Shown here: positions 1-64,000 of the stretch, piece after piece | Numbering within the stretch: position 1 is the stretch's first letter | Layout of the letters: every line of letters begins with the position of its first letter | Assembly (NCBI GenBank): GCA_035499895.1 | Contig: DATJXW010000083.1 | Coordinates: 10,793-74,792 of the forward strand | Length of the DNA: 64,000 nucleotides | Source of the DNA: Polyangiaceae bacterium | GTDB lineage: Bacteria; Myxococcota_A; Polyangia; Polyangiales; Polyangiaceae | Direction of reading: 5' to 3' | Position numbers and translations under genes: made by a program | Notes under the pieces: generated by a model | What the model saw: only the letters and a program-made list of their open reading frames with translations | Databases searched by the model: none | Told to the model about the DNA's origin: nothing

Positions 1-255
1 GCGTCCAAGACCGGCAATCAGGCCAAAAATAACGCTCTTTCACACCGCCGCGCGAACTCGGTAATGTACCACCTCACGAGCATCGCCAACGATCCGGACA
101 TCGACAAGAAGGTCGGTTTGCTCTGGCTCGGTAACGAGTTCGCTCAGCTCTCGAAGGACTACTGCAGTTGGCCCACTTCGCGCCCCAACGAAAAATGCGA
201 CGAGGAAGCCATCAACCGGAGCGCCTTCGTCTCATGGGTGGATTGTCGGCTGTGA
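1..255 (+). CDS. 3' end of an OmpA/MotB-like peptidoglycan-binding domain protein (partial, enters from the left of the window)
   Basis: Frame 1 is open from nt 1. The translation ...NNALSHRRANSVMYHL... resembles the N-x-x-LS-x-RRA-x-x-V core of OmpA_C-like domains. GC is lower than the flank. Confidence 0.4.
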   Translation, partial: ASKTGNQAKNNALSHRRANSVMYHLTSIANDPDIDKKVGLLWLGNEFAQLSKDYCSWPTSRPNEKCDEEAINRSAFVSWVDCRL

Positions 256-926
256 CGCGCCCGGGCCTCTTCTGCGCGCTCGCCCTCCTGGCGCTCGCCT
301 GCGAGAACGACAAGCCGCGCGAGGGTGACGTCACGGCGGAGCGGAGCCAGGCCGTTCAGGCGCCGGCGAACCAAGCCGTCGCGACGCCGGTCACGGCTTC
401 CGCCACGCCCGCGCCGGCTCCGAAGAAGCCGCACCGGGCGCTCTGCGACGGCAAGCTCGACGCGGGCGGGCCGACGGTGCCGCAGAAGAAACCGATCAGC
501 CGCAAGGCGGCCGACGGTGTCGCCGATTTGCCGGCGGAGCCGAGCTTCGCCGGCTTCACGTGGGTGAACTTCTGGGCGGCCTGGTGCGTGCCCTGCAAGG
601 AAGAGATTCCGAGACTCCTCGGCTGGCAGTCGAAGCTCAAGGCGCAGGGGAAAAACTTCAAGGTGACGTTCGTCTCGCTCGACGACGACGAGCGCCAGCT
701 CGCCGCGTTCCTCGGCAATCAGCCGCAAAACGGCCTCAAAGCGACGTATTGGCTGCACGAGGGCAAGGAGCGCTCGGATTGGCTCGCCGGCGCCGGTGTC
801 GATTCGGATCCGGATCTGCCGCAGCACCTTTTGGTCGACGCGAAGGGCAAGGTACGCTGTCGCGTGCGCGGCGCCGTCGACGACGCCGATTTCGACACGC
901 TCACAGCGCTCCTCGCCAAAGAGTAA
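234..926 (+). CDS. TlpA/ResA-like thiol:disulfide oxidoreductase, lipoprotein
   Basis: Signal plus lipobox LALLALAC, and thioredoxin active site WAAWCVPCKEE. The ATG at 234 gives a sensible signal peptide. Confidence 0.8.
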   Translation: MGGLSAVTRPGLFCALALLALACENDKPREGDVTAERSQAVQAPANQAVATPVTASATPAPAPKKPHRALCDGKLDAGGPTVPQKKPISRKAADGVADLPAEPSFAGFTWVNFWAAWCVPCKEEIPRLLGWQSKLKAQGKNFKVTFVSLDDDERQLAAFLGNQPQNGLKATYWLHEGKERSDWLAGAGVDSDPDLPQHLLVDAKGKVRCRVRGAVDDADFDTLTALLAKE

Positions 927-1979
927 ATGACCCGCCGAGCCGACATCGCCGAAGTCGCCCGCCACGCACGCGTCTCGAAGAGCACGGTGTCGCGCGTCAT
1001 CAACGGCGGCTACGCGAGCCCGGAGGTGCGCGCCCGCGTCACCAAGGTCATCCAGAAACTCGCGTACACGCCGTGGACCACCGCGCGCAACTTCTCGCTC
1101 GGGCGCGCCGGTTGCGTCGGCTTCGTGATCGAGGACACGCAGGGTCAGTGGATCGCGCAGATCCTCGCCGGCATCGAAGCCGAGCTCACGAGCAAACACA
1201 TCTCGCTCCTCGTCGGCTCGCTCGTGATCCGCGAGCACTACGACGCGACCACCGTCACGTCCTGGGTGCGCGAGCGCCGCGTCGACGGTCTCGTCTTCGC
1301 GCGCTGCGGCCGCCACGAGCGCGCGATGATCGACGCGGCGCGCCGCTCGGGCATCGCCGTCGCCTTGATTTCACCGGACGACGACTTCACGGGCGTCGAC
1401 GTGCTCCGGAGCGACAACGTCGGCGCCGGCCGCGCCGTCGGACAATACCTGTTCGACCTCGGCCATCGCCGCATCGCTTTCGTCGGCGGCCAGGCGCGCG
1501 TCAACGCGACCACCTTTCACCAATCCGTCGACAGCCGCCATCGGCTCGACGGTTTGAGCCAGGTGCTCGCCGAGCACGGCGTGAAAATCCCCGAGAGCAG
1601 CATCGTTTTCCTGCGGTACCACGTCGACTCCGGCGTCGAATACGCGCGGCGCTGGCTCAAGATGACGCGCTCGCGCGCGCCGACCGTCGTCGTGTTCGGC
1701 AACGACGCGATGGCGCTCGGCTTCATGCGCACCGTTCAGTCGCAGGGCGTGCGCATTCCGGACGAGGTTTCGGTGGTCGGCTTCGACGACATTCCGTCGG
1801 CGAGCTTGCTCTGGCCCGGTCTCACGACCGTGCGCCAGGAGATGAGCAAGATGGGCGAGACGGCGTGCCAGCTCGTGCGGCGCGCGCTCGAACGAAAGTC
1901 GCCGGGCGGGAGCGTGCATCAGTTCCCGGTCTCGCTCGTCGTGCGTGAAAGCACCGGGCGCGCGCCCGCGGGCGAGTAG
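927..1979 (+). CDS. LacI-family transcriptional regulator
   Basis: N-terminal [25 protein letters not shown], then a periplasmic-binding-like sugar domain ([19 protein letters not shown]). The ATG directly follows the upstream TAA. Confidence 0.85.
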
Positions 1980-2112
1980 GCTCCTCCGGGCCGCCCGCCG
2001 CGGCCGACCGAGCTTTGTGCAATTGACAGTGAAAGCGGCGGGGGAGGAGGATGGCTCCCGGCGCGCCTTGCTCGGTCTCGAGCCGGCGGGTTCGCGTCGA
2101 GAGGCCGGCAGG

Positions 2113-3111
2113 GTGAGCGCAACGCGTAGGGTATTTTACGGGCAATTCGTCCTGTGGGGCGGCGTGAGCGCCTGGCTTCTCGCCGCGGCGCCGGCACGCG
2201 CGTCGAACAACGGCGCTGCCGAAGAGCTCTTTCGGGAGGGCCAGGCGCTGATGCAGGCGGGCAACTTCGACGAGGCGTGTCCGAAGCTCGCCGAGAGTCA
2301 GCGCCTCGATCCGGGCACCGGCACGCTCTTGAACCTCGCCGCGTGTCACGAGCGCCAGGGCAAGCTCGCGAGCGCGTGGGCCGAGTACAACGACGCCGCG
2401 GCTCTCGCGCAGCGCGACGGTCGCGACGATCGCGTGGAGTTCTGCAAGCAGCACCTCGCGGCGATCGAGCCGAAACTCGCGCGGCTCACCATCAACGTCG
2501 CGGCGGGCGCGGCCGTGCCCGGCTTCGAGGTGAAGCTCGACGACGCGGTCGTGGGCGGGCCGTCGCTCGGCATCGCGCTGCCGGTGGATCCCGGCGTGCA
2601 CCAGATTTCCGCGAGCGCGCCCGGCAAACGTCCGTGGCAGGCGTCGCTCACGATCCGCGTCGGTCCCTCCACCGACACGGTGACGATCCAGGCGCTCGCC
2701 GACGCAGCCGCCGAGCGCGCGCCCGTGAGCGCCCCGATCGCCGGCACCGCGCCGACGGACGACGCCTCGGCCGGCAAAACGCAGCGCTACGTCGCGTACG
2801 GGCTCGGCGGTTTGGGCGTCGTGGCGGTCGGCGTCGGAGCGGCTTTCGGGCTCACCGCCATCTCGAAGAACAACGAATCGAACGACAAAGGCTGCTTCGG
2901 TAACCAGTGCACCGCGCCCGCGGCCAGCCTGCGCAACGACGCGCGCTCGGCCGGCACGATTTCGACGGTCGCGTTCAGCGTGGGCGGCGCCGCGCTCGCG
3001 GGCGGCGTCGTGCTCTTCCTCACGGCGCCGAGCTCGAAGAATCCGAGCAACCGTGCGAGCGCCCGCGTGCTGCTCGGCCCGGGCAGCATCGCGATCGGGT
3101 CGGCATGGTGA
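2113..3111 (+). CDS. Secreted TPR-like / PEGA-like protein with C-terminal TM anchor
   Basis: GTG at 2113 gives a signal peptide (WLLAAAPARA). It has a TPR-like helix pair (LFREGQALMQAGNFDEACPKLAES), a beta-rich PEGA-like middle and a C-terminal hydrophobic helix. It is a paralogue of 44486..45559. Confidence 0.6.
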   Translation: MSATRRVFYGQFVLWGGVSAWLLAAAPARASNNGAAEELFREGQALMQAGNFDEACPKLAESQRLDPGTGTLLNLAACHERQGKLASAWAEYNDAAALAQRDGRDDRVEFCKQHLAAIEPKLARLTINVAAGAAVPGFEVKLDDAVVGGPSLGIALPVDPGVHQISASAPGKRPWQASLTIRVGPSTDTVTIQALADAAAERAPVSAPIAGTAPTDDASAGKTQRYVAYGLGGLGVVAVGVGAAFGLTAISKNNESNDKGCFGNQCTAPAASLRNDARSAGTISTVAFSVGGAALAGGVVLFLTAPSSKNPSNRASARVLLGPGSIAIGSAW

Positions 3112-5564
3112 CCGAGCGGCGTCGTCAATCGGGCTGGGCGCGCGCCGCCGCGCTCGTCTTCGCCGCGGGCGTCGCGTGCAACACGCTCGTCGGCATCGAC
3201 AAGCCGAACGTCGTCGATCAGGAGCGCTGCGCCGCGAGCAGCGACTGCTCGAACAAGACCTACCTCTGCGTGGCCGGCCTCTGCTCGTCGCCGTGCACGG
3301 GCGACGCCGACTGTCCTCAGAACCTGCGATGCCTGAAGGTCGGTGACGGCAGCACGTCGGCGTGCGTCGCCGGCTCGTCCGTCCAATGCCACGACGAAGG
3401 CGACTGTCCGGGCGTGCCCATCTGTTCCAAGGGCGAATGCCGGAACGACTGCGTCGACGACCCGTCGAGTTGCCTCGCCGGACAGACGTGCGGCCCGGAC
3501 GGCGCCTGTTACGGCGACCCGAGCCACGATCCGTCGCCGAGCGGCGGCGCCGGCGGCAGTCCGGCGAGCGGCGGCCAGCCGGGCACCGGCGGCACGAGCG
3601 CGAGCGGCGGCACGGCCGGCGGCGCCGTCGAAGCGGGCGGCATGTCGGGCGCGCCCGGCGCAGAAAATGCGGGTGAAGCCGGCAAGGGCGCGGGCGGCGA
3701 GGGCGGGGCGATGGAGTCCACGCCGGAGTGCACCGACGAGGGCGCGGTTCGCTGTGCCGGCCACGCGACGACGGGGCGCCTCGTCTGCGACCAGGGGACG
3801 CTGCGCCTGAAGGACACCTGCCCCGACGGCGAGCTCTGCGACACGACCTCCGATCCGCCGGGCCAATGCGCGCCCGTTCCCGACGCTTGTCGCGGCCGCT
3901 CGCCGGGCGACGCTTTCTGTGACGGCACGACGCGCTCGGTGTGCGGGCCGGATCTCGTCAGCATCGACCAGACCGATTGCGGCAGCGTGCAGCTCTGCAC
4001 GCTCGGCACCGGCGCGAATTGTGCGGCGTGTCTGCCGAACGACCACCGCTGCGTGGACCAGACGCTCCAGGCTTGCAAGTCCGACAACACCGGCTTCGAG
4101 ACGATTTCGCAGTGCACCGACGCGCCCTGCAACGCCGACGCCGGCGCCTGCACGACGTACGCGTGCTTGAAGGGACAACTCCGCTGCAACCAGGACAACC
4201 TCGAGCAGTGCAAGACCGATCAGAGCGGCTTCGAGCTCAAGACCGCGTGCGGCGCGGGGCTCTGCGACTCGAGCGCGCTCGAGTGCGACGTGTGCGTCCA
4301 TGACCAGAAGCGCTGCACGGACATGAGCACGGTCGCGACGTGCAGCTCCGACGGCCAGAGCGAGACGCCGATGGCGTGCCCGACGGCTTCTCCGTTTTGC
4401 ACGGGCAAGGGCGTCTGCGTCGAGTGCATGCAGACGAACGACTGCACGTCGACGATGGGCCCTTGCTACACGCCGTCGTGCAACTCCGGCACCGGCGTGT
4501 GCGAGGAGAACTTCAACCAGGTGCACAGCCCCTGCAACGGCACCGGGTTCTGCGCCGCGAACGGCAGTTGCCTCCAGTGCCTCTCCGTCGCCGACTGCCC
4601 GGCGTCGGACGACTGCCACCCCGCGCAATGCAGCAGCTCCGGCACGTGCAGCGCGCCGGCCGCGCCGCCGAACACCCGGTGCAACAACGACACCGGCTAC
4701 TGCAATTCGAGCGGCCAATGCGTCGCCTGCACCGACGCGAGCCAGTGCGGCGGCGGCGACGCTTGCAACCTCCCTGCGTGCGGCTCGAACGGCCAATGCG
4801 GCACGACGCCCGCGGGCAAGAACACGATGTGCACGATCGGCGGCGGCAAGTACTGCGACGGCAACGGCGCCTGCGTCCCGTGCACGGCCGCGAGCCAATG
4901 CCAGGCAAGCGAGTGCAACAGCGCCACGTGCACGACGAGCGGCTGCGGCCAATCGCCGTTGGCGCCGCCGGCGACGTGCAGCGGCGGAAGCAAGTATTGC
5001 GACGGCAACGGCAACTGCGTCGCCTGCTTCGGCACGGGTCAGACGCAGTGCAGCTCCGGCAACGTGTGTCACTCGAACGTCTGCGCGCCGGCGGTCCAGA
5101 CGGTCGGCAACACGAACGTCGATACCGGGACGGACAGCGTGTTCGCGAACACGCTGCTCGTCTGCCAGCTCCCCGCGCTTCAATACGACGCGACGTTGCT
5201 CGACTTCGGGGTGGTCGGGGACGTGAGCAGCGTGAACGGGCGCATGGTGCTCTACAAGGACTCGGGCGGCGTGCCGTCCGGCGCCCTCGTCGCGCAGAGC
5301 GCGGGTCAAAACTTCCCGCTCTTCGCCGGCACGCAGGTGGAAGTGGCGCCGAGCTCGACCACCGTCACCCTCGCCGCGAACACCACCTATTGGGTCGGCA
5401 TCGTCACGAGCGCCGACACCACCATTCGCCGCAACGCGAGCGGCACGCAGGGGGCGTGCAAGACGTGGGGACAGAGCTTCACCCAGGCATTCGGCAGCGC
5501 GCAGACGGGCACGAATCAGGCGGTCGCCGCCGACATGTACATTCGAGTCAGCGACACCGACTGA
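3105..5564 (+). CDS. Large secreted cysteine-rich repeat protein
   Basis: The ATG at 3105 overlaps the upstream stop (ATGGTGA). It has a signal/lipobox (AAGVACNT), a Gly/Ser linker and about 10 Cys-rich modules (..YCDGNGACVPC..), followed by a Cys-free beta-rich C-terminal domain. Confidence 0.7.
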   Translation: MVTERRRQSGWARAAALVFAAGVACNTLVGIDKPNVVDQERCAASSDCSNKTYLCVAGLCSSPCTGDADCPQNLRCLKVGDGSTSACVAGSSVQCHDEGDCPGVPICSKGECRNDCVDDPSSCLAGQTCGPDGACYGDPSHDPSPSGGAGGSPASGGQPGTGGTSASGGTAGGAVEAGGMSGAPGAENAGEAGKGAGGEGGAMESTPECTDEGAVRCAGHATTGRLVCDQGTLRLKDTCPDGELCDTTSDPPGQCAPVPDACRGRSPGDAFCDGTTRSVCGPDLVSIDQTDCGSVQLCTLGTGANCAACLPNDHRCVDQTLQACKSDNTGFETISQCTDAPCNADAGACTTYACLKGQLRCNQDNLEQCKTDQSGFELKTACGAGLCDSSALECDVCVHDQKRCTDMSTVATCSSDGQSETPMACPTASPFCTGKGVCVECMQTNDCTSTMGPCYTPSCNSGTGVCEENFNQVHSPCNGTGFCAANGSCLQCLSVADCPASDDCHPAQCSSSGTCSAPAAPPNTRCNNDTGYCNSSGQCVACTDASQCGGGDACNLPACGSNGQCGTTPAGKNTMCTIGGGKYCDGNGACVPCTAASQCQASECNSATCTTSGCGQSPLAPPATCSGGSKYCDGNGNCVACFGTGQTQCSSGNVCHSNVCAPAVQTVGNTNVDTGTDSVFANTLLVCQLPALQYDATLLDFGVVGDVSSVNGRMVLYKDSGGVPSGALVAQSAGQNFPLFAGTQVEVAPSSTTVTLAANTTYWVGIVTSADTTIRRNASGTQGACKTWGQSFTQAFGSAQTGTNQAVAADMYIRVSDTD

Positions 5565-5598
5565 CGTGAGCACCGACGTTTCTTTGGAGGTCTGAGTC

Positions 5599-7766
5599 AT
5601 GCGTTCGATTTCTCGTGATTCGTGGTCGTTCGTCGTGGCCGTGCTCGGCGCCGCCGCCGTGCTCACGGCTTCGCGGCCCGCCGCCGCGCTCGATCCACAG
5701 TGCCTCACCTCGCCCGTGGCGCTCCCGAACCTGAGCGGGCCGCCCGTCTGGTTCGATCCGAGTCCGGCGACGTCGACGTGGCGCGCCGAGCTCAACGATC
5801 CGCGCTGGTCCGGCGCGCCGCTCTTCAACCTGTGCGACAACGCCGAGCTCGACAGTTGCGCGCTCGGGAGCGCGGAAGCCCAGGTGCGCGGCCTCATCGA
5901 CGGCGCGACGCTCTACATGCAGGTGTTGAACGTCGCCGACGACACCCAGACGAGCGACGACTCGGTGTTCGTCGGCATCGGCCTCCGCGGTTTGGCCGGC
6001 GCCCGCATGGTCAAAATCACGCTCGATACCATCACGTCGCCGATCTCGACGTTGCCCACGGTGCACGACGCGACGCCGCCGACACCGAACTCCGCCGGCA
6101 CGATCTTCTGGAATCAGGCGACGAACGCGAGTGGCGCGAGCGCCTGGGCCACGACGTTGACGCAGGGTTTGCCGCCCGCCGTCTCGCCCGCGATGAGGAG
6201 CTGGCTGGAAGACGTGGCCACCTGGACGAACTCGCTCGGCGGCCCCGCGGGGACGAAGTGGGCCGTCACGTTCGCCGTCGATCTCTCGCAGTTCGGTTAC
6301 ACGGCGCCCATCACGGACACGATTCCGCTCTTTTTCGGCACGCGTCACACGCCGAGCGTCGGCGCGGCCGTCCCGTTGCCGAACATCACGACCGACACGG
6401 TGTCCGGCACCGACACGATCGTCCCCGGCAACAAGGCGAACTGGGCGCTGTTCTCACCGCCCGCGGCGGGCTGCACCGGCGGCATCACGCTCTCGAACAC
6501 GAACATCGGCGTGTGGGACGGCACGACGCTCGGCAACCAAGTCGGCGTCTGCCCGGCCACGGGCCCGCAGCCCGCGGGTTGTCCGCACAACACGACCTTC
6601 CGCGCCCTGCCCGAGAACGTGCCGCCCGGCAGTCAGGTGTACACGCGCATGCGCCTCGCGAACTTCGGCTCCGTCTACAACGACTGGCCGAACGCGCCGT
6701 GGGACGACATTCCCGGTGCGGGCAATCCGCTCACCGACGCGACCGTCGCGTCCGGTTGGACCTTCACGCCCGCGGACGCGACCGGCCAGGCGGTGGCGGA
6801 CTTCACCTGCAATCGCGGGTCGAGCACGTATTGCCCCATTCTGAGCAACGTGCCCGCGCAGACCGATCAGTGCTTGCTCGTCGAGCTCGGCGCGCCGCCG
6901 TCGACGAACCTGAAGTTCGAAAACAAGGCCGTCTATCGCAATCTCTGGTTCGAGGAACTATCGACGCTCGATCAGAAGGCCACCATCAGCATCAAGGGTC
7001 TGCAGAAGGCCACGGGTCTCGCCGTGGATCGGGACGTGTACCTGTACGTGCAGAAGGTGAACATGCCGGCCCACACGACGCAGCCGATGGAGCTCGACGA
7101 GCGCGCCCTCCAGCTCGTGCGTTCGTACGCGGAGCACCGCCCGCCGCACCCGCCGTACCTCGGCGGCAATGAAAAGGGCAAGCAGCGGCCCCAGCTCGCG
7201 GCCGCCAAGAACGCTCCGACGCCACCGAACGTGCTCAAGTTCGTGCGCGCCGTCGCGACGGAGGAGGGCAACGGCCCGAGCCCGCTGTCCGTGCCGACGC
7301 TGTCGAGCGACGACGCCCTCAGCTTGATTTGGCCGAGCTACAAGATCCACGTCTACTACGACACCGGGCGCAAGGAGCACTTCGGCGGCGCCGATCGCAT
7401 CGTGCTCGCGCCGATGGTGCCCTTCGGTTACTACCTGAATCACCAGGGGACGTTCTTCGGCTTCAGCGACGCGCTGTCCGGCTTGAACGGCGTCGTGCTC
7501 GAGCCGCTCGGCCACGATTGGTACCGCGTGCACGTGAAGAACGAGGGCTACGCCCAGGTGCGCACCGTCATCACCGCGGAAGAGAGTCCGAAGGGCCCCG
7601 ACGGCAAATCCTGCTGCTGCGAGAAGATGCCGCCCGTGAAGGTCGTCCTACAACCGCACTGCTACTGCGCGCTCCCCGGCGCGAGCGGCGACAGCAAGAA
7701 CACCTGGCTCGCGGGCCTCGTCCTCGCCGGCTTCTGCTTGCGGCGCCTCGCGCGTCGCAAGGGCCG

Positions 7767-7782
<16 letters not shown>
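5599..7782 (+). CDS. Secreted protein with MYXO-CTERM-like C-terminal sorting tail
   Basis: N-terminal signal peptide. The C-terminus CYCALPGASGDSKNTWLAGLVLAGFCLRRLARRKG has Cys, a Gly/Ser stretch, a TM helix and an Arg cluster. The N-terminal part is possibly CBM9/DOMON-like (weak). Confidence 0.7.
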
Positions 7783-10445
<2,663 letters not shown>

Positions 10446-10495
10446 GGCCTAGCTCAAGAAAGGGTATTCTATAAGCTCGGACGGGCCAGGAACTA

Positions 10496-10572
10496 GGGGG
10501 TGCCCGCAGGGCCCCCCGGATCAATAGCTGGGGGTGCCCGCAGGGCCCCCCGGATCAATAGCTGGGGGTGCC
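10496..10572. repeat. 34-bp perfect tandem duplication (2 copies plus a 9-nt partial third copy) in a divergent promoter region
   Basis: The unit GGGGGTGCCCGCAGGGCCCCCCGGATCAATAGCT occurs at 10496-10529 and 10530-10563, then GGGGGTGCC. Confidence 0.9.
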
Positions 10573-10620
10573 GGGAGGGAGCCCGCTTAGCGCGGAAATG
10601 CTGTAGCTTTCTCGATCAGC

Positions 10621-11661
10621 ATGTCCGGCCGAGTCCGCCTGGGTGAGCTTCTCGTCAGCGCCAACATCATCACCCGCGAGCAGCTCGACGCCATCCTCGC
10701 CCTGCAGCAGGAGGACGGCCGGCGCCTCGGCAAACTCCTGGTCGAGCGGGGACTCGTGACGGAAACGCAGCTCACCCAAATCCTGAGTCAGCAGCTCAGC
10801 GTCCCGTGGGTCTCGCTCTACCACATCGATTTCTCGCGCCAGCTCCTCGACCTCGTGCCGGAAGAGCTCGCCGAGCAACACTGCCTCATCCCCATCTTCG
10901 TACGGCGGGTGCGCGGCCTCGGCGACACGCTCTACATCGCGATGGACGACCCGACGAACGAGGCGGCCGTCGCGGCCATCGGGCAATACTCCGCGCTGCC
11001 GGTGCGCACCATGATCGCGCCGCCGTCGGACATCCGCGCCGCGATCCGCGCTTACTACTCGACCGGCGGCGACGAGGGCGAGATGCTCGGCGACGACGAC
11101 GTCGCGCACGCGCCGTCGCTCAAGCCGAGCGCGCCGAGCCCCGCGCCCGCGCCGGCCGCCGAGGCGGTACCGCGCGCGCCGTACGCGCCGAAGTTCACGC
11201 CCATCGAAGTGCAGGCGGTGCGCATCACGCCGAACCCGCCACAGGTCGAGCCGTCGTCGTTACCGCCGAGCGAGCTCGACTCGCTGCCGCCCGACAGCTC
11301 GCCCACGATCGAAGCGCGCGAAGTCTCGATGCCCGCTCCGGCGCGGCGCAACCGGCGCATGGTCACCTTGACCTTGCTCGACGGAACCCGCGTGAATTTG
11401 CCCGCGCGGAGCTCGCGGCCGCCGAAAGAAGGCGACCCCGAACCGAAGCCGAAAAAGCGCGATCCGGACGAATCGGGCGGCGCGCTCACGGCTCGCGATC
11501 TCGTCGCGGCGCTCCGCGCCGTCGTCCACGGCGCCGACGTGAGCGACGTCTTCGGCGACCAAGTGCGCTGGGAACCGCTCTTCGCCGCGCTCCTCGAAGT
11601 GCTCCTCAAAAAGCACCTCATCGCCGACTGGGAATTCGTCGAAGAGTTCCGGAAGATCTGA
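10621..11661 (+). CDS. MshEN/GspE_N (T2SSE N-terminal) domain protein, candidate c-di-GMP receptor
   Basis: The N-terminus carries two 24-residue RLGxxLVxxGLVxxxxLxxxLxxQ-type motifs separated by 5 residues. No ATPase domain follows; there is a Pro-rich linker and a small C-terminal domain. Confidence 0.8.
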   Translation: MSGRVRLGELLVSANIITREQLDAILALQQEDGRRLGKLLVERGLVTETQLTQILSQQLSVPWVSLYHIDFSRQLLDLVPEELAEQHCLIPIFVRRVRGLGDTLYIAMDDPTNEAAVAAIGQYSALPVRTMIAPPSDIRAAIRAYYSTGGDEGEMLGDDDVAHAPSLKPSAPSPAPAPAAEAVPRAPYAPKFTPIEVQAVRITPNPPQVEPSSLPPSELDSLPPDSSPTIEAREVSMPAPARRNRRMVTLTLLDGTRVNLPARSSRPPKEGDPEPKPKKRDPDESGGALTARDLVAALRAVVHGADVSDVFGDQVRWEPLFAALLEVLLKKHLIADWEFVEEFRKI

Positions 11662-11673
11662 GCCGGCGCCGTT

Positions 11674-11784
11674 CGAAGTCGCTGCCCACCCCGCGCGTGC
11701 TCGCCGGCTCCGCCGTCTGCGCGCGCGCCGCCGCCTCCCCGATGTCGTGCTCGCCGCCGGCTGCGCGCGCCATGGGAGGGGCCG
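11674..11784. repeat. About 110-bp GC-rich intergenic repeat, copy 1 (copy 2 at 27430..27539)
   Basis: About 90% identical by eye to 27430-27539. Shared blocks are CTGCCCACCCCGCGC ... CCTCCCCGATGTCGTGCTCGCC ... GGCTGCGCGCGCCATGGGAGGGGCCG. Confidence 0.85.
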
Positions 11785-11826
11785 GCACCAACACGGCGAG
11801 GCAGATTCGCGCTACACTACCGGAGC

Positions 11827-12756
11827 GTGTATCTGCGTTCGATCCACATCGAGAACTTTCGTTGCTTACGCGACGTCGACTTGGAGTTCGAGCCGCTCAC
11901 CGTGCTCGTCGGGCCGAACGGTGCCGGGAAGAGCAGCGTGCTCGACGTTCTCCAACCTCAGGTCTCGTTCGCGCCACGCGACGCCTGGCGTCAAGATCGC
12001 GCGGTCAGCTTCAAGCGCACCGGTATTCTGCACGATGCGACGCCGTTCCAGCACGAGTGCAGCGTTGGGGGGTCCACTCCAACCGCGACCTGGAATTTTC
12101 AGCGGTTGCAACTGTCGCCGCGTGCGTTGCGAAGCGAGCAGACGCTCCAGGAACAGCTTGTACTCGCCAGTGATGGCTCCAACCTCAACAACGTTCTCTC
12201 GACGCTGCCGAGGACGGTCCGGAACGAAATCGCCGCGCGGCTGGAAGAGCTCGTCCCTCTCTACAGCGACGTGGACCTCAAGCCGACGGATGGCGGCAGG
12301 CAGCGACTAGTATTTCGAGATCGGTGGGCCGAAGGGATCTGGCACGACGCGCAAGAGGTCTCGGACGGAACGATGGTAGCGGTTGCGTTTCTCGCGCTCA
12401 CGCACCTAGCGTATCCGCCCGATATCCTCGCCATTGAAGACCCCGAGCACTCGCTGCATCCGTTCCTACTCGGCGAGCTCATCGCGCTGCTCCGTCGTCT
12501 CACTGCAGGTGAACTCGGCCGCAAGGCCGTGCAGGTCATCCTGACGACGCATTCCGCGGAACTGCTCGATTTCGTCGACCCGCGAGAGGTCCGCTTCCTA
12601 TCGCGTGAGATGACGGACGGCTCAACGGTCGTCCGCCGCGCGCCTATTGAAAGTGAGCAGTGGAAAGCCGCGTACGAAACGTACGAGAGGTCGCTCGGTG
12701 AGATTTGGCTTTCGGGCGGGTTGGGCGGCGTGCCCAACGTGCCGACTCACCATTGA
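11827..12756 (+). CDS. ABC/AAA_21-type (OLD/RecF-like) ATPase
   Basis: N-terminus IHIENFRCLRDVDLEFEPLTVLVGPNGAGKSS (Walker A) and Walker B/D-loop DILAIEDPEHSLHP. GC is lower than the flanks. GTG start. Confidence 0.8.
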   Translation: MYLRSIHIENFRCLRDVDLEFEPLTVLVGPNGAGKSSVLDVLQPQVSFAPRDAWRQDRAVSFKRTGILHDATPFQHECSVGGSTPTATWNFQRLQLSPRALRSEQTLQEQLVLASDGSNLNNVLSTLPRTVRNEIAARLEELVPLYSDVDLKPTDGGRQRLVFRDRWAEGIWHDAQEVSDGTMVAVAFLALTHLAYPPDILAIEDPEHSLHPFLLGELIALLRRLTAGELGRKAVQVILTTHSAELLDFVDPREVRFLSREMTDGSTVVRRAPIESEQWKAAYETYERSLGEIWLSGGLGGVPNVPTHH

Positions 12757-12766
12757 GTTCTGTCCC

Positions 12767-13402
12767 GTGAGGGTGGTGGTTTACGCGGAGGGGCCGGGCG
12801 ATCTCGGCTCCAAATCGGCACTCGTGCCCGGCAGCTTGATTCCCGCGGGTTCGCTTGGTCCCGCTCATTGTCTCGTCTCACGGGCACTTGCAGGCATCGA
12901 CGTAGAGTTCATGACGGGCTTGCACGTGTTCGGCCGTCCGCCACGCGGTGGTGCGCTTCTACATCGGAGGACGGTACTTCGTATGCTCGCCTGGCCTGCC
13001 CCTGACCTGAGCCCGGACCTTGCGGTAGTTCTCGTCGACCGAGATGGAGATGCAGCTCGTCGAACGCTGCTGCAGCGCATCATCGAGGAGCGCGGCGCCA
13101 TGCATCCACCAACGATTGTCGGCGTCGCCCAGGAAGAGTTCGAGTCGTGGCTCATCGCGGATCCGAAGGCGGCGTCGCAGGTATCAGGTTCGATCGTCGA
13201 GGTTCCACGGGCACCCGACAACCTGATGCCAGGCGAAGCAAAGCGGACTCTCGCCGATTGGACCGCAAACGCTGGCGATAGCTTCATCGCGAGGCGACTG
13301 ATCGCGGAATCGATGGACCTCGAGGTTGCCGCCAACCGAAGCAACTCACTTCGAGCCTTTCTTGCCGACCTGCGTCGTTTCGTGATCGCTTCCGCTCGCT
13401 AA
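12767..13402 (+). CDS. DUF4276-like / Toprim-like partner of the ATPase
   Basis: The GTG lies 11 nt after the upstream stop. It has acidic motifs in Toprim order: VVVYAEG, VLVDRDGD, QEEFESWLIAD. Confidence 0.6.
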   Translation: MRVVVYAEGPGDLGSKSALVPGSLIPAGSLGPAHCLVSRALAGIDVEFMTGLHVFGRPPRGGALLHRRTVLRMLAWPAPDLSPDLAVVLVDRDGDAARRTLLQRIIEERGAMHPPTIVGVAQEEFESWLIADPKAASQVSGSIVEVPRAPDNLMPGEAKRTLADWTANAGDSFIARRLIAESMDLEVAANRSNSLRAFLADLRRFVIASAR

Positions 13403-14886
13403 CGACCGAGCCGCTCGGCGCGTTCGATCGCGACCCAGGGTGAGAGTCGCTCACCGAGCGCTCCGGCTTCCGCCGACGCGCCGGCGCGGCCGGTTTCGAG
13501 GTGCGCGAGCACGGCGGCGGCGGCGACGAGGCGGTCGTCGCCGGGATCGGGGAGCTCGGTCGTGAGCTCGGCCGCGCGGCGCTCGACGAACCCGGTGTCG
13601 TACGCGCCCGCGGCGACTTCGGGCGTCGCGAGGAGCCGCTCGAGAAACGCGAGGTTCGTCGCGATGCCGACGACGGCGGACTCGCCGAGCGCGCGCCGGA
13701 GCCGCGCGAGCGCGCGTTCGCGGGTCGGCGCCCACACGGAGAGCTTCGCGAGGAGCGGGTCGTAGTGCGGGCTCACCGTCGCGCCGGCGTAAACACCGCT
13801 GTCCACGCGCACGCCCGGCCCCGCCGCTTCGACGAGGTGCTCGATGCCGCCCGGACTCGGCACGAAGCCGCGCGCCGGATCTTCGGCGCAGAGGCGCGCC
13901 TCGATCGCGGCGCCGCGCGCGCTCGGTTCGAGCGTGAGCGGCTCGCCCGCGGCGACGCGGAGCATCTCGTGCACGAGGTCGGTGCCCGTCACGAGCTCCG
14001 TCACCGGATGCTCGACCTGCAGGCGCGTGTTCATCTCGAGGAAGTAGAAGCTGCCGCCGCGGTCGAGCAAAAACTCGAACGTGCCCGCCGAGTGGTAACC
14101 GATCGAGCTCGCGCCTTTCACGGCGACGGCGCAGAGGGCTTCGCGCGTCGTCGCGTCGAGCGCGGGACACGGCGTCTCCTCCACGATTTTCTGGTGCCGC
14201 CGCTGGAGCGAACAGTCGCGCTCGAAGAGGTGCACGAGCCGGCCGTCGCGATCGCCGAGTACTTGAACCTCGACGTGCCGCGGCTCGACGAGCGCCTTCT
14301 CGATGTAGACCTCGCCGCTGCCGAAGGCTTTTTCGGCTTCGCTCCGCGTGCGCTCGAGCGCGCCCGCGAGCTCCTCCTCGCGCGCGACGAGGCGCATGCC
14401 CTTGCCGCCGCCGCCGTCGGTTGCCTTGACCATCACCGGGTAACCGACGCGCGCCGCCGTCGCGCGCGCCTCCTCGAGCGTTCCGGCATTGCCGCCCGGG
14501 ACGATCGGCACGCCCGCCGCCGCCATCGCGGCGCGCGCTCGCTGCTTCGAGCCCATCGCGCGGATCGCGCTTGCCGGCGGCCCCACGAACGTGACGCCGC
14601 GCGCCTCGGCGAGCTCCGCGAACTCGGGGTTCTCGGACAAGAAGCCGTAACCCGGATGCAACGCCTCCGCTCCCGAGCGCCGCGCCGCCTCGACGAGCCG
14701 CTCGGCGTCGAGGTACGCGCGCGGATCGGCGCCGAGCGCGACCGCCTCGTCCGCGTGCCGCACGTGGAGCGACGCGCGATCGGCGTCCGTGTACACGGCG
14801 ACGCTTTCGACGCCGAGCTCGCGCAGCGTGCGCATCACGCGCACCGCGATCTCGCCCCGGTTCGCGACGAGCACCTTCTTGAACAT
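13399..14886 (-). CDS. accC: Biotin carboxylase (ATP-grasp), stand-alone
   Basis: MFKKVLVANRGEIAVRVMRTLRELG, with the ATP-grasp and biotin-carboxylase C domains colinear. There is no BCCP or carboxyltransferase nearby. The ATG at 14886 was chosen over the longer ORF. Confidence 0.85.
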   Translation of the reverse strand: MFKKVLVANRGEIAVRVMRTLRELGVESVAVYTDADRASLHVRHADEAVALGADPRAYLDAERLVEAARRSGAEALHPGYGFLSENPEFAELAEARGVTFVGPPASAIRAMGSKQRARAAMAAAGVPIVPGGNAGTLEEARATAARVGYPVMVKATDGGGGKGMRLVAREEELAGALERTRSEAEKAFGSGEVYIEKALVEPRHVEVQVLGDRDGRLVHLFERDCSLQRRHQKIVEETPCPALDATTREALCAVAVKGASSIGYHSAGTFEFLLDRGGSFYFLEMNTRLQVEHPVTELVTGTDLVHEMLRVAAGEPLTLEPSARGAAIEARLCAEDPARGFVPSPGGIEHLVEAAGPGVRVDSGVYAGATVSPHYDPLLAKLSVWAPTRERALARLRRALGESAVVGIATNLAFLERLLATPEVAAGAYDTGFVERRAAELTTELPDPGDDRLVAAAAVLAHLETGRAGASAEAGALGERLSPWVAIERAERLGR

Positions 14887-15099
14887 CGGGTTTCGAGCGT
14901 ACTGCCGTTTGGGATCGGGCTCGGAGCGTCGGCCCGGTTTCGTCGCGGCGAGGCCGAGCGGCGGAGCCGCACACCGCGCCCGCGCAGCGACCCGCGGCGA
15001 GTTCAAAACTGTACGAATTTCAGAAGCTTACGAGCCCGTTGCCGAATCGGACCGAACCATGACGCGGCGGGGTGGGGCATCGTGGTATTCACGCGCGCC

Positions 15100-16473
15100 G
15101 TGAGCGGGGCCGAAGTCGTTACCGTTGCCGAACTCGACCGCCGGCTCCGCCGCGCCGCTGAAGCGGCCACCGGGACATTTTGGGTCGAGGGCGAGGTCAC
15201 GTCGCTGAAACAGGCGGCGAGCGGTCACGCGTACTTTTGTCTGAAGGACGAGCGCGAGGACGCCGTCATCGATTGCGTCATGTACCGCTTCGACGCGCAG
15301 CGCGCGAAGAAGCACTTGGTCGAGGGCACGCGCCTGCAGCTCTGGGGACGCGCGACCGTGTGGGCGCCGCGCGGCCGCTTGCAGCTCGTCGGGAACTTCG
15401 CGCGGCCGGCGGGCAAGGGCGCGCTGCTCGAGGCGCTCGAGGCGCTCAAGCAGCGGCTCGCGAACGAAGGTTTGTTCGCGCCGGAGAAGAAGCGCCCGCT
15501 GCCGCGCGATCCGCGCGTCGTCGGCGTGGTGACGAGCGCGCACGGCGCCGCGTTCCACGACATCCGCACGGTCGCGTTTCGGCGCGGCCGCGTGCGGCTC
15601 GTGCTCGCTCCCGCGCAGGTGCAAGGCGACGGCGCGCCGGAGAGCATCGTCGGCGCCCTCGATTTGCTCGAGCGTTATCCCGGGCTCGACGTGGCGATCG
15701 TCGGTCGCGGCGGCGGATCCGGCGAGGATTTGCAGGCGTTCAACGACGAACGCGTGGTCCGGCGCGTGGCGCGCTTCGGCGTGCCCGTCGTGAGCGCCGT
15801 CGGCCACGAGATCGACGTGACGTTGACGGACCTCGCCGCGGACGTGCGAGCGGCCACCCCGTCGCAAGCGGCCGAGCTCGTCGTCCCGGACGGCCGCGCG
15901 CGTCACGAAGCGCTCGCCCGTCAAAAGCTCGCGCTCCTGCGCGCCCAGCGCTCGCGGCTCGAGCTCGCCCGCGCCCGGCTCTCGCACCTGCGCGCGGAGC
16001 TCGGCGATCCGCGCTTCGTCTTGATTCAACGGCAGCAGGACCTCGACGAGCTCCGCGAACGGCTCCGCCGTCGCTTCGAACGTCAGCTGCAGGTGCGCCG
16101 CGCCCGCACGGCGTCGCTCGAGCGCCGCCTCGCGAGCCGGCATCCGCAAAACGTGATCGGCCGCGCCCGCACCGAGCTCGGGCCGCTCGCCGTGCGACTC
16201 GAGGCCGCCGCGGCGCGCAAACTCGAGCGCCTGCGCGCCGAGCTCGCGGAGCGAGCGGGTCGGCTGGACGCGCTGTCGCCGCTCACGGTGCTCGCGCGCG
16301 GTTACGCGATCGCGACCAGGGCGGACGGTCGCGCCGTGCGGAGCGCGCTCGAAGTGACGCCCGGCGAGGACGTTGCCGTTCGGCTCGGCCGCGGCGAGTT
16401 CGCGGCACGCGTCACCGCGGTGCGCGACTCGGCCGCACCGAGCGCGAACCCCCAAAAACCGGCGGAATCGTGA
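15100..16473 (+). CDS. xseA: Exodeoxyribonuclease VII large subunit
   Basis: It has an OB-fold N-terminus (FWVEGEVTSLKQAASGHAYFCLKD), the catalytic region (VVTSAHGAAFHDI, GRGGGSGEDL) and a coiled-coil C-terminus. The start is GTG at 15100 or 15082. Confidence 0.85.
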   Translation: MSGAEVVTVAELDRRLRRAAEAATGTFWVEGEVTSLKQAASGHAYFCLKDEREDAVIDCVMYRFDAQRAKKHLVEGTRLQLWGRATVWAPRGRLQLVGNFARPAGKGALLEALEALKQRLANEGLFAPEKKRPLPRDPRVVGVVTSAHGAAFHDIRTVAFRRGRVRLVLAPAQVQGDGAPESIVGALDLLERYPGLDVAIVGRGGGSGEDLQAFNDERVVRRVARFGVPVVSAVGHEIDVTLTDLAADVRAATPSQAAELVVPDGRARHEALARQKLALLRAQRSRLELARARLSHLRAELGDPRFVLIQRQQDLDELRERLRRRFERQLQVRRARTASLERRLASRHPQNVIGRARTELGPLAVRLEAAAARKLERLRAELAERAGRLDALSPLTVLARGYAIATRADGRAVRSALEVTPGEDVAVRLGRGEFAARVTAVRDSAAPSANPQKPAES

Positions 16474-17348
16474 GTCTCCGCTTCGCTCTCTTCGGGCATC
16501 CGGTCGCCCACTCGCTCTCGCCGGTGATCCACCAGGCGGCCTACGCCGCGCTCGGCATGCCGCATCGCTACGAGCTCGTCGATCTCGCCCACGTCGACGC
16601 GCTGCGGGCCGCGTTCGCGGAGCTCCGTGCCGGCTCGCTCGCCGGCGTGAACGTGACGATTCCGTGGAAGCGCGAGGCCTTCGCGCTCGCGGATCGCGCG
16701 GACGCGAGCGCCGCGGCGGTCGGTGCGGCGAACGTGCTCGTGCGCGCGGCGAACGGGGAGCTCGTCGCTTACAACACGGACGTGCCGGCGCTGGCGGACG
16801 ACATCGGCGAGCTCGCCTCGGCGCCGGCGTCGGGGCTCGTGCTCGGGAGCGGCGGCGCGACGCTCGCCGCGGTCGCTGCGCTCGTTCGGCTCGGCGCGCG
16901 TGAGGTCGGAGTGTCGGCGCGGCGCTTTGCGGTGGAGACGGACCGAGCCGCGTGGCCGCTCGCCGCGGAGCTCACGCGGCTCGGAGCGCGCTTGCTCGCG
17001 TGGCCGGGCGCGCACGCGAGCGAGCTCGCCGATTTTGCGGCGCGCGCGAGCGTCGTCGTGCAGGCGACGAGCGCGGGCATGCACGGCGCGGCCCCCGGCG
17101 CCGACGTGGCGCGTGTCGTCCCGTGGCGTCGCTTGCAGCCGGGGACGGTCGCCTACGATCTCGTCTATAACCCCGCCGAGACGGAGTTTTTGCGCGAAGC
17201 CCGCGCGCACGGCGCGGTGGCTCGGGGCGGGCTCGGGATGCTCGTCGGGCAGGCCGCGCTCGCGTTCGAGCTCTGGCTCGGGGTCGCGCCGCCGCGCGAG
17301 CCGATGCGGCGGGCGGCGGAGGCGGAGCTCGCGAGGAGGCGCGCGTGA
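16470..17348 (+). CDS. aroE: Shikimate dehydrogenase
   Basis: FALFGHPVAHSLSPVIHQAAY, GVNVTIPWK, YNTDV, and GSGGA Rossmann motif. The start overlaps the xseA stop in a GTGA. Confidence 0.85.
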   Translation: MSLRFALFGHPVAHSLSPVIHQAAYAALGMPHRYELVDLAHVDALRAAFAELRAGSLAGVNVTIPWKREAFALADRADASAAAVGAANVLVRAANGELVAYNTDVPALADDIGELASAPASGLVLGSGGATLAAVAALVRLGAREVGVSARRFAVETDRAAWPLAAELTRLGARLLAWPGAHASELADFAARASVVVQATSAGMHGAAPGADVARVVPWRRLQPGTVAYDLVYNPAETEFLREARAHGAVARGGLGMLVGQAALAFELWLGVAPPREPMRRAAEAELARRRA

Positions 17349-19351
17349 AGGGGCGCGACAAGAGCGACTGGCGCCCGTCGCGGAGCGGCCCCTGGCCGAT
17401 CGTGCAGCTCGGCGGCGAGCTCGCGCGCGGCGAGCGCGAGTGGCTGCACACGAACGGCGCGGGTGCTTACGCGATGAGCACGGTGCCGCTCATGCACACG
17501 CGGCGGCACCACGGCGCGTTCGTGGCGATGCTCGAACCGCCGCTCGGGCGTCACGTCATCGTGAGTCACGGCGATACGACGGTGCACGTCGAAGACGACC
17601 GCCGCACCTACCGGCTCTCGACGCACCAGTTCCCGAACGTCGCGCCGACGCTCGGCTATCGCTTGCTCGAGTATTTCGCGCTCGACCCGATCCCGCGCTG
17701 GACGTACCGGCTCGGCGCGCACACGCTCGAGCGCACGCTCTGCCTCGCGCGCGGGCGGAACGCGTCCGTCTGGAGCTACACGTGGTACGGGCGAACGCCC
17801 GCGAAAATCAGCATCCGGCCGCTGATGCCGCTCCGGCCGATCGAAGCGCTGATGAACGAGCACGGCGGGATGATGCAGGTGGTCACGCTCCGGCCGGGCG
17901 CCGTGGAGCTCCGGCCGGTTCCGGCGCTGCCCGCCGTGCACTTCACGCACGAAGGCATGTTCATGGGGTCGCCCGACTGGTGGCGGCGCTTCGAGTACCT
18001 CGAGGATCGCGCCGACGGACTCGCGTTCCAGGAGGACATGTGGACGCCGGGGGTGTTCGAGCTCTTGCTCGAGCCGGGGAAGACGTGCCACGTGGCCGTG
18101 TCGATCGGCTCGCCGCTCCACGCGCGCCCGGGCGACATCGTGGACGAGGCGGCCGCGTTCTTGCGCGCGCAGGATCTCGGGCCGACGCGCTCGAACGCGG
18201 TTCGGGTGCTCGGCGTCGCGGCGGAGCAGTTCTGTCTCGACGCGGTCTCGCCGCCGAGCGTCGTGGCCGGCTACCCGAGCCATCAACTGTTCGTGCGCGA
18301 TTGGGTCATCGCGTTGCCCGGCCTCTTGCTCGCGCGCGAGCAATTCGAGCGGGCCGAGCGCTTGCTCGGAGCGCTCCTCGCGCACCAGCGCGGCGGATTG
18401 CTGCCGGGCATCGTGCCGACGCGGGGTGCGCGTCGCGCTCGGCCGCTCCCGGACGCGACGCTCTGGCTCTTCGAGGCCGCGCGACTGATGCTCGCCCGGC
18501 GCGGGCCACGCCATCCGTTTCTGGCGAAGGCGCTCTTTCCCGCGCTCGCGCGCGCGTTCCTGCGCTTCACGGGTCGACAGCGGCGGGTCGTGTGGCGTTC
18601 GGCGGACGGCCTGCTCGTCACGCGCGAGCCCGGCGGCGCCCTCACGTGGATGGACGCGCAGGTCGACGGCAAGCCCGTCACGGCGCGCGCCGGCATCGCC
18701 ATCGAGCATCAAGCGCTCTTCGCGCGCGGCGCCGATCTGCTCGCCACGCTCGCGAGCTTCTACGGGCACGACGCGCTCGCCGCGCGCGCGAGCGACGCGG
18801 CCCATCGCGCGCGCGCGGCGTTCCGCGGCCGCTTCTGGTGCGGCGACACGGACTATCCCTACGACTGCGTGAGCGAGGCGCGCGACCGCGCCGACGCTTG
18901 GGCCGACCAGAGCGTGCGCCCGAACGCGCTCATCGCGCTCGCCATCGATCCGACGCTGTTCGAGGATTGGCAAGCCGAGGCGATCCTGCAGCGGGTCCAA
19001 TCCGAGCTCCTCACGCCGCAGGGCATCCGTAGTCTTTCGCCGAACGACCGCCTGTACATGGGTCACTTCGGCGGGAACGCGGCGGAGCGCGAATTCGCGT
19101 ACCACCAAGGCACCGCCTGGACCCACCTCCTCGGCTATTACGCGCGCGCCGCGCACCAGCGCTGGGGCGAGGAACCTCAGGGTCGCGACGAGATCGTGCG
19201 GCTCCTCGAACAAGTGGTCGACGCCGGGCCGCTCTTCGGGCAGCTCGCGCAGCTTTCGGACGGCGACGCGCCGTTCCGTTCGCGCGCCTGTCCGGCGCAG
19301 GCGACGGCCGTCGCCGAGATCCTGCGCGCGCTCGTCGAGCTCGGCGGCTGA
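17345..19351 (+). CDS. Glycogen debranching enzyme family protein (GDE_N / amylo-alpha-1,6-glucosidase)
   Basis: EWLHTNGAGAYAMSTV..TRRHHG at the N-terminus and YHQGTAWTHLLGYY in the C-terminal (alpha/alpha)6 domain. The start overlaps the aroE stop in a GTGA. Confidence 0.8.
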   Translation: MKGRDKSDWRPSRSGPWPIVQLGGELARGEREWLHTNGAGAYAMSTVPLMHTRRHHGAFVAMLEPPLGRHVIVSHGDTTVHVEDDRRTYRLSTHQFPNVAPTLGYRLLEYFALDPIPRWTYRLGAHTLERTLCLARGRNASVWSYTWYGRTPAKISIRPLMPLRPIEALMNEHGGMMQVVTLRPGAVELRPVPALPAVHFTHEGMFMGSPDWWRRFEYLEDRADGLAFQEDMWTPGVFELLLEPGKTCHVAVSIGSPLHARPGDIVDEAAAFLRAQDLGPTRSNAVRVLGVAAEQFCLDAVSPPSVVAGYPSHQLFVRDWVIALPGLLLAREQFERAERLLGALLAHQRGGLLPGIVPTRGARRARPLPDATLWLFEAARLMLARRGPRHPFLAKALFPALARAFLRFTGRQRRVVWRSADGLLVTREPGGALTWMDAQVDGKPVTARAGIAIEHQALFARGADLLATLASFYGHDALAARASDAAHRARAAFRGRFWCGDTDYPYDCVSEARDRADAWADQSVRPNALIALAIDPTLFEDWQAEAILQRVQSELLTPQGIRSLSPNDRLYMGHFGGNAAEREFAYHQGTAWTHLLGYYARAAHQRWGEEPQGRDEIVRLLEQVVDAGPLFGQLAQLSDGDAPFRSRACPAQATAVAEILRALVELGG

Positions 19352-19454
19352 CGTCCGCGCGAATTGCCGAAGAAATACGCCCGTTTCGAGCCGGTGGCCC
19401 GAACTTCGGGGGGCGGCTTCATAAAAGCCGAGCTCGCCGCCCACTGACCCGGCG

Positions 19455-20564
19455 ATGACACTCCGCTCACGCTTCGTCGCTCTTCGGTCGACTCGGCGCC
19501 CGCGCACGCTCGCCGTCGCCGCACTCTTGGTGCTCGCCGGCGGCGCGTCGGCAACGGCGTGCGGGAGCAGCGCCCGCACCGACTTGAACAAGGCGCCGGC
19601 AGGGGCCGCCGCCGACGCGGGACAAGGCGGCGACGCGTCGCTCGGGACCGGCGGCGGGACGCACGAAACCGGCGGGAGCATCGCGGTCGGCGCTCAGGGC
19701 GGTAGCGGCACGAAAGGCGGCGGCAAAGGCGGCTCGAGCGGCGGCGACGCCGTCGCGGGCGCGAGCGACGGCGTGACGGGCGGCAGCAGCGGCACCGCGG
19801 GCACCGCCGGCAGCGTGGGCCTTCCGGCGCTCGGCACGACTCAGTGCAGCGACGGCATCGACAACGACGGCGACGGCCTCATCGACGGCCTCGATCCCGA
19901 ATGCACCGGACCTTGGGACAACGACGAGAGCTCGTTCGCGACCGGCATCCCCGGCGACAACAAGGATCCGAAGTGGCAGGACTGCTTCTTCGACGGCAAT
20001 TCCGGCGCCGGCGACGATCGCTGTCGGTATCCGACGACGTGCCTCACGGGCGAGCTCTCGCAGGACGACCCGCAATGCGCCGTCACCCAAGCGTGCATCG
20101 ACAACTGCGCTCCCGCCGTTCCGAACGGCTGCGATTGCTTCGGCTGCTGCTCGGTCGAGCTCGCCGACGGTTCGAGCGTCGACATCTTCGAAGCGTCCAC
20201 GTGCTCGCTCGCCAACATCGACGACACGACGGCGTGCCCGCGCTGCTCGAAGAGCACGCTGTGTCAAAACCCGTGCGGCGAGTGCGAGCTTTGCCCCGGC
20301 AAGACCGTCGACGACTTGCCCGCGAGCTGCACGCCGCCCGCGACGGGCACCGGCGGCTCGGACGGAAGCGGCGGTTCGAGCGGCACCGCGGGCACGGACA
20401 GCACCGGCGGCACGAGCGGAACGACGGGGACCGGCGGCACCGGCAGTCCGCCGCCGCCCGCGTACACCTGCGACGGCGGCCAGCAGGTTTGCGGCCCCGG
20501 GCTCGCGGCATGCCCCGAGGGTCTCTACTGTTCGCTCGGTTGCTGTACGGTGGTCGTGCGCTGA
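19455..20564 (+). CDS. Cys-rich lipoprotein with MopE-like D-x-D-x-D-G metal-binding motif
   Basis: Signal/lipobox (GGASATAC), Gly-rich linker, CSDGIDNDGDGLIDGLDPEC, and many conserved Cys. It is a paralogue of 22904..23857. Confidence 0.7.
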   Translation: MTLRSRFVALRSTRRPRTLAVAALLVLAGGASATACGSSARTDLNKAPAGAAADAGQGGDASLGTGGGTHETGGSIAVGAQGGSGTKGGGKGGSSGGDAVAGASDGVTGGSSGTAGTAGSVGLPALGTTQCSDGIDNDGDGLIDGLDPECTGPWDNDESSFATGIPGDNKDPKWQDCFFDGNSGAGDDRCRYPTTCLTGELSQDDPQCAVTQACIDNCAPAVPNGCDCFGCCSVELADGSSVDIFEASTCSLANIDDTTACPRCSKSTLCQNPCGECELCPGKTVDDLPASCTPPATGTGGSDGSGGSSGTAGTDSTGGTSGTTGTGGTGSPPPPAYTCDGGQQVCGPGLAACPEGLYCSLGCCTVVVR

Positions 20565-20579
20565 TAAGCTCGGCGCGCC

Positions 20580-21635
20580 ATGCGGCGCGGGCGGCTCGGC
20601 TTCGCACTCGGTATCGTGTTTTGGGCGCGTTCCGGGCTCGCGCTCGACGACGGCCCGCGCGCGGCGCTCGTGCTCGCGCGCGGCGCCGGTACGGAAGCGT
20701 GCCTGCGTGAGCGCGCCATCGAGCGCGCGGTCGAGCGCCGCCTGCGCCGGCACGTGTTCGTCGAGCCGGGGGCGGCCGATTTGCGCATCGACCTAGCGCT
20801 CGCGCGTGAGCCGGACGGCGCCTGGTCGGCGAGGCTCGCGCTGCGCGGGCCGCACGGCGCCGAGCTCGGCGCGCGCGAGCTCGAGACGCAGGCGCCGCAC
20901 TGTTCCGCGCTCGATGAGTCGCTCGTGCTCGTCGTCGCCTTGCTCGTCGACTCACCGGAGGCGCGCGGCGCCGTCGAAGCGTCGAAGCACGAGCCCTTGC
21001 CGTCCGCGCCCGCTCCGCCTACCCAGACGAGCACGCCGTCCGCGCCGCCGCGAAGCCGAACGCAGCCGGGGCCCATCGAGCTCCCGCCTGACACGTTCGC
21101 GCCGCGCGAGCCGTACCGCTTCGAGCTCGGAGCGGGAGCGGCCTTCTTGCCGGGCGCGATTCCGGGAGTGCCGTTCGGGCCCGAGCTTTCGTTCGGGGTG
21201 CGCCCGCCGCACTTCGCGGCGATCCGGCTCCGTCCCGCGTTCTTCTCGTCGAGCGAAGCGCACGCGCCGACGGCCGATCGCGGCGGTCGCTTTTCGCTCG
21301 TCGCGGTCGCGCTCGACGTGTGCCCCGCCGAGCAGTCGGTCGGACGTTGGCGCTTGTTCGCTTGCGCGGGCCAGCGTGTCGGCCGCTTGGCCGCCCGGGG
21401 GTTCGGTTTTCAGCAAACCGAGCACGCGGTCGAGCTCTATTACGCTCTCGGCGCGACGGCGGGGGGTACCTTTTGGTTCACGCAGCCCCTCGGCCTCGCC
21501 CTGAACCTGGGTGCGGAGGCGCCGCTCAGTCGCGACGCCTACTTCTCCTTCGGCCCCGCCGGCGAACGACGCACCATTTTCCGCACAAGCCCCGTGGTAG
21601 GCGCCGCCACGGCGGGCCTCGTCCTCGCCTTTTGA
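20580..21635 (+). CDS. Hypothetical secreted protein (possible beta-barrel C-terminus)
   Basis: It has a signal peptide, coding-like composition and an alternating hydrophobic C-terminal half. No family was recognised. Confidence 0.5.
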   Translation: MRRGRLGFALGIVFWARSGLALDDGPRAALVLARGAGTEACLRERAIERAVERRLRRHVFVEPGAADLRIDLALAREPDGAWSARLALRGPHGAELGARELETQAPHCSALDESLVLVVALLVDSPEARGAVEASKHEPLPSAPAPPTQTSTPSAPPRSRTQPGPIELPPDTFAPREPYRFELGAGAAFLPGAIPGVPFGPELSFGVRPPHFAAIRLRPAFFSSSEAHAPTADRGGRFSLVAVALDVCPAEQSVGRWRLFACAGQRVGRLAARGFGFQQTEHAVELYYALGATAGGTFWFTQPLGLALNLGAEAPLSRDAYFSFGPAGERRTIFRTSPVVGAATAGLVLAF

Positions 21636-21648
21636 TAATCGCAACGCC

Positions 21649-22191
21649 GTGTTCCCACTCACCTTGTTGAAGCCCGGACCCGCGTTCACGGTTCGGGAAG
21701 TCTTCGATGAGCACGCCGGCTACCTTTGGCGCACCTTCCGGCATCTCGGCATGCCCGAGGCCGACGTTCCCGACCTCTGCCAGGAGGTGTTCGTCGTCGT
21801 GCACCGAAAGCTCGGCGAGTTCGAGGGGCGCTCGTCGCTCAAGACTTGGCTTTACGGCATCTGCCTCAGGGTCGCGTCCGATCACCGGCGGCGCGCGCAC
21901 GTCCGCCACGAGCGCGCGCAGGCCGACGCCGGCGAAGAGCTCGAGTCGGGCGGCAGCTTCGGACCCGACGCTCGGATCGACGCGCGAGCGCAATTGCAAG
22001 CGCTGCTCGCCGAGCTCGACGACGACAAGCGCGCCGTGCTCGTCCTCTACGAGCTCGAAGGGCTCACCATGAAAGAGGTCGCGGAGGTCGTCGGCTGTCC
22101 GCTGCAGACGGCGTACGCGCGTCTCCACGCGGCGCGCGCACGCTTGCTCGAGGCGCGTACCGCCGCGCGTGAACGAGGCAGCGAGCCATGA
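21649..22191 (+). CDS. ECF (sigma-70 family group 4) sigma factor
   Basis: Region 2 (DLCQEVFVVVHRKL..LKTWLYGICLRVASDHRRR) and region 4 (RAVLVLYELEGLTMKEVAEVVGCPLQTAYARLHAAR). Confidence 0.85.
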   Translation: MFPLTLLKPGPAFTVREVFDEHAGYLWRTFRHLGMPEADVPDLCQEVFVVVHRKLGEFEGRSSLKTWLYGICLRVASDHRRRAHVRHERAQADAGEELESGGSFGPDARIDARAQLQALLAELDDDKRAVLVLYELEGLTMKEVAEVVGCPLQTAYARLHAARARLLEARTAARERGSEP

Positions 22192-22907
22192 GCGACCCGA
22201 ATCGCTTTCGCGACGGCGGCGCCGACGTCCCCGCCGAGCTCGCACGCCTCTTCGAGACCGGCGCGAAGGACTTACCGAGCGAAGGCGATCTCCGCCGCCT
22301 CGCCGCGCGGCTCGGTCCCGTGCTCGAACCGCCGGGCGGAGGCTCGGCGTGGCCCGGCTGGCCCGTGATCGGCAAGGTCGCGGCGCTCGCCGTGGTGGTT
22401 GCCGGCTCCGCCGTCTTCTTCGCGCTGAACTTCGGCCCGCACACGCCGCGCCCGCCCGACAGGCCCGACGCGCCGGCTCCGACCGAAGCGTTCGCCCCGT
22501 CGGACTCGGCGCTTTCGGCCCTGAACGCTGCCACGGCGAGCGCCGCGGACGCCGGCGCGGTGCCGCCCGCAGCGAGCGGCGCGGTGCCGCCCGCAGCGAG
22601 CGCGCCGAGCGACGCCGGGTCGAGCCGTTCCGAGGCGACCGCGCCCCGCGCTGCGGAGACGGAAGCGGAGCTGCTCGAACGGGCTCGCGACGCTCTTTCG
22701 GCGAACCCGGCGCGCGCGCTCGCGCTCACCGAGCAAGACCGGACGCGCTTTCCAGCGGGTGTGCTCGCGCAGGAGCGCGACGTGATCGCGATTCAGGCGC
22801 TCGCACGTCTCGGTCGCAAAGACGAAGCCGCGCGCCGGGCCGCCGACTTCGCGCGGCTCTATCCGAACTCGGCGTACAGAAAGAAGCTGGATCAGAGCGC
22901 GCCATGA
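22188..22907 (+). CDS. Putative anti-sigma factor (single TM, TPR-like periplasmic C-terminus)
   Basis: ATGA overlap with the sigma gene. There is one TM (VAALAVVVAGSAVFFAL) and C-terminal TPR-like helices. Confidence 0.6.
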   Translation: MSDPNRFRDGGADVPAELARLFETGAKDLPSEGDLRRLAARLGPVLEPPGGGSAWPGWPVIGKVAALAVVVAGSAVFFALNFGPHTPRPPDRPDAPAPTEAFAPSDSALSALNAATASAADAGAVPPAASGAVPPAASAPSDAGSSRSEATAPRAAETEAELLERARDALSANPARALALTEQDRTRFPAGVLAQERDVIAIQALARLGRKDEAARRAADFARLYPNSAYRKKLDQSAP

Positions 22908-23857
22908 GCCCGCTCGCGCTTCGGGCGGCGCGCTTCGGCTCCGTGTTCGCGCTGGCCTCGGCTTTCGCCGCCGGCTGCTCGCGTGACATCGAGCTCGGCG
23001 CCGACCCGAGCGGAGCGAGCGGCGGCGCGGGCGGGAGCGGCGGCTCCGCGGGCGCGAATGCCGGACGCGCGGGGAGCGGCATCGTCGTCGTCACCGGCGG
23101 CGGGGCGGGTGAGGGCGGGGAGAGCGGCGCGTCCGGCGCGTCCGGCGCGTGCGTTCCTGCCTCGTGCCACGGCAAGATCTACGCGTGCGGCAACTGCAAG
23201 GACGACGACGGCGACGGCAAGATCGACGCCGACGACCCCGAGTGCACGGGGCCGTGCGACGATCGCGAAGACAGCTTCGACGTCGGCCTGCCGGGCGGCG
23301 GCGCCGACAAGTGCAGCGAGGATTGCTTCTTCGACAACGGCAACGGCGCCGGCAACGACGGCTGTCGCTTCAGCCATCGCTGCGATCCGCTGTCCGTCGC
23401 GCCCGATTACCCGCCGACCGGCAGCGCGAGCTGTTCCTACGACGAAGCCGCGAACATTCCCGGCGGCGGGAGTTGCGCGGAGCTTCGCGCCGCGCAAGCC
23501 GGCTCGTGCGCGGACGTGTGCGGCCCGCTCACGCCGAACGGCTGTGACTGCTTCGGTTGCTGCGAGATCCCGGCGGGGAGCGGGCGCTTCGTGGCGCTCG
23601 GCGGCGGCTCCGGCACGTGCACCTCCGAAAACCTCGACGACAGCGCCGCCTGCCCGCCGTGCACGCAGGTGCCCTCGTGCCTGAACACGTGCGATCCGTG
23701 CGAGAGTTGCGTCGGACGGCCGGAGCCGCTCGCGAGCTGCACGAGCACGGTCGACGCGTGCGACGGCGTGTTCGAGCCGTGTGATCGCGCCGGCTCCGCG
23801 CTCTGTCCGGCGGGCTCGTATTGCATCACGGGCTGCTGCGTGCCGGAACCGCGCTGA
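22904..23857 (+). CDS. Cys-rich lipoprotein with MopE-like motif (paralogue of 19455..20564)
   Basis: ATGA overlap with the upstream gene. Lipobox AAGC, Gly-rich linker, CKDDDGDGKIDADDPEC, and a colinear Cys pattern (DCFFDNGNGAGNDGCR, NGCDCFGCC). Confidence 0.7.
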   Translation: MSPLALRAARFGSVFALASAFAAGCSRDIELGADPSGASGGAGGSGGSAGANAGRAGSGIVVVTGGGAGEGGESGASGASGACVPASCHGKIYACGNCKDDDGDGKIDADDPECTGPCDDREDSFDVGLPGGGADKCSEDCFFDNGNGAGNDGCRFSHRCDPLSVAPDYPPTGSASCSYDEAANIPGGGSCAELRAAQAGSCADVCGPLTPNGCDCFGCCEIPAGSGRFVALGGGSGTCTSENLDDSAACPPCTQVPSCLNTCDPCESCVGRPEPLASCTSTVDACDGVFEPCDRAGSALCPAGSYCITGCCVPEPR

Positions 23858-23913
23858 GCGCGAACGGCTCCGTGGCGCTCGGCGTCGCTCCGCCGCGTGC
23901 TAAAGCGAGCCCC

Positions 23914-24294
23914 GTGATCCAGAGCTACGAGGGCAGCTGTCATTGCGGGCGCGTGAAGTTCGGCGTGCGCGGCGACCTCGCCGACACGGTCGTGTGCAAC
24001 TGCTCGATGTGTGAAAAGAAGGGCTTTTTGCACCTCATCGTCGAGCCCGCCGCGTTCGAGCTTCACTCCGGGCAAGACGAGCTCACGACGTACCGTTTCA
24101 ACACGGGCACCGCCAAGCACACGTTCTGCCGCCATTGCGGCGTCCATCCGTTTTACGTCCCGCGCTCGCACCCCGACCAAGTGGACGTGAACGTGCGCTG
24201 CCTCGCGGGCGTCGACCTGAGCGCGCTCAGGCCTCGACCGTTCGACGGCAAGCATTGGGAGCAGTCGATCGACGGGCTGCGGCAGCCACGTTGA
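23914..24294 (+). CDS. GFA-family (glutathione-dependent formaldehyde-activating-like) zinc protein
   Basis: CHCGRVKF, CNCSMC and FCRHCG motifs. GTG at 23914 was chosen. Confidence 0.8.
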   Translation: MIQSYEGSCHCGRVKFGVRGDLADTVVCNCSMCEKKGFLHLIVEPAAFELHSGQDELTTYRFNTGTAKHTFCRHCGVHPFYVPRSHPDQVDVNVRCLAGVDLSALRPRPFDGKHWEQSIDGLRQPR

Positions 24295-24309
24295 GGCGCC
24301 GCGCGGCCT

Positions 24310-25119
24310 TCACGGCCGCTCGATGGGGCCGACGCAGAGCGAGGCGTGCGGAACGACGCTCGGCACCGTGAAATCGACGTAGACGCCCTGATACACGAGG
24401 CGGTGGGTGCCCGCCGTCATGGGCGTCGGGGATCGACAAGTCGCGGGCGTGTAGCCGCCGCAATCCGCAGTGCAGCCGCTGCCGAGGGGAGCGCTCTCGT
24501 ACTCGCAGAACGACGCCGCGGCCGTGTACGTGCCGGAGTCCTCCGTCACGGAGCATGCGTTCCGCGGCCAAGTCGTGCAGCTCGACGAGTAGCAACCCGC
24601 CGGTCGCGCCTCGACGACGAGCACGTCGCCGACGTTCAGCTCGTCATCGACCGGGCCCTGCCGTCCGACGATGCAGATGCTGTCGACGGGCGCTTCCGTG
24701 CACGCCACGTCGAGCTCGCCCCCGGCGCCGCCGAAATCGTTCGCGTTCGAGGTCCCGCCCGTCGCCGAGCTCACGCCGCCCGTCGCCGAGCTCACACCGC
24801 CCGAACCTCCGCCGGTGCCTCCGCCACCGCTCGTTCCGGTGCTCGGCGTGCCACCGCTCGCCCCGGTGCCCGTCGTGCCACCGGCGTCGGGAGTCTCCCC
24901 CGGTGGACCCAGATCGGGCCCGCAGTAAATGGCGGTGCACTCGAAGCCATCGGTGGTGCACGTGCACGTATTGCAGCCGTCGTTGTAGCTCTGCCCGACC
25001 GCCAAGTGCTTCCCCTCCGTGAGGCATCCGCCGGCGTCGTACTCGGTGCTCCTCCCGCCGCAGGCGACGAACACGAGCGAGCACGCGAACGCCACCGAAC
25101 CCAACGCACGCCACACCAT
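24310..25119 (-). CDS. Cys-rich lipoprotein with N-terminal pacifastin-like six-Cys module
   Basis: Lipobox VFVAC. The module CLTEGKHLAVGQSYNDGCNTCTCTTDGFECTAIYC is followed by a Gly/Ser/Thr linker and a second Cys-rich domain. Confidence 0.65.
   Translation of the reverse strand: MVWRALGSVAFACSLVFVACGGRSTEYDAGGCLTEGKHLAVGQSYNDGCNTCTCTTDGFECTAIYCGPDLGPPGETPDAGGTTGTGASGGTPSTGTSGGGGTGGGSGGVSSATGGVSSATGGTSNANDFGGAGGELDVACTEAPVDSICIVGRQGPVDDELNVGDVLVVEARPAGCYSSSCTTWPRNACSVTEDSGTYTAAASFCEYESAPLGSGCTADCGGYTPATCRSPTPMTAGTHRLVYQGVYVDFTVPSVVPHASLCVGPIERP
24757..24798. repeat. 21-bp tandem duplication inside the linker of 24310..25119
   Basis: GCCCGTCGCCGAGCTCAC[G/A]CC occurs twice and encodes GGVSSAT twice on the minus strand. 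Confidence 0.85.
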
Positions 25120-25180
25120 GGCGGGAACCTTGGCTCCGAACGCGCATCCCGGCAAGGACGTGGCAATATCGAGAACGCGC

Positions 25181-26149
25181 ATGGCATCACGGGATCCGTC
25201 GGCCCTCGGCTATCGCCGCATCGTGAGCTTGCTCGTCGCGCTCGTGGTCGTGCCGACGTCGCTCTTGCTCGCGCTCGGCGTGGTGTTGCTTTTCATGGGC
25301 GAGGCCGCCGTCAACATCCTCATGGGGATTCTCGTGCTCGCGCTCTCGGGGGCGGCGGTCACGGGCGTCGTGCTCGTGTGGGTCTTCGTGCGGCGCGAAG
25401 CGAACCTTTCGGCGCTCCAGAGCGACTTCGTCTCGAAGGTCTCGCACGAGCTCCGCACCCCGCTCACCTCCATCCGCCTCTTCGCCGAGACGCTCGCGCT
25501 CCGCCGCGGCGACGAAGCGGCGGCTCAAAAATGCATCGAAGGTTTGTCGAAGGAGAGCACGCGCCTGCAGGAGCTCATCGACCGCCTGCTCGATTGGGGC
25601 CGCATGGAGAGCGGCGGTCGCGAGTTCGTCCTGAAAGACACCGATCTGCGCTCCATCATCGTCACGGCGCTCGAGGCGTTCGATCCGGTGCGTGAACGCC
25701 GGCACGTCGAGCTCGTCTCGCAGCTCCCGCCGGAGTCGCTGCTCGTGCGCGCCGATCGCGGCGCCATGAGCGACGCGCTCCTGAACCTGCTCACGAACGC
25801 GTACAAGTACGGCGGCGATCCGCCGCGCATCGAGGTCGCGTACGTGCAGGGCGCGCGCGACGTGACCGTCACCGTGAAGGACAACGGCCAGGGCATCCCC
25901 CAAGCCGAGCACACGCGCATCTTCCAGAAGTTCTATCGCCTCGACGACCGCCTCTCGCGCGAGCGCGAGGGCTCCGGGCTCGGGCTCGCCATCGTGAAAC
26001 ACGTGATGAAGGCGCACCGCGGCCGGGTCGAGCTCGTGAGCGAAGCCGGCAAAGGCAGCACTTTTTCGCTGGTTTTGCCGTCGGCGCCGCTCGCCGGGTC
26101 CGAACGCCCCAGCGCGCGGGAGAGCATCGCGCCGTCGACGTTGGCATGA
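25181..26149 (+). CDS. Sensor histidine kinase
   Basis: Two N-terminal TM helices, H-box FVSKVSHELRTPLTSI, and N/G boxes (LLNLLTNAYKY, GSGLGLAIVK). Confidence 0.85.
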   Translation: MASRDPSALGYRRIVSLLVALVVVPTSLLLALGVVLLFMGEAAVNILMGILVLALSGAAVTGVVLVWVFVRREANLSALQSDFVSKVSHELRTPLTSIRLFAETLALRRGDEAAAQKCIEGLSKESTRLQELIDRLLDWGRMESGGREFVLKDTDLRSIIVTALEAFDPVRERRHVELVSQLPPESLLVRADRGAMSDALLNLLTNAYKYGGDPPRIEVAYVQGARDVTVTVKDNGQGIPQAEHTRIFQKFYRLDDRLSREREGSGLGLAIVKHVMKAHRGRVELVSEAGKGSTFSLVLPSAPLAGSERPSARESIAPSTLA

Positions 26150-26186
26150 GCCTCGCTAAACTCGAGTCGAGCCGAAGGCCTACGCG

Positions 26187-26882
26187 ATGTCCGAGCCGAG
26201 ACCCAAGATCCTGATCGTCGAGGACGACGAGAGCATCACGCTCGGCCTGCAGATGAACCTCGAGGCCGAAGGCTACCGCGTCACCGTGGCGAACGACGGC
26301 GAGGACGGCCTGACGCACGCGCTCGGCGGCGGCTTCGATCTGATCGTGCTCGACGTGATGCTCCCGCGCATGAACGGCTTCGAGATGGTGCGCGCCCTCC
26401 GCGCCAAGGGCCAATACGTGCCGGTCATCATGCTGAGCGCGCGCGGCGAAGAGATGGACAAGGTCATGGGCCTCGAGCTCGGCGCCGAGGACTACATCAC
26501 CAAGCCCTTCGGACTCGCCGAGCTCCTCGCGCGCGTCAAAGCCGTGCTCCGGCGCGACGGTATCGTCAAACGCCGCGGCGAGCAGCCGCTCCGCGCCGCC
26601 GATCTCGAGGTCAATCCCCGTTCGCGCGAGGTGCGGCGCGACGGCGCGCTCGTCGATCTCACCGCCACCGAATTCGACGTGCTCTGGTGCCTGATCGAGG
26701 CGAACGATCGCGCCCTCACGCGCGAGGAGCTGCTCGAGCGCGTGTGGGGGCCCGGCCATCACGTCACCCTGCGCACCATCGACAACTTCGTGCTGCAGCT
26801 CCGCTCGAAGCTCGAGAAGGATCCGGCCGAGCCTCGCCACCTCGTGACGGTGCGCGGCGTCGGTTATCGCTTCAAGCCGTAG
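26187..26882 (+). CDS. OmpR/PhoB-family response regulator
   Basis: Receiver domain (ILIVEDDE, DLIVLDVMLP, SARG) plus winged helix (LTATEFDVLWCL, TVRGVGYRF). Confidence 0.9.
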   Translation: MSEPRPKILIVEDDESITLGLQMNLEAEGYRVTVANDGEDGLTHALGGGFDLIVLDVMLPRMNGFEMVRALRAKGQYVPVIMLSARGEEMDKVMGLELGAEDYITKPFGLAELLARVKAVLRRDGIVKRRGEQPLRAADLEVNPRSREVRRDGALVDLTATEFDVLWCLIEANDRALTREELLERVWGPGHHVTLRTIDNFVLQLRSKLEKDPAEPRHLVTVRGVGYRFKP

Positions 26883-26954
26883 TCCGCGCCGCTCGCCGCG
26901 CCCGCGCCGGTCCGGAGCAGCGGCGCCGCGTTCCATGCTAATGGACGGACCCCC

Positions 26955-27419
26955 GTGGACCAGAATCTGCTCCGTTCCTACTTCGGCACCATCTACGAGC
27001 TCCCGCTCGAGACGGGCGTCGTCCGCGTCTCCATCGACGGCGAGGTCGTGAAGGACACCGCGCAGTTGCCGCCCATCCTGCGGCAGGATTTCGCGCTCGT
27101 CACCGCGTACAATCCGCGCAGCATGCCGCTCCCGCGCCGCGTGAACGAAGCGCGGCAGCAGGTGCTCCGCGATCTGCTGGTCCTCGGCTGTTACCGCGTC
27201 GAACAATGCGTCGGCTACGACGAAGAGCCCGAGGGCCCGTGGCGCGAGCCGGCGTGGCTCGCCATCGGCATCCCGCGCGACGAAGCCATCGGCTTCGGGC
27301 GCACCTTCCGCCAAAACAGCATCGTCTATTGCCGGAACGCGCGCCCCGAGCTCATCGTCACCGACACGACCCTCGACGAAATCGGCCGCACCTTCCAGGG
27401 TAACTGGCGCATTCGCTGA
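26955..27419 (+). CDS. DUF3293-like hypothetical protein
   Basis: GTG start. Coding-like, with FALVTAYNP..N..A...L core as I recall it for DUF3293. Family assignment is from memory only. Confidence 0.5.
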   Translation: MDQNLLRSYFGTIYELPLETGVVRVSIDGEVVKDTAQLPPILRQDFALVTAYNPRSMPLPRRVNEARQQVLRDLLVLGCYRVEQCVGYDEEPEGPWREPAWLAIGIPRDEAIGFGRTFRQNSIVYCRNARPELIVTDTTLDEIGRTFQGNWRIR

Positions 27420-27429
27420 GCGTAGCGGG

Positions 27430-27539
27430 CGAAGCTGCCCACCCCGCGCCATGCTCGGCGGCTCCGCCGCCTGCGCGTGCCGCCGCCGCCTCCCCGATGT
27501 CGTGCTCGCCTGCGGCTGCGCGCGCCATGGGAGGGGCCG
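27430..27539. repeat. About 110-bp GC-rich intergenic repeat, copy 2
   Basis: See 11674..11784. It sits in the same position relative to the genes: about 11-13 nt after a + strand stop and immediately 5' of the next + strand gene. Confidence 0.85.
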
Positions 27540-28183
27540 TGGTATTCTCGCGTTGCGTGCTTCGCCGGCTGCTCCCGCTCGTCCCGCTGCCGTTCGTCTT
27601 CGCGTTCGGCGCGTGGGCGTCCGCGCGTGTCGCGGACCGTGCCGGCGCGGACGCCGCCGTCGCGCTCTCGGCCTTCGCCGTGCTCGCGCGCGCTCACGAG
27701 CTCCCGCCGCCCGACGCCGAACCCGAGTTCATTCCGACGGACTTCCAAGTGCTCGCCGAGCCGGCCGAGCCGCCCGCCAAGAACCACAAGGCCGCGAAGA
27801 AGGCGCGCGCGGCCGCGGCGCCCGTCGTGTTCGTCTCGCAGAAGGCGGTGCTCGGCCTCGCGAACTCGGGGGCACGCCCGCACGGCGCGTTCGTGCCGGC
27901 GAACGCGGTGCGTCCGGCCGGGCTGCGGCTCACCGGCGTCAGTGCGCTCGGCATCGGCTTGCTCGACGGAGACGTGCTCACGCGCGCCGTCGGTCAGCCC
28001 GCGACCGCGACGAGCGCGGTGATCCAGGCCGTGCTCGCGGCGCGCGCGCACCACGCCGCCGTGCTCGAAGGCGAACTCTGGCGTGGCGCTCAGCGCTTCG
28101 TCATTCGCGTCGAGCAGCCGTACGTCGACGAACGGCACGCGGACGCCGACGGCGACTCCGGTGCGGTCACCGCCGCGCGCTAG
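27497..28183 (+). CDS. Hypothetical secreted protein (start uncertain)
   Basis: The hydrophobic N-terminus LLPLVPLPFVFAFGAWASA looks like a signal peptide. The annotated ATG lies inside the 110-bp repeat, so the true start may be the GTG near 27539. Confidence 0.45.
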   Translation: MSCSPAAARAMGGAVVFSRCVLRRLLPLVPLPFVFAFGAWASARVADRAGADAAVALSAFAVLARAHELPPPDAEPEFIPTDFQVLAEPAEPPAKNHKAAKKARAAAAPVVFVSQKAVLGLANSGARPHGAFVPANAVRPAGLRLTGVSALGIGLLDGDVLTRAVGQPATATSAVIQAVLAARAHHAAVLEGELWRGAQRFVIRVEQPYVDERHADADGDSGAVTAAR

Positions 28184-28198
28184 TCCCTTCGAGCGCTC

Positions 28199-28972
28199 AT
28201 GACGCGCCCGCGCGCCTGGCCGAGCCCTTCGAGCGTCGCGTTCGCGGCGGTCGTCGTGTCCGTCGCGTGCGAACCGCCTCGTCCGCCGGCGAGCGCACCG
28301 AGTCGCGTTTCGCCGCCGACCCGAGCCGCTTCGTCGCCGATCGGCGCCGTTCCGTCGGCGTCGAGCTCTCCTGCCGGAGCTTCGTCTTCCGGCGACCGAG
28401 CCCTTGCGCCGCCTTCAGCCGCCTCGGCGAGCACCGCCGATGACGAGCGGCAAGCGGCCGTTCAAGTCGCGGCCGCATGGCTCGAAGCGCTCGCGGACGG
28501 GCAGCCTCCGGAGCCCGCCCTCGACGCGAGCGCGCCCGAGCTCGAGGTCGTGGTGTGGGGTCCGACGAGCGCCCAGCCCGGGTGCGGCGACGTCGATAGC
28601 GCGCGAGATCAGCGCTCGCTCCGTGCGGTGAATCTCGGCGTTCCGAAGCTCGTCGCCTGCCTCAAGGACGACGGTCTGCTCTCGGGGAACATCCCCGAAT
28701 ATGCGGCGGGCGCTTGGAGCGAACAGCCGCCGCCCGCGGACCGCGTCGGGCGGCGCGGCTACATCACGGCGTTTTCCCTCGCCGCGCTGCCGCATCCGTT
28801 GGAGCGCCAGCGAGGAGCCCTGTCCGAGGAGGTGCGGCAGGGCTCGCTCGTCTTCGAGTTTTTCGCGACGGACGGCGGCGGTGGCACGACTCACGGCGCG
28901 CTCGTCCTGCGCAAGGTCGCGGGTGCGCTCGAGGTCGCCCGCGTTTTCATCGCGGACGACTTCAAAGACTGA
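28199..28972 (+). CDS. Hypothetical lipoprotein
   Basis: Signal/lipobox VVVSVAC, a Pro/Ser-rich linker and a coding-like globular C-terminus. Confidence 0.5.
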   Translation: MTRPRAWPSPSSVAFAAVVVSVACEPPRPPASAPSRVSPPTRAASSPIGAVPSASSSPAGASSSGDRALAPPSAASASTADDERQAAVQVAAAWLEALADGQPPEPALDASAPELEVVVWGPTSAQPGCGDVDSARDQRSLRAVNLGVPKLVACLKDDGLLSGNIPEYAAGAWSEQPPPADRVGRRGYITAFSLAALPHPLERQRGALSEEVRQGSLVFEFFATDGGGGTTHGALVLRKVAGALEVARVFIADDFKD

Positions 28973-28975
28973 CGC

Positions 28976-29890
28976 TCAGAGCCCGCTGAACCCCGAGCGG
29001 TAAAGTCCCGCTTGGAGGTCGCTCTCGAGCGCGACCGGGTCGTGCGCCGTGACGACGTGAACGTCTTTGGGCAACGCCGCGAGCGCGCGGAGCTGGGCCG
29101 CGACCGCGCCGCGATCCTCGCCCATGATGACGGTCGCGAGCGCGGGGCGGCCGCGAACGAGCCTGATGTTGTCCTTCGTCCACGCGATGTCGCCGACGAA
29201 CAGGTAGCGCGCGCCGCTCGCGAGCTCGACGTAAACGAGCTGGCTCCCGCGCGAGTGACCGGGCGCCTTCTGCAGCACGACGCCCGGCGTGACCGTGTAA
29301 AGTCCTTCGTAATCGAGCGGCTGCAGCCGTTCGAGGCTCCCGGCGGGGTAGTCTTTGTGCTCGAGCTGCGGGCTTTCGAGCTGCTCGCGCGTCATGTGCG
29401 TCTGCTTCACGAGCGCGTTGAAGTCGGGCGCGCCCGCGAGGCCGCCCGCGTGATCGAGGTGCTCGTGCGTGAAGACGATGTCCTGTGCCGAGGCCATCGC
29501 CTTCTCGACCCGGTCGAAGGCGGCGCGGTCGAACTTGCCGCCCGGCATCGAACCCGCGGCCGCGGGCGTCATCGCCGTATCGATGATCAGTGAGTGATCG
29601 GGCCACACCACGCGGTGCGAGAGCAGCACCATCTTGTGCAGGCCGAAGCCGTCGCCCGCGACGACGAGCGTGCGCGGGAACCCGAACTCACCGACCTTCT
29701 CCACCTCGATGTGGTCCGGCAGCGCGCCCGGCTTCGCGCTCGCCGCGCGGTGCAGCGCGGTGAGATCGATCACGTAGTCCGAGCTCGGCGCCGCGGCGGT
29801 GTCGAGCAAGAAGTGCTTCGCCGCGAGGAGCACGACGGCGAGCCCGCCGACGACCCAGAGCACGATGCGTTGCCAGCGTTTGAGCTTCAT
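28976..29890 (-). CDS. MBL-fold metallo-hydrolase with N-terminal TM anchor
   Basis: HxHxDH motif (FTHEHLDHAGG). The ATG at 29890 gives the TM helix IVLWVVGGLAVVLLA. Confidence 0.8.
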   Translation of the reverse strand: MKLKRWQRIVLWVVGGLAVVLLAAKHFLLDTAAAPSSDYVIDLTALHRAASAKPGALPDHIEVEKVGEFGFPRTLVVAGDGFGLHKMVLLSHRVVWPDHSLIIDTAMTPAAAGSMPGGKFDRAAFDRVEKAMASAQDIVFTHEHLDHAGGLAGAPDFNALVKQTHMTREQLESPQLEHKDYPAGSLERLQPLDYEGLYTVTPGVVLQKAPGHSRGSQLVYVELASGARYLFVGDIAWTKDNIRLVRGRPALATVIMGEDRGAVAAQLRALAALPKDVHVVTAHDPVALESDLQAGLYRSGFSGL

Positions 29891-30905
29891 GGCAGACGCC
29901 TTAGCACCTCCAAATGCGCTCCGGAATTCTGCTGGCACCAGCCCTCGCCCTAGGTTACGCCCCAAAAATGCGCGCTTATTGGCTCGGGCGTCGGCGCCGC
30001 TTCTGGTTCCTTCTTATTTGCATTGCCTTGGTGGTGCCTGAGGCGGCGAGCTGTGGCTCGAGCAGTTCTCCGGCGTAGCACTCGCCCGCCGCGAACACCC
30101 CTTCGAGCGGCGGATCAGGACCGGCCGCGAGCGTGGAACCTGCCACGTTGGCCCCGCCGCAGGCGGCGCGGGCGGGGAAGCCTTGTCGAACGATGCTGGC
30201 GCAAGCGGCTCCACGGCGGGCGTTGACACGGATGCGCGCGGCGGCCAAGCCGGCGGCTCAGGCTCGAGCTCGAAATGAAGCGGGCGCCGCGGGAATGGGA
30301 GCCAGCGTGACGATCTGCGTCGCCCCCGTTCACTTCGAGCATCGGCATGCGGGGAAGTCTTCGTTTCCCTTGCTCGATGACACGACAACGCTCCTCGACC
30401 ACAATGTGTGGGCGTTCCAGAGTTTATGGAACGACAATACTCCCAGCGACCGCATGATGAGTCACCGGACGTACCGCTCGGTCTCGAAACGACGGACGAT
30501 TTATTACAAAGCCCCAGCAAGGGGTTCGCTCCTTATCCGATGGATCGGCGGACCGATCCAACAGAGGCGCTCGACACGTTCCCGGTGAGTGGCACCCCCG
30601 ATTCCGCCGAGATCGCGGGCGACGCCTGCGAAAACGGCGCATCCGGCCCGATCAGCCCCGCGATCTGCTGTAGCGGTTCATTTCGCTGTGACCCGCACCT
30701 CGTGTGCGATTGAGTCGCACGACTCGGTTTGTCACCTCGCGCTTACAGTAGGCAGGAGGATGGTCCGATGCGCGAGGAACCGTTCCCTCCCGCTGCCAAA
30801 ATTGACCACAGGTTACTACCGGTGCAGTAGCCGTGCGCGGCTCGGCACCTTGGGAAGCCGAACGATACATCATGACCATGAGTCTTCCAACGTTTCGGTG
30901 GCGGC

Positions 30906-33398
30906 TCACAACCCCAAGACGGTCACCGGAGCCGTCGCACCGTTGGCGACTGCAGGATTAGGGGTCGCGTTGTCGGGGATCGTGCCGCCCCAACACTCGA
31001 CGGCACCAGTGGAACGAAGGGCGCACATGTAGTCAGCGCCAGCCGCGATCGCCACTGCATCTGTCAAACCGGGTGCCACAACCGGCGTTGTCGACGGCGT
31101 CACGGTTCCGTCCCCGATCTCACCTGCCACGTTGCGCCCCCAACACTCAACAGTACCGCCGGCACGAAGAGCGCAGGTGTCGGAGTCTGCGCCAACTGCG
31201 ACCGCAATTGCGTCGGTCAGTTTGGATACCGTCACGGGAATCGTCGACATCTTAGTATTGCCGTTGCCGAGATCCCCGTTGCCGTTGTCTCCCCAGCACT
31301 CGACCGTGCGATCCGACATCAACGCGCAGCTGTGGTTCCCCCCAGCGGCAATGGCCGTGGCCCCAGTCAGGCCAATCACCGAAACGGGCGTCGAGGACGC
31401 GGTCGTGGTCCCGTTCCCGAGCTGGCCGAAAGAGTTGCTGCCCCAACACTCGACCGCCCCGTCCGAGACAATGGCACAGGCGTGGCCATCTCCGACGTCG
31501 ATCGCAACAACGCCGGTCAGGCCATCTACAACGGTCGGAGTCTGCGTCGTATACTGCGTGAAGCCGGGAACGCTCTCCCCCCAACACTCAACCGTGCCGC
31601 CAGAGAGCACCGCACAGGTCGCCCAGTCCCTGGAGGCGATTGCGGTTGCGCCCGTCAAGCCCGTAACCGATGTCAGGCCCGTAGTACTGTCGCTGCTGCC
31701 ATTGTCACCGGACAACCCCCAGCATTCGACGCTACCACCAGAGAGCAGCGCGCAGGTGTGATGTGCCCCCGCGGCGAGGGCCACCACGCCGTTCAGACCC
31801 GTCACTGGCACCGGACTAAAGGAAGGGGTCACCGTTCCGTCGCCGAGCTGGCCGGAGTCATTATCCCCCCAACACTCGACTGTACCTCCCGAAAGCACAG
31901 AGCAAGCGTGGGCACCTCCCGCGGCAATACCATTTGCCTTAGTCGTCAGACCCATCACCGGCACAGGCGTCATCGCTCCATTAGCGATCTGTCCAGACGT
32001 GTTGTTCCCCCAACATTCTATCGTGCCGCCCGACAAGAGCGCGCACGTGTATTCCAAGCCTGCGGCGATCGTCGTCGCGCCCATCAGGCCAGCCGCCGCG
32101 ACCGGCGTCGTGGATGACGTGGTTCCAATATCGCCAAGCTCACCGTATTCGTTGTCTCCCCAGCACTCGACGGCACCGCCCGCCACGACTGCACAGGTGT
32201 GATCCGAACCGGCCGCGATCGCCGTCGCACCGGTCAGCCCTGTCACCGCGACAGGCACGTCGACCGCCGTCATGGCACCGTTGCCCAGTTCGCCGACCGC
32301 GTTGTCTCCCCAACATTTGACAGCCCCGCCCGAGACGATCGCGCAGGTGTGGCCGCCATTCGGTTCGTTAGGAGACGCGGCAATAGCCGTCGCGCCCGTC
32401 AAGCCTGCCACCGGGACCGGCGTCGCGGACGACGTCGTGGTCCCATCGCCGAGCTGGCCGGTCTCATTGTCCCCCCAACACTCCACGGTGCCATCGGAAA
32501 GCAGCGCGCACGTGTAATCCCCACCCGCCGTGACAGCCACTGCACCAGTGAGTACCGTCATTGGACCAGAGCTCCCTAAGCACTCGACCGCACCGCTTGA
32601 GAGCAGCGCACAGGTTTGCTTCCCTACGGCGATAGCCGTGACCCCGGTCAGCCCCGTCACCGCCACGGGCGTCGCGGATAATGTCGTCGTCACGGATGAG
32701 TTGCCGAGCAAGCCTCCCGCATTGTCCCCCCAACACTCCAGGGTGCCACCGGAAAGCAGCGCGCATGCATGGAGATTACCTGTCCCGATCGCGATAGCGT
32801 CAGTCACGCCGAGCACGGGCGCTGGAATGAAGTTCTGGGTCTGGTTCGTGGTGCCATTGCCCAGTTGACCGTAGTTATTGAGTCCCCAGCACGCGACCGT
32901 GCCACTCGATAGCAGAGCGCACGCGTATTGTGGGCCGGCAGAGATCGCTATGGGCGTGCCGCTCAGCGTGGCGCCGCCCGCACCGCCATTCTCTTCGCCG
33001 GCCGCGCCAGCCTCTTGCGTGTTCCCGGTGCCACCCTTATTGCCGCCACCCCCCTTCGCGCCCGAGCCGGCGGTGCCTCCGCTACCGGTCTTCGCGCCCG
33101 CAGCGCCCGTGCCGCCTGATTCGCTCTCGCCGCTCGCTCCCCCTGATGCTTCACCTGCCGCGCTCTGGTCTCCGCCCTTGTTGCCATCCGTGGCGCCACT
33201 CCCAGTCTTGCCGGCTCCGGCGTTCCCGGACTTACCTCCCGAACTCACTCCTGCGTGGCCTCCGGTGCCTCCTCCGGCTTTGCCAGCTGCGGCGTTCGCA
33301 CCTCTAGGCTTTGAGGTGCCGCAGCCGGTATAGAACGCGGAAGACAGAGCGACAGCGATGATGCATCGAAAACCAAGCTGAGTGACGCGAACCGACAT
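30906..33398 (-). CDS. RCC1-repeat (double seven-bladed propeller) lipoprotein
   Basis: Lipobox FYTGC, a Gly-rich linker and 14 repeats of the type HxCALLSxGxVECWGxNxxGQLGxGT. Confidence 0.85.
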   Translation of the reverse strand: MSVRVTQLGFRCIIAVALSSAFYTGCGTSKPRGANAAAGKAGGGTGGHAGVSSGGKSGNAGAGKTGSGATDGNKGGDQSAAGEASGGASGESESGGTGAAGAKTGSGGTAGSGAKGGGGNKGGTGNTQEAGAAGEENGGAGGATLSGTPIAISAGPQYACALLSSGTVACWGLNNYGQLGNGTTNQTQNFIPAPVLGVTDAIAIGTGNLHACALLSGGTLECWGDNAGGLLGNSSVTTTLSATPVAVTGLTGVTAIAVGKQTCALLSSGAVECLGSSGPMTVLTGAVAVTAGGDYTCALLSDGTVECWGDNETGQLGDGTTTSSATPVPVAGLTGATAIAASPNEPNGGHTCAIVSGGAVKCWGDNAVGELGNGAMTAVDVPVAVTGLTGATAIAAGSDHTCAVVAGGAVECWGDNEYGELGDIGTTSSTTPVAAAGLMGATTIAAGLEYTCALLSGGTIECWGNNTSGQIANGAMTPVPVMGLTTKANGIAAGGAHACSVLSGGTVECWGDNDSGQLGDGTVTPSFSPVPVTGLNGVVALAAGAHHTCALLSGGSVECWGLSGDNGSSDSTTGLTSVTGLTGATAIASRDWATCAVLSGGTVECWGESVPGFTQYTTQTPTVVDGLTGVVAIDVGDGHACAIVSDGAVECWGSNSFGQLGNGTTTASSTPVSVIGLTGATAIAAGGNHSCALMSDRTVECWGDNGNGDLGNGNTKMSTIPVTVSKLTDAIAVAVGADSDTCALRAGGTVECWGRNVAGEIGDGTVTPSTTPVVAPGLTDAVAIAAGADYMCALRSTGAVECWGGTIPDNATPNPAVANGATAPVTVLGL
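30950..32900. repeat. About 150-bp periodic intragenic repeats (RCC1 blades)
   Basis: On the + strand, CCCCAACACTCGAC-like strings (antisense of ECWG) recur about every 150 nt. Confidence 0.8.
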
Positions 33399-33559
33399 GC
33401 TGTTGTTCTTTCAAGCGGAATCGTCGCCGCGATTGAAGTGAGCTTCTCTGTTACTCCGGTAGTACGACGAGAACGTGGCGTTCATATTCACCTCGCGCCG
33501 CACGAGGATCAATATGTTGTTCAGGTCTGAAGAACGTACAAGAATCTTGTGTGGCGCCG

Positions 33560-34130
33560 GACGGCGGGACCGGCGAGAAAAAACGCGGCGAAGCGAAGAA
33601 GTGGCAAGTGTGGACGGCGGCGGCGTCGGACGCGGTTGCTGCCAAATCCAAGACAGCCGCTCGACAGAGGCCGCGCGCAACCTGCTCGGTGACCACGCAG
33701 GCGCCGTCGTGTGCGACGACTACAGCGCGTACAAGTCGCTCCCCAGACGCGGCGGACGCTTTCAGCTCGTGCATCGCTGGGCGCACGAGCGGAGAAGTTC
33801 ATCGAAGTGGAGGGTGAAGCCCCGAACGAACGTGCTGAGGCGATTGCGCTGATCGGCGCGCTCAACGCTCTCGAAAGGTGTGCAAACACGGGGTGCTTGA
33901 GGAGCGAGCACGCCTACACCGTGAAGATCGCGAGCAATCGTGTGGGCGCTTGGCGTGCGCGCCGCTTCCGGGCAGCGCACTACGGGGCGCGATCGAGTAC
34001 TACGTGCGCGCGACGCGCATGGCCGCACTGCCGACGGCCGCGAACACCAGCTTCTCCGACGTCTTTAGGGCAGTGGGGCTCGCTTCAAAGAGTCTGCTTC
34101 GTGCCATGCATCGATAGACGAAGCAACGCC
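33560..34130 (+). pseudogene. IS66-family transposase remnant (truncated, frameshifted)
   Basis: LLGDHAGAVVCDDYSAYKSL....VH(R)WAHERR continues in another frame as KFIEVEGEAPNERAEAIALIGAL, which matches the IS66 G-x-LQ-x-DGY-x-GY...CWAHxRRKF region. The N-terminal catalytic part is absent, and no intact ORF or IRs were seen. Confidence 0.55.
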
Positions 34131-34163
34131 TCCCAAAATTGACCTCAGATCACCACCGGTGCA

Positions 34164-35186
34164 CTAGCTCGCGTGCGCGCCGGGCTTCTTCTCGCTGTCG
34201 AGATGGCGCATCTGTTCGTCGCCGTAGCGTTCGCCCGCGAACGCGCCGGCCGGCAGGAGCGCGTCGAGCGCGCTCACGTGCGCCGCCGACAGGGGTCGCT
34301 CGAGGGCCGCGAACGCCTCGTCGAGTTGCTGCATCGTCTTCAACCCGACCACCGGATGAAAGTCCGGCACGCGCGCGAGCACCCAGCCGAGCGCCATCTC
34401 GGCGACGCTCCGCTGCCGCTCCGCCGCGAAGGCCCGGAGCTTCTCCACCACGTCGTCGTTCTTCTCGCGGTTCTGCCCGCTGAAGCGCGGCAGATACGCG
34501 CGCAGATCGCCCTTGCCTTGCGGCTTTCGCCCCGTCAAAAGCCCGCGCGAGTAGACGCCGTAGAGCGTCGCGCCGATGCCGAGCTCGCGGAGGACGGGGA
34601 AAATGTGGGCCTCCGCGTTGCGGCTCGCGAGCGAGTACTCGATTTGCAGATCGGCGACCGGGTGCACGGCGTTCGCGCGCCGAATCGTGTCCACGCCGAC
34701 CTCCGAAAGGCCGACGTGGCGCACGTACCCGCTCTTGATCAAATCCGCGATCGCGCCGACGGTGTCTTCGATCGGAACCGCAGGGTCGAGGCGTGACGGG
34801 CGATAGATGTCGATGGCCTCGACGCCGAGCCGCTTCAAGCTGTACGCCGCGAACGTCTTCACCGCTTGCGGCCGCGTGTCCATGCCGAGCCACGCGTTGT
34901 CGGGCGCGCGCAGCGCTCCGAACTTGACCGAGAGCACCACCTTGTCGCGCCGATCGGCGATGGCCTTGCCGACGACGAGCTCGCTCGCGCCCATGCCGTA
35001 GAAGTCGCCGGTGTCGAGCAGCGTCGCGCCGCGCTCGATCGCGGCGTGCAGCATGCGGATGCTCTCGCGCTCGTCCGTCTGCCCGTACCAGCCGCCGAAG
35101 CCCATGCACCCGACTCCCAGCCTGAGCACTTCCGGACCGGTCTTGCCGAGACGACGAACTTCCTGATTCTTGGCTTTCGTTTCCAT
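34164..35186 (-). CDS. Aldo/keto reductase
   Basis: LGKTGPEVLRLGVGCMGFGG..., LLDTGDFYG and the colinear AKR fold. ATG at 35186. Confidence 0.85.
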   Translation of the reverse strand: METKAKNQEVRRLGKTGPEVLRLGVGCMGFGGWYGQTDERESIRMLHAAIERGATLLDTGDFYGMGASELVVGKAIADRRDKVVLSVKFGALRAPDNAWLGMDTRPQAVKTFAAYSLKRLGVEAIDIYRPSRLDPAVPIEDTVGAIADLIKSGYVRHVGLSEVGVDTIRRANAVHPVADLQIEYSLASRNAEAHIFPVLRELGIGATLYGVYSRGLLTGRKPQGKGDLRAYLPRFSGQNREKNDDVVEKLRAFAAERQRSVAEMALGWVLARVPDFHPVVGLKTMQQLDEAFAALERPLSAAHVSALDALLPAGAFAGERYGDEQMRHLDSEKKPGAHAS

Positions 35187-35255
35187 GGGGAGCACCTCGC
35201 GCCGCTGAATCTGACCCCGGCCGACTACTAACACCAGTGAATAATGTTCCTATCA

Positions 35256-35276
35256 AACATAAAGATGGTTTATGTT
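35256..35276. promoter_or_regulatory. Perfect 8-bp inverted repeat containing a T-N11-A LysR-type box
   Basis: AACATAAA-GATGG-TTTATGTT lies in the AT-rich divergent AKR/LysR intergenic region. Confidence 0.45.
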
Positions 35277-35289
35277 TTGAGCGCGTCGC

Positions 35290-36213
35290 ATGGAACCCGC
35301 GGGAAAGCGCCGTGACCTCGCGTTCGATCTGAACCTCTTGCGCGTCTTCCTGCTCGTCGCCGAGACGGGCAGCGTCACGCTCGCCGCGTCGCGCCTCTAC
35401 CTCACGCAACCCGCCGTGAGCGCCGCGCTCCGCCGGCTCACGCGCGCGCTCGGCGCGCCGCTCTTCACGCGCGCCGGCCGCGGCTTGGCGCTCACGGCGC
35501 GCGGTCGCAAGCTGTTCGGCGAGGTGCGGCCGCACCTGCACGCGCTGCTCGACGCCGCCCACTCGTCCGGCGACTTCGAGCCGAACACCTCGACGCGCAA
35601 CGTGCGGCTCGGACTCTCGGATCAGACCGAGGCGTGGTTGCTCGGCCCGCTGCTGCGCGCGTTCATGCGCGACGCGCCGAGCATGACGCTCGTCGTGCTG
35701 CCTGTTCAGTTCCGCAACGTGGCCGAGGCGCTCGCGAGCTCGCGCGTGGATCTCGCCGTGACGGTGGCGGACGAGCTGCCGGCGGACGTGCGGCGCAAGC
35801 GCTTGTTCATGGGCACGTTCGTCTGCCTCTTCGACCCGCGGCACGCGCGGCTCGGTCCGCGGCCGACGCGCGAGGCGTATCTCGCGGCGGACCACGTCGT
35901 GGTCTCGTACAACGCGGACACGCGCGGCATCGTGGAAGACGCGCTCGGCGTGCGCCGCCGCGTGCGGCTTTCGCTGCCGTCGTTCGAGGGCATCGGCGGC
36001 GTCGTCGCGGGGAGCGCGCTCGTCGCGACCGTCCCGCTCATGACCGCGCGCGCGGTCGTCGCGCTCCGTCCCGAGCTCCGGACCGCGCCGGTCCCGCTGC
36101 CGCTCGGTTCCGCGCCGACCGAGCTGCTCTGGCGCGACGCGACCCACGACGACCCGGCGCTCGCGTTCGTTCGCGAAGCCGTCACCCAGGCGGCCAAGGC
36201 GGCCACGGCGTGA
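35290..36213 (+). CDS. LysR-family transcriptional regulator
   Basis: HTH LNLLRVFLLVAETGSVTLAASRLYLTQPAVSAALRRL. It is divergent from the AKR gene. Confidence 0.85.
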   Translation: MEPAGKRRDLAFDLNLLRVFLLVAETGSVTLAASRLYLTQPAVSAALRRLTRALGAPLFTRAGRGLALTARGRKLFGEVRPHLHALLDAAHSSGDFEPNTSTRNVRLGLSDQTEAWLLGPLLRAFMRDAPSMTLVVLPVQFRNVAEALASSRVDLAVTVADELPADVRRKRLFMGTFVCLFDPRHARLGPRPTREAYLAADHVVVSYNADTRGIVEDALGVRRRVRLSLPSFEGIGGVVAGSALVATVPLMTARAVVALRPELRTAPVPLPLGSAPTELLWRDATHDDPALAFVREAVTQAAKAATA

Positions 36214-36288
36214 AGCGTCGTCTTCTGCCTCGCGCCCGCGCGCGCGTCCGCTTGACGGCTTTCGCCCGAAGCCCAACATAGTGGCGCC

Positions 36289-36486
36289 ATGACGACCAAG
36301 CTCCGTTCACTGCGTTTCGCCCTCGTCGCCGCCGGCCTCGGCGTCGCGGCGCCCACGTTCGCGTCCACGCTCACGCCCCTCTGCGGCGGTGAAAAGGGCG
36401 CTCAGGACGAGAAACACGACGACAAGCCGAAGGCCGACAACAACAAGAAGGAAAACCAGCCGAAGAAGCCGACGAACCCCGCTTGA
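36289..36486 (+). CDS. Small secreted Lys/Asp-rich peptide (hypothetical)
   Basis: Signal peptide (ALVAAGLGVAAPTFAS) followed by a low-complexity KDEKHDDKPKADNNKKENQPKKP tail. Confidence 0.35.
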   Translation: MTTKLRSLRFALVAAGLGVAAPTFASTLTPLCGGEKGAQDEKHDDKPKADNNKKENQPKKPTNPA

Positions 36487-36570
36487 GCAGCGCGGTTCCG
36501 GGCGGTTTCGCGCCGTTCCTGCGGGCGCCTGCCCGGCGTGATTTCTGCGCTAAGCTCGGCGCGAATTTCG

Positions 36571-36840
36571 ATGGCGTACATGGTCGATTGCATCAAGCTC
36601 GGACATCAGGCGGAAGGGCTGCCGAAGCCCCCGTTCAAAGGCGATCTCGGACAACGCGTTTACGAGCGCGTGTCCGCGGAAGCGTGGCGACAGTGGCTCG
36701 AGCATTCGAAGATGCTCATCAACGAGTACCGCCTCGACCTCACGAGTGAGAGCGGCCAGCGCCTGTGGATGACCGAGTGCGAGAAGTTCTTCTTCGGTGA
36801 CGGGTCCTCGGCGCCGGCCGAGTACCGTCCGCAGGGGTAA
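36571..36840 (+). CDS. yggX: Fe(2+)-trafficking protein YggX
   Basis: MAYMVDCIKLGHQAEGLPKPPFKGDLGQRVYERVSAEAWRQWLEHSKMLINEYRL is full-length colinear with YggX (89 aa). Confidence 0.8.
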   Translation: MAYMVDCIKLGHQAEGLPKPPFKGDLGQRVYERVSAEAWRQWLEHSKMLINEYRLDLTSESGQRLWMTECEKFFFGDGSSAPAEYRPQG

Positions 36841-36843
36841 CGC

Positions 36844-37500
36844 GTGTCGGCGCGCAGCATCGGGCTCACGGACGACGTCTGGCGTTACCTGCTCGACGTG
36901 ACGGTGCACGAGCCGCCGCTCCTCGGGCGCTTGCGCGCGGAGACGGCGAAGCTCTCCGAAGCCGGGATGCAGATTTCGCCCGAGCAAGGACGCTTTCTCG
37001 CGTTCCTCGTCGAGGTGCTCGGCGTGAAGCGTTACCTCGAGGTCGGCGTGTTCACGGGTTATAGCTCGCTGTCCGTCGCGCTCGCGCTGCCGGCCGACGG
37101 CCGCATCGTCGCTTGCGACGTGAGCGATGAATGGACGCGCGTCGCGCGCCGCTACTGGCAAGAAGCGGGCGTCGCCGACAAGGTCGAGCTCAAGCTCGGC
37201 CCGGGCGTCGAGACGCTCGCGTCGCTCGTCGCCGCGGGCGAGCGCTTCGATTTCGCCTTTTTCGACGCCGACAAGGAGTCGAGCCTCGCGTATTACGAGC
37301 GCGGTCTCGAGCTCGTGCGGCAGGGCGGCGTGCTCGCGTTCGACAACGCACTCTGGAACGGCAGCGTCGCCGATCCGAAGAACGAGAAGCCCTCCACCGC
37401 GGCCATTCGCGCGGTGAACGCGCGCGTGTGCAGCGATCCGCGCGTGAGCGCGACGCTCGTGCCCATCGGGGATGGCGTGCTCCTCGCGCGCAAACGCTGA
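36844..37500 (+). CDS. Class I SAM-dependent O-methyltransferase (caffeoyl-CoA OMT-like)
   Basis: QISPEQGRFLAFLVEVLGVKRYLEVGVFTGYSSL, FDFAFFDADK. GTG start. Confidence 0.8.
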   Translation: MSARSIGLTDDVWRYLLDVTVHEPPLLGRLRAETAKLSEAGMQISPEQGRFLAFLVEVLGVKRYLEVGVFTGYSSLSVALALPADGRIVACDVSDEWTRVARRYWQEAGVADKVELKLGPGVETLASLVAAGERFDFAFFDADKESSLAYYERGLELVRQGGVLAFDNALWNGSVADPKNEKPSTAAIRAVNARVCSDPRVSATLVPIGDGVLLARKR

Positions 37501-37619
37501 GCCGCGCGCATCGCCGACGCCGGCCGCGCCCGGCCGGAGGGCGCGTGTTTTCGGCTGCGGGGTTTGCCACGAGCGGACGCAATTCCGCGTGGCCCGGCGA
37601 GGGCTCGGCGCTCGGCGGC

Positions 37620-38420
37620 TCAGTGCGCTTCGCCTTCGGGGGCGACCTTTGCGTCGGATTCGCCTTCGATGGGCTTGCCGGCGATGAGCGCGGAGAGGAC
37701 GGGCATGAGCTCTTCTTCGAACGCTTCGCCGCCCCAGAAGTAACGGAGCCGGCCCGTCGCGTCGAAGAGAAAGCTCGCGGGCAGCATGCCGGGCCAGCGC
37801 GGATTCATGCCCTGCTTGAACGAGCCGAGCGGGCGCTCCGCGAAGAACGTCGGCAGCGTGATGCCGCGCTCGCGCAAGAAGTCCGCGGCTTTTTGGTGGT
37901 CGCCCGCTTCGTCGAGCGAGACGAGCAGGATGTGCACGCCGCGCGGCTCGAGATCGCCGGAGAGGCGCGCGAGCATCGGGATTTCGTGTTTGCAGGGGCC
38001 GCACCAGCTTGCCCATGCGTTGACGAGCGTGCCCTTGCCGCCGAGCCGCCGTACTTCCGCGAGCACGCGCTCGGCGCTCGCCGTGCGGGTGGCGTCGTCG
38101 GCCGTGTCCGGCGCGGGGTTCGGGCCGATGGCGGCGCCGGCCGTCGCGTCGCTCGCGGGGTTCGGCCCGATCGCGGAGCCGTTCGCCGCGTTGCTCGCGC
38201 CGTTGCCGGAGTCGCTCGGCGCGTTCGTCGCGGTCGAGACGCTCGGCGCGTCGGCGGGCAACGCCGTGCTCTCGCTCGTGGCCGTGGTCGTCGGTTCCGC
38301 GCTCCCGCCGCGCGGCTTGTCGAGCGAGCGCGAGCAGGCGCTGAGCGCGACCGCGAGCGCCGCGCAGGTGCCGCAAAGCTCAGCGAAAAATCGTCTTTTT
38401 GTAGTGAACGAGCTCCGCAA
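37620..38420 (-). CDS. TlpA-like thioredoxin lipoprotein
   Basis: Lipobox LSAC, a low-complexity linker and WASWCGPCKHE. It overlaps the orn 3' end by 41 nt. Confidence 0.75.
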   Translation of the reverse strand: MRSSFTTKRRFFAELCGTCAALAVALSACSRSLDKPRGGSAEPTTTATSESTALPADAPSVSTATNAPSDSGNGASNAANGSAIGPNPASDATAGAAIGPNPAPDTADDATRTASAERVLAEVRRLGGKGTLVNAWASWCGPCKHEIPMLARLSGDLEPRGVHILLVSLDEAGDHQKAADFLRERGITLPTFFAERPLGSFKQGMNPRWPGMLPASFLFDATGRLRYFWGGEAFEEELMPVLSALIAGKPIEGESDAKVAPEGEAH

Positions 38421-38943
38421 TCGAGTTCCTCACGTCGAAGAGCGCATCGTGCTCGCGATCCTTCGGCTTGTCGAACACGGCGCCGGAGCCGTACCACGCC
38501 TTCGCGAGGAGCTTCACGCTGCTCACGTCGATGGTGCGATAGGAGAGGTAGCCGGCGAGACCCGGCATGCGGCTCTCCACGAAGCGCTTGTCCTGCCCGA
38601 TCGTGTTGCCGCAGAGGACGGCGGGGTACGGACAGTGCCCCGTGATGCGCTCGAGCAAGCGCTGCTCGGCGCCGTACGTGTCGATTTTCGAGTTGCGGAG
38701 GCGAGCGAGCAACCCCGAACGCTCGTGCATCTCGCGCACGAACGGCGTCATCTTCGCGAGCTCGTGCTCGGGCTGCCAGATGTCGACGACGAACTCTTCG
38801 AGGATCTGGAGCTCGGCGTTCGTGACGACGAGCGCGGCTTGCAGGATCACGTCGCGCTGGGCGTCGAGCCCCGTCATTTCGAGATCGAGCCACGCGAGGT
38901 TGCCCTCGGCCTGAACGCGCTTGATGGCTGGGGCGTGGGTCAC
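38380..38943 (-). CDS. orn: Oligoribonuclease
   Basis: NLAWLDLEMTGLD..., DEDDh exonuclease motifs (HDALFDVRNSIAEL). Confidence 0.9.
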   Translation of the reverse strand: MTHAPAIKRVQAEGNLAWLDLEMTGLDAQRDVILQAALVVTNAELQILEEFVVDIWQPEHELAKMTPFVREMHERSGLLARLRNSKIDTYGAEQRLLERITGHCPYPAVLCGNTIGQDKRFVESRMPGLAGYLSYRTIDVSSVKLLAKAWYGSGAVFDKPKDREHDALFDVRNSIAELVHYKKTIFR

Positions 38944-39320
38944 TCTCGTTCCTCCTCGTCCGCTTCGGGCTCGTCGTCGTGCCCACCACCCACGAAAACA
39001 CCCGCTCGCGGCAGCACGATGCGCGGCTTTTCCGGGTGCGGCCGGTAGAAGAGCAGCGTGCGACCCATGATCTGCGCGAGCGCCGAGCCCGTTTCGCGCG
39101 CGAGCTCCGCGCCGAGCTCGGGGAGCGGCGCGGGCGCGTCCCCGCCGGCCCGCACCTTCACGAGCTCGTGCTGCGTGAGCGCGCGGTCGAGCGCCTGGAC
39201 GACCCCCGCCGAAACACCCTGATCACCGACCTGGACGATGGCTTTTCGGTGATGGCCCAAGGCACGCAGGTGACGGCGCTGGCGGCCGTCGAGCTCGGGC
39301 GCCGAGACGGCCGATGACAT
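38940..39320 (-). CDS. yhbY: YhbY/CRM-domain RNA-binding protein
   Basis: LDGRQRRHLRALGHHRKAIVQVGDQGVSAGVVQALDRALTQHELVKV. The stop overlaps the orn start. Confidence 0.8.
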   Translation of the reverse strand: MSSAVSAPELDGRQRRHLRALGHHRKAIVQVGDQGVSAGVVQALDRALTQHELVKVRAGGDAPAPLPELGAELARETGSALAQIMGRTLLFYRPHPEKPRIVLPRAGVFVGGGHDDEPEADEEERE

Positions 39321-39409
39321 GGCCGGCGAGCGTAGCAGCTCGGCCGGGCGCGGTCACCCTTCCAGAGCCGCGCGTTCGATGCGAAGGTGCCCTCGAAAAG
39401 GGCGTCACT

Positions 39410-40543
<1,134 letters not shown>

Positions 40544-40548
40544 ACGAG

Positions 40549-41271
40549 ATGACCGACCCCGCACCCGTGGCGATTCACCGCCAGTATCGTTACTACGACC
40601 TCGTGATGGCGGCGTTCGTCTGCTCGCTCCTCTGCAGCGACATCATCGGCGTGCGGAAGGTCACGCACGTCGGCTGGAACGGCAAGGAGCTCTTCGCGTT
40701 CGGCGCGGGCAACCTCTTCTTCCCCATCGCGTACCTCTTCGGCGACATCCTCACCGAGGTGTACGGCTACGCGCGCTCGCGGCGCGTCGTGTGGGCGGGC
40801 TTCGCGGCGCTCGCGTTCGCGTCGCTCCAGAGTTTCGTCATCGTGCAGCTGCCGCCGGCGAACGAGTTTCACGATCAGGTGCAGCTCGAGTGGGCGTTCG
40901 GCTCGACGTGGCGCATCGCGCTCGGCTCGCTCATCGCTTATTTTTGCGGCGAGTTCGTGAACTCGTTCACGCTCGCGAAGCTCAAGATCCTGACCGAGGG
41001 TCGCATGCTTTGGACGCGCACCATCGGCTCGACGATCGCGGGCGAAGCGGTCGATTCGGTCATCTTCTACCCGCTCGCCTTTTACGGGGAGAGCTGGATG
41101 CCCGACGCGCTCCTCGTCAAAATCATGATCGCGAACTACTGCATCAAGGTCGGGTGGGAAGTCGTGGCGACGCCCCTCACGTACCGCGTGGTCGCCTTCT
41201 TCAAGCGCGCCGAGCACGAGGACTACTACGACCGCGGGACGAATTTCACGCCGTTCAGCCTGAAGGTTTAG
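40549..41271 (+). CDS. yhhQ: Queuosine-precursor transporter (YhhQ/VUT family)
   Basis: It is a multi-TM protein with the signatures FPIAYLFGDILTEVYGY and IAGEAVDSVIFYPLAF. Confidence 0.8.
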   Translation: MTDPAPVAIHRQYRYYDLVMAAFVCSLLCSDIIGVRKVTHVGWNGKELFAFGAGNLFFPIAYLFGDILTEVYGYARSRRVVWAGFAALAFASLQSFVIVQLPPANEFHDQVQLEWAFGSTWRIALGSLIAYFCGEFVNSFTLAKLKILTEGRMLWTRTIGSTIAGEAVDSVIFYPLAFYGESWMPDALLVKIMIANYCIKVGWEVVATPLTYRVVAFFKRAEHEDYYDRGTNFTPFSLKV

Positions 41272-41491
41272 GGGCGCGCGCTCGGGGCAAGGAGCGGGGG
41301 GGTGCGTGTTTGCAGCGCCGACGTTTGTCTATACAAATCGCGCCGTGCTCGGGGCGCCACCCTGACGAAGCCGCCATGCCGCTGAGCCGTCGTCACGCAC
41401 GGCGGCTGCGCGGTGTCGCCGGTCGGGGAGCGCTCACCGCTCGGCGGCGTCGCGCTCGTCGGGCTCGCGCTCGCGTGGGCGCGCCGTCATC

Positions 41492-43009
41492 TCACGCGGC
41501 GTCGCGTGACGCCATGTGCGCGGCGTTGAAGCCGCACATGCCGTGGACGCCGGCGCCCGGGTGCGCGTAGCTCGAGCAGAGGTAGAGGCCGCGCACCGGC
41601 GTGCGATAGCGGAAATAGGGAAAAACAGGGCGAAACACGAGCTGGCGGTACCAGGCGTTCGAGCCGCCGCCGAGGTCGCCGCCCCGGAGGTTCGCGTCCA
41701 TGGCTTCGAGGTCGGGCGGCGCGTAGTAGTGGCGCGCGAGGATGCTCTGACGGAAACCGGGCGCGAGCGCTTCGATGCGCTCTTCGACGCGATCGGCGAA
41801 GCGCGCCGCCTGGTCGGGGTGCCCCGCGGCGAAGTACGGCGGCACGCGCGAGTAGGCGTAAAGCGTGTGGCAACCGGCGGGGGCGCGCGACGCGTCCGCC
41901 AGCGTGTGCTGGCCGATGACGAGGTAGGGTCGCTCCGGCATGCGCCCGTCGCGCACCTCGCGCGTGAAGCGCGCCAGGTCGTCGATGCTCTCGCCCGCGT
42001 GCACGACGGCGCTCCGCCGCGCCGCCTCGACGCGCCACGGCACCGGCCCCGAAAGCGCCCAGTCGAGCTTGAAGGTTCCGAACCCGAGCTCGAAGCGCCG
42101 CATGCGCACGCGGAGCCAGCGGGGCACGTCGTTGCGCTCGAGCAGCGACAAGTAGAGCCCCGGCGCCGACGTGTCGGCGAGCACGCCGAGCCGCGTGCGA
42201 ATTTCCTGACCGTTCGCGAGCACGACGCCCTCGGCGCGCCCGCCGCGCACGATGACGCGCGTCACCGCCGCGCCGAGCGTCAGGTGCCCGCCGTGCTGCT
42301 CGAGCGTGGTGACGAGCGTGTTCGTGAGCGCGCGCGCGCCGCCGATGGGGAGCGCGTAGCCGCCGGTCGTCGCCGTGAGCCCGAGCACGTACGCGAGCGG
42401 CGCGCCGAGCGCGTCCTCGGGCCCCACGTCGACGTGCAGGCCGAGCGATGGGATCACGCGCCGCGCGGCTTCGCTCTCGAAGAGCGACCGCGCGAGTCCC
42501 CCGCTGCTGCGGAGGAGCAGCGTGGCGAGCCGCGCGAGCGCCGGCACGCCGAGCTTCACGAGCGGCACGAGCGCCGGAAACGGGCGGAGGAGCGCGTCGA
42601 GCAAGTGGCGCTCGATGCCGGCATGAAAGCGCGCAAGCTCCGCGAAGGTGGCGCCGTCCGCGCGCGTTCCGAAATGCGCGGCTTGCTCCGCGGGGTCGCG
42701 CGCGATGCAGGCGTAGCTGCCGTCGAGGGCGGGGTGGCAGCTTTCGAAGTGCGCGTTCGCCCACACGAGCCCCGCCGCTTCGAGACCGAGCTCGCGAAAA
42801 GCCGGGCTCGAGCGCCCGAACGGGAAAAAGCCCGCCCCCACGTCGTGAACGAAGCCGGGCAGCGTGAGCTCCTCGGACGCGACCGCGCCGCCGGGGCGCC
42901 GCGGGTGGGCTTCGAGCACGAGCACGCGGTAGCCGCGCCGCGCGAGCACGTTTGCGGCCACGAGCCCGTTCGGCCCGGAGCCGACGACGATGAAGTCGGG
43001 GTCGCTCAA
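41492..43009 (-). CDS. Phytoene-desaturase-family NAD(P)/FAD-dependent oxidoreductase
   Basis: FIVVGSGPNGLVAANVLARRGYRVLVLEA dinucleotide fold and a C-terminal CrtI-like region. TTG start. Confidence 0.8.
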   Translation of the reverse strand: MSDPDFIVVGSGPNGLVAANVLARRGYRVLVLEAHPRRPGGAVASEELTLPGFVHDVGAGFFPFGRSSPAFRELGLEAAGLVWANAHFESCHPALDGSYACIARDPAEQAAHFGTRADGATFAELARFHAGIERHLLDALLRPFPALVPLVKLGVPALARLATLLLRSSGGLARSLFESEAARRVIPSLGLHVDVGPEDALGAPLAYVLGLTATTGGYALPIGGARALTNTLVTTLEQHGGHLTLGAAVTRVIVRGGRAEGVVLANGQEIRTRLGVLADTSAPGLYLSLLERNDVPRWLRVRMRRFELGFGTFKLDWALSGPVPWRVEAARRSAVVHAGESIDDLARFTREVRDGRMPERPYLVIGQHTLADASRAPAGCHTLYAYSRVPPYFAAGHPDQAARFADRVEERIEALAPGFRQSILARHYYAPPDLEAMDANLRGGDLGGGSNAWYRQLVFRPVFPYFRYRTPVRGLYLCSSYAHPGAGVHGMCGFNAAHMASRDAA

Positions 43010-43065
43010 GCTCGTCTATCGTAGAACATTCGGCGTTCGGGCCCACGGCATGATACGACCGTTCG

Positions 43066-43584
43066 GTGATCGTTCTCGGCGTTGACCCCGGCACCCGCCG
43101 TCTCGGTTGGGGCGTGGTCGCGCGGGAAGGGAACCGGCTGCGCCATCTCGGTCACGGGGTGCTCGCCCTGCCGCCCGACCGTCCGCTCGCCGAGCGACTC
43201 ACCTTGATCGAGGCCGGCCTGTCGGAGGTCATCGCGCGTTTTCGTCCCGCCGCGAGCTCGGTCGAGACGCTGTTCTTCAACAAGGACGCGCAAGCCGCGG
43301 CAAAGCTCGGCCACGCGCGCGGCGTCGTGCTCCTCTGCTGCGCGCGCTCGGGCGTCGACGTCGCCGAGTACGCGCCGGCCCGCGTGAAGCGCACCGTCAC
43401 CGGCCACGGCGCGGCCGACAAACGCCAGGTCGCGCTGCTCGTGCGCGCGATGTTGTCGCTCGATGCCCCGCCGCCGAGCGACGCCGCCGACGCGCTCGCA
43501 CTCGCGCTCACCCACCTGCGTCAGGCGCCGCTCGCCGAGGCGCTGCGTCGCGTGACCGCGGCCGGCCGATTCCAGCATCGGTGA
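43066..43584 (+). CDS. ruvC: Holliday junction resolvase RuvC
   Basis: VIVLGVDPGTRRLGWGVV..., VETLFFNKD, DAADALALALTH. Confidence 0.9.
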   Translation: MIVLGVDPGTRRLGWGVVAREGNRLRHLGHGVLALPPDRPLAERLTLIEAGLSEVIARFRPAASSVETLFFNKDAQAAAKLGHARGVVLLCCARSGVDVAEYAPARVKRTVTGHGAADKRQVALLVRAMLSLDAPPPSDAADALALALTHLRQAPLAEALRRVTAAGRFQHR

Positions 43585-43638
43585 AGACGCGGTTGCCAGC
43601 CGCGTCGCAAGCTGCAAGAACACGCTCCTCTCACGCGT

Positions 43639-44391
43639 ATGAGGATCGAGAAGATGACGTTCTCCCGCTCGCGCCTTTTTGGTCTGGTGGCCGCCGGTTT
43701 CGCGAGCGCTGCGTTCGTCGGGTCGGCTTCGGCGGGCACGCCCGCACCGAGCGCGGCTCCTCCGCCGCATGCGCCGGCAGCTCCCGCGCCCGCTGCGCCG
43801 CCCACTGGCCTTTCGGCCGATCAAATCGCCGATCGCGTGCAGGCCTTTTACGACAAGACCAAGACCTTCAAGGCCGCGTTCAAGCAGGTCTACACGGCGA
43901 AGGCGTACGCGAAGACGAAGGAAGGCGTCGGCACCGTCATCCTCGAAAAGCCCGGGAAGATGAGCTGGCGTTACACCAACAACGGTAACCGCATCGTCTC
44001 CGACGGGAAGGTCATTCGCGTCTACGAAAAAGAGAATCAGCAGATGTACGAGCAGCCGCTCGACAAGAGCCCTTATCCGGCGGCGCTCGCATTTCTCGTC
44101 GGCACCGGCAGCCTCAAGCAGACGTTCAAGCTGACGAAGGTCGACCCCGCGGAAGCGAAGTTCGAAGGCGGCCTCGTGCTCATGGGCGAACCGCGCGAAG
44201 CGACGCCCGCGTATCAGAAGATGATCCTTTACGTCGACGCGGCGACGTATCAGGTGCGGCGCGTGCTGCTCTTGGACGCGCAGGGGAACAAGAACCGTTT
44301 CGACTTCACGAGCACCGAAGTGAACAAGGCGCCGCCGCCCGGTGAGTTCGTGTTCACGCCGCCGAAGGGCACTCAGGTCGTGCGTCCGTAG
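43639..44391 (+). CDS. LolA-like outer-membrane lipoprotein carrier family protein
   Basis: Signal peptide. VQAFYDKTKTFKAAFKQ...GTVILEKPGKMSWRY...SDGKVIRVYE. Confidence 0.7.
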   Translation: MRIEKMTFSRSRLFGLVAAGFASAAFVGSASAGTPAPSAAPPPHAPAAPAPAAPPTGLSADQIADRVQAFYDKTKTFKAAFKQVYTAKAYAKTKEGVGTVILEKPGKMSWRYTNNGNRIVSDGKVIRVYEKENQQMYEQPLDKSPYPAALAFLVGTGSLKQTFKLTKVDPAEAKFEGGLVLMGEPREATPAYQKMILYVDAATYQVRRVLLLDAQGNKNRFDFTSTEVNKAPPPGEFVFTPPKGTQVVRP

Positions 44392-44485
44392 CCAATGTAG
44401 GTGCGTGAACGACTCGCGTGCGAGCACGTTGACGCGCCGGGCTAAGGGATAGGCAAGTGCCGGTCGTTCTGGCACTCTGCCCACG

Positions 44486-45559
44486 ATGACCAAGCTTTGC
44501 GAGCTCATCGGAAGGGGATGGCTCAGGGTCGCGCTGCTCCTCGCCCTGTTCTCCCTTTCGAATACCGCGCGCGCCGAAGAGAAGATCTCCGATCAGGCCA
44601 AGCTCTACTTCAAGAACGGCGTCGACCTGATCCAGGCGAATCCGCCCAATTATCAGGACGCTTACTACCAATTCAAGCTCGCCTGGGACAACAGCCACAG
44701 CTGGAAAGTGCTCGGTAATCTCGGTCTTTGCGCCTTCAAGCTCGAGCGCGACGGCGAGGCGCTCCAAGACTACACGGACTACCTCAAGGCCGGCGGCAAG
44801 CAGATCGATCCGGAAGAGCGCAAGGCGATGGAGCGCGACTCGCTGCTCATCTCCGGCAACACGGCGGTCGTTCACCTCGGCTCCGACGCGCCCGACGCGA
44901 GCGTCCTCGACGCGCGCGCCGGCAGCAGCGTGCCGCCGCAAACCTACAAGCTCGACGCCGCGGGCCTCGACCTCCGACTGCGAGCCGGCACGCACACGCT
45001 CACGGCGAGCACCGCCGACGGCAAGCAGCAGCGCTGGGACGTGACCGTCACGCCGGGCCAAACCGTCGAGCACCGCTTCGAGTTCAACACCGCCGCGGCC
45101 GCGCCCGTCGTCGCGCCCGTCGCGCCGCCGCCCACGACTCCGCCGCCCGCAACGACTCCGCCGCCGGCTCAGGCCGATCAGGGCGCGGGCAAGAACGGCG
45201 GTTCCCCGCTTCGGACCGTCGGGTTCGTGGCCACGGGCGTCGGCGGCGTCGCGCTCATCAGCGGCGTGGTGACGGGCATCATGGCCAAAAAGAAGTCGTC
45301 GAAAGCCACCGATCAGTGCACGGACAAGGTGTGCCCGACCGCCGCCGCCAAGGACTTCGACTCGGCGTCGTCGCTCGCGTCCGTCACGGACGTGCTCCTC
45401 ATCGGCGGCGCGGTCGTCGCGGCCGCGGGCGTCACCCTCGTCATCGTCGGGGGCAACGGCAACGCCCAGCCGGCGCAGCGCGCGAGCGCGCCGCACCTCG
45501 AGCTCACGCCCGTGTTCGCGTCGAACGGCGGCGGTCTCGTCGCGCACGGCTCGTTCTGA
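44486..45559 (+). CDS. Secreted TPR-like / PEGA-like protein with C-terminal TM anchor (paralogue of 2113..3111)
   Basis: It has the same architecture and the same juxtamembrane Cys pair (KATDQCTDKVCPTAAAKD compared with NDKGCFGNQCTAPAASL). Confidence 0.6.
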   Translation: MTKLCELIGRGWLRVALLLALFSLSNTARAEEKISDQAKLYFKNGVDLIQANPPNYQDAYYQFKLAWDNSHSWKVLGNLGLCAFKLERDGEALQDYTDYLKAGGKQIDPEERKAMERDSLLISGNTAVVHLGSDAPDASVLDARAGSSVPPQTYKLDAAGLDLRLRAGTHTLTASTADGKQQRWDVTVTPGQTVEHRFEFNTAAAAPVVAPVAPPPTTPPPATTPPPAQADQGAGKNGGSPLRTVGFVATGVGGVALISGVVTGIMAKKKSSKATDQCTDKVCPTAAAKDFDSASSLASVTDVLLIGGAVVAAAGVTLVIVGGNGNAQPAQRASAPHLELTPVFASNGGGLVAHGSF

Positions 45560-45593
45560 GCGCTCGCTTCGATTGTCTTGGAGGATTTGAACA

Positions 45594-47339
45594 ATGAGTG
45601 CGATGTGGTCGATCAAGCGGGGGCGGATCGTAACGGCGAGCCTCGGAGTGCTCAGCGCGTGGGCCTGCACCGTGGCGAACAAGAGCGACTACACCTTCAC
45701 GGACACGCCCGAGGGTTCGGGCGGTAAGGGCGCTGCCGCGGGCAAGGGCTCGTCCACGGCCGGAAAAGCCGGCACTTCGGGCGAAGCCGGCATGATGGAG
45801 ACGAGCGGAACGGGCGGCACGCTCGGTCGCGGCGGTCGCGGCGCCGGGGGTCGCGGCACGCTGCTCGGCGGTCGCGGCGGCAATGCCGGAGAAGCCGGTG
45901 AGTCCGGCGCCGCGGGCGAAGCGGGCGCCAGCGGCAAGGGCGGCACCGCGGGCGAGAGCGGCGCCGGCGGTGAAGCGGGCGCGACACCGGTGAACAAGTG
46001 CGGCGACGGCAATCTCGACGCGGGCGAGCAGTGCGATCTCGGCGCGAACAACGGCGTCACCGCGTGCCCGTACGGTCAGATGTCCTGCACCGTGTGCACG
46101 ACCGCATGCAAGCGCGCGGCCGGCACGACGGCGTATTGCGGCGACGGCAAAGTCCAGGCGTCGCACGAGCAGTGCGACGACGGGAACACGATCATCGAGA
46201 CGTGCGCGTACGGCGACGCCGCGTGCACGGGCTGCGACAACAGCTGCAAGAGCCTCGCTGTTTACTGCGGCGACAAGGTCGTGAACGGCTCGCGGCTCAC
46301 GAGCATCAAGCTGGATTACGTCGGCCTCTGGGGCGGCTGCCCGTCGACCGCGCTCCCGTTCTATTTGAACGGCGTTCCCATTGCCAATGTGGCTCCAAGC
46401 TCCATTTGTAATTGCGGCACCACGACCATCCAGACCCTCACCATCACCGACGCGAACGTGCTCGCCGCGGTGAAGCCGAACGACAACGTGTTCGAGGTCT
46501 ACGGCCTCACGACGAGCACCTATGCGTACACGACGTGGGTCCGCATGACGTTCAGTTTCGAACAGGGTCCGGACATCGTCAGCGTCGTTTACGATCCGAA
46601 TCAGGAAGTGGGCAATCCGTACTTGTGCACCGATCCCGCGAAGACCAGCGTCTCGGTCGACACGCTCGGGTACGTCCAGTCGGCGCCGTTCGGCGGATTG
46701 CCGATCGAGCAATGTGACGGCAGCTCGAATTGCACCGGCTGCGAGACGCCGCTACCGAAGACGTGCGCCGACGTCCTTCACGCGAACGCCGCGGCCCCGG
46801 ACGGGCTCTACCGGATCGATCCCACGGGCGGTCTCGCGGACGACGCCATCACCGCGTTCTGCGACATGACGGACGGCGCCGTGAGCTACGAGGCGCTCGG
46901 CTTCGGCGACTGGAACACGTCGTACGACGGGTATACGATGGTCACCGACACCGACCTGCAAAACCCGCTGGTTCTACAAGCGCTACTCTGGCTCTACAAC
47001 GTGCAGGGCGGCATGTTCAACCTCGAGCCCGGCTGGGTGAGCACGGATTGCGCCTTCAGGACCTCGGACAGCTACATCAAGGTCAACACCAACGTTCCTG
47101 TCGTGCCGGCGGACCATGCGCAAACCGTCAATCAATGGCATTGTAACCTTTACGATCAAGGTGGGAACAACATCGGCAACTACACCGACGCCTTGATGAA
47201 GTTCGCCATGTTCTCCCCCACGAACCAGACCGAAACGCCGCCGGTCATCCTCAATTTCTTCACCTCGAACCCGATCACGCTCGTGGCGACTCAAGGCAGC
47301 ACCTATCCCGGCCCCGCCTTCTTCTTCAAGAAGCAGTGA
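45594..47339 (+). CDS. Secreted protein with Gly-rich linker, myxococcal Cys-rich repeats (CGDG..EQCDDGN) and a C-terminal FReD-like region
   Basis: KCGDGNLDAGEQCDLGANNG, YCGDGKVQASHEQCDDGNT and YCGDKVVNG, then TCADVLHANAAAPDGLYRIDPTGG...AFCDMTDG. Confidence 0.7.
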   Translation: MSAMWSIKRGRIVTASLGVLSAWACTVANKSDYTFTDTPEGSGGKGAAAGKGSSTAGKAGTSGEAGMMETSGTGGTLGRGGRGAGGRGTLLGGRGGNAGEAGESGAAGEAGASGKGGTAGESGAGGEAGATPVNKCGDGNLDAGEQCDLGANNGVTACPYGQMSCTVCTTACKRAAGTTAYCGDGKVQASHEQCDDGNTIIETCAYGDAACTGCDNSCKSLAVYCGDKVVNGSRLTSIKLDYVGLWGGCPSTALPFYLNGVPIANVAPSSICNCGTTTIQTLTITDANVLAAVKPNDNVFEVYGLTTSTYAYTTWVRMTFSFEQGPDIVSVVYDPNQEVGNPYLCTDPAKTSVSVDTLGYVQSAPFGGLPIEQCDGSSNCTGCETPLPKTCADVLHANAAAPDGLYRIDPTGGLADDAITAFCDMTDGAVSYEALGFGDWNTSYDGYTMVTDTDLQNPLVLQALLWLYNVQGGMFNLEPGWVSTDCAFRTSDSYIKVNTNVPVVPADHAQTVNQWHCNLYDQGGNNIGNYTDALMKFAMFSPTNQTETPPVILNFFTSNPITLVATQGSTYPGPAFFFKKQ

Positions 47340-48492
47340 CGAACCTCCGCTCCACACCGCCGTTCGTCCCGACGAACGCGTACGGCCGTGGTTCCCCGGC
47401 GCGGTAGGTGAAGGACCCCGGATTCATGTAGCCCGCCGTCGCTTCGGCGACGTGCGTGTGCCCGAAAATCACGAGCTCGGCGCCCGTGATGTCGCGCACG
47501 CGCGCGCTCGCTTGGCGGAGGCGCCGCACGGGGAGACCTTCGTAGCGGTTCCGGCCGCGGCGCTGCGACTCGAGGAGGTAGAGCGCACTCAGGGCGGCGA
47601 GTCCGTAGAGACTCCGGCTCTTCGCGAGCGCACCGAGGCCGACGCCCGCGCTCGCGCCGGCCGTCGCCACGATGCGATCGAAATAGAGTCGAAAGAACGC
47701 GCGCTCGAAGCTCTCGTGCGTCGGGCGCGGGCGGTCGTCGTCGAGCGCGCGCAGAATTTCTACATCGAGGCCGAGCTCCGACGCGGCGCCGCGGAGCAGA
47801 ATGTCGCCGTGCTCGCGTTCGCGGGCGAGCTCCGGACGCCAGCCGGCCTGACGGCAGAAACGCCCCGCCGTCACGAGGTAGCGCGCGAGCAAGAGCGGCA
47901 TGCGCGCCCCGAACACGCGCGTCGCCCGCACGATGGCCTCGAGCGGCGTGATTTCGGTGGCGTGGGCGAAGTCGAACGCGCGGTTCGGCGCGAGAAAGCG
48001 CCGTGTGAGCGCGACGCCGAGCGGCTCGGTCGTCACGCTGGGCCGAACGAGCGGATGCGTCGGCGCGTTGTCCGGATCATAAGCGTGGCCGTGCTCGACG
48101 TGGATTTTCCCGCGCTTCTCGAACCAGCGGGAACACGTGAGCGGCGCGCCTTCGCCGAGGTCGAGCCACCCGAGCAAGAGCGCGCGCGTCTCCGGATCGG
48201 CGAGCGCGGCGTCGTGGTTGCCGGGCAACACGGTGAGGCGTCCTGCACCGGTGAGGTGCGCTCGGACCGCCTCGCGGAGCTCGGGTTCGGCGCGGAGCAT
48301 CGCGAGCACGCTGTCCGAAGGGGCCCGCTCCGGAGCGTCGAGCGACAGGTTGAAGATGTCCCCGTTCAGCATGATCTCCGCGCCGCGGTGCGCTCGAACC
48401 AGCTCCGCGAGCGCGCGCCCGCTGTCCCGGCGAGACCCGTGTGAGAGATGCACGTCGCCCACGACGACGAGCGGCCGCTCGAGGATCGGCAT
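47326..48492 (-). CDS. Calcineurin-like metallophosphoesterase
   Basis: VVVGDVHLSHG, LNGDIFNL, LPGNHDAAL, HVEHGHAYD. Confidence 0.75.
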   Translation of the reverse strand: MPILERPLVVVGDVHLSHGSRRDSGRALAELVRAHRGAEIMLNGDIFNLSLDAPERAPSDSVLAMLRAEPELREAVRAHLTGAGRLTVLPGNHDAALADPETRALLLGWLDLGEGAPLTCSRWFEKRGKIHVEHGHAYDPDNAPTHPLVRPSVTTEPLGVALTRRFLAPNRAFDFAHATEITPLEAIVRATRVFGARMPLLLARYLVTAGRFCRQAGWRPELAREREHGDILLRGAASELGLDVEILRALDDDRPRPTHESFERAFFRLYFDRIVATAGASAGVGLGALAKSRSLYGLAALSALYLLESQRRGRNRYEGLPVRRLRQASARVRDITGAELVIFGHTHVAEATAGYMNPGSFTYRAGEPRPYAFVGTNGGVERRFVTAS

Positions 48493-48543
48493 GCGGCCGA
48501 GACCCTAGCACCCTACCGCACGCCTTTGTATGCTGCGCGCACG

Positions 48544-50427
48544 ATGGCAGGAGCGCTTCGCTCGCTCGGTGCACGCACCGCCGGACTCGCAGCCAAGGCG
48601 GTGTGGCCGCTCGTCATGGCCTACGCGGAGCGCTTCCCGAATGCGCCGTTTCAACCGCGCTGGGCGCCCGCGCCGCTCCAACGCAAAAAAGATCGCACCT
48701 TCCCGCCGCTCGGCTGGCCGCGCCGCACCGACTCGCTCTGCCCCGTCTGCGTGCGTGAAGCGCGAAGCGCCGTGCTCTCGGGCAAGCTCGATCTGAACGC
48801 GTTCATCGCCGAAAACCCGGGCGCGATCCCGGCCGAAATCGTCGAGGACGGTGGCCGCGTGCTCATGCGCAAGGAGTGCGCGAAGCACGGCCGCTTCGAG
48901 GACGTGATGAGCGTCGACCCCGCGTTCCTCGCGCGCATCGAGCGCTTGTTTCCCGGGCGCGACTACACGGCCCCGAAAACGCCGCTCCGCGAGCACGGCG
49001 CCTCGTCGGTGAAATACGGCCGCGGCTCCGTGCTCACCATCGATCTCACGAACCGCTGCAACATGATGTGCGATCCGTGCTTCATGGACGCCAATCAAGT
49101 CGGCTTCGTGCACGAGCTCGAGTGGGACGACGTGCAGAAGATCCTCGACGACGCGCTCAGCGTGAAGCCGAGGCGGCAGATGAGCGTGCAGTTTTCGGGC
49201 GGCGAGCCGACGTTGAGCCCCCATTTCTTGCGCGCGGTGAGCTACGCGCGTGAGGTCGGCTACTTCTCCGTGCAGTGCGCGTCGAACGGCATCCGCTTCG
49301 CGCAAGAGCCCGAGTTTTGCAAGCAGGCGCGCGCGGCCGGCTTGCGGCTTTGTTACCTGCAATTCGACGGCGTCACGAACGAAGCGAACTCGCACCGCAA
49401 GATCCAAAACCTCTTCGACGTGAAGCTCCACGCCATTCAAAACTTGGCGGCGGCCGGCATCGACGTCGTGCTCGTCGTCACGGTGGTGAACGGCGTGAAC
49501 GCCGATCAGGTCGGCCCCGTCGTGCGCTTCGCGATCGACAACGCCGACAAGGTGACGGTCGTGTCCTTTCAGCCCGTGAGCTTCACCGGCCGCGACGAAG
49601 AGATCGACGACGCGCGCCGCCACGCGCAGCGCTACACGCTGAGCCACCTCGCGCACGGCGTGAAGGCCCAGCTCGGCCTCACCGAGCCCGCGCGCGACTG
49701 GTTCCCGCTCTCGGCGATGAACCCGCTCAGCGACGTGGTCGATCTCCTGCTCGGCGCGAACGCGGAGTTTGGCGCGCTCAAATGCGGCTGCCATCCGAAC
49801 TGCGGCATCGGGACGGTGCTCCTCGTGAACAAACGCACGAAAGAGGTCGTGCCCGTCGCGGAGTTTCTCGATCTCGAAACGCTCCTCGCCGACGCTCAGC
49901 GCATCGCCGACGCCGGGCTCGGCCGCGGCCCCACGCTCGCGGCGCTCGCGCTCTCGCTCATGCGAAACTTCCGCGCCGAACGCGCCCCCCGCGGCTACTC
50001 GTTCCCCGAGCTCTTCCGGCAGTTCCAGAGTCAGATCGGCGCGAAGGGCGACCACATCGGCGAGAGCGAAGGGGACGCGCAAGGCTTCGAGTGGCGCTTT
50101 CTCTTCGTCGCCGGCATGTGGTTTCAGGACCTCTTCAACTACGACTTTCGTCGCACGGAGATGTGCATCATCCCGTACGGCACGCAGATGGGGGAAATCT
50201 CGTTCTGCGCGTACAACACGGGTGCCGGCTTCCGTCAGATCGTCGAGAGCATGAAGCGCACGGCGACCGTCGCCGAATGGTTCAAGACGCGCGGCCGCCA
50301 TCCCGTCTACGCGAAGAATCGCCCGCTCGCGCTGCCCGACACCGCGCTCGACATCGTCCTCGCGCACGAGGAGGAGCCGGCACCCGCCGTGAAGAAGCGC
50401 CGTCTGCCGCTCGTCGAACGCTTGTGA
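48544..50427 (+). CDS. Large radical SAM protein (MJ0619/Tes-like family candidate)
   Basis: N-terminal CPVC...ECAKHG zinc-ribbon-like segment and radical SAM cluster motif LTNRCNMMCDPCF. It is about 628 aa. Confidence 0.8.
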   Translation: MAGALRSLGARTAGLAAKAVWPLVMAYAERFPNAPFQPRWAPAPLQRKKDRTFPPLGWPRRTDSLCPVCVREARSAVLSGKLDLNAFIAENPGAIPAEIVEDGGRVLMRKECAKHGRFEDVMSVDPAFLARIERLFPGRDYTAPKTPLREHGASSVKYGRGSVLTIDLTNRCNMMCDPCFMDANQVGFVHELEWDDVQKILDDALSVKPRRQMSVQFSGGEPTLSPHFLRAVSYAREVGYFSVQCASNGIRFAQEPEFCKQARAAGLRLCYLQFDGVTNEANSHRKIQNLFDVKLHAIQNLAAAGIDVVLVVTVVNGVNADQVGPVVRFAIDNADKVTVVSFQPVSFTGRDEEIDDARRHAQRYTLSHLAHGVKAQLGLTEPARDWFPLSAMNPLSDVVDLLLGANAEFGALKCGCHPNCGIGTVLLVNKRTKEVVPVAEFLDLETLLADAQRIADAGLGRGPTLAALALSLMRNFRAERAPRGYSFPELFRQFQSQIGAKGDHIGESEGDAQGFEWRFLFVAGMWFQDLFNYDFRRTEMCIIPYGTQMGEISFCAYNTGAGFRQIVESMKRTATVAEWFKTRGRHPVYAKNRPLALPDTALDIVLAHEEEPAPAVKKRRLPLVERL

Positions 50428-50579
50428 CCGCGCTCCCGTTCGCGCATCCAGCGCGGCTGGAAACAACGCTGGTTTGGTTGGTGATTGGGCACGCCACCGT
50501 TCCCGAGACTGACTCGCATCCGTGACGCCCGAAGCTTCACGATCGATCCGCGTGGGTCTCCGGTGTAGTGTTGTCGGTC

Positions 50580-50960
50580 ATGAGTCCAGTCGAAAAGACG
50601 ATCGTGAAGTCTTTGGTGGCGGTGGCGTGGTCGGACGGGACGCTCGCGGAAGCCGAGTCCGGCATGATCGACAGCTTGCTCTGGGCGTTCGGCGCGAGCG
50701 ACGAGCAGGAGACCGAAATCCGGGAGTTTGCGAAGAAGAAGCGCACCATCAAGGGTGACATCGTCGCCAAGGCGCTCGACCCCGACGCGCGCGAGCTCCT
50801 CTTCGCCCACGCGGCGCTCCTCACGCACGCGGACGGCAAGCAGACGCCCGCCGAGGCGAAGCTCTTGAAGACGCTCGCCGAGCATCTCGAGTTTTCGGAA
50901 GAGCACGCCGAGCGCATCGTTTCGCACGCGCAAGAACGCGCGAAGGGCATGCGGGGTTGA
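50580..50960 (+). CDS. TerB-like (tellurite-resistance/DjlA N-domain-like) protein
   Basis: VAVAWSDGTLAEAESGMI ... LLTHADGKQTPAEAKLLKTLAEHL is the two-fold helical repeat typical of TerB. Confidence 0.55.
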   Translation: MSPVEKTIVKSLVAVAWSDGTLAEAESGMIDSLLWAFGASDEQETEIREFAKKKRTIKGDIVAKALDPDARELLFAHAALLTHADGKQTPAEAKLLKTLAEHLEFSEEHAERIVSHAQERAKGMRG

Positions 50961-50962
50961 GC

Positions 50963-51568
50963 ATGCGGCACTTGCTCGTGCTCGCCGGTTTCGGAACGCT
51001 CGCGCTCGCGTGCGGCGGGGGCCACGACGACTCGACCACCACGCTGGCCGGCGCGCCGCTCGACTGCGCTTGGCTCATGAGCAACAACTGCTGGAAGACG
51101 ACGGTCGCGGCGGCGGCGAGCTGCCTCCCCGATCCGTCGACGTCCGGCGTCCTCAGCGCCGACGGCAGCACGTGCACGTACGCGAGCGGCACGAACGTCA
51201 CGTTCGAGACGCCGCTGAAATTGCCCGTCGCCGACCTCGAGAATCAGCCGCCGTGGCATTTCACCGTCACCACGGGCGGGCAAGAGTGCGTCACCTACGA
51301 CGAGAATCCGAATTCGACGCAGACGCTCGACGTCCAGGGCATGACGTACAGCGACAAAACGGTGGGCATCGCCCTCCAAATCACCTGTCCGGACGGCTCG
51401 CAGTTCGCGGCGCAAAACGCGCTCAATCTGCTCGAGTGCTCCGACTTCTTCACGGACTCGCCCGGTTACGAGGACAATCCGACCGACACCTCGATGCGTT
51501 TCGCCTTCCTCAACGGCACCGACACGCCGCTCCAAGTGTTCGACTGCGAACAGGCGACGACGAACTAG
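50963..51568 (+). CDS. Hypothetical lipoprotein
   Basis: Lipobox LALAC. It has several Cys pairs and is coding-like. Confidence 0.5.
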   Translation: MRHLLVLAGFGTLALACGGGHDDSTTTLAGAPLDCAWLMSNNCWKTTVAAAASCLPDPSTSGVLSADGSTCTYASGTNVTFETPLKLPVADLENQPPWHFTVTTGGQECVTYDENPNSTQTLDVQGMTYSDKTVGIALQITCPDGSQFAAQNALNLLECSDFFTDSPGYEDNPTDTSMRFAFLNGTDTPLQVFDCEQATTN

Positions 51569-51575
51569 AGCGCGC

Positions 51576-51932
51576 TCAGCCCCCCGCGGCGACGGGTGTC
51601 CCTTGGTGAAAGACGATGCGCCACCCCGCGCCCTCGCGACGCCAAATCGAGCTTCGGAGTGATCCCGGCGTCTTGTACGTGGCGAGCGCCACGTCCGGCG
51701 ACAGCGCGAGCACGGCGAAGTCCGTGATCGTCACGGAGACGTTCGGCATCGCGAGCATTTGCGCGATCACCTCGGCCTTCCCGTAAACGCGCCCGGAGCT
51801 CCCGAACTCGACGAACTCGTCCGAAACGAGCCGCTCGAGCGCCTCGGCGGACGCTCGCACGGTAGCCGTCAAGAGCTGCCGTTCCCCGTCGCGGATTTCG
51901 TCGGTCAGCACGCGCTTTCCGAGACTCGACAT
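51576..51932 (-). CDS. SnoaL/DUF4440 (NTF2-like) protein
   Basis: LLTATVRASAEALERLVSDEFVEFGSSGRVYGKAEV...GWRIVFHQGT. Confidence 0.65.
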   Translation of the reverse strand: MSSLGKRVLTDEIRDGERQLLTATVRASAEALERLVSDEFVEFGSSGRVYGKAEVIAQMLAMPNVSVTITDFAVLALSPDVALATYKTPGSLRSSIWRREGAGWRIVFHQGTPVAAGG

Positions 51933-52363
51933 CGCCAGCCGCCGCCGGACTGCCGCTCACGAAACTCTTCTCGGTATTCGCTGCGAGCGTCGGGCCCGAG
52001 GAGCTCGCACGGGTCGAACCAGTGCGTGGTCGTCGCCCTGGCGAGCACCGCCGGAAGCTCGCCCGAAAACTCGGGATTATCCGGGCACCGCCAGTGCCAG
52101 AGAGCAAGTCGGTCCGGCGCGGTGGCGAAGTACAGCACCTCTTTGACGCCGCCGTTGCAGTTCGTCGCGACGACGAGCGTGCCTCCCGGGAGCTCGCCTT
52201 TCACGTCCGGAACGCGCACGACGAGATCGTGATGGAATTCTCCCTGCTGCCAGTGATTCACGAGCTCGTACCGGCCCCACCGTTCGCGCACCCGCTCGAG
52301 GAGTGCGGCGAGCAACAGCGTGCCGGCGAGCTCGGTGACGACCGCGTGCCGCGCTGGTTCCAC
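51905..52363 (-). CDS. Hypothetical protein
   Basis: Coding-like composition with no recognised family. It overlaps the downstream gene by 28 nt. Confidence 0.4.
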   Translation of the reverse strand: MEPARHAVVTELAGTLLLAALLERVRERWGRYELVNHWQQGEFHHDLVVRVPDVKGELPGGTLVVATNCNGGVKEVLYFATAPDRLALWHWRCPDNPEFSGELPAVLARATTTHWFDPCELLGPDARSEYREEFRERQSGGGWRCRVSESAC

Positions 52364-52607
52364 TCGTTCAGTCTATCTGCCGGCGGGCGCCGAGCAACTC
52401 AGTCGCGCGAGCGCGCGACCCCGACCCGACGTCAGAGCGCTCGCTTCCAGCGCGTTTCGCCCCCGAGCTCTTCCGTCGCGTCAACGACGTGCAGCGCACG
52501 GCGACGGCCCGACCGCTCGAAGTACTCGATATGTCGACGCCGAAACGACGGCGCGCCGTCATTCATGCGTCGTGAAGGCGTCGCATGTCCGGCGTAGCGT
52601 GCAGCGC

Positions 52608-53939
52608 ATGCGACGGTTCGGCGAGTTCACGCGGATCGCGTGCGTCGCCGCGGCCGTTTCGTTCGTGTCGGCCGTCTCGCCGCGCTTGCGCGCCGACACG
52701 GCGTTGAGTCTGCCGGCGCAAGTCGGCGAGAAAATTTTCGCCGATCGATCGCTCTCGGCGTCCGGGCAGCTTGCCTGCGCGACCTGTCACGACCCCGCGC
52801 ACGGTTACGCCTCGCCGAACGGCTTGGCCGTCCAGCTCGGCGGCCCGTCGATGTCGCTGCCGGGCACACGTGCGGTCCCGTCGCTCCGCTACAAGGAGTT
52901 CACGCCGCCGTACGCGGACGTCGCCGACAATCCGGACGGTGTGAGCAATCCGGGGCCGGGCGGCGGTTTCACCTGGGACGGCCGCGCGGCGACGCTCGCC
53001 GACCAAGCGCAGATACCCCTGCTCGCCCCGAACGAGATGGCCAACGTCTCCGAAGCCGACGTCGTGAACAAGCTTCAAAACGCCGCGTACGCGGATTTGT
53101 TTCGCGCCGCCTTCGGTAGTGACGTGTTCGGCTCGCCCTCGCTCGCGTTTCAATCCGCGCTCGACGCCCTCCAGGCTTATCAACTCGAGGACAGTGACTT
53201 TCACCCGTACTCGAGCAAGTTCGATTTGTATCTCGGCAACAAGATCGGGGGTGACCTCACGGACTCCGAGCGGCGCGGCGCGGGTGTGTTCGCCGATCCG
53301 AACAAGGGCAATTGCTTTGCGTGTCACTTCGCCGGACCGGGCGTGAACGGCAGTAGCGATCTCTTCACCGACTTCACCTATGCCGCGCTCGGCCTGCCGC
53401 GGAACCCGGAAATCCCAGCGAACGCGGCCCCGAGCTACAACGACCTCGGCATTTGCGGCCGGCCGGACCATCCGTTGCCGGACAGCGCGCAGTATTGCGG
53501 CTTGTTCAAGGTGCCGACGCTGCGCAACGTCGCCACTCGGAAGGTCTTCTTTCACAACGGCAAGCTGAAGTCGCTCCGCGACGTGCTGCGCTTTTACAAC
53601 ACGCGCGACACGAACCCCGAGCTCTGGTACCCGACCGTCAACGGAGTCGTCCAAAAGTTCGACGATTTGCCGCCGCAGTACCAAGCCAACATCGACACCC
53701 AGGCGCCGCTCGACGGCCGCCCCGCCGGCTCCGAGCCGCCGATGTCCGAACAAGACCTCGACGATTTGGAGGCGTTCCTCGAAACGCTGACGGACGCGGA
53801 TCTCGTGACTCAGCCGAGCCCGCCGCAAGCCGTGCCGGCGTTCGGAAACCGTGGTGCGCCGCTGCAAGTGTTCTTGCTCGCGCTCTTGTCGGCGGCGATT
53901 CTGAGCGTCGGTTGGCGTGGAGCAACCCCGGTGCGCTGA
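52608..53939 (+). CDS. Di-haem cytochrome c peroxidase (CCP/MauG family) with C-terminal hydrophobic tail
   Basis: Two CxxCH motifs (CATCHDP, CFACHFA) and FKVPTLRNV. Confidence 0.85.
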   Translation: MRRFGEFTRIACVAAAVSFVSAVSPRLRADTALSLPAQVGEKIFADRSLSASGQLACATCHDPAHGYASPNGLAVQLGGPSMSLPGTRAVPSLRYKEFTPPYADVADNPDGVSNPGPGGGFTWDGRAATLADQAQIPLLAPNEMANVSEADVVNKLQNAAYADLFRAAFGSDVFGSPSLAFQSALDALQAYQLEDSDFHPYSSKFDLYLGNKIGGDLTDSERRGAGVFADPNKGNCFACHFAGPGVNGSSDLFTDFTYAALGLPRNPEIPANAAPSYNDLGICGRPDHPLPDSAQYCGLFKVPTLRNVATRKVFFHNGKLKSLRDVLRFYNTRDTNPELWYPTVNGVVQKFDDLPPQYQANIDTQAPLDGRPAGSEPPMSEQDLDDLEAFLETLTDADLVTQPSPPQAVPAFGNRGAPLQVFLLALLSAAILSVGWRGATPVR

Positions 53940-53975
53940 GGCGAGCGTCACGAGGTTCGCGAGCAGCCACAGTAA

Positions 53976-54518
53976 TCAGTCTGGATAGAACTCGGTGCTG
54001 ACGACGACCTTGTCTCGAAAACAAACCTCTCCGAGGTCCGCGTTCCACGCGGGCTCGAAGGAATGATGATAGATGCGACAAAGGTCGGGTTCTCGTCCGC
54101 GGCGCGGGGCGAGCGGCCCGGCGAAGTACTGCCGCAAGCGTGCGTCCACGTCGGCGGCGCCCATGCCCGGACGAATTTGCTGAAAGTCGCCCAGGAATCG
54201 ATCGCGAGACGTCCACGGATAGCCGAGAACGCCGATGGTCGCCGCGACGAGCCCCGTCCCTAGAACGCCCGCAATGGTGCGAGGGAGCGACATCAGCGAC
54301 GCCCCGGTCAACGCCAGAGCGACGAGGGAGACGATGGTGCCGAAGAAATACCACCTCGAGATCGGCAAGCCGGCGGCCGTGAGCATGAAACGAATGAACA
54401 CGGCGAACAGGTCGACGCCGACGAAGGCGAGGCTTATCGCGATCAGCAGGCGTGGTGTGGTGCTCACGACTTTTTCGGCTCGTACCGCAGCGCTGCGGCA
54501 GCGGAATGGAGGCAGCAC
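53976..54518 (-). CDS. Hypothetical membrane protein
   Basis: It has 3-4 TM helices and a small soluble C-terminus. Confidence 0.5.
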   Translation of the reverse strand: MLPPFRCRSAAVRAEKVVSTTPRLLIAISLAFVGVDLFAVFIRFMLTAAGLPISRWYFFGTIVSLVALALTGASLMSLPRTIAGVLGTGLVAATIGVLGYPWTSRDRFLGDFQQIRPGMGAADVDARLRQYFAGPLAPRRGREPDLCRIYHHSFEPAWNADLGEVCFRDKVVVSTEFYPD

Positions 54519-54646
54519 CCGTCGAGCGTGGCGTTGATGGAGTCACGCGGGGGTCGCATGCCCGAAGAGTGCCGCCGTTCGCCGACGCCAGCAACGAGTG
54601 AGCAAGCGTCGAGGATGTGCGCCGCCACGCGCCGTGCGGAGCGCGC

Positions 54647-54946
54647 TCAGGGCCCGAAGCGCGCGACGACTTCACCCACCATGCGTTGGACGGGTCCGGC
54701 GAGAAGCGGACGCACGTTCTCCGCGAACCAGGGGCCAGCGAGTTTGCTCGAGACTTCGTCGAGTGCTTCGCGCGACTCGAAGAAGGAAAGCGACACCGTC
54801 TCGGTCTCGCTCAGCTGAACGAGCTGCGCACCGAGAAACCCGGGATAGAGTTCCTTGGCGCGCATGAACAACTCGCGTTCGACTTTGCGCAAGAGCTCCT
54901 GATCGAGCGGCTTCACGAGCGTGAACTTGGTGATGATCGTGTGCAT
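54647..54946 (-). CDS. ABM/Dabb-like (ferredoxin-fold) small protein
   Basis: MHTIITKFTLVKP...VSLSFFESREALDEV has the size and pattern of an antibiotic-biosynthesis-monooxygenase-like domain. Confidence 0.5.
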   Translation of the reverse strand: MHTIITKFTLVKPLDQELLRKVERELFMRAKELYPGFLGAQLVQLSETETVSLSFFESREALDEVSSKLAGPWFAENVRPLLAGPVQRMVGEVVARFGP

Positions 54947-55020
54947 GGTTGCTTGCCTTGCCTCCGAGTCGAACACGATTCTTGCAGCCGCTCGAGCGGC
55001 GCAGAGGGTCAGCGTCCCCG

Positions 55021-55902
55021 TCATTCGTCTTTGGTGAGTGTTACGTCGTCGATGATGTTGCTGTCGTCGTCGCTCGCGTCACCATTCAGGAACTCAATCG
55101 TCGTCAGGGCCGACGTGGCGGAAAAATGAAGGACGAAACGCTTCCACGCAAGCGTGTTCGTTCCCGTTCCGTCGGAGTTCGTCGTCGTCGCTATCTCGCT
55201 GTCGTCCACGAGAACGTGGACGACACTGGTGGTTCCATAGGGCGCAGCGACCACGTTCCCGGACCAGAACGACAACGTGTAGGACGCGTCCGGTGCCGTG
55301 GCTACGGACTGAGAAACCCCGGTCGCGGTGTTGCTCAGGCCCGTAAGGTCCAGCGTCTGGTTCCCGTCCTCGGGCGGCCAGGTGATGCCGTCGCTCACGT
55401 ATCCTCCGCTGAGCGGCGCAACATTCCCCGTCTCCCCCACCACCGTCCACCCCTCGAAGCTGCTGCCGGTCGCGAAGAGTTCGTATCCGCCTGCGGGAAC
55501 GACCGGGGATTCGAAGCTGCAGTTCACGAGCAAGGACCTTTGCTCGCAACCTCCCACCGACTCCCCGCCTGAACCGGCGTTGACCTCCTCGCCGCCCGCT
55601 CCCGTCGACGTGGCACCGCCGAAGCCGCTGGCCATGCCCCCCGCGCCCGACAACCCATTGCCGCCTGTGTTCTCGTCACCCGCGGCGCCCGAAGTGGCCG
55701 TCTCGGCGGCACCTCCCGCTCCTGAACCCGCCTGGACACCGACTTCGGTGCCCGCCATGCCTCCGCCCGAATGACCGCCGGCCGCAACGGCAACCCCGGC
55801 GGCGCCTCCACCAGCTGTCGAGTTCGTATCGTCCTTGCATGACCAAACCAGAAAGCCTGCAACGGTCGTCGTGACGAGGATAAGAACCCTCACATTTGCC
55901 AT
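55021..55902 (-). CDS. DUF642-domain secreted lipoprotein
   Basis: Signal/lipobox (LVWSC), Gly-rich linker, NCSFESPVV..GWTV..GNQTLDL..SQSV.T..ASYTLSF. Confidence 0.7.
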   Translation of the reverse strand: MANVRVLILVTTTVAGFLVWSCKDDTNSTAGGGAAGVAVAAGGHSGGGMAGTEVGVQAGSGAGGAAETATSGAAGDENTGGNGLSGAGGMASGFGGATSTGAGGEEVNAGSGGESVGGCEQRSLLVNCSFESPVVPAGGYELFATGSSFEGWTVVGETGNVAPLSGGYVSDGITWPPEDGNQTLDLTGLSNTATGVSQSVATAPDASYTLSFWSGNVVAAPYGTTSVVHVLVDDSEIATTTNSDGTGTNTLAWKRFVLHFSATSALTTIEFLNGDASDDDSNIIDDVTLTKDE

Positions 55903-56107
55903 GATAGAAGACTCCTGGGTAACGGCACGGGAACGGGTGACGAAGGATACGAGCGACTCTCGAGCGACCTTCCTACGGTAACCGCGCGACGTGACGGCCG
56001 CGTTTCGGACTCACGGCCGTCGCTGATCGCGGTTAAACCGGCGCGAAGCGCAGTGCCCGCAGCGCGGCGAATTGTCGACGTCGAACGTCCGTCCTACGCT
56101 CGTCGTC

Positions 56108-56638
56108 ATGATGAGCCCCGAATGGCTGCGCGCCTCTGCTCGTTACAATCGGTGGATGAACGACAAGCTCTACGGGCTTGCCGCCACGCTCGGCGACGAA
56201 GCGCGCAAGCGCGATGTCGGCGCGTTCTTCAAGTCGATTCACGGCACGTTCAACCACCTTCTGCTCGCCGACCGGGTGTGGCTCGCCCGTTTCGACGGCG
56301 TCGTCAGCCCGCCCGGCTGCCTCGCTCCAGGGGGCATCCGCTCACTCGACCAAGAGCTCTTCGCCGACTTCGAGGATCTCCGCCGCGAGCGAACGCTCAC
56401 GGACGACGCGCTCACGAAGTTCGTGTCCGCGCTCACGCCCGAACGTCTCGCCGCGCCACTCGTGTACGACCGCTTCGGCGAAAAGCACGAATGTCCGTGC
56501 TGGTGGGCGATTGCTCACCTCTTCAACCATCAAACGCATCATCGTGGTCAGATCACGACGCTCTTGACGCAACGAGGTCACGACCCGGGCGTCACGGATT
56601 TGTTCGCGATGTTGCGGCTCGAGGCGACGCCGGCTTGA
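56108..56638 (+). CDS. DinB-family protein
   Basis: YNRWMNDKL, HGTFNHLLLADRVWL, HLFNHQTHHRGQITTLL. Confidence 0.8.
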   Translation: MMSPEWLRASARYNRWMNDKLYGLAATLGDEARKRDVGAFFKSIHGTFNHLLLADRVWLARFDGVVSPPGCLAPGGIRSLDQELFADFEDLRRERTLTDDALTKFVSALTPERLAAPLVYDRFGEKHECPCWWAIAHLFNHQTHHRGQITTLLTQRGHDPGVTDLFAMLRLEATPA

Positions 56639-56682
56639 ATTTCGTCGAGGCGCGAGCCGCGCGAACGCCGTGATGGTCCGAG

Positions 56683-57126
56683 TCATGGCGGGTCCAGCTG
56701 GTCGCGCGGCTCCTTGCCGTCGGAGAAGGGATGAAGGAGCAAGAGCTCGAGCATCTGCGCTCGGCGACGGGTCGACCAATTCGGATCGAGCAGAGCGAGG
56801 AGCTCGAGTTGTCTGGCAAAGATCGCACGCCGACAATCCTCACCGTCGATGCGGTTCCGAACCTCGAAGCTGCACGCCATACTGAACGTCACGGCCGTGA
56901 AAATCCGCTCCAGGAGTGCGTCCTCATCGACGAAGGCGTCGCGCACGAGCTCCTGCCCGCGCTCGACCACGACGTAGTACGGCAATTCACCGACGACCTC
57001 GATGTGCGGACGCGCCCCGTCTTCCGTCGAACCGAAGGTCGGCAGATCCGCGTCAGGGGCGTGAACGACGGCAGCGAGCTGCTTCACCCGTTTCTGAATG
57101 CGCCGAAGCGTGCTGTCGTTCGCCAT
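56683..57126 (-). CDS. Hypothetical protein (immunity-protein-like, last ORF of the cassette region)
   Basis: Coding-like and 147 aa, 3 nt downstream of the small ORF 57130..57330. No family was firmly recognised. Confidence 0.5.
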   Translation of the reverse strand: MANDSTLRRIQKRVKQLAAVVHAPDADLPTFGSTEDGARPHIEVVGELPYYVVVERGQELVRDAFVDEDALLERIFTAVTFSMACSFEVRNRIDGEDCRRAIFARQLELLALLDPNWSTRRRAQMLELLLLHPFSDGKEPRDQLDPP

Positions 57127-57129
57127 GGC

Positions 57130-57330
57130 TCAGTCCGCTGAGTCCTCCAGCCACACGCCGCCGATTTGGAGATCACCCGCGAACGCGCACGCGTTCAACA
57201 TCGCAATGTCGTCTTCCGACACGGCATTGGCACGCATGAAGGCGACGCACTCCGCCGGCAGCGTCTCACGTGGGGTACCCGCCGCTGCCAACGCCGAGCC
57301 GAGCATCGAGATGCGATCAGTGACGGTCAT
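57130..57330 (-). CDS. Small hypothetical protein (66 aa)
   Basis: MTVTDRISMLGSALAAAGTPRE... It is tightly coupled to the downstream ORF. Confidence 0.35.
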   Translation of the reverse strand: MTVTDRISMLGSALAAAGTPRETLPAECVAFMRANAVSEDDIAMLNACAFAGDLQIGGVWLEDSAD

Positions 57331-57439
57331 CGAAAGCTCCAACCAATGTACCCCAAACCGGCCGAGGCTTTCAGACTCGCTCGACCACCCCGAGGAGCGC
57401 AAGAGAAACGCGCGCTGCCGGAAATTGCCGGCTCATCCT

Positions 57440-57943
57440 TCACGACGCACTCCGATACCGGACGACGCGGATCTCTCCGTCAAACGAGAGGGCGTCCAGA
57501 ACTCCCAGCATCAGCCGCAGGGATCCGTCCGCTCCAATCCCGCCGGTACCCGCACCAATGAGCGGGAGAGCGAGCGAGCGAAAGCCTGCCTGGGCGGCGA
57601 CTCGTACCGCGCTCCGAACGGACTCCTGAATCGACCGAGGAGACGCGCGCCACAGCAGATTGATTCCCGCGACGTGAATGATCGCACGAAAGGGGAGCCG
57701 CCCCGCGCTTGTCACTACTGCGGCGCCAAGCGGGAGGACGCCGAAGGCGCGAAGCTCTCTGAACGGGGCGAGTCCGGCACGCTGCTTGATTGCGCCCGAC
57801 ACCCCCTGGGGCAGCAGGAGCCACCACGGAAATAGGTTCCGGTTCCAGGGGTTCACGACCGCCTCGACATCCTGGTCGAGCAAATCACCTTCAATCACAT
57901 GGAGCTGCACGGCCGATCGAAACGCCGACGAAGCCCCGCACAT
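57440..57943 (-). CDS. Macro-domain protein (ADP-ribose binding/hydrolase)
   Basis: VIEGDLLDQDVEAVVNPWN, GVSGAIKQRAG, GAAVVTSAG, IIHVAG, ALPLIGAGTGG. Confidence 0.75.
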   Translation of the reverse strand: MCGASSAFRSAVQLHVIEGDLLDQDVEAVVNPWNRNLFPWWLLLPQGVSGAIKQRAGLAPFRELRAFGVLPLGAAVVTSAGRLPFRAIIHVAGINLLWRASPRSIQESVRSAVRVAAQAGFRSLALPLIGAGTGGIGADGSLRLMLGVLDALSFDGEIRVVRYRSAS

Positions 57944-57958
57944 TCCGATGTTCGTTGT

Positions 57959-57999
57959 GTACCCGATTTCAGCGCGTCAGCGGCGAACCGGTGTTAGCC
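57959..57999 (-). repeat. attC-like site B (left box degenerate)
   Basis: GTACCCGATTTCAGCGCG TCAGC GGCGAACCGGT GTTAGCC. The stop TAA of 57994..58635 lies inside the box. Confidence 0.55.
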
Positions 58000-58635
58000 G
58001 GTCAACGCTCGGAGCCGCTCGAGCAATGCAGGGTCAGCTCGGACCAGGCCGACCGTCGGGTGTCGACTGAGACCGGAGTGCCGTTCCGCAGCGGCTTGCA
58101 GGGCGATGGCCGCGTGAGTCTTGGCTCTGTCGGCGTCACCGCGCGACCACGCGATCAGACTCCGGGCCGCGGCCACTTCGAAACGATCGGCGGTGAACGT
58201 GGCTTGGGACTCGGCCGACTCGAGAACGGAGAGTGCCTCCACGAAAGCGCCCTGCAAATTCCGCCGGGCAACGAAGAGCGGAAATTCAAAGCCAACGCGC
58301 GTTCTGACGTTTTGCGTCTCCCGTTCAGCCGCGAGAGCAGCACGGTAAGCCTCGAGTGACCCGGCAACGTCGTCCAGTGCATCACAGCTCTGCGCACGTT
58401 GAAGAAGCGCTTGGGCGCGGTGGATGGGTGCATCGTAGTTTTCAAGCAGTTCAGCGAGGAGAGCGAGGGCGGCGCCATGCTCTCCGGCCTCAGCCAAGTG
58501 CGCCGCCTGAATCCGGAGGTACTGCGCCCGCGACGCCGGGCGGCTGCGCGCGAGCCGTTTTTCAAAGTCCACGCGGTCCGCCTCGGTCCAGCTGGTCTTG
58601 CGAAACCACTCGGCCATATCAGGTCTCGCTAGCAT
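57994..58635 (-). CDS. TPR-like helical repeat protein (cassette ORF)
   Basis: All-helical with Ala/Leu-rich TPR-like pairs. Coding-like. Confidence 0.55.
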   Translation of the reverse strand: MLARPDMAEWFRKTSWTEADRVDFEKRLARSRPASRAQYLRIQAAHLAEAGEHGAALALLAELLENYDAPIHRAQALLQRAQSCDALDDVAGSLEAYRAALAAERETQNVRTRVGFEFPLFVARRNLQGAFVEALSVLESAESQATFTADRFEVAAARSLIAWSRGDADRAKTHAAIALQAAAERHSGLSRHPTVGLVRADPALLERLRALTG

Positions 58636-58725
58636 CTGTCGTCGAGCGAGTCGACGACGAATCGGACGAATGCCGTCTCAGCGGGTCTCGAAACCGGCGG
58701 ATGATGACGATTCGGCTATCCGTAC

Positions 58726-58782
58726 GCCTAACTTACCAGGTTTCAGTTGCGCCGAAGGAGCAGAAGCGACACCGGCTTAATG
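58726..58782 (-). repeat. attC-like site A (partly decayed)
   Basis: GCCTAAC TTA CCAGGTTTCAGTTGCGCCG...CAGAAGCGACACCGG CTTAATG. Its core is related to site G. Confidence 0.55.
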
Positions 58783-59394
58783 CTCGTTCGAGCGATCGCC
58801 CGCGACCGTCAGGGTATCGAACAAGCGAACAATAGCGTTGAAGGCCGCCTTGACGGCGTCGCCGGCCTCTCCCGGAAGCGACGAGCGCCCAAAGCAGCGT
58901 TGCTCTTGGATCAGTTCCCCCTCGAAGGTCACGAGTGGAGCGTCTGAGGCCAGCACATCGCGAAGCTTCCGCGCTTGACGGAGATGCAGGCGATAAAGGT
59001 CGGATGCCACGGAGTTAGTCTCGTCCGACGCACTCGAACCGAGCTTGAGGTAGTATTCCTCGAGCGCGTCGTGCAGCCGTGCGCGTATGGCCGACTCCCG
59101 CAAATCAACCAAACGCTCGACGCGCCCGTGCGCGACGACGCGCGAACCCTCGCGAATCTCGAAGTCCAGCCCAGGAACGACCTTCCCGAGGTGCTCGGCC
59201 GGCGACAGGAAGTGCAGGAAGGCACGCACGCGCTGCCCGGGAAGAACGCGCTCATCGTCGGGGTACTCATGCATGGCATCCCAGTCACCGTTTGCGTAGT
59301 GAACCTGGGCCCGGTAACCAGTCCAGACCGGAGTGCTGCGCCCGCCCTCGCTGGTCGGCACGAATTGGAGGAAGACCTCAATGTCGCGACGCAT
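58777..59394 (-). CDS. Stand-alone EF-Tu domain-III homologue fused to a helical C-terminal domain (cassette ORF)
   Basis: SEGGRSTPVWTGYRAQVHY...LPGQRV...GLDFEIREGSRVVAHGRV aligns by eye with EF-Tu DEGGRHTPFFKGYRPQFYF...MPGDN...GLRFAIREGGRTVGAGVV. Confidence 0.65.
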   Translation of the reverse strand: MRRDIEVFLQFVPTSEGGRSTPVWTGYRAQVHYANGDWDAMHEYPDDERVLPGQRVRAFLHFLSPAEHLGKVVPGLDFEIREGSRVVAHGRVERLVDLRESAIRARLHDALEEYYLKLGSSASDETNSVASDLYRLHLRQARKLRDVLASDAPLVTFEGELIQEQRCFGRSSLPGEAGDAVKAAFNAIVRLFDTLTVAGDRSNEH

Positions 59395-59404
59395 CTGCAA
59401 GTTT

Positions 59405-59457
59405 GGCTAACGTACCAGGTTTCAGCTGCGCCGCGTCTGCTGCAAACCGGATTTGCG
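59405..59457 (-). repeat. attC-like site D (short form)
   Basis: GGCTAAC GTA CCAGGTTTCAGC TGCGCCGCGTCT GCTGCAAACCGG ATTTGCG. Confidence 0.7.
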
Positions 59458-59476
59458 TGGCGGCGGCCTGTGACAT

Positions 59477-59851
59477 TCATCGTTCTGTTCGCCGAGCACG
59501 ACCTCTTAGCAGCCGAAGCAGAAGCTGCGGGCAAAGAAACCACAGCATCGCGTTCCCCAGATACGCGGGACCCGTCAGCGGACCGACAAAATCCTCCCAG
59601 CGACCATTGTGCTTTTCGAACGCTGCAGCCGTGAAGGGAAGTCCGACGATGCGCAGGTCATCGGCAAGGGGATAGATGACGAAGAATGAAACGGTCGCGA
59701 GGACTATGCTCGCCCCTAGGCAGGCTGACCGTTCCCACGGAGTTCGGTAGCTCCGACGAGAGTCTCGTCGATTTCGGATAAGAGCACGCGCTCCCGCCCA
59801 GAGTCCGATGAACCCCGAGACATTGAACACGAGCAGGACGAGGCTGGCCAA
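59477..59851 (-). CDS. Hypothetical membrane protein (cassette ORF, TTG start uncertain)
   Basis: It has 3 predicted TM segments. The start codon is uncertain. Confidence 0.4.
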   Translation of the reverse strand: MASLVLLVFNVSGFIGLWAGARALIRNRRDSRRSYRTPWERSACLGASIVLATVSFFVIYPLADDLRIVGLPFTAAAFEKHNGRWEDFVGPLTGPAYLGNAMLWFLCPQLLLRLLRGRARRTER

Positions 59852-60101
59852 TCCACCGAATAATACGCCGAGCTCAGACGGAGATTAGCGGATCAGCGCG
59901 CCAGCTACCAGCACCGATTCGCGCGAAACGCGGTCGTCAACGCCAGGTACTCCTCGCGGGTATCGCCAGGGCAACCGTGGGCGCAACCGCCTCTAATCGG
60001 AAGCGGTCCGCCGGTAGCAGGACGAGCGCGCGACACCGGACGATCGCATGCGGACAACAGAACACGGGTCCATCTGCCCAACCGTCCGTCGCTCATGCGT
60101 T

Positions 60102-60174
60102 TGGCAACGTACCATGGCTAAGCTGCGCGGGTCGAGCGTAGCGAGACACCCGTCCGTTCAGCCCGGAGTTAGGC
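60102..60174 (-). repeat. attC-like site E (divergent core, canonical right box)
   Basis: TGGCAAC GTA CCATGGCTAAGC...GTTCAGCCCGG A GTTAGGC. It has the same bulged-stem geometry with a different core sequence. Confidence 0.7.
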
Positions 60175-60184
60175 AGACGACGCC

Positions 60185-60616
60185 TCAGAAAGTGTCGAAG
60201 GCTACGACGACATCCGACCGACGAGCTCCGGACCACCGTCGCGCCAGGGCTGCGTACTTGAGCACCGCCGATCGCGGGCCGTTCCAACGAACTTCCAGGA
60301 CCGGGTCACCGCCGGGACCAGGTGGTGCGCGCCCGTGATCATCGTCAACCGAGCACAGGTTGCCCGGGCCGTCTGGAGTCGGTGCGTCGAGCGGCACTAT
60401 CGATGCTTGCGTCGCGAAGGGTGTGGTCGCTCCGCAGTCGCGCTCGAACACCACGATTTTGAACGGCCGGTCCGGCGAGGGGTATTCCTGAATGAGCTGA
60501 TTGGCACAAAGATCCGCAACCAACGCGCGCTCGCCGATTGCCGCGACGGCGGCCAAGGATGCGAGCGCGGCCAACCCGCTGGCTGTTACCTTGAGCCGCA
60601 ACGTCCAGTAGGTCAT
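60185..60616 (-). CDS. Hypothetical TM-anchored/secreted protein (cassette ORF)
   Basis: MTYWTLRLKVTASGLAALASLAAVAAIG... ATGA overlap with the upstream ORF. Confidence 0.45.
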   Translation of the reverse strand: MTYWTLRLKVTASGLAALASLAAVAAIGERALVADLCANQLIQEYPSPDRPFKIVVFERDCGATTPFATQASIVPLDAPTPDGPGNLCSVDDDHGRAPPGPGGDPVLEVRWNGPRSAVLKYAALARRWSGARRSDVVVAFDTF

Positions 60617-60990
60617 GGGAGAAGCTTGCGATCCGGAGGCATGGCTGGTGGATCGAACCGATCGAAGCGTGCTCTTAGAAAATATGTAACTGGCGATAGA
60701 CAAAGACCGAAGGCGAGTAGGGCGATCCAAACCAAAGTCACGCCCATTGCTGGGATCGTCGGGACGTCCCCATCAGTGACCACCTGGAAGCCAAACCGGT
60801 ATTGGGTTTCAATCAGCGCGCTAAATAGAACGAACGCAGTGGCGAAGACGGTCGGAATCGAAAGGATGGCAGCGACTGGCACGCCGCAGGCAACCAAAGT
60901 GAATCGATCCATGGGTTTTGTTCTCGAAGGGTAAGAGATCGGACCGCAGGGCAGTGTGAAGATTTCATGGAGAAACCGCGCATAAAACAT
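60613..60990 (-). CDS. Hypothetical membrane protein (cassette ORF)
   Basis: It has TM helices. The ATG at 60990 lies 15 nt after the box of site G, whereas the longer track ORF reads through the repeat. Confidence 0.45.
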   Translation of the reverse strand: MFYARFLHEIFTLPCGPISYPSRTKPMDRFTLVACGVPVAAILSIPTVFATAFVLFSALIETQYRFGFQVVTDGDVPTIPAMGVTLVWIALLAFGLCLSPVTYFLRARFDRFDPPAMPPDRKLLP

Positions 60991-61004
60991 CAGCCCTCCA
61001 TTGT

Positions 61005-61062
61005 CCCTAACGTACCAAGGCTTCAACTGCGCCGGGTGAGCAGAAGCGCAGAAGCGAACGCG
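61005..61062 (-). repeat. attC-like site G (right end decayed)
   Basis: CCCTAAC GTA CCAAGGCTTCAACTGCGCC...GCGCAGAAGC. The stem GCTTC..TGCGC/GCGCAGAAGC is present. Confidence 0.55.
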
Positions 61063-61115
61063 CGGCACGTTTCTTTGAGCCGTGCGACGTGATTGATCAA
61101 GCGTACATCTAGTGA

Positions 61116-61229
61116 ATGGCCAAGACCTACACGACCGCGAACGCTCGAGCCAAGCTCGCCGACATCGTTGACGAGGTCGAGGCCGGCTCCGAGGTCGAGC
61201 TCACGCGACGCGGTTCTACGAAGGGCTGA
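61116..61229 (+). pseudogene. Truncated Phd/YefM-family antitoxin remnant
   Basis: MAKTYTTANARAKLADIVDEVEAGSEVELTRRG then a premature stop. It matches the N-terminal half of Phd/YefM antitoxins, and no partner toxin is present. Confidence 0.45.
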
Positions 61230-61394
61230 CCTTCAGCGATGTGGAAGGCATCGGCGGATGCCATCTCGAACAGGTCGGCATGCAAGTGCAGGCCATCGAA
61301 ACTCGAAGCTGCCATGGCAACCGCGGACTCGAGCACACCGTCTAACGCCGGTCATAACGTCGCGCAAGTCGCTTCGGCTCGCCTCCAACCGCGC

Positions 61395-61443
61395 GCCCGA
61401 CGTACCAGGTTTCAGCCGCGTCAACTGCAAACCGGAGTTAGGC
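61395..61443 (-). repeat. attC-like site H (short form)
   Basis: GCCCGAC GTA CCAGGTTTCAG CCGCGTCAA CTGCAAACCGG A GTTAGGC. Confidence 0.75.
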
Positions 61444-61463
61444 GGCTCTTGCTCGGGGGTTGG

Positions 61464-61487
61464 CCATGTGTAAAGGTTCACACATGG
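61464..61487. promoter_or_regulatory. Perfect 8-bp inverted repeat over the vapB start (candidate operator)
   Basis: CCATGTGT-N8-ACACATGG. The right arm contains the vapB ATG. Confidence 0.4.
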
Positions 61488-61684
61488 CGACGAACCTTGC
61501 GATCGACGAACGGCTTCTAGACGAGGCCCGCAAGGTTGGCGGGCACAAGACGAAGAAGGCGACCGTCAATGAGGCGCTGACGGAGTATATTCAACGCCGA
61601 AGGCAACAGAAGGTCTTGGACCTGTTCGGGAAAGTCTCGATCGACGCCGACTATGACTACAAGGCTCAGCGGCGGCGCCGGTGA
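61484..61684 (+). CDS. vapB: VapB-type antitoxin
   Basis: MATNLAIDERLLDEARKVGGHKTKKATVNEALTEYI. It overlaps the PIN gene in a GTGA. Confidence 0.7.
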   Translation: MATNLAIDERLLDEARKVGGHKTKKATVNEALTEYIQRRRQQKVLDLFGKVSIDADYDYKAQRRRR

Positions 61685-62100
61685 ACGTCATCGTCGACAC
61701 GTCCGTCTGGTCCCTGGCACTCCGTCGAGATGCGCCCCGAGAAACGGCTCCCGAACGCGAGCTCGGCGAGCTGGTTCGCGAAGGGCGCGTGCTGATCGCT
61801 GGGCCCATCAGACAAGAACTTCTCTCGGGGGTTCGCGCGCCAGCGCAGTACAAGGCCCTCCGTGACAAACTCCGCGCATTTCCCGACATCGCGCTTGGGA
61901 CCAACGACTACGAAAACGCCTCTGCGTGCTTCAACCGCTGCCGGTCGAAGGGTGTCCAGGGATCAAACACCGACTTCCTGCTGTGCGCGGTGGCCCTGCG
62001 CCTGGATGCAGGGATCCTGACGACCGACAAGGACTTCGACCACTTCGCCAGGATCCTAAGGATCAAGCTGCACCGCCCGAGGCACGGACTGTCCGCCTAA
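61681..62100 (+). CDS. vapC: PIN-domain toxin VapC
   Basis: VIVDTSVW..., ...ILTTDKDF. The acidic PIN residues are in order. Confidence 0.8.
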   Translation: MNVIVDTSVWSLALRRDAPRETAPERELGELVREGRVLIAGPIRQELLSGVRAPAQYKALRDKLRAFPDIALGTNDYENASACFNRCRSKGVQGSNTDFLLCAVALRLDAGILTTDKDFDHFARILRIKLHRPRHGLSA

Positions 62101-62159
62101 CGATCACGCGCGGTTCGGCGGTCGCCTCCCCCCGGGACAAGATGAGTGAGCCACGGGGA

Positions 62160-62690
62160 TCAATGCCAATGCTGCCAGGCGCCGATGCTAATGGTGGTCA
62201 CTGCGATCGGAACGTGCTGCCCGAGGAGGTCAAGCCATCGATCGCGTCCGCTCGCGTCCCAAGCAATCTTGACGATTCCGTCGAGGCACGTGAGCTCGAT
62301 CGTCTCGACGAAGCCCCGCGCGACCGCATCCGTCGTGGACAGCAGGAGACGCGCCGAGGTGATCTCCGTCCACGACATCTGCAGGCCGTGCGATACACCG
62401 ATCAGACGAAAGCCGACCTCATCGCACACCAGCGTGCCCGGATTGCGAAACTCCGGCAGGAGGCCGGCTCGGGCTACTCGGAGATGGTGACGCCACACGA
62501 ACCCGAACCCGCAAGCCGCAATCCCAAAGCCGAGAAGAACGATACGCCAATCATCGAGCACCAGCAGCAGCACCGCAGGCAGGGGAAGGACGACGCCGGC
62601 GACTCCAACAAGCCAGTTCTTGACATGCCAGCGCCGCGCCCTCGCGTTCGTCGCTCGACGGTACTCAGCGGCTCGAACATGCTGCTCCAT
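62160..62690 (-). CDS. Hypothetical membrane protein (cassette ORF)
   Basis: The ATG at 62690 lies 6 nt after the box of site I. It has two TM helices and a soluble C-terminal domain. Confidence 0.5.
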   Translation of the reverse strand: MEQHVRAAEYRRATNARARRWHVKNWLVGVAGVVLPLPAVLLLVLDDWRIVLLGFGIAACGFGFVWRHHLRVARAGLLPEFRNPGTLVCDEVGFRLIGVSHGLQMSWTEITSARLLLSTTDAVARGFVETIELTCLDGIVKIAWDASGRDRWLDLLGQHVPIAVTTISIGAWQHWH

Positions 62691-62696
62691 CTGTCC

Positions 62697-62772
62697 GCCT
62701 AGCGTACCAGGTTTCAGCAGCGCCGGCCGAGCAAACGCGAGGGCGGCGTCTGCTGCAAACCGGAAGTTGGGC
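62697..62772 (-). repeat. attC-like site I (long form)
   Basis: GCCTAGC GTA CCAGGTTTCAGCAGCGCCGGCCGAGC AAAC GCGAGGGCGGCGTCTGCTGCAAACCGG AA GTTGGGC. Confidence 0.8.
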
Positions 62773-62779
62773 AGTCCCT

Positions 62780-63442
62780 TTAGTCTTCGAACGGATAGGG
62801 TAGCTTCTGGATGGCCTCGAAGTGGTGCCGCCGGCAGTGGACGCTGAGCGAAACGCAAAGCCGTTCGCACCCGTCTACGCGGCAGACGCGCGGACCAACT
62901 TCGGGATCCCGAGACCACTTTTCGTACTGACGCTTCAGGTATGCGACGGGCGGGCGGTAGGGGACCTGGATCGTGGGAACGGCCCCCATCTGGAGGTAGT
63001 AGAGCCGGCCTTCAGCGGAGAGGGCACGTTCCAAGAACTCCGAAAAGGATGCGGCGATCACATGACGAGAGCGAGAATCTTCGTGGTCGCAGTCCAGGAT
63101 CCGATTGTCTCCCTCGACGGATCGTTCGAGCTCGATTGCCACGAAATTACCGTCATGGACGTCGCAGAAGGCGTACCAAGACGCCGGCTCAGAATCCACC
63201 CACTCGGCACCACACAAGGCGCTCCCAGTTCGCTGAAATTGCTCGACGGGGAGAAGGCAGTATCCGCCCGCGAGCTCGGCACGGTGAATCCGGAGATAGA
63301 AGGCGCGTAGGTCAGCAGGGAGCGTGAATCCGGACCTACTCTCGAATGCGTCCAGCCGCTCGGCCGCGTTGGCTCGTGCGAGCTCGTGACTGTCTGACGC
63401 TTCGACCGCGCTGATCAAAGCCTCGAACGATATCTTCATCAC
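62780..63442 (-). CDS. SMI1/KNR4 (SUKH-1) family protein (cassette ORF)
   Basis: FESRSGFTLPADLRAFYLRIH...WYAFCDVHDGNFVAIEL is SUKH-like. The C-terminus has a Cys/His cluster (CRVDGCERLC..HCRRHH). Confidence 0.65.
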   Translation of the reverse strand: MMKISFEALISAVEASDSHELARANAAERLDAFESRSGFTLPADLRAFYLRIHRAELAGGYCLLPVEQFQRTGSALCGAEWVDSEPASWYAFCDVHDGNFVAIELERSVEGDNRILDCDHEDSRSRHVIAASFSEFLERALSAEGRLYYLQMGAVPTIQVPYRPPVAYLKRQYEKWSRDPEVGPRVCRVDGCERLCVSLSVHCRRHHFEAIQKLPYPFED

Positions 63443-63464
63443 CGCTTCAGCTTTCGACTGGCCT

Positions 63465-63539
63465 GCCCAACGTACCAGGTTTCAGCAGCGCCGGCCGAGC
63501 GGAAGCGAGGGCGGCGTCTGCTGCAAACCGGAGTTAGCC
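63465..63539 (-). repeat. attC-like site J (long form)
   Basis: GCCCAAC GTA CCAGGTTTCAGCAGCGCCGGCCGAGC GGAA GCGAGGGCGGCGTCTGCTGCAAACCGG A GTTAGCC. The stop TAA of 63534..63947 lies inside the box. Confidence 0.8.
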
Positions 63540-63947
63540 GGCCTGCGCACCGAGCGCGGCAAGCACCGCACGTTGGTCGTCGTCGTCGCAGACACCGTGG
63601 CCCTTCGTCAACATAGAAAGGAGACCGACGGAGCGTTGAGCTTGCGCGGCAGCGAGCACCTTATGGTGACCATCAAGAATGTAGTGCGTGAGACACAGGT
63701 GCTGTTCAACAATCCCATCAGTTTCGGCGGGGCCCTTCACGTCCAGGATCGAAATTGCAACCGCGGTCGGCGTTTTACCAACGGCAAGCGCCGCGCCGTA
63801 GGCCGCAACCGTCTCTGGATTGAGCCAACGCCCTGGAAACATCGGAACCAGAAACTCAAACAAGCGCCGAGCGGGCGTTATCATCTTTGTGCCGAGCCGG
63901 TAGTACTCGGTTCGAGGATCGTGCGGCAGGTCCCAGAACGTATCCAC
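63534..63947 (-). CDS. Hypothetical protein (cassette ORF; HYILDGHHK motif)
   Basis: Coding-like. LDGHHKVLAA is reminiscent of ParB/Srx-type DGxHR motifs (weak). The 5' end is close to the window edge. Confidence 0.45.
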   Translation of the reverse strand: MDTFWDLPHDPRTEYYRLGTKMITPARRLFEFLVPMFPGRWLNPETVAAYGAALAVGKTPTAVAISILDVKGPAETDGIVEQHLCLTHYILDGHHKVLAAAQAQRSVGLLSMLTKGHGVCDDDDQRAVLAALGAQAG

Positions 63948-64000
63948 ACCGAAAAGGTCTGTCTGCTCGTGACTAAAGTAATCATCGATCCCACCCGGTC

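Follow-up and report, generated by a model that had tools for sequence, protein, structure and literature searches.

A solitary HEC-01-type ATPase-DUF4276 gene pair, probably acquired horizontally and likely defensive, inserted between two housekeeping genes of a Polyangiaceae bacterium

In a 64,000-nt stretch of genomic DNA from a Polyangiaceae bacterium (the whole of this stretch is referred to below as the window) two small genes, encoding an ABC-type ATPase and a DUF4276 protein, are located between a gene for an MshEN-domain protein and the biotin carboxylase gene accC, and the question raised by this locus is to which kind of ATPase-nuclease system the pair belongs, how it came to be there and what it may be doing. 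A preliminary description of the sequence had regarded it as a candidate defence module of the PARIS/AbiL class. The analysis led to a different placement: the segment from approximately position 11670 to 13399 is probably a horizontally acquired, solitary cassette of the HEC-01 type, with a likely role in nuclease-based defence against phages or mobile DNA.

The cassette includes two intact, closely set genes on the plus strand, as had been described. The first one (11827-12756, GTG start) encodes a compact ABC ATPase of 309 aa, assigned to the HEC-01A type from Pfam, PADLOC, AlphaFold and Foldseek results, and the second (12767-13402, from GTG at 12767 to TAA at 13400-13402) encodes a DUF4276 protein of 211 aa, a Toprim-like predicted nuclease of the HEC-01B type. 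The GTG at 12767 was taken as the start of the DUF4276 gene because its full-length homologues of 210-211 aa (58-60% identity) aligned from residue 1; the public automatic gene call covers the last 139 aa alone. The plus-strand spacer between the two genes (12757-12766) is 10 nt long, and not 11 nt as given previously, which compares to a family median of 7 nt and a range of 0-19 nt. Upstream of the ATPase start there is a unique 42-nt leader (11785-11826, plus strand) with a GC content of 0.64. At the right edge of the insertion, identified from the open reading frames and synteny, the stops of the DUF4276 gene and the convergent accC overlap within 13399-13402, exactly as noted before: the accC stop is CTA at 13399-13401 (TAG on the minus strand) and has two bases in common with the TAA of the DUF4276 gene. 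A search of 11500-13700 gave no sigma-70-like promoter and one of 11500-13600 no Rfam match, and the scan of the cassette region gave a single terminator-like hairpin at chance level.

The composition of the pair clearly deviated from its surroundings. Its GC content is about 62% (0.61-0.64 over positions 11800-13400), while the flanks are at 0.69-0.76, so the reported difference from the MshEN and accC genes was real, and the drop is mainly in the third codon positions: GC3 was 0.75 in the ATPase gene and 0.66 in the DUF4276 gene against 0.88-0.92 in six neighbouring genes.

Comparison with related genomes identified the cassette as a clean insertion of foreign composition between two housekeeping genes, since the MshEN gene and accC are adjacent in at least nine relatives and the pair was not found in the 30 same-genus genomes searched with protein queries. 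The MshEN-domain gene had orthologues in 28 of these 30 genomes. In at least nine same-genus genomes, the three closest (77-79% identity) among them, convergent accC comes directly after it, with the aligned ends 6-137 nt apart and with accC aligning to its last residue, while the distance here is 1.74 kb. Among 16 other genomes of the same order the pair was present in one (G037; 40% and 44% identity), in the same gene order and with an ATPase of 304 aa. It also occupied a low-GC pocket there (0.60-0.62 against 0.67-0.73), next to unrelated, non-defence neighbours (a TonB receptor, a GTPase, PDZ and vWA proteins). The pair is thus not a part of the syntenic core, a point on which the preliminary description had advised a check. 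Neither a target-site duplication nor any direct or inverted repeat of note was detected around the insertion (the best candidates measured 10 nt or, at 80% identity, 20 nt), and there was no integrase or transposase near the cassette. Three wetland metagenome runs yielded short low-depth contigs, and none among the pieces listed bridged either junction. In three same-genus genomes (G016:C33, G018:C129 and G004:C14; L028-L030) the 8 kb that follow the MshEN gene do not include accC, and the local synteny was broken; as this represents rearrangement, the MshEN-accC junction was rejected as an insertion hotspot.

The left edge of the inserted segment is occupied by a dispersed repeat, GC-rich and about 100 nt long (11681-11784, strand not assigned), which was recognized from its second copy and from its copies across the genus. 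The genome contains two copies, the second at 27430-27539 with 92% identity over 104 nt, and 1-12 copies with 74-88% identity were present in 17 of the 30 same-genus genomes, up to 12 of them scoring equally in one genome. The ends of the repeat are partly complementary (GCCCACCCC ... GGGAGGGGC), its fold was no more stable than that of shuffled sequence (z 0.08) and it had no Rfam match. It looks like a REP/MITE-type element and, being dispersed genus-wide, was rejected as a part of the cassette.

The sequence motifs quoted in the preliminary description (GPNGAGKSS and the Walker B/D-loop in the ATPase; YAEG, VLVDRDGD and EEFESWLIAD in the second protein) were all found in the respective proteins, and the Pfam scan which it had proposed (PF13304, PF13175 and PF14103) recovered all the expected domains. 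The ATPase matched AAA_21 at 9.9e-26 and AAA_15 at 2.9e-24, and it has all the features of an ABC ATPase of the OLD/PtuA/Rad50 class: Walker A, signature motif, Walker B, H-loop and the ABC fold. Walker A (aa 29-37; 11911-11937, plus strand, as for all other features of the two genes) has G29, N31, G34 and K35 invariant in 52 compact-clade sequences. The signature-like motif SDG (aa 179-181; 12361-12369) was at least 90% conserved. The Walker B/D-loop DILAIEDPEHSLHP (aa 199-212; 12421-12462) has H211 and P212 invariant in the same 52 sequences, and in an alignment of four compact and six canonical ATPases the residues I203, E204, P206, E207, H211 and P212 were all invariant. The H-loop TTHS (aa 240-243; 12544-12555) was located in both the compact-clade and the compact/canonical alignments, and the compact-clade ATPases also have in common a conserved W294 and a Gly-rich tail at the C-terminus. 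The AlphaFold model of the ATPase had a pLDDT of 95.2, and Foldseek matched it to Septu/retron PtuA, Thermus OLD (6p74) and Rad50 at E ~1e-13 and probability 1.00. The most variable part of the protein is a shortened insert following the Walker A helix (aa 46-90; 11962-12096), presumed to be a sensor surface, with a column entropy of 3.0-3.5 bits against 1.4-2.5 elsewhere. According to the alignment of both forms, the canonical relatives of 380-400 aa have approximately 65-90 extra residues directly after this helix.

The second protein was recognized by Pfam as DUF4276 (1.1e-8; 36 bits against a cut-off of 30.2). Its AlphaFold model (pLDDT 95.6) shows an alternation of four strands with helices and then a helical C-terminal portion, and the acidic residues follow the Toprim order that had been noticed earlier: a glutamate after strand 1 and a DxD motif after strand 3. 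The former is E8 of the YAEG motif (12788-12790), directly following the model strand 2-7 and invariant in 84 sequences, and the latter is D91-R-D93 (13037-13045), directly following the model strand 85-91, with D91 invariant and D93 at least 90% conserved in the same set. Next comes an acidic cluster after strand 4, E124-F-E126-S-W128...D132 (13136-13162), in which E126 and W128 were invariant and E124 and D132 at least 90% conserved, and finally K159 in the C-terminal helical domain (13241-13243), also at least 90% conserved. A lack of such an acidic site would have spoken against the earlier proposal, and a Toprim-type site is conserved. When the DUF4276 alignment was run as a sequence profile against the PDB, no match was obtained at E <= 10. 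The HEC-01B protein has been assigned as Toprim with an OLD-like metal site by Payne et al. (bioRxiv 10.1101/2024.01.29.577857), and DUF4276 likewise in the Menshen study (PMC12065111). By their order, E124 and E126 probably correspond to E119 and E121 of MAD4 (PMC13662399). In that structure K164 lies beside the metal pocket, and K159 may be its equivalent, as judged from the order of residues and not from superposition.

The family assignment was based on the Pfam, PADLOC-DB and NCBIfam profile scores. The best PADLOC match of the ATPase was HEC-01A (PDLC04182, 2.5e-42), with eight HEC-01A models at or below 1e-30, each of them matching in two stretches, aa 1-43 and approximately 94-300. The best match of the second protein was HEC-01B (PDLC04196, 1.8e-10, aa 85-206), and its PADLOC matches were confined to HEC-01 models plus a single marginal PDC-M25B (E 0.018), with DUF4276 as the only Pfam family. 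Judged by these profiles, the pair belongs to the split OLD-family modules of the HEC-01 / MAD3-MAD4 kind. The NCBIfam MAD3 equivalog model, which has a cut-off of 420, gave 76.3 bits on the ATPase. A PARIS (AriA/AriB) or AbiL (RloA/RloB) system proper would have the same logic of an ATPase and a Toprim protein on two polypeptides, and the ATPase was indeed matched by AriA (7e-27) and AbiLi (7.9e-20), next to mad3 (4e-22) and GajA, all of which are weaker matches; HEC-01A, however, is 15 orders of magnitude ahead of AriA, and the second protein matched no AriB/DUF4435 or RloB model at E <= 1 in PADLOC or Pfam, and no mad4 model in PADLOC. Because the partner protein matches none of the AriB/DUF4435 or RloB models and HEC-01A/HEC-01B score best, membership in PARIS or AbiL is extremely improbable, and the same profile scores place the pair outside Gabija and MADS as well. 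Of the earlier proposal, the ATPase plus Toprim-like defence design, with the logic of OLD, PARIS and Gabija, was therefore retained, while the PARIS/AbiL class was replaced by HEC-01A/HEC-01B.

The pair belongs to a compact clade that is solitary and patchily distributed over Myxococcota, Planctomycetota and Leptolyngbyaceae. A profile search with the second protein found about 100 relatives of 204-256 aa, and 55 loci, from these three groups and a few others, emerged when one genome for each of 185,579 species was scanned. In all 41 complete loci the compact ATPase gene precedes the DUF4276 gene on the same strand, with an ATPase of 297-321 aa (median 306) and the gap range given above, and in all 41 the GC content of the pair is below that of the flanks, by a median of 5.6 points. 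An exhaustive ATPase search yielded around 80 representatives of the compact form at 50% identity and, past a score gap, the relatives of 380-400 aa, which aligned in two stretches. The pairwise identities of the ATPase and of the second protein correlated across the loci with r = 0.88 (none of 999 Mantel permutations was as high), which indicates that the two genes travel together, although shared ancestry adds to this figure. The pair was concatenated for a quick maximum-likelihood tree. Phylum labels are clustered on it, with 5 changes where shuffled labels give 17.8; the cyanobacteria made up one group, and a few Planctomycetota sequences fell inside myxobacterial groups.

Within the compact clade, profile matches were present in 10 of 61 genomes around Archangium gephyra and in 5 of 61 around Leptolyngbya PCC 7375. 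Three DUF4276 copies had an in-frame stop or a frame split (an in-frame TGA or a two-frame split in G104:C209:14520-15089, G154:C360:321-962 and G064:C114:720-1365), which suggests that the gene has become a pseudogene in some lineages. The copy in the window forms a long terminal branch of 1.53 changes per site near the copy of G037. This long branch, together with the lack of a promoter-like site in the region scanned, would fit an inert passenger or decaying remnant with no current function. The locus itself makes such a state very unlikely, however: both frames are open and of full length, all invariant and nearly invariant residues of both families are retained and both AlphaFold models are confident.

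No defence genes were found next to the pair in the window, where the only PADLOC match was due to a Ser/Thr kinase domain. It belongs to a kinase-STAND-TPR gene (7767-10445, minus strand) matching PD-T4-6 (up to 3.8e-90) and also mad6 by its kinase domain alone; the gene is syntenic across the genus at 76-92% identity, and the match looks generic, with no sign of a defence island. The flanks of 19 related loci provided 114 ORFs; at E <= 1e-8 each PADLOC family that matched did so with a single ORF, through a generic kinase or helicase domain, and Pfam showed these flanking ORFs to be ordinary signalling and metabolic genes. Searches of IMG/VR and of phage and plasmid collections found no relatives of the pair. 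The association with defence islands, the lack of which the preliminary description had named as an argument against its proposal, is thus missing both in the window and at the 19 related loci, so the defence role is inferred by homology.

In seven Leptolyngbyaceae loci (L065, L071, L072, L074, L075, L083 and L094; positions approximately 8900-11600) xseA, the gene for the large subunit of exonuclease VII, comes next after the pair in convergent orientation, and in at least two of them recA comes after xseA. In the window, xseA is located 1.7 kb downstream of the pair (15100-16473). A functional link to xseA or recA was rejected, as the proximity concerns two independent lineages only and was noticed after the fact, and the proximity of xseA may be a coincidence.

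This context bears on the possibility that the pair serves in genome maintenance or DNA repair, as an ATPase-nuclease of the Rad50/SbcC or RecF type, and not in immunity. It would account for a pair that is solitary and never found in a defence island, for its synteny across Leptolyngbyaceae species (beside xseA and recA) and within some Archangiaceae, for the xseA downstream in the window and for the match of the ATPase fold to Rad50. Nevertheless, a repair function appears unlikely: the pair is patchy even in these two groups, with some copies apparently pseudogenized, and was found in none of the 30 same-genus genomes, its composition is foreign at all 41 loci, the hypervariable segment is typical of sensors, and the xseA proximity has the weaknesses already mentioned. 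A related proposal, that the compact clade is a distinct minimal split-OLD system located at fixed chromosomal sites off defence islands (such as beside xseA and recA in Leptolyngbyaceae) and engaged in DNA repair or surveillance with or without phage defence, is considered improbable to the same extent.

For a defence cassette of the HEC-01 type, the experimental record is larger than was assumed in the preliminary description, according to which no characterization of a DUF4276 version was known: HEC-01 has been tested twice and the MAD3-MAD4 structure is solved (PMC12881386, PMC13662399). HEC-01 showed no phenotype in the tests of Payne et al. (bioRxiv 10.1101/2024.01.29.577857), and a study from 2026 found that E. 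coli carrying one HEC-01 representative was protected from one or more of the phages T7, T5 and T4 (PMC12881386). The structure of the MAD3-MAD4 ATPase-DUF4276 complex, published in 2026, is a 2:2 heterotetramer with ATPase and DNA cleavage activity, in which MAD3 needs the complex for its ATPase activity, MAD4 depends on MAD3 for stability and is not soluble on its own, and the C-terminal residues of MAD3 form the hydrophobic core of the interface with MAD4 (PMC13662399). The dependence of MAD4 on its partner could also be expected from a selfish, addiction-like cassette, in which a toxic nuclease is restrained by the ATPase and the pair is kept because its loss is costly, with no useful immunity. 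The minimal, tightly coupled two-gene unit, the Pfam label of AAA_21 as a putative AbiEii/type IV TA ATPase and the negative HEC-01 test point in the same direction. Set against them are the frequent loss and the pseudogenes, which indicate that loss is tolerated, the protection by one HEC-01 representative (PMC12881386) and the negative search for plasmid or phage copies, and an addiction cassette is accordingly thought to be a poor candidate, about as unlikely as a repair system.

If the preferred reading of a defensive HEC-01-type cassette is correct, its action may be pictured as follows. The HEC-01A-like ATPase would be co-translated with the HEC-01B-like DUF4276 Toprim nuclease. By analogy to MAD3-MAD4, the ATPase would dimerize head to head around two nucleotides, thereby scaffolding and gating two Toprim subunits, and its C-terminal W294 and Gly-rich tail may contact the second protein. 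Mg2+ would be bound in the acidic pocket formed by E8, D91, D93, E124 and E126, close to K159, and nucleic acid would be cut there, possibly DNA as in MAD3-MAD4, or tRNA as in PARIS. Sensing of the trigger is likely to take place on the short hypervariable insert that follows the Walker A helix.

The system type has already been catalogued as HEC-01, the novelty of the locus is modest and the knowledge of this kind of system is unchanged by it. It represents a well-documented example of a catalogued, poorly understood candidate defence family, and what is specific to it is the compact clade and the clean evidence of the empty site. The compact clade was defined as a by-product: most of the presumed sensor insert is gone, and the remaining 45 residues are the fastest-evolving. 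With about 520 residues in total the pair is among the smallest ATPase-Toprim pairs, which makes it convenient for structural and biochemical work on the gating of Toprim nucleases by ABC ATPases.

The closest known system is HEC-01 (Hma-embedded candidate 01; PADLOC-DB v2; 10.1101/2024.01.29.577857), which likewise has an AAA_21/AAA_15 ATPase gene followed by a DUF4276 gene on the same strand. The differences are in size and context. The ten best HEC-01A-type profiles (nine HEC-01A and one labelled HEC-01B) have 363-464 positions, while the ATPase described here has 309 aa and is approximately 65-90 residues shorter in the insert that follows Walker A, and the part of the second protein that aligns to HEC-01B and to Pfam DUF4276 is the C-terminal 60% only. 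The pair is solitary, with no surrounding Hma, RM or BREX system, although the defence neighbourhood is how the HEC-01 family was discovered and does not strictly define it. In comparison with MAD3-MAD4 of Pseudomonas aeruginosa (PMC13662399), the ATPase is below the MAD3 cut-off and the second protein has no mad4 match; MADS, moreover, is a methylation-associated system of eight genes, while the pair here stands alone with no other mad genes nearby. PARIS, in whose description MADS3-4 and AbiL were grouped among the ABC-ATPase/Toprim systems, also has a separate ABC ATPase, thought to be the sensor, and a Toprim effector, but this effector, AriB, is a DUF4435 Toprim protein, unlike the second protein here. 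In AbiL/RloAB the partner is RloB/AbiLii (PF13707), to which the second protein is not matched, the AbiLi match being to the ATPase only. Finally, in the OLD proteins of classes 1 and 2 and in GajA of Gabija the ATPase and Toprim domains are fused, and Gabija has a GajB helicase as partner. In the cassette described here the two functions are split, the ATPase ends at aa 309 without a Toprim domain, and the neighbours are the MshEN gene and accC in place of a helicase.

What the first reader, a model, noticed from the sequence alone, without database searches (positions are those of the whole stretch)
57950..64000. Integron-type gene-cassette array: attC-like bulged hairpin sites separating small promoterless ORFs, running off the right edge of the window
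There are eight clear copies of an imperfect palindrome 41-76 bp long, at 57959-57999, 58726-58782, 59405-59457, 60102-60174, 61005-61062, 61395-61443, 62697-62772 and 63465-63539. Their form is RYYYAAC-GTA-CCAGGTTTCAGC...GCTGCAAACCGG-A-GTTRRRY. An example is 63465 GCCCAAC GTA CCAGGTTTCAGCAGCGCCGGCC..GGCGGCGTCTGCTGCAAACCGG A GTTAGCC. The arms pair over about 20 bp, with the same 2-3 unpaired bases each time: the A in CCAGG and the G in TTTGCAG. The centre varies in length and sequence (short forms D and H, long forms I and J, a different core in E) while the terminal 7-mers and stem geometry are kept. That is the defining architecture of integron attC sites (R''-L''...L'-R' with extrahelical bases). 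Each interval holds one or two small ORFs, nearly all on the minus strand. These start 5-22 nt after a box, and their stop codon lies in or just before the next box (TAA inside GGCTAAC for 63534..63947 and 57994..58635). GC is visibly lower than the rest of the window. No integrase or attI is in the window. If cassettes are minus-sense, intI should lie to the right of 64000. I am not aware of a characterised sedentary integron in this kind of high-GC myxobacterial genome, but I cannot check that here.
Basis: partly seen in the sequence, partly recalled or inferred. Interest (0 to 1): 0.85.

Follow-up and report, generated by a model that had tools for sequence, protein, structure and literature searches.

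The report
Integron cassette array without its integrase
The repeats are genuine integron attC recombination sites separating small gene cassettes in a soil myxobacterial (Polyangiaceae) genome, but the array has no integrase nearby, so it is an ordinary member of a well-known class of elements.

Summary
The repeats are real and confined to one cluster. About 14 same-orientation sites lie between window 57952 and about 68980, which is 5 kb past the window edge on the same contig. In the window, five of the eight sites are complete and three are degenerate.

Across 46 sites from 16 loci the hairpin shows strong compensatory covariation. The unpaired bases sit 8 and 15 nt from the R box with a 6-bp spacer, as in attCaadA7.

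A covariance model built only from these repeats picked out genuine class 1 attC sites in resistance plasmids. These took the top 13 hits, with E as low as 1.5e-5, all on the bottom strand. This fixes the window + strand as the recombinogenic strand and puts the cassettes on the − strand.

Relatives carry the same attC family next to integron integrases that pass TIGR02249.

The window's own locus has no intI, no intI remnant and no attI-like motif from position 1 to about 81134. It is therefore a CALIN (cluster of attC sites lacking an integrase), not a complete integron. NCBI already annotates integron integrases in Polyangiaceae MAGs.

The parts
57952..57999 (+). Degenerate terminal attC at the distal end of the array. 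Both arms are mutated. The stop codon of the 57994-58635 ORF lies in its GGCTAAC box.
   Evidence: 5 and 3 mismatches to the half-site consensus. It does not fold as a hairpin and is not scored by R2.
57994..58635 (-). Cassette ORF, 213 aa (gene caller: 207 aa), no Pfam family.
58726..58782 (+). attC with an intact left (R'-L') arm and a diverged right arm.
58777..59400 (-). Cassette ORF, 207 aa, with a weak EF-Tu domain-3-like match below the Pfam cut-off. It starts 5-11 nt from the next box.
59405..59458 (+). Complete short-form attC (54 nt). The + strand is the bottom strand.
   Evidence: R2 48.8 bits, E 5.5e-12. The predicted minimum-energy fold is the expected bulged hairpin.
59477..59851 (-). 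Possible cassette ORF, 124 aa, hydrophobic. Not called by the gene caller, so uncertain.
60102..60174 (+). Complete attC with a variant core (CCATGGCTAAGC...GTTCAGCCCGG). It belongs to the compensated 'GGGCTAAGC/GCTTCAGCCC' class also seen in relatives.
   Evidence: R2 52.4 bits, E 4.4e-13; alignment A2
60185..61068 (-). One or two overlapping minus-strand ORFs (181 and 151 aa, hydrophobic). The gene caller instead called a + strand ORF at 60335-60934, so coding here is unresolved.
61005..61062 (+). Partial attC: left arm only, right arm lost.
61116..61229 (+). Truncated Phd/YefM-type antitoxin fragment (37 aa), the remains of a degraded toxin-antitoxin cassette.
   Evidence: PF02604 26.7 bits (cut-off 29.8), profile positions 2-33 of 74
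61395..61443 (+). Complete short-form attC (49 nt). It lacks the apical stem and the second extrahelical T.
   Evidence: R2 49.6 bits, E 3.3e-12
61460..62100 (+). VapB antitoxin (61460-61684) and VapC PIN toxin (61681-62100). This toxin-antitoxin pair is oriented opposite to the other cassette ORFs.
   Evidence: PF09957 67 bits and PF01850 41.5 bits
62160..62690 (-). Cassette ORF, 176 aa, membrane-like, no family. It starts 7 nt from the next box.
62697..62772 (+). Complete long-form attC (76 nt).
   Evidence: R2 85.5 bits. DNA fold -24.4 kcal/mol, z -3.81 on the + strand, against -19.4 kcal/mol on the - strand.
62780..63442 (-). Cassette ORF, 220 aa: SUKH-1 / SMI1_KNR4 immunity-type protein.
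   Evidence: PF09346 61.1 bits
63465..63539 (+). Complete long-form attC (75 nt).
   Evidence: R2 96.5 bits. R1, the model built from genuine class 1 attC sites, hits it at full length on the - strand with E 0.14. DNA fold z -4.43.
63534..64000 (-). 3' part of a cassette ORF (255 aa, continuing to 64301 on the contig). Its stop codon lies inside the GGCTAAC box.

Best explanation
**What it is.** Window 57952-64000 is the distal two-thirds of a chromosomal integron-type gene-cassette array in a Polyangiaceae (Myxococcota) metagenome-assembled genome. The whole array spans about 57952-68980 and has about 14 attC sites spaced 0.4-1.3 kb apart. Cassette genes read on the - strand. The + strand carries the attC bottom (recombinogenic) strands. 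The promoter-proximal end is therefore on the right.

**How it works (inferred).** When single-stranded, each site folds into a hairpin made of:
- R boxes (RYYYAAC/GTTRRRY);
- a short internal loop;
- an L-box stem with an extrahelical C 8 nt and an extrahelical T 15 nt from the R box;
- a variable terminal structure.

An integron integrase would bind this fold and cleave between A and C of the AAC triplet, excising or inserting cassettes.

**Status of this locus.** It lacks intI, any intI remnant and the clade's attI-like motif, so it is a CALIN. It is either a stretch of an integron separated from its integrase by rearrangement or deletion, or a store of cassettes that can only be mobilised in trans by an integrase encoded elsewhere.

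Several sites are decayed: three in the window, plus two half-sites beyond it. Four are shortened to 49-54 nt. Part of the array is therefore probably fixed in place. The VapBC and PIN toxin-antitoxin cassettes plausibly stabilise it.

**Shown:** site architecture, covariation, strand polarity, similarity to genuine attC sites, association of the family with IntI in relatives, and absence of intI here.
**Inferred:** actual recombination, and where any trans-acting IntI is encoded.
For: - **Clustering.** The repeats are clustered, co-oriented and far above chance.
- **Covariation.** In 46 sites from 16 loci, 89.4% of cells are paired, against 21-47% in slid controls. Twelve of 25 pairs show compensatory double changes (99 cells; 0 of 500 shuffles reach this). 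The unpaired C is invariant; the unpaired A and T are at least 90% conserved.
- **Geometry.** The unpaired bases lie on the arm opposite the AAC triplet, 8 and 15 nt from the R box and 6 bp apart. This matches the published attC bottom-strand rules (PMC5027507, PMC7439510).
- **Forward model test.** Model R2, built only from these repeats, finds genuine class 1 attC sites as its top 13 hits in 88 kb of plasmid DNA (estX, aadA1, VIM-2, aadB, aadA2, qacL, cmlA1, dfrA14 and others). The ten best have E 1.5e-5 to 0.018. All lie on the strand opposite the cassette genes.
- **Reverse model test.** Model R1, built from 14 genuine attC top strands, ranks the window-contig sites first, second and third. 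The hits are full length and on the - strand.
- **Strand stability.** The + strand folds 4-5 kcal/mol more stably than the - strand, as described for bottom strands (PMC5027507).
- **Integrase in relatives.** The same attC family adjoins integron integrases: L033 (329 aa, TIGR02249 442 bits), L035 (325 aa, 419 bits) and L032 (internally deleted, 310.6 bits; cut-off 265).
- **Cassette features.** Stop codons lie inside the R'' box. The content is typical of cassettes: mostly unknown ORFs, toxin-antitoxin pairs and immunity proteins.
- **Distribution in relatives.** The family pattern occurs in one or two clusters per genome, not scattered.
Against: - No intI, intI pseudogene or attI-like motif lies between window 1 and about 81134. 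Nothing in reach can act on these sites.
- IntegronFinder's own attC model could not be run. My substitute built from genuine attC sites gives only marginal E-values (0.06-0.14) and detects only the long-form sites.
- Short-form sites (49-54 nt) are below the published 57-141 nt range. They lack the second extrahelical base, and their folds are no better than shuffles.
- The spacer next to the R box is partly base-paired (CC-A-GG with CCGG) rather than a fully unpaired 5-6 nt central spacer.
- Recombination activity was not and cannot be tested here.
Confidence: 0.9

Rival explanations
1. A generic REP/MITE-like palindromic repeat family, unrelated to integrons, that happens to sit between genes.
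For: The sites are imperfect palindromes in intergenic positions. No recombinase lies in the neighbourhood. The short copies fold no better than shuffled sequence.
Against: - All copies are co-oriented and confined to one 11-kb cluster within about 81 kb examined.
- In other genomes the family also occurs as one or two co-oriented clusters.
- A model of the family retrieves genuine attC sites ahead of everything else in plasmid DNA.
- The family adjoins TIGR02249 integron integrases in three relatives.
- The AAC/GTT triplets and the positions of the extrahelical bases follow the attC rules.
Confidence: 0.03
2. A complete, active integron whose integrase was simply not reached. The intI would lie more than 12 kb to the right or elsewhere on the chromosome, and this array would be its working cassette store, serviced in trans.
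For: - About half of CALINs occur in replicons that also encode IntI, and rearrangements can split arrays from intI (PMC4889954).
- Full-length IntI genes exist in Polyangiaceae MAGs with the same attC family.
- Several sites here are intact and fold strongly.
Against: - In all three relatives intI is directly adjacent to the first cassette, with a conserved attI-like motif.
- Here the proximal end abuts high-GC housekeeping genes, with no such motif.
- Five of about 14 sites are degenerate or halved, which suggests relaxed selection on recombination.
Confidence: 0.35
3. Hairpins serving mainly as transcription terminators or mRNA-stabilising elements after each small gene, with any likeness to attC incidental.
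For: Each site lies just downstream of a minus-strand ORF, and the long forms are stable GC-rich hairpins.
Against: - There is no T-run after the stem.
- The conserved 7-mers flank the stem on both sides.
- The bulged bases are invariant while the stems covary.
- One site follows a toxin-antitoxin pair in the opposite orientation (61395-61443 next to vapBC).
- Cross-recognition with genuine attC sites is not expected for terminators.
Confidence: 0.02

Closest known systems
CALIN, a cluster of attC sites lacking an integron integrase (Cury et al. 2016, PMC4889954)
   Same: There are at least two co-oriented attC sites less than 4 kb apart, with no intI within 4 kb. As for 95% of published CALINs, there is also no intI pseudogene within 10 kb. 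The cassettes are mostly of unknown function and include no resistance genes.
   Different: With about 14 sites it is larger than most CALINs (83% have fewer than 6). The host is an uncultured Polyangiaceae MAG. Several sites are visibly decayed.
Sedentary chromosomal integrons such as the Vibrio cholerae superintegron (VCR sites)
   Same: The array is chromosomal and its attC sites are highly homogeneous. Toxin-antitoxin cassettes are interspersed. Most cassette ORFs are uncharacterised. The attC bottom strands appear to lie on the leading-strand template: the + strand has negative GC skew, and PMC5371416 reports this orientation in 25 of 30 such integrons. This last point is tentative.
   Different: There is no adjacent intI, attI or Pc. 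The array is much smaller. The attC sites are 49-76 nt, against about 120-130 nt for VCRs. In relatives of this clade, intI is co-oriented with the cassettes rather than divergent.
Class 1 integron attC sites (attCaadA7 paradigm; also the blaVIM-2, estX, cmlA1 and dfrA14 sites)
   Same: - RYYYAAC/GTTRRRY boxes.
- Extrahelical bases 8 and 15 nt from the R box with a 6-bp spacer.
- Bottom strand more stable than top strand.
- The two models recognise each other's sites.
- An extrahelical C in place of the usual G also occurs in the VIM-2, estX, cmlA1 and dfrA14 sites.
- The apical motif CTCGCT-NN-CGCTC resembles that of the estX, VIM-2 and dfrA12 sites.
   Different: - The spacer on the R' side is 8 nt rather than about 6.
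- That spacer can pair with the other side, leaving one conserved bulged A.
- The sites are chromosomal and sit in a 60-64% GC context.
- There are no resistance genes.
Integrons with intI co-oriented with the cassettes (the 'inverted integrase' group, e.g. Treponema denticola; recalled from my own knowledge, not tested here)
   Same: In relatives L032, L033 and L035, intI is on the same strand as the cassettes and upstream of them.
   Different: This cannot be assessed for the window locus, which has no intI. Phylogenetic placement of the Polyangiaceae IntI within that group was not done.

Membership tests
integron attC site | Terminal 7-mers RYYYAAC ... GTTRRRY with conserved AAC and GTT triplets that pair with each other | tested here: met
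   In 46 sites, A5 and A6 are at least 90% conserved and C7 is invariant. G/T/T at the 3' box are at least 90% conserved. The AAC/GTT pairs are kept in 43-44 of 46 sites. Of the eight window sites, AAC is intact in 4, is GAC or AGC in 2, and is degenerate in 1-2.
integron attC site | Imperfect hairpin conserved in structure rather than sequence | tested here: met
   12 of 25 pairs carry compensatory double changes, in 99 cells. Paired cells are 89.4%, against 21-47% in slid controls. No shuffle out of 500 reaches this. RNAalifold independently recovers the stem.
integron attC site | [quoted passage not shown] | tested here: met
   The + strand reads ...CG-T-CTGCTG-C-AAACCGGA-GTTRRRY, with C at position 16 and T at position 23 from the 3' end. 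C is invariant and T is at least 90% conserved. The first base is C rather than the usual G, as also in the VIM-2, estX, cmlA1 and dfrA14 attC sites. The 49-51 nt short forms lack the T.
integron attC site | Unpaired central spacer of about 5-6 nt on each arm between the R and L boxes | tested here: inconclusive
   Aligned to the class 1 model, the spacers are 5 nt (CCGGA) and 8 nt (GTACCAGG). They can form CC/GG pairs that leave a bulged A and a GTA/A internal loop. The asymmetry is kept, but the region is not fully unpaired.
integron attC site | Variable terminal structure; total length 57-141 nt | tested here: inconclusive
   Length varies through the apical region: 49, 54, 73, 75 and 76 nt in the window, and up to about 100-167 nt in relatives. 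Four sites on the contig (49-54 nt) fall below the published minimum.
integron attC site | Recognised by an attC covariance model (the IntegronFinder criterion) | tested here: inconclusive
   IntegronFinder's model was not available. The substitute R1, built from 14 genuine class 1 attC sites, ranks the long-form sites first to third in 84 kb, at full length and on the predicted strand. Its E-values are only 0.06-0.14, and it misses the short forms. The reciprocal test is clearly positive: family model R2 retrieves genuine attC sites as its top 13 hits, ten of them at E of 0.018 or lower.
integron attC site | Sits at the 3' end of a usually promoterless ORF; arrays are co-oriented with cassette-sized spacing | tested here: met
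   Spacings are 774, 679, 697, 903, 390, 1302, 768, 888 and 1107 nt. Most ORFs are on the - strand with the site just downstream, and three stop codons lie inside the R'' box. Absence of promoters was not tested.
integron attC site | Recombined as a folded bottom strand by an integron integrase | not testable with these tools
   This needs a suicide-conjugation or in vitro assay.
CALIN | At least two attC sites less than 4 kb apart on one strand and no integron integrase within 4 kb (PMC4889954) | tested here: met
   About 14 sites are present, with a largest gap of 2.6 kb (it contains two half-sites). There is no IntI by tblastn with IntI1 or with a clade IntI (best E 0.65) across window 1-64000, L001 and L021, i.e. 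up to about 81134. No Phage_integrase Pfam family appears among the called genes.
complete integron | An intI gene (tyrosine recombinase with the IntI-specific domain, TIGR02249) adjacent to the array, with attI and Pc | tested here: not met
   None is found within 58 kb to the left or 12 kb to the right. The attI-like motif conserved in three relatives (AGAAGTRCWAGTTRGSCAG) is absent from the window and L001 even with 3 mismatches. The criterion is met only in relatives L033, L035 and L032.

The most novel reading that the evidence does not exclude
Polyangiaceae integrons have intI co-oriented with the cassettes. They may use a lineage-specific attC dialect with three features: an 8/5-nt partly paired spacer with an invariant bulged A on the R' arm, an invariant extrahelical C, and recurrent 49-54 nt 'mini' sites that lack the second extrahelical T and the apical stem.

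If the clade's integrase recombines these mini sites, they would be the shortest natural attC sites. They would also relax the accepted rule of two extrahelical bases 6 bp apart. The near-identical sites in Gemmataceae and Competibacteraceae MAGs would then mark a cross-phylum cassette pool in soil.
Probability: 0.15. Interest if true: 0.5.

Novelty: new member of a known kind. Interest (0 to 1): 0.3.

Why it matters
This locus adds a well-documented cassette array and a defined attC family to the Polyangiaceae, a group of large-genome soil predators in which integrons have only been annotated automatically. It also gives a calibrated family model with a known strand polarity.

The cassettes carry toxin-antitoxin pairs and polymorphic-toxin immunity-type proteins rather than resistance genes. 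That is relevant to how social myxobacteria acquire kin-discrimination and defence genes.

It does not change the understanding of integrons. CALINs, decayed arrays and environmental integrons across many phyla are established findings.

Tried and rejected
1. **Exact-protein look-ups** for the 63534-63947 and 62780-63439 ORFs found nothing, probably because the gene caller chose other starts. The VapC ORF worked.
I reached it instead through the search for homologous proteins.
3. **A generic 'AAC...GTT plus fold energy' scanner** was too unspecific in this high-GC DNA and was dropped.
4. **Homology of the promoter-proximal end.** I compared the 140-aa ORF next to the last site with the 154-aa ORF next to intI in L014, and compared the DNA of the two ends. 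I found no similarity, so there is no evidence of a simple intI deletion from the same ancestral end.
5. **The clade's attI-like motif** was searched for in the window contig and not found.
6. **Extrahelical C as a novel feature** was considered and rejected. The blaVIM-2, estX, cmlA1 and dfrA14 attC sites also have C there.
7. **A specific link between this family and the VIM-2/estX attC sites** (a shared apical motif) was considered. R2 scores the aadA1 site, which has a G, about as high (26.4 against 26.2-27.7 bits), so no specific link is shown.
8. **Further degenerate sites left of 57952**, in the Macro, Imm63 and DinB gene region, were searched for with R2. None were found; the best hits have E of 0.06 or higher and look like noise.

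Full report
**Observation.** The window sequence shows the reported repeats at the reported places. The right half-site CTGCAAACCGGAGTTAG matches five times with up to 3 mismatches, against 0.07 expected, all on the + strand between 57981 and 63537. The good matches to the left half-site ACCAGGTTTCAGC are likewise confined to 57961-63486. The repeat finder groups them into co-oriented families.

GC is 0.60-0.64 here, against mostly 0.68-0.74 elsewhere. The lower GC already begins near 49-53 kb.

Five of the eight sites are complete: 59405-59458, 60102-60174, 61395-61443, 62697-62772 and 63465-63539. Three are degenerate: 57952-57999, 58726-58782 and 61005-61062.

**Source and extent.** The VapC ORF led to ENA contig ERZ27256576:k141_3655107 (60,410 bp). 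It is identical to the window over the 12,320 nt they share and lies in the same orientation. NCBI labels a protein from the same contig 'MAG TPA: acyl-CoA reductase [Polyangiaceae bacterium]'.

On this contig the array continues past the window edge. Complete sites lie at window-equivalent 64353, 65460, 68081 and 68907. Two right-half remnants lie near 66060 and 67105. The last site ends at about 68982. Spacing is 390-1302 nt, plus one 2.6-kb interval that holds the two half-sites.

To the right come a 140-aa membrane ORF and about 500 bp of non-coding DNA. High-GC housekeeping genes follow: LuxC, a LuxE-like gene, an aminotransferase, an FHA-GGDEF protein, a cupin, a MutS-family protein and others.

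**Structure.** I aligned 46 sites: 9 from this contig and 37 from 15 loci in other MAGs. On the structure I defined:
- 89.4% of cells form standard pairs, against 21-47% when partners are slid by 1-3 columns.
- 12 of 25 pairs show changes on both sides, in 99 cells.
- None of 500 column shuffles reaches the observed values.
- RNAalifold independently recovers the main stem, with 9 compensated pairs.

Whole stem segments are exchanged between site classes, for example GGTTT/AAACC, GGGCT/AGCCC, GCGTT/AACGC and GTGTT/AACAC. Through these exchanges the unpaired C stays invariant, and the unpaired A and T stay at least 90% conserved. That pattern is expected for bases flipped out and contacted by a protein.

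**Comparison with the attC rules.** According to PMC5027507 and PMC7439510, in the recombinogenic bottom strand:
- the AAC triplet lies in the 5' R' box (RYYYAAC);
- the extrahelical bases lie on the opposite arm, typically a G and a conserved T;
- these bases are 6 bp apart, 8 and 15 nt from the R box (positions 16 and 23 in attCaadA7).

The window + strand reads RYYYAAC-GTA-CC-A-GGTTT-CAGCNG-...-CG-T-CNGCTG-C-AAACCGGA-GTTRRRY. Its C is at position 16 and its T at position 23. The geometry matches, with C in place of G.

Genuine attC sites that I extracted from class 1 integrons (blaVIM-2, estX, cmlA1, dfrA14) also have C at that position, so this is not new.

There are two differences from the paradigm. 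The spacer on the R' side is 8 nt rather than about 6. It can also pair with the other side, leaving a conserved bulged A.

**Model tests.** IntegronFinder's attC model was not available, so I built two substitutes.

I validated my recalled IntI1 sequence first. It is 100% identical to annotated IntI1 in at least 5000 plasmids. I then fetched ten class 1 integron loci and extracted 14 genuine attC top strands.

- **R1, built from the genuine sites.** It ranks the contig's long-form sites first to third in 84 kb (both strands searched). The hits are full length, on the - strand, with the extrahelical positions aligned. E-values are only 0.06-0.14, and the short forms are missed. This is supportive but not decisive.
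- **R2, built only from the Polyangiaceae family.** In 88 kb of plasmid DNA its top 13 hits are all genuine attC sites. Ten have E between 1.5e-5 and 0.018. Every one lies on the strand opposite the resistance genes, which is the bottom strand. This shows the family shares the attC architecture. It also fixes the polarity: window + strand is the bottom strand, cassettes lie on the - strand, and the promoter-proximal end is to the right.
- **R2 in the window.** It finds only the five complete sites (E below 1e-11) and nothing credible elsewhere in 1-57900.

**Folding.** As single-stranded DNA, the two long sites fold far better than shuffles (z -3.8 and -4.4 on the + strand). They are 4-5 kcal/mol more stable on the + strand than on the - strand. 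This is in line with the strand bias described for bottom strands (PMC5027507). The short sites cannot be told from shuffles by energy, and the three degenerate sites do not form the hairpin.

**Integrase.** tblastn with IntI1 and with a clade IntI finds nothing in the window, L001 or L021. This covers window 1 to about 81134, and the best E is 0.65. No Phage_integrase family appears among the called genes.

An exact-pattern scan of 185,579 species-representative genomes found the family in 16 stretches. Most are in Polyangiaceae MAGs, with one or two co-oriented clusters per genome.

Three relatives carry the same attC family next to an integron integrase:
- **L032** (MFD04944.bin.1.40): the array ends at an intI that passes TIGR02249 (310.6 bits; cut-off 265). 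This intI lacks the equivalent of IntI1 residues about 167-240, so it is probably inactive.
- **L033** (a Polyangiaceae MAG): a full-length IntI that NCBI names 'integron integrase', 442 bits. A cassette and a family attC follow it.
- **L035**: a full-length IntI, 419 bits, followed by five family attC sites.

In all three, intI is on the same strand as the cassettes. A conserved attI-like motif, AGAAGTRCWAGTTRGSCAG, precedes the first cassette. That motif is absent from the window and from L001. The two kinds of array end share no similarity.

**Conclusion.** By the definitions of PMC4889954, the locus is a CALIN, not a complete integron. It may have been split from its integrase by rearrangement, or it may have lost intI and attI. 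In either case, only an IntI encoded elsewhere could mobilise its cassettes. Five of about 14 sites are decayed or halved, and four are shortened to 49-54 nt. This suggests that part of the array is no longer under selection for recombination.

**Cassette content.**
- A VapB/VapC pair, oriented against the other ORFs.
- A truncated Phd/YefM antitoxin.
- A SUKH-1/SMI1_KNR4 immunity-type protein.
- Several ORFs with no family.
- Beyond the window: RDD, AAA-ATPase, AbiEii-like and PIN/antitoxin cassettes.

No resistance genes were seen.

The window's + strand has a negative cumulative GC skew. This would place the attC bottom strands on the leading-strand template, as in 25 of 30 sedentary integrons (PMC5371416). 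It is a weak inference from 64 kb.

**Novelty.** Integrons and CALINs are widespread in environmental bacteria (PMC4889954). Myxococcota are listed among integron-bearing phyla (PMC9668308). An integron integrase has been reported in a Myxococcota MAG (PMC12772301). NCBI already names integron integrases in Polyangiaceae MAGs. Cultured Myxococcaceae examined with IntegronFinder had none (PMC13616975).

The finding is a new, well-supported member of a known kind. It was wrong about the integrase lying just beyond the window.

Noticed in passing
window 61116-61229 (+) and 61005-61395: A 37-aa N-terminal fragment of a Phd/YefM antitoxin (PF02604, 26.7 bits, below cut-off) lies in a 390-nt interval bounded by a half attC. 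It looks like a degraded toxin-antitoxin cassette.
   Followed up: partly
window 56683-57943: Just left of the last (degenerate) attC lie minus-strand genes for a Macro-domain protein (57440-57943), a 66-aa ORF and an Imm63 immunity protein (56683-57126), followed by a DinB gene. These are cassette-like genes in lower-GC DNA, but no attC is detectable. They may be old cassettes that have lost their sites, or a separate island.
   Followed up: partly
window 49000-58000: GC is already reduced (0.63-0.69) for about 9 kb to the left of the array, so the low-GC block is larger than the attC cluster.
   Followed up: no
L001 14380-14418 and 15425-15463 (window-equivalent about 66060 and 67105): Two attC right halves without left halves flank about 1 kb that contains a weak AbiEii-like ORF. 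On one side, the gene caller fused an AAA-ATPase cassette and an RDD cassette across the 49-nt attC at L001 13780-13828. This points to deletions or rearrangements inside the array.
   Followed up: partly
L014/L032 4914-6506 (+): In the related array, one inter-attC interval holds a 530-aa reverse-transcriptase ORF (PF00078 in its homologues; YMDD motif), oriented against the other cassettes. It may be a defence-type RT carried as a cassette. The gene caller called only its C-terminal 331 aa.
   Followed up: partly
L032 7941-8717 (-): The integron integrase next to the related array lacks the segment equivalent to IntI1 residues about 167-240. That region should hold the IntI-specific insertion, judging from my recollection of IntI1; I did not map it here. 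The protein still scores 310.6 bits on TIGR02249, so it is a recently inactivated intI.
   Followed up: yes
L033 9317-9502, L035 10979-11186, L032 7543-7940: A conserved motif, CTGGACTAR...AGAAGTRCWAGTTRGSCAG, lies between the 3' end of intI and the first cassette in three relatives. It is a candidate attI for this clade of integrons, in which intI is co-oriented with the cassettes.
   Followed up: partly
L011 3249-3323; L003 554-627, 1856-1924, 3045-3109; L015 3336-3409: Near-identical family attC sites occur in MAGs labelled Gemmataceae (a single site on a 1.29-Mb contig), Competibacteraceae and Pseudomonadota. This means either cassette exchange across phyla or mis-binned or mis-labelled contigs.
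   Followed up: no
alignment A2 columns 39-63; plasmid loci L029 5907-5977, L022 5337-5408: The apical motif of the family (bottom strand GAGCG-NN-AGCGAG) also occurs in the attC sites of the mobile estX, blaVIM-2 and dfrA12 cassettes. R2 scores do not separate these from the aadA-type sites, so no specific relationship is shown.
   Followed up: partly
window 62094-62160: A GCCTAAC box overlaps the vapC stop codon (62094-62100) with no recognisable hairpin after it. It may be the remnant of an attC that once separated the vapBC cassette from the 62160-62690 ORF. That would explain the unusually long 1302-nt interval.
   Followed up: no

What the first reader, a model, noticed from the sequence alone, without database searches (positions are those of the whole stretch)
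57993..63471. The 7-mer boxes match across cassettes better than within a site, as expected for G|TT crossover shuffling
The left box of site J, GCCCAAC (63465-71), is the exact reverse complement of the right box of site I, GTTGGGC (62766-72). These are the two boxes that flank one cassette. The two boxes within J (GCCCAAC and GTTAGCC) and within I (GCCTAGC and GTTGGGC) each differ from perfect complementarity at 2 positions. The same pattern holds elsewhere. The right box of H, GTTAGGC (61437-43), is the exact complement of GCCTAAC at 62095-62101 and is 1 mismatch from the left box of I. The right box of E, GTTAGGC, against the left box of G, CCCTAAC, has 1 mismatch. The right box of B, GTTAGCC, against the left box of A, GCCTAAC, has 1 mismatch. 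In integrons the TTRRRY half of R' travels with the neighbouring cassette, which produces exactly this pattern. A passive repeat family would not produce it.
Basis: seen in the sequence. Interest (0 to 1): 0.7.

Follow-up and report, generated by a model that had tools for sequence, protein, structure and literature searches.

The report
Integron gene-cassette array in a myxobacterium
The repeats are the recombination sites (attC) of an integron gene-cassette array in an uncultured Polyangiaceae bacterium. Their end boxes match across each cassette rather than within each site, which is the long-known footprint of cassettes being cut out and inserted at one fixed point, so the finding is real but ordinary.

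Summary

**How strong the pattern is**
- In the window alone it is weak (5 pairs, P=0.05).
- I extended the contig to 72,690 via an identical ENA contig, giving 12 full sites and 2 half-sites. The pattern then holds at P=0.012.
- The same about 75-nt repeat occurs in other MAGs, mostly Polyangiaceae. Over 50 cassette-flanking pairs the mean is 0.76 mismatches at the four variable positions, and 26 pairs are exact. Within-site pairs average 1.51 and random pairs 1.53 (p≤5e-5).

**Why the repeats are attC sites**
- They carry RYYYAAC and GTTRRRY boxes.
- The hairpin shows strong covariation.
- Extrahelical bases lie at positions 16 and 23.
- A TIGR02249 integron integrase sits beside the same repeats in a related contig.

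**One correction: polarity**
The window's + strand is the attC bottom strand.

**State of this array**
No integrase lies within the 72.7 kb held, so this copy is operationally an integrase-less attC cluster (CALIN). It shows decay: five degenerate or half sites, and mutated AAC triplets.

**Verdict**
The mechanism is textbook. This is a new member of a known kind.

The parts
57952..57999 (+). attC site B. It is the terminal site, furthest from the integrase-proximal end, and is decayed. Its left box is TCGTTGT (AAC triplet lost) and its right box is GTTAGCC. The + strand is the bottom strand.
   Evidence: Covariance model R2 hit of 13.7 bits; sequence read.
57994..58635 (-). Cassette ORF of 213 aa with no family match. 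Its stop codon TAA lies inside the reverse complement of B's right box.
58726..58783 (+). attC site A. The left half is intact (GCCTAAC-TTACCAGGTTTCAG). The right arm is deleted or decayed (…CCGGCTTAATG).
   Evidence: R2 hit of 15.3 bits.
58777..59400 (-). Cassette ORF of 207 aa. It has only a sub-threshold EF-Tu domain-3-like match.
59405..59458 (+). attC site C, 54 nt, with the terminal loop region deleted. Boxes are GGCTAAC and TTTGCGT.
   Evidence: R2 hit of 56.3 bits.
59477..59851 (-). Cassette ORF of 124 aa, hydrophobic, with no family match.
60102..60174 (+). attC site E. It is a sub-type with compensatory changes in the L box (GGCTAAGC / GTTCAGCC). Boxes are TGGCAAC and GTTAGGC.
   Evidence: R2 hit of 64.5 bits. 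The same sub-type occurs in L048, L055, L074 and L109.
60185..61068 (-). One cassette interval holding two overlapping − strand ORFs of 181 aa and 151 aa, with no confident family.
61005..61088 (+). attC site G. Only the left half is recognisable (CCCTAAC-GTACCAAGGCTTCAAC). The right arm is decayed.
   Evidence: R2 hit of 8.9 bits, repeat family D5.
61103..61213 (+). Truncated Phd/YefM-type antitoxin fragment.
   Evidence: Pfam PF02604, 26.7 bits, below the cut-off of 29.8. An 82% identical copy lies in L019 290-400.
61395..61443 (+). attC site H, 49 nt, with the loop deleted. Boxes are GCCCGAC (triplet mutated to GAC) and GTTAGGC.
   Evidence: R2 hit of 50.6 bits.
61484..62100 (+). vapB-vapC toxin-antitoxin pair, on the opposite strand to the other cassette genes.
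   Evidence: PF09957 and PF01850 on the called genes.
62095..62101 (+). Orphan box GCCTAAC. It is the exact complement of H's right box and contains the vapC stop codon. No attC body follows it.
62160..62690 (-). Cassette ORF of 176 aa, membrane-like, with no family match.
62697..62772 (+). attC site I, 76 nt. Boxes are GCCTAGC (triplet mutated to AGC) and GTTGGGC.
   Evidence: R2 hit of 88.2 bits; folds at -24.4 kcal/mol, z -3.8.
62780..63442 (-). Cassette ORF of 220 aa, SMI1/KNR4 (SUKH-1) family. It is bounded by the perfectly complementary boxes GTTGGGC and GCCCAAC.
   Evidence: PF09346, 61 bits. A homologous cassette, 84% nt identity, sits between attC sites in another context, L107.
63465..63539 (+). 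attC site J, 75 nt, near the family consensus. Boxes are GCCCAAC and GTTAGCC.
   Evidence: R2 hit of 98.8 bits. The + strand folds at -23.7 kcal/mol (z -4.4) against -19.4 for the − strand.
63534..64000 (-). 3' part of a 255-aa cassette ORF that starts at 64301 on the contig. Its stop codon lies inside the reverse complement of J's right box. The array continues beyond the window: full sites at 64353-64427, 65460-65508, 68081-68131 and 68907-68982, and half-sites at 66080-99 and 67125-44.

Best explanation
**What it is.** Window 57,952-64,000, continuing to about 68,982 on the source contig, is an integron gene-cassette array in the chromosome of an uncultured Polyangiaceae-like (Myxococcota) bacterium.

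**The sites.** Each about 75-nt repeat is an attC site. The window's + strand is the bottom strand, the one that folds and is recombined. It reads 5'-R'(RYYYAA|C) – spacer GTACCA – L'(GGTTTCAGC) – stem and loop – L''(GCTG[C]AAACC) – GGA – R''(GTTRRRY)-3'. Extrahelical bases sit at position 16 (C) and position 23 (T), counted from the 3' end.

**The cassettes.** The cassettes lie on the − strand as ORF followed by attC. The stop codon often falls inside R''.

**How the pattern arises.** An integron integrase cuts between A and C of the AAC triplet, which is G|TT on the top strand. A cassette therefore carries its own R'' and site body, plus the six bases RYYYAA that sit in the next site's left box. 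In the excised circle those six bases rejoin their own attC and pair with R''. That is why the two boxes flanking one ORF are complementary, while the two boxes of one site in the array come from different cassettes and match no better than chance.

**Shown here.**
- The site anatomy.
- The covariation of the hairpin.
- The statistical pattern of the boxes.
- The polarity.
- An IntI next to the same attC family in related contigs.
- The same cassette between different neighbours in another genome.

**Inferred, not shown.**
- That IntI built this particular array.
- Its present state. No intI lies within the 72.7 kb held. Five of 14 sites are truncated or decayed, and 3 of the 9 strong sites have a mutated AAC. 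I therefore take it to be an integrase-less, partly fossilising array (CALIN). Its intact sites could still be used by an IntI encoded elsewhere in the genome.
For: **Site detection.** A covariance model built from the repeat finds 12 full sites, all on the + strand, between 57,952 and 68,982, and nothing convincing in window 1-57,900. Two right-arm half-sites in the same span were found by fuzzy pattern search.

**Hairpin covariation over 68 sites**.
- 92.4% of cells are paired, against 81.8% after shuffling.
- 125 cells have changes on both sides, against 34.8 expected.
- No shuffle out of 500 reaches the observed values.
- Versions with the 3' partner slid by one to three columns pair 17-47% of cells.

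**Box pattern.** Flanking pairs average 0.76 mismatches, within-site pairs 1.51 and random pairs 1.53, p<=5e-5. On the focal contig alone P=0.012.

**Polarity.**
- ORFs lie on the − strand, with TAA inside the reverse complement of the right box for 3 cassettes.
- A duplicated cassette, L030 4476-5246 and L083 3866-4632, shares the site body, the right box, the ORF region and the next left box GGCTAAC+G. After that the next site bodies differ.
- L055 and L074 share the same right-hand boundary.
- Position 16 is C in 61 of 68 sites and position 23 is T in 52 of 68, on the arm opposite 5'-AAC. This matches the canonical bottom-strand layout in PMC5027507.
- The + strand folds better than the − strand, -23.7 against -19.4 kcal/mol.

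**Integrase.**
- L023 3288-4233 scores 336 bits on TIGR02249 (cut-off 265) and lies beside three family attC sites.
- The C-terminus of an IntI lies at L083 7917-8000, in the same position relative to that array.

**Modularity.** The SMI1/KNR4 cassette recurs at 84% nt identity between attC sites with unrelated neighbours in L107.

**Cassette content.** The content is typical of chromosomal arrays: vapBC, a second PIN pair, a SUKH immunity protein and many ORFans.

**Definition.** The cassette runs from the first T of R' to the G of the next R' (PMC2674596).
Against: - No integrase was found by tblastn anywhere in window 1-64,000 or in the extension to 72,690. At the end where relatives carry intI, the array abuts a LuxC/aminotransferase operon.
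- No attI or promoter was identified.
- The first extrahelical base is C, not the usual G.
- The short sites (49-54 nt) fall below the usual attC size range and do not fold significantly.
- Three of the 9 strong sites have a mutated AAC triplet, against 3 of 58 elsewhere, p=0.028. Part of the array may no longer be recombinable.
- No experiment or population data shows recombination here.
- Two flanking pairs on the contig (C/E and K/L) have 2 mismatches.
Confidence: 0.9

Rival explanations
1. It is a complete, active chromosomal integron. Its integrase gene lies just outside the sequence I could fetch, either beyond 72,690 on the 60-kb contig or elsewhere in the genome, and it still shuffles these cassettes.
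For: The contig continues about 38 kb beyond 72,690 and I could not read that part. Related arrays have IntI at the corresponding end. Several sites (J, K, P, L, O) are intact and close to the family consensus.
Against: At the end where relatives have intI, the array is followed directly by about 0.5 kb of non-coding DNA and then an unrelated LuxC/aminotransferase operon for 3.7 kb. Five of 14 sites are decayed or are half-sites, and mutated AAC triplets are enriched.
Confidence: 0.15
2. It is a passive family of intergenic hairpin repeats (REP/BIME- or MITE-like, or terminators) that spread by duplication. On this reading the flanking-box complementarity is chance or shared ancestry.
For: The repeats are intergenic, palindromic and highly similar to each other. 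The window alone gives only P=0.05.
Against: - The family-wide excess of flanking complementarity holds at p<=5e-5 on mean mismatches even when shuffling within loci, while within-site pairing is at the random level. That is the opposite of what a self-contained palindromic element predicts.
- Homology between copies of a cassette ends exactly at the box-body junction.
- The extrahelical bases sit at canonical attC positions.
- An integron integrase lies adjacent in related contigs.
Confidence: 0.03
3. The sites are attC-like, but the modules are moved by another recombinase, for example the IS110-family transposases seen inserted in these sites, or by a Xer-type enzyme, rather than by an integron integrase.
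For: IS110-family elements are inserted precisely at the left box of several family sites. No IntI is present in cis in this contig.
Against: The IS copies are discrete insertions with their own ends, not cassette boundaries. The site architecture matches IntI substrates in detail. IntI is physically linked to the same attC family in L023 and L083.
Confidence: 0.02

Closest known systems
Sedentary chromosomal integron arrays with lineage-specific attC sites, such as the Vibrio cholerae superintegron with its VCR repeats or the Xanthomonas arrays
   Same: - Tandem ORF-attC cassettes with highly homogeneous attC sites that are shared within a lineage.
- Mostly ORFan cassettes, plus toxin-antitoxin cassettes that may be inverted.
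- Hybrid R' boxes, so that cassette-flanking boxes pair.
- Recombination of the bottom strand, with extrahelical bases at positions 16 and 23/24 (PMC5027507).
   Different: - No integrase next to this array.
- Only about 14 sites over 11 kb.
- The attC is 75 nt, with C instead of G as the first extrahelical base (61 of 68 sites).
- The host is an uncultured Polyangiaceae bacterium.
- Several sites are truncated.
CALIN (cluster of attC sites lacking an integron integrase), as defined for IntegronFinder.
   Same: Two or more attC sites in one orientation with no intI nearby: none in the 57 kb on one side and none in the 3.7 kb on the other. There are signs of decay.
   Different: I could not run IntegronFinder itself. 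The right flank held is 3.7 kb, slightly short of the 4-kb criterion.
Reverse-orientation integrons, in which intI is transcribed towards the cassettes, as described for typical Spirochaetota IntIs (PMC9668308)
   Same: In the related loci L023 and L083, the 3' end of intI faces the array and is co-directional with the cassette top strand.
   Different: This was seen only in relatives, not in this contig. The phylogenetic placement of the Polyangiaceae IntI was not determined.
REP/BIME or MITE-type intergenic palindromic repeats
   Same: Short, abundant, intergenic and hairpin-forming.
   Different: In those elements the two ends belong to one element and would match within a site. Here within-site matching is at the random level and across-cassette matching is strong.

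Membership tests
attC recombination site | Terminal boxes R' 5'-RYYYAAC-3' and R'' 5'-GTTRRRY-3' on the bottom strand, with conserved AAC and GTT triplets | tested here: met
   The three AAC:GTT pairs are paired in 94.6% of cells over 68 sites. Boxes are listed. On this contig 6 of 9 strong sites keep AAC and 7 of 9 keep GTT.
attC recombination site | An imperfect hairpin (L boxes, stem, variable terminal structure) that is conserved as structure rather than sequence | tested here: met
   Covariation score 0.244 against 0.081 after shuffling. 125 cells carry compensatory changes against 34.8 expected, with 0 of 500 shuffles reaching this. Slid controls score 0.012-0.05. Sub-types show compensatory L-box changes.
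attC recombination site | [quoted passage not shown] | tested here: met
   An unpaired base sits at position 16 (C in 61 of 68 sites) and an unpaired T at position 23 (52 of 68). Six positions lie between them, one of which is a T·T mismatch. The first base is C, not the usual G.
attC recombination site | Length about 57-141 bp | tested here: met
   Full sites are 73-76 nt. Four sites of 49-54 nt are deletion derivatives below the range.
Integron cassette array | Co-oriented attC sites separated by single compact ORFs, as ORF then attC, with the unit running from the T of R' to the G of the next R' (PMC2674596) | tested here: met
   Spacing is 0.6-1.3 kb. ORFs are on the − strand, with stops in or just before R''. 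A duplicated cassette shares exactly site body + R'' + ORF + next RYYYAAC.
Integron cassette array | Hybrid R' boxes: cassette-flanking boxes are complementary and within-site boxes are not | tested here: met
   with the figures given under the observation check.
Complete integron | An integron integrase gene (TIGR02249, carrying the IntI-specific extra domain) adjacent to the array | tested here: not met
The feature is met in the related loci L023 (336 bits) and L083 (C-terminal fragment).
Complete integron | An attI site and a Pc promoter upstream of the first cassette | not tested
   I only noted a candidate terminal box, AACTAAC, at about 69,520 on the contig. No functional or comparative test was made.
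CALIN | At least 2 attC sites with no integrase within about 4 kb | tested here: met
   Twelve full sites. No IntI in the 57 kb to the left or the 3.7 kb to the right. The right flank held is 0.3 kb short of 4 kb.
Integron cassette array | IntI-catalysed excision and insertion of the cassettes | not testable with these tools
   This needs recombination assays or population sequencing.

The most novel reading that the evidence does not exclude
Polyangiaceae carry their own homogeneous attC family: 75 nt, first extrahelical base C, and a nearly invariant CGAGCG-NNN-GCGAG apical loop. It is served by a reverse-oriented IntI. Single near-consensus copies of this site occur in MAGs assigned to Planctomycetota (inside a 1.28-Mb Gemmataceae contig), Thermodesulfobacteriota, Gemmatimonadota and Pseudomonadota. 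On this reading those copies record cassette export from myxobacteria across phyla, and the conserved loop is a binding site for a lineage-specific host factor.
Probability: 0.2. Interest if true: 0.45.

Novelty: new member of a known kind. Interest (0 to 1): 0.25.

Why it matters
It adds a well-documented cassette array, and a defined attC family, for Polyangiaceae. This group of large-genome soil predators is known mainly from MAGs, and the papers I could search barely describe integrons in it.

The locus is a clean, quantitative illustration that attC boxes in an array are hybrids. It also shows how to read array polarity from sequence alone. It does not change what is understood about integrons.

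Practically, the covariance model and consensus could be used to trace myxobacterial cassettes in metagenomes.

Tried and rejected
- **Rfam.** No match at gathering thresholds. One chance-level hit appeared at the E-value threshold. Rfam returned no attC match.
- **First covariance model (R1).** I mistyped its structure by one column. I discarded it and rebuilt it as R2.
- **Exact-protein look-ups of the SMI1/KNR4 ORF.** Both failed because that ORF was not called in the source assembly. The Macro and 176-aa proteins worked.
- **Fuzzy regular-expression search for half-sites.** It missed several obvious sites and was replaced by the covariance model.
- **Synteny with L034.** Only one 152-aa gene is shared, so it says nothing about cassette turnover.
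- **Nucleotidyltransferase gene shared with L030 (89%).** The homology ends inside the gene region, not at attC boundaries, so it says nothing about mobility.
- **Left boundary of the L030/L083 duplicated cassette.** It is confounded by a DDE_3 insertion element in L030. Only the right boundary and the shared site body are used as evidence.
- **GCCTAAC at 62095 as a full site.** Rejected: no model hit and no hairpin.
- **'TATCAAC' left boxes in L037, L047 and L100.** These are IS110 ends, not cassette boxes. They remain in the totals and can only dilute the signal.
- **Rest of the contig (72.7-110.5 kb).**

Full report
**The observation.** The repeats share the consensus RYYYAAC-GTACCAGGTTTCAGC-(loop)-GCTGCAAACCGGA-GTTRRRY. 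Rfam gives no match.

**Extending the array.**
- The Macro-domain protein and a 176-aa cassette protein led to ENA contig ERZ27256576:k141_3655107, which is 60,410 bp long.
- The reverse complement of locus L106 is identical to window 52,160-64,000, with 0 mismatches in 11,841 bases. It extends the sequence to window-equivalent 72,690.
- I built a covariance model from 31 copies (R2). An earlier model, R1, had a mistyped structure and was discarded.
- With filters off, R2 finds 12 full sites, all on the + strand, between 57,952 and 68,982. Two right-arm half-sites, at 66,080-99 and 67,125-44, come from fuzzy pattern search. Nothing convincing lies in window 1-57,900.
- Beyond the last site there is one more small ORF and about 0.5 kb of non-coding DNA. 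A LuxC/aminotransferase operon follows.

**The repeat family in other genomes.**
- An exact 16-mer scan of one genome per species returned 104 loci. Many of these are chance matches.
- About two dozen loci, mostly from Polyangiaceae MAGs, carry the whole repeat at 82-99% identity, usually in arrays.
- Over 68 sites the hairpin is strongly supported by covariation:
  - 92.4% of cells are paired, against 81.8% after shuffling.
  - 125 cells have changes on both sides, against 34.8 expected.
  - No shuffle out of 500 reaches the observed values.
  - Registers slid by one to three columns pair far fewer cells.

I compared the four variable positions of each right box with the reverse complement of the next left box.

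| Data set | Flanking pairs | Result |
|---|---|---|
| 24 loci of the family | 50 | mean 0.76 mismatches, 26 exact |
| same loci, within-site pairs | 73 | mean 1.51, 13 exact |
| same loci, random pairs | – | mean 1.53, 6.8 exact expected |
| focal contig alone | 9 | 7 mismatches against 12.9 expected, P=0.012 |
| focal contig, within-site | 9 sites | 17 mismatches |
| window alone | 5 | P=0.05 |

- In the family set, both the global shuffle and the within-locus shuffle give p<=5e-5 on mean mismatches.
- The focal-contig and window figures come from exact permutation.
- The pattern is real. It is carried mainly by the extension and by the family, not by the window alone.
- It is exactly what the accepted cassette definition implies. 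[quoted passage not shown]

**Polarity.** Four independent lines show that the window's + strand is the attC bottom strand.
1. The cassette ORFs are on the − strand. For three cassettes the TAA stop lies inside the reverse complement of the right box.
2. A cassette is present twice in one MAG, at L030 4476-5246 and L083 3866-4632. The two copies share the site body, the right box, the ORF region and the next left box GGCTAAC plus G. After that the two following site bodies are unrelated. L055 and L074 show the same right-hand boundary. The left box therefore travels with the DNA on its left, and the crossover is at the junction of left box and site body.
3. On the + strand, unpaired bases sit at position 16 (C in 61 of 68 sites) and position 23 (T in 52 of 68), counted from the 3' end. 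They lie on the arm opposite 5'-AAC and are separated by six stem positions. This is the canonical bottom-strand layout described by Nivina et al. (PMC5027507). The + strand of site J also folds better than the − strand, -23.7 against -19.4 kcal/mol.
4. In L023, an integron integrase lies beside three family attC sites, on the side predicted by this polarity. It scores 336 bits on TIGR02249 (cut-off 265) and carries the IntI-specific patch. Its 3' end faces the array. L083 shows the C-terminus of an IntI in the same position. This is the reverse-orientation layout known from Spirochaetota (PMC9668308).

The RYYYAA of each left box belongs to the cassette at lower coordinates.

**Evidence for modularity.**
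- The SMI1/KNR4 cassette (62,780-63,442; PF09346) has an 84% nt-identical homologue in a JGI metagenome contig, L107.
- There it also sits between family attC sites, and its own R'' box is the same (GTTGGGC).
- Its neighbours are unrelated, it lies next to a glyA-like gene, and no IntI is within 4 kb.

**State of this array.**
- tblastn found no IntI anywhere in the 72.7 kb held. Operationally this is an integrase-less attC cluster (CALIN).
- Sites B, A and G are decayed. Sites M and N keep only the L''-R'' arm.
- Sites C, H, L and O have lost the loop region.
- Three of the 9 strong sites have a mutated cleavage triplet (AGC, AGC, GAC), against 3 of 58 in other arrays, Fisher p=0.028.
- I infer an array built by integron recombination that is now eroding. 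Its intact sites could still serve an IntI acting in trans. About 38 kb of the contig remains unread.

**Cassette content.** The content is typical of chromosomal arrays:
- vapBC on the opposite strand.
- A second PIN pair.
- A Phd/YefM fragment.
- A SUKH immunity protein.
- An RDD membrane protein.
- AbiEii-like and AAA fragments.
- Several ORFans.

**Comparison with what is known, and novelty.**
- Hybrid R' boxes and the G|TT crossover are textbook integron biology.
- Integrons in Myxococcota appear in surveys (PMC9668308). The searchable literature holds little on Polyangiaceae arrays.
- The locus is a new member of a known kind.
- Its mildly unusual features are C as the first extrahelical base, a near-invariant apical loop, and the reverse-oriented IntI seen in relatives.
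- Interest is low to moderate.

Noticed in passing
L037 5020-5961 and 6684-7742; also L047 about 800-2332 and L100 near 1351: An IS110-family element (Transposase_20, 75.9 bits) is inserted at the left box of attC sites. It is present as two 99.9% identical copies in one array. Its end creates false 'TATCAAC' left boxes. It resembles the attC-targeting IS1111-attC group (my own recall).
   Followed up: partly
L030 3494-4475 and L083 1-583: A DDE_3 (IS630-like) transposase element ends in CTGTAAC and abuts an attC body in L030. It confounds the left boundary of the duplicated cassette.
   Followed up: partly
L023 3288-4233: The integron integrase next to the family array is split over two reading frames near 3560-3600. 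This is either a frameshift or an assembly error, so it may be a pseudogene.
   Followed up: no
window-equivalent 64827-66200 (L106 6491-7864): The assembly's 457-aa gene call reads straight through attC site L (65460-65508) and half-site M. It fuses an AAA ATPase fragment with an RDD membrane protein from two different cassettes.
   Followed up: partly
window-equivalent 66200-66520, − strand: A transposase-like fragment (…GADKAYD…) lies inside the array between half-sites M and N. It has no Pfam hit.
   Followed up: no
L072 3249-3323; L005 4187-4261; L039 3459-3533; L084 3335-3409; L071 3457-4975: Near-consensus copies of this Polyangiaceae-type attC (71-95 bits) occur, mostly singly (three in L071), in MAGs assigned to other phyla. 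One lies inside a 1.28-Mb Gemmataceae contig. This could be cross-phylum cassette transfer or mis-binning.
   Followed up: partly
window 58001-64000: The array has lower G+C (61-63%) than the rest of the window (64-74%).
   Followed up: no
window 55021-57943: Small accessory-type genes lie just outside the last attC: Macro domain, a 66-aa ORF, Imm63, DinB and DUF642. They could be former cassettes, but no attC remnant was detected between them.
   Followed up: partly
positions 32-45 of the 75-nt sites, for example window 63496-63509: The apical loop CGAGCG-NNN-GCGAG is almost invariant in 32 full-length sites from many genomes, although it is largely unpaired. In attC sites this region is normally the variable part. 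I have no explanation.
   Followed up: no
window 61103-61213 and L019 290-400: A truncated Phd/YefM antitoxin fragment is 82% identical to a segment in another Polyangiaceae array.
   Followed up: no
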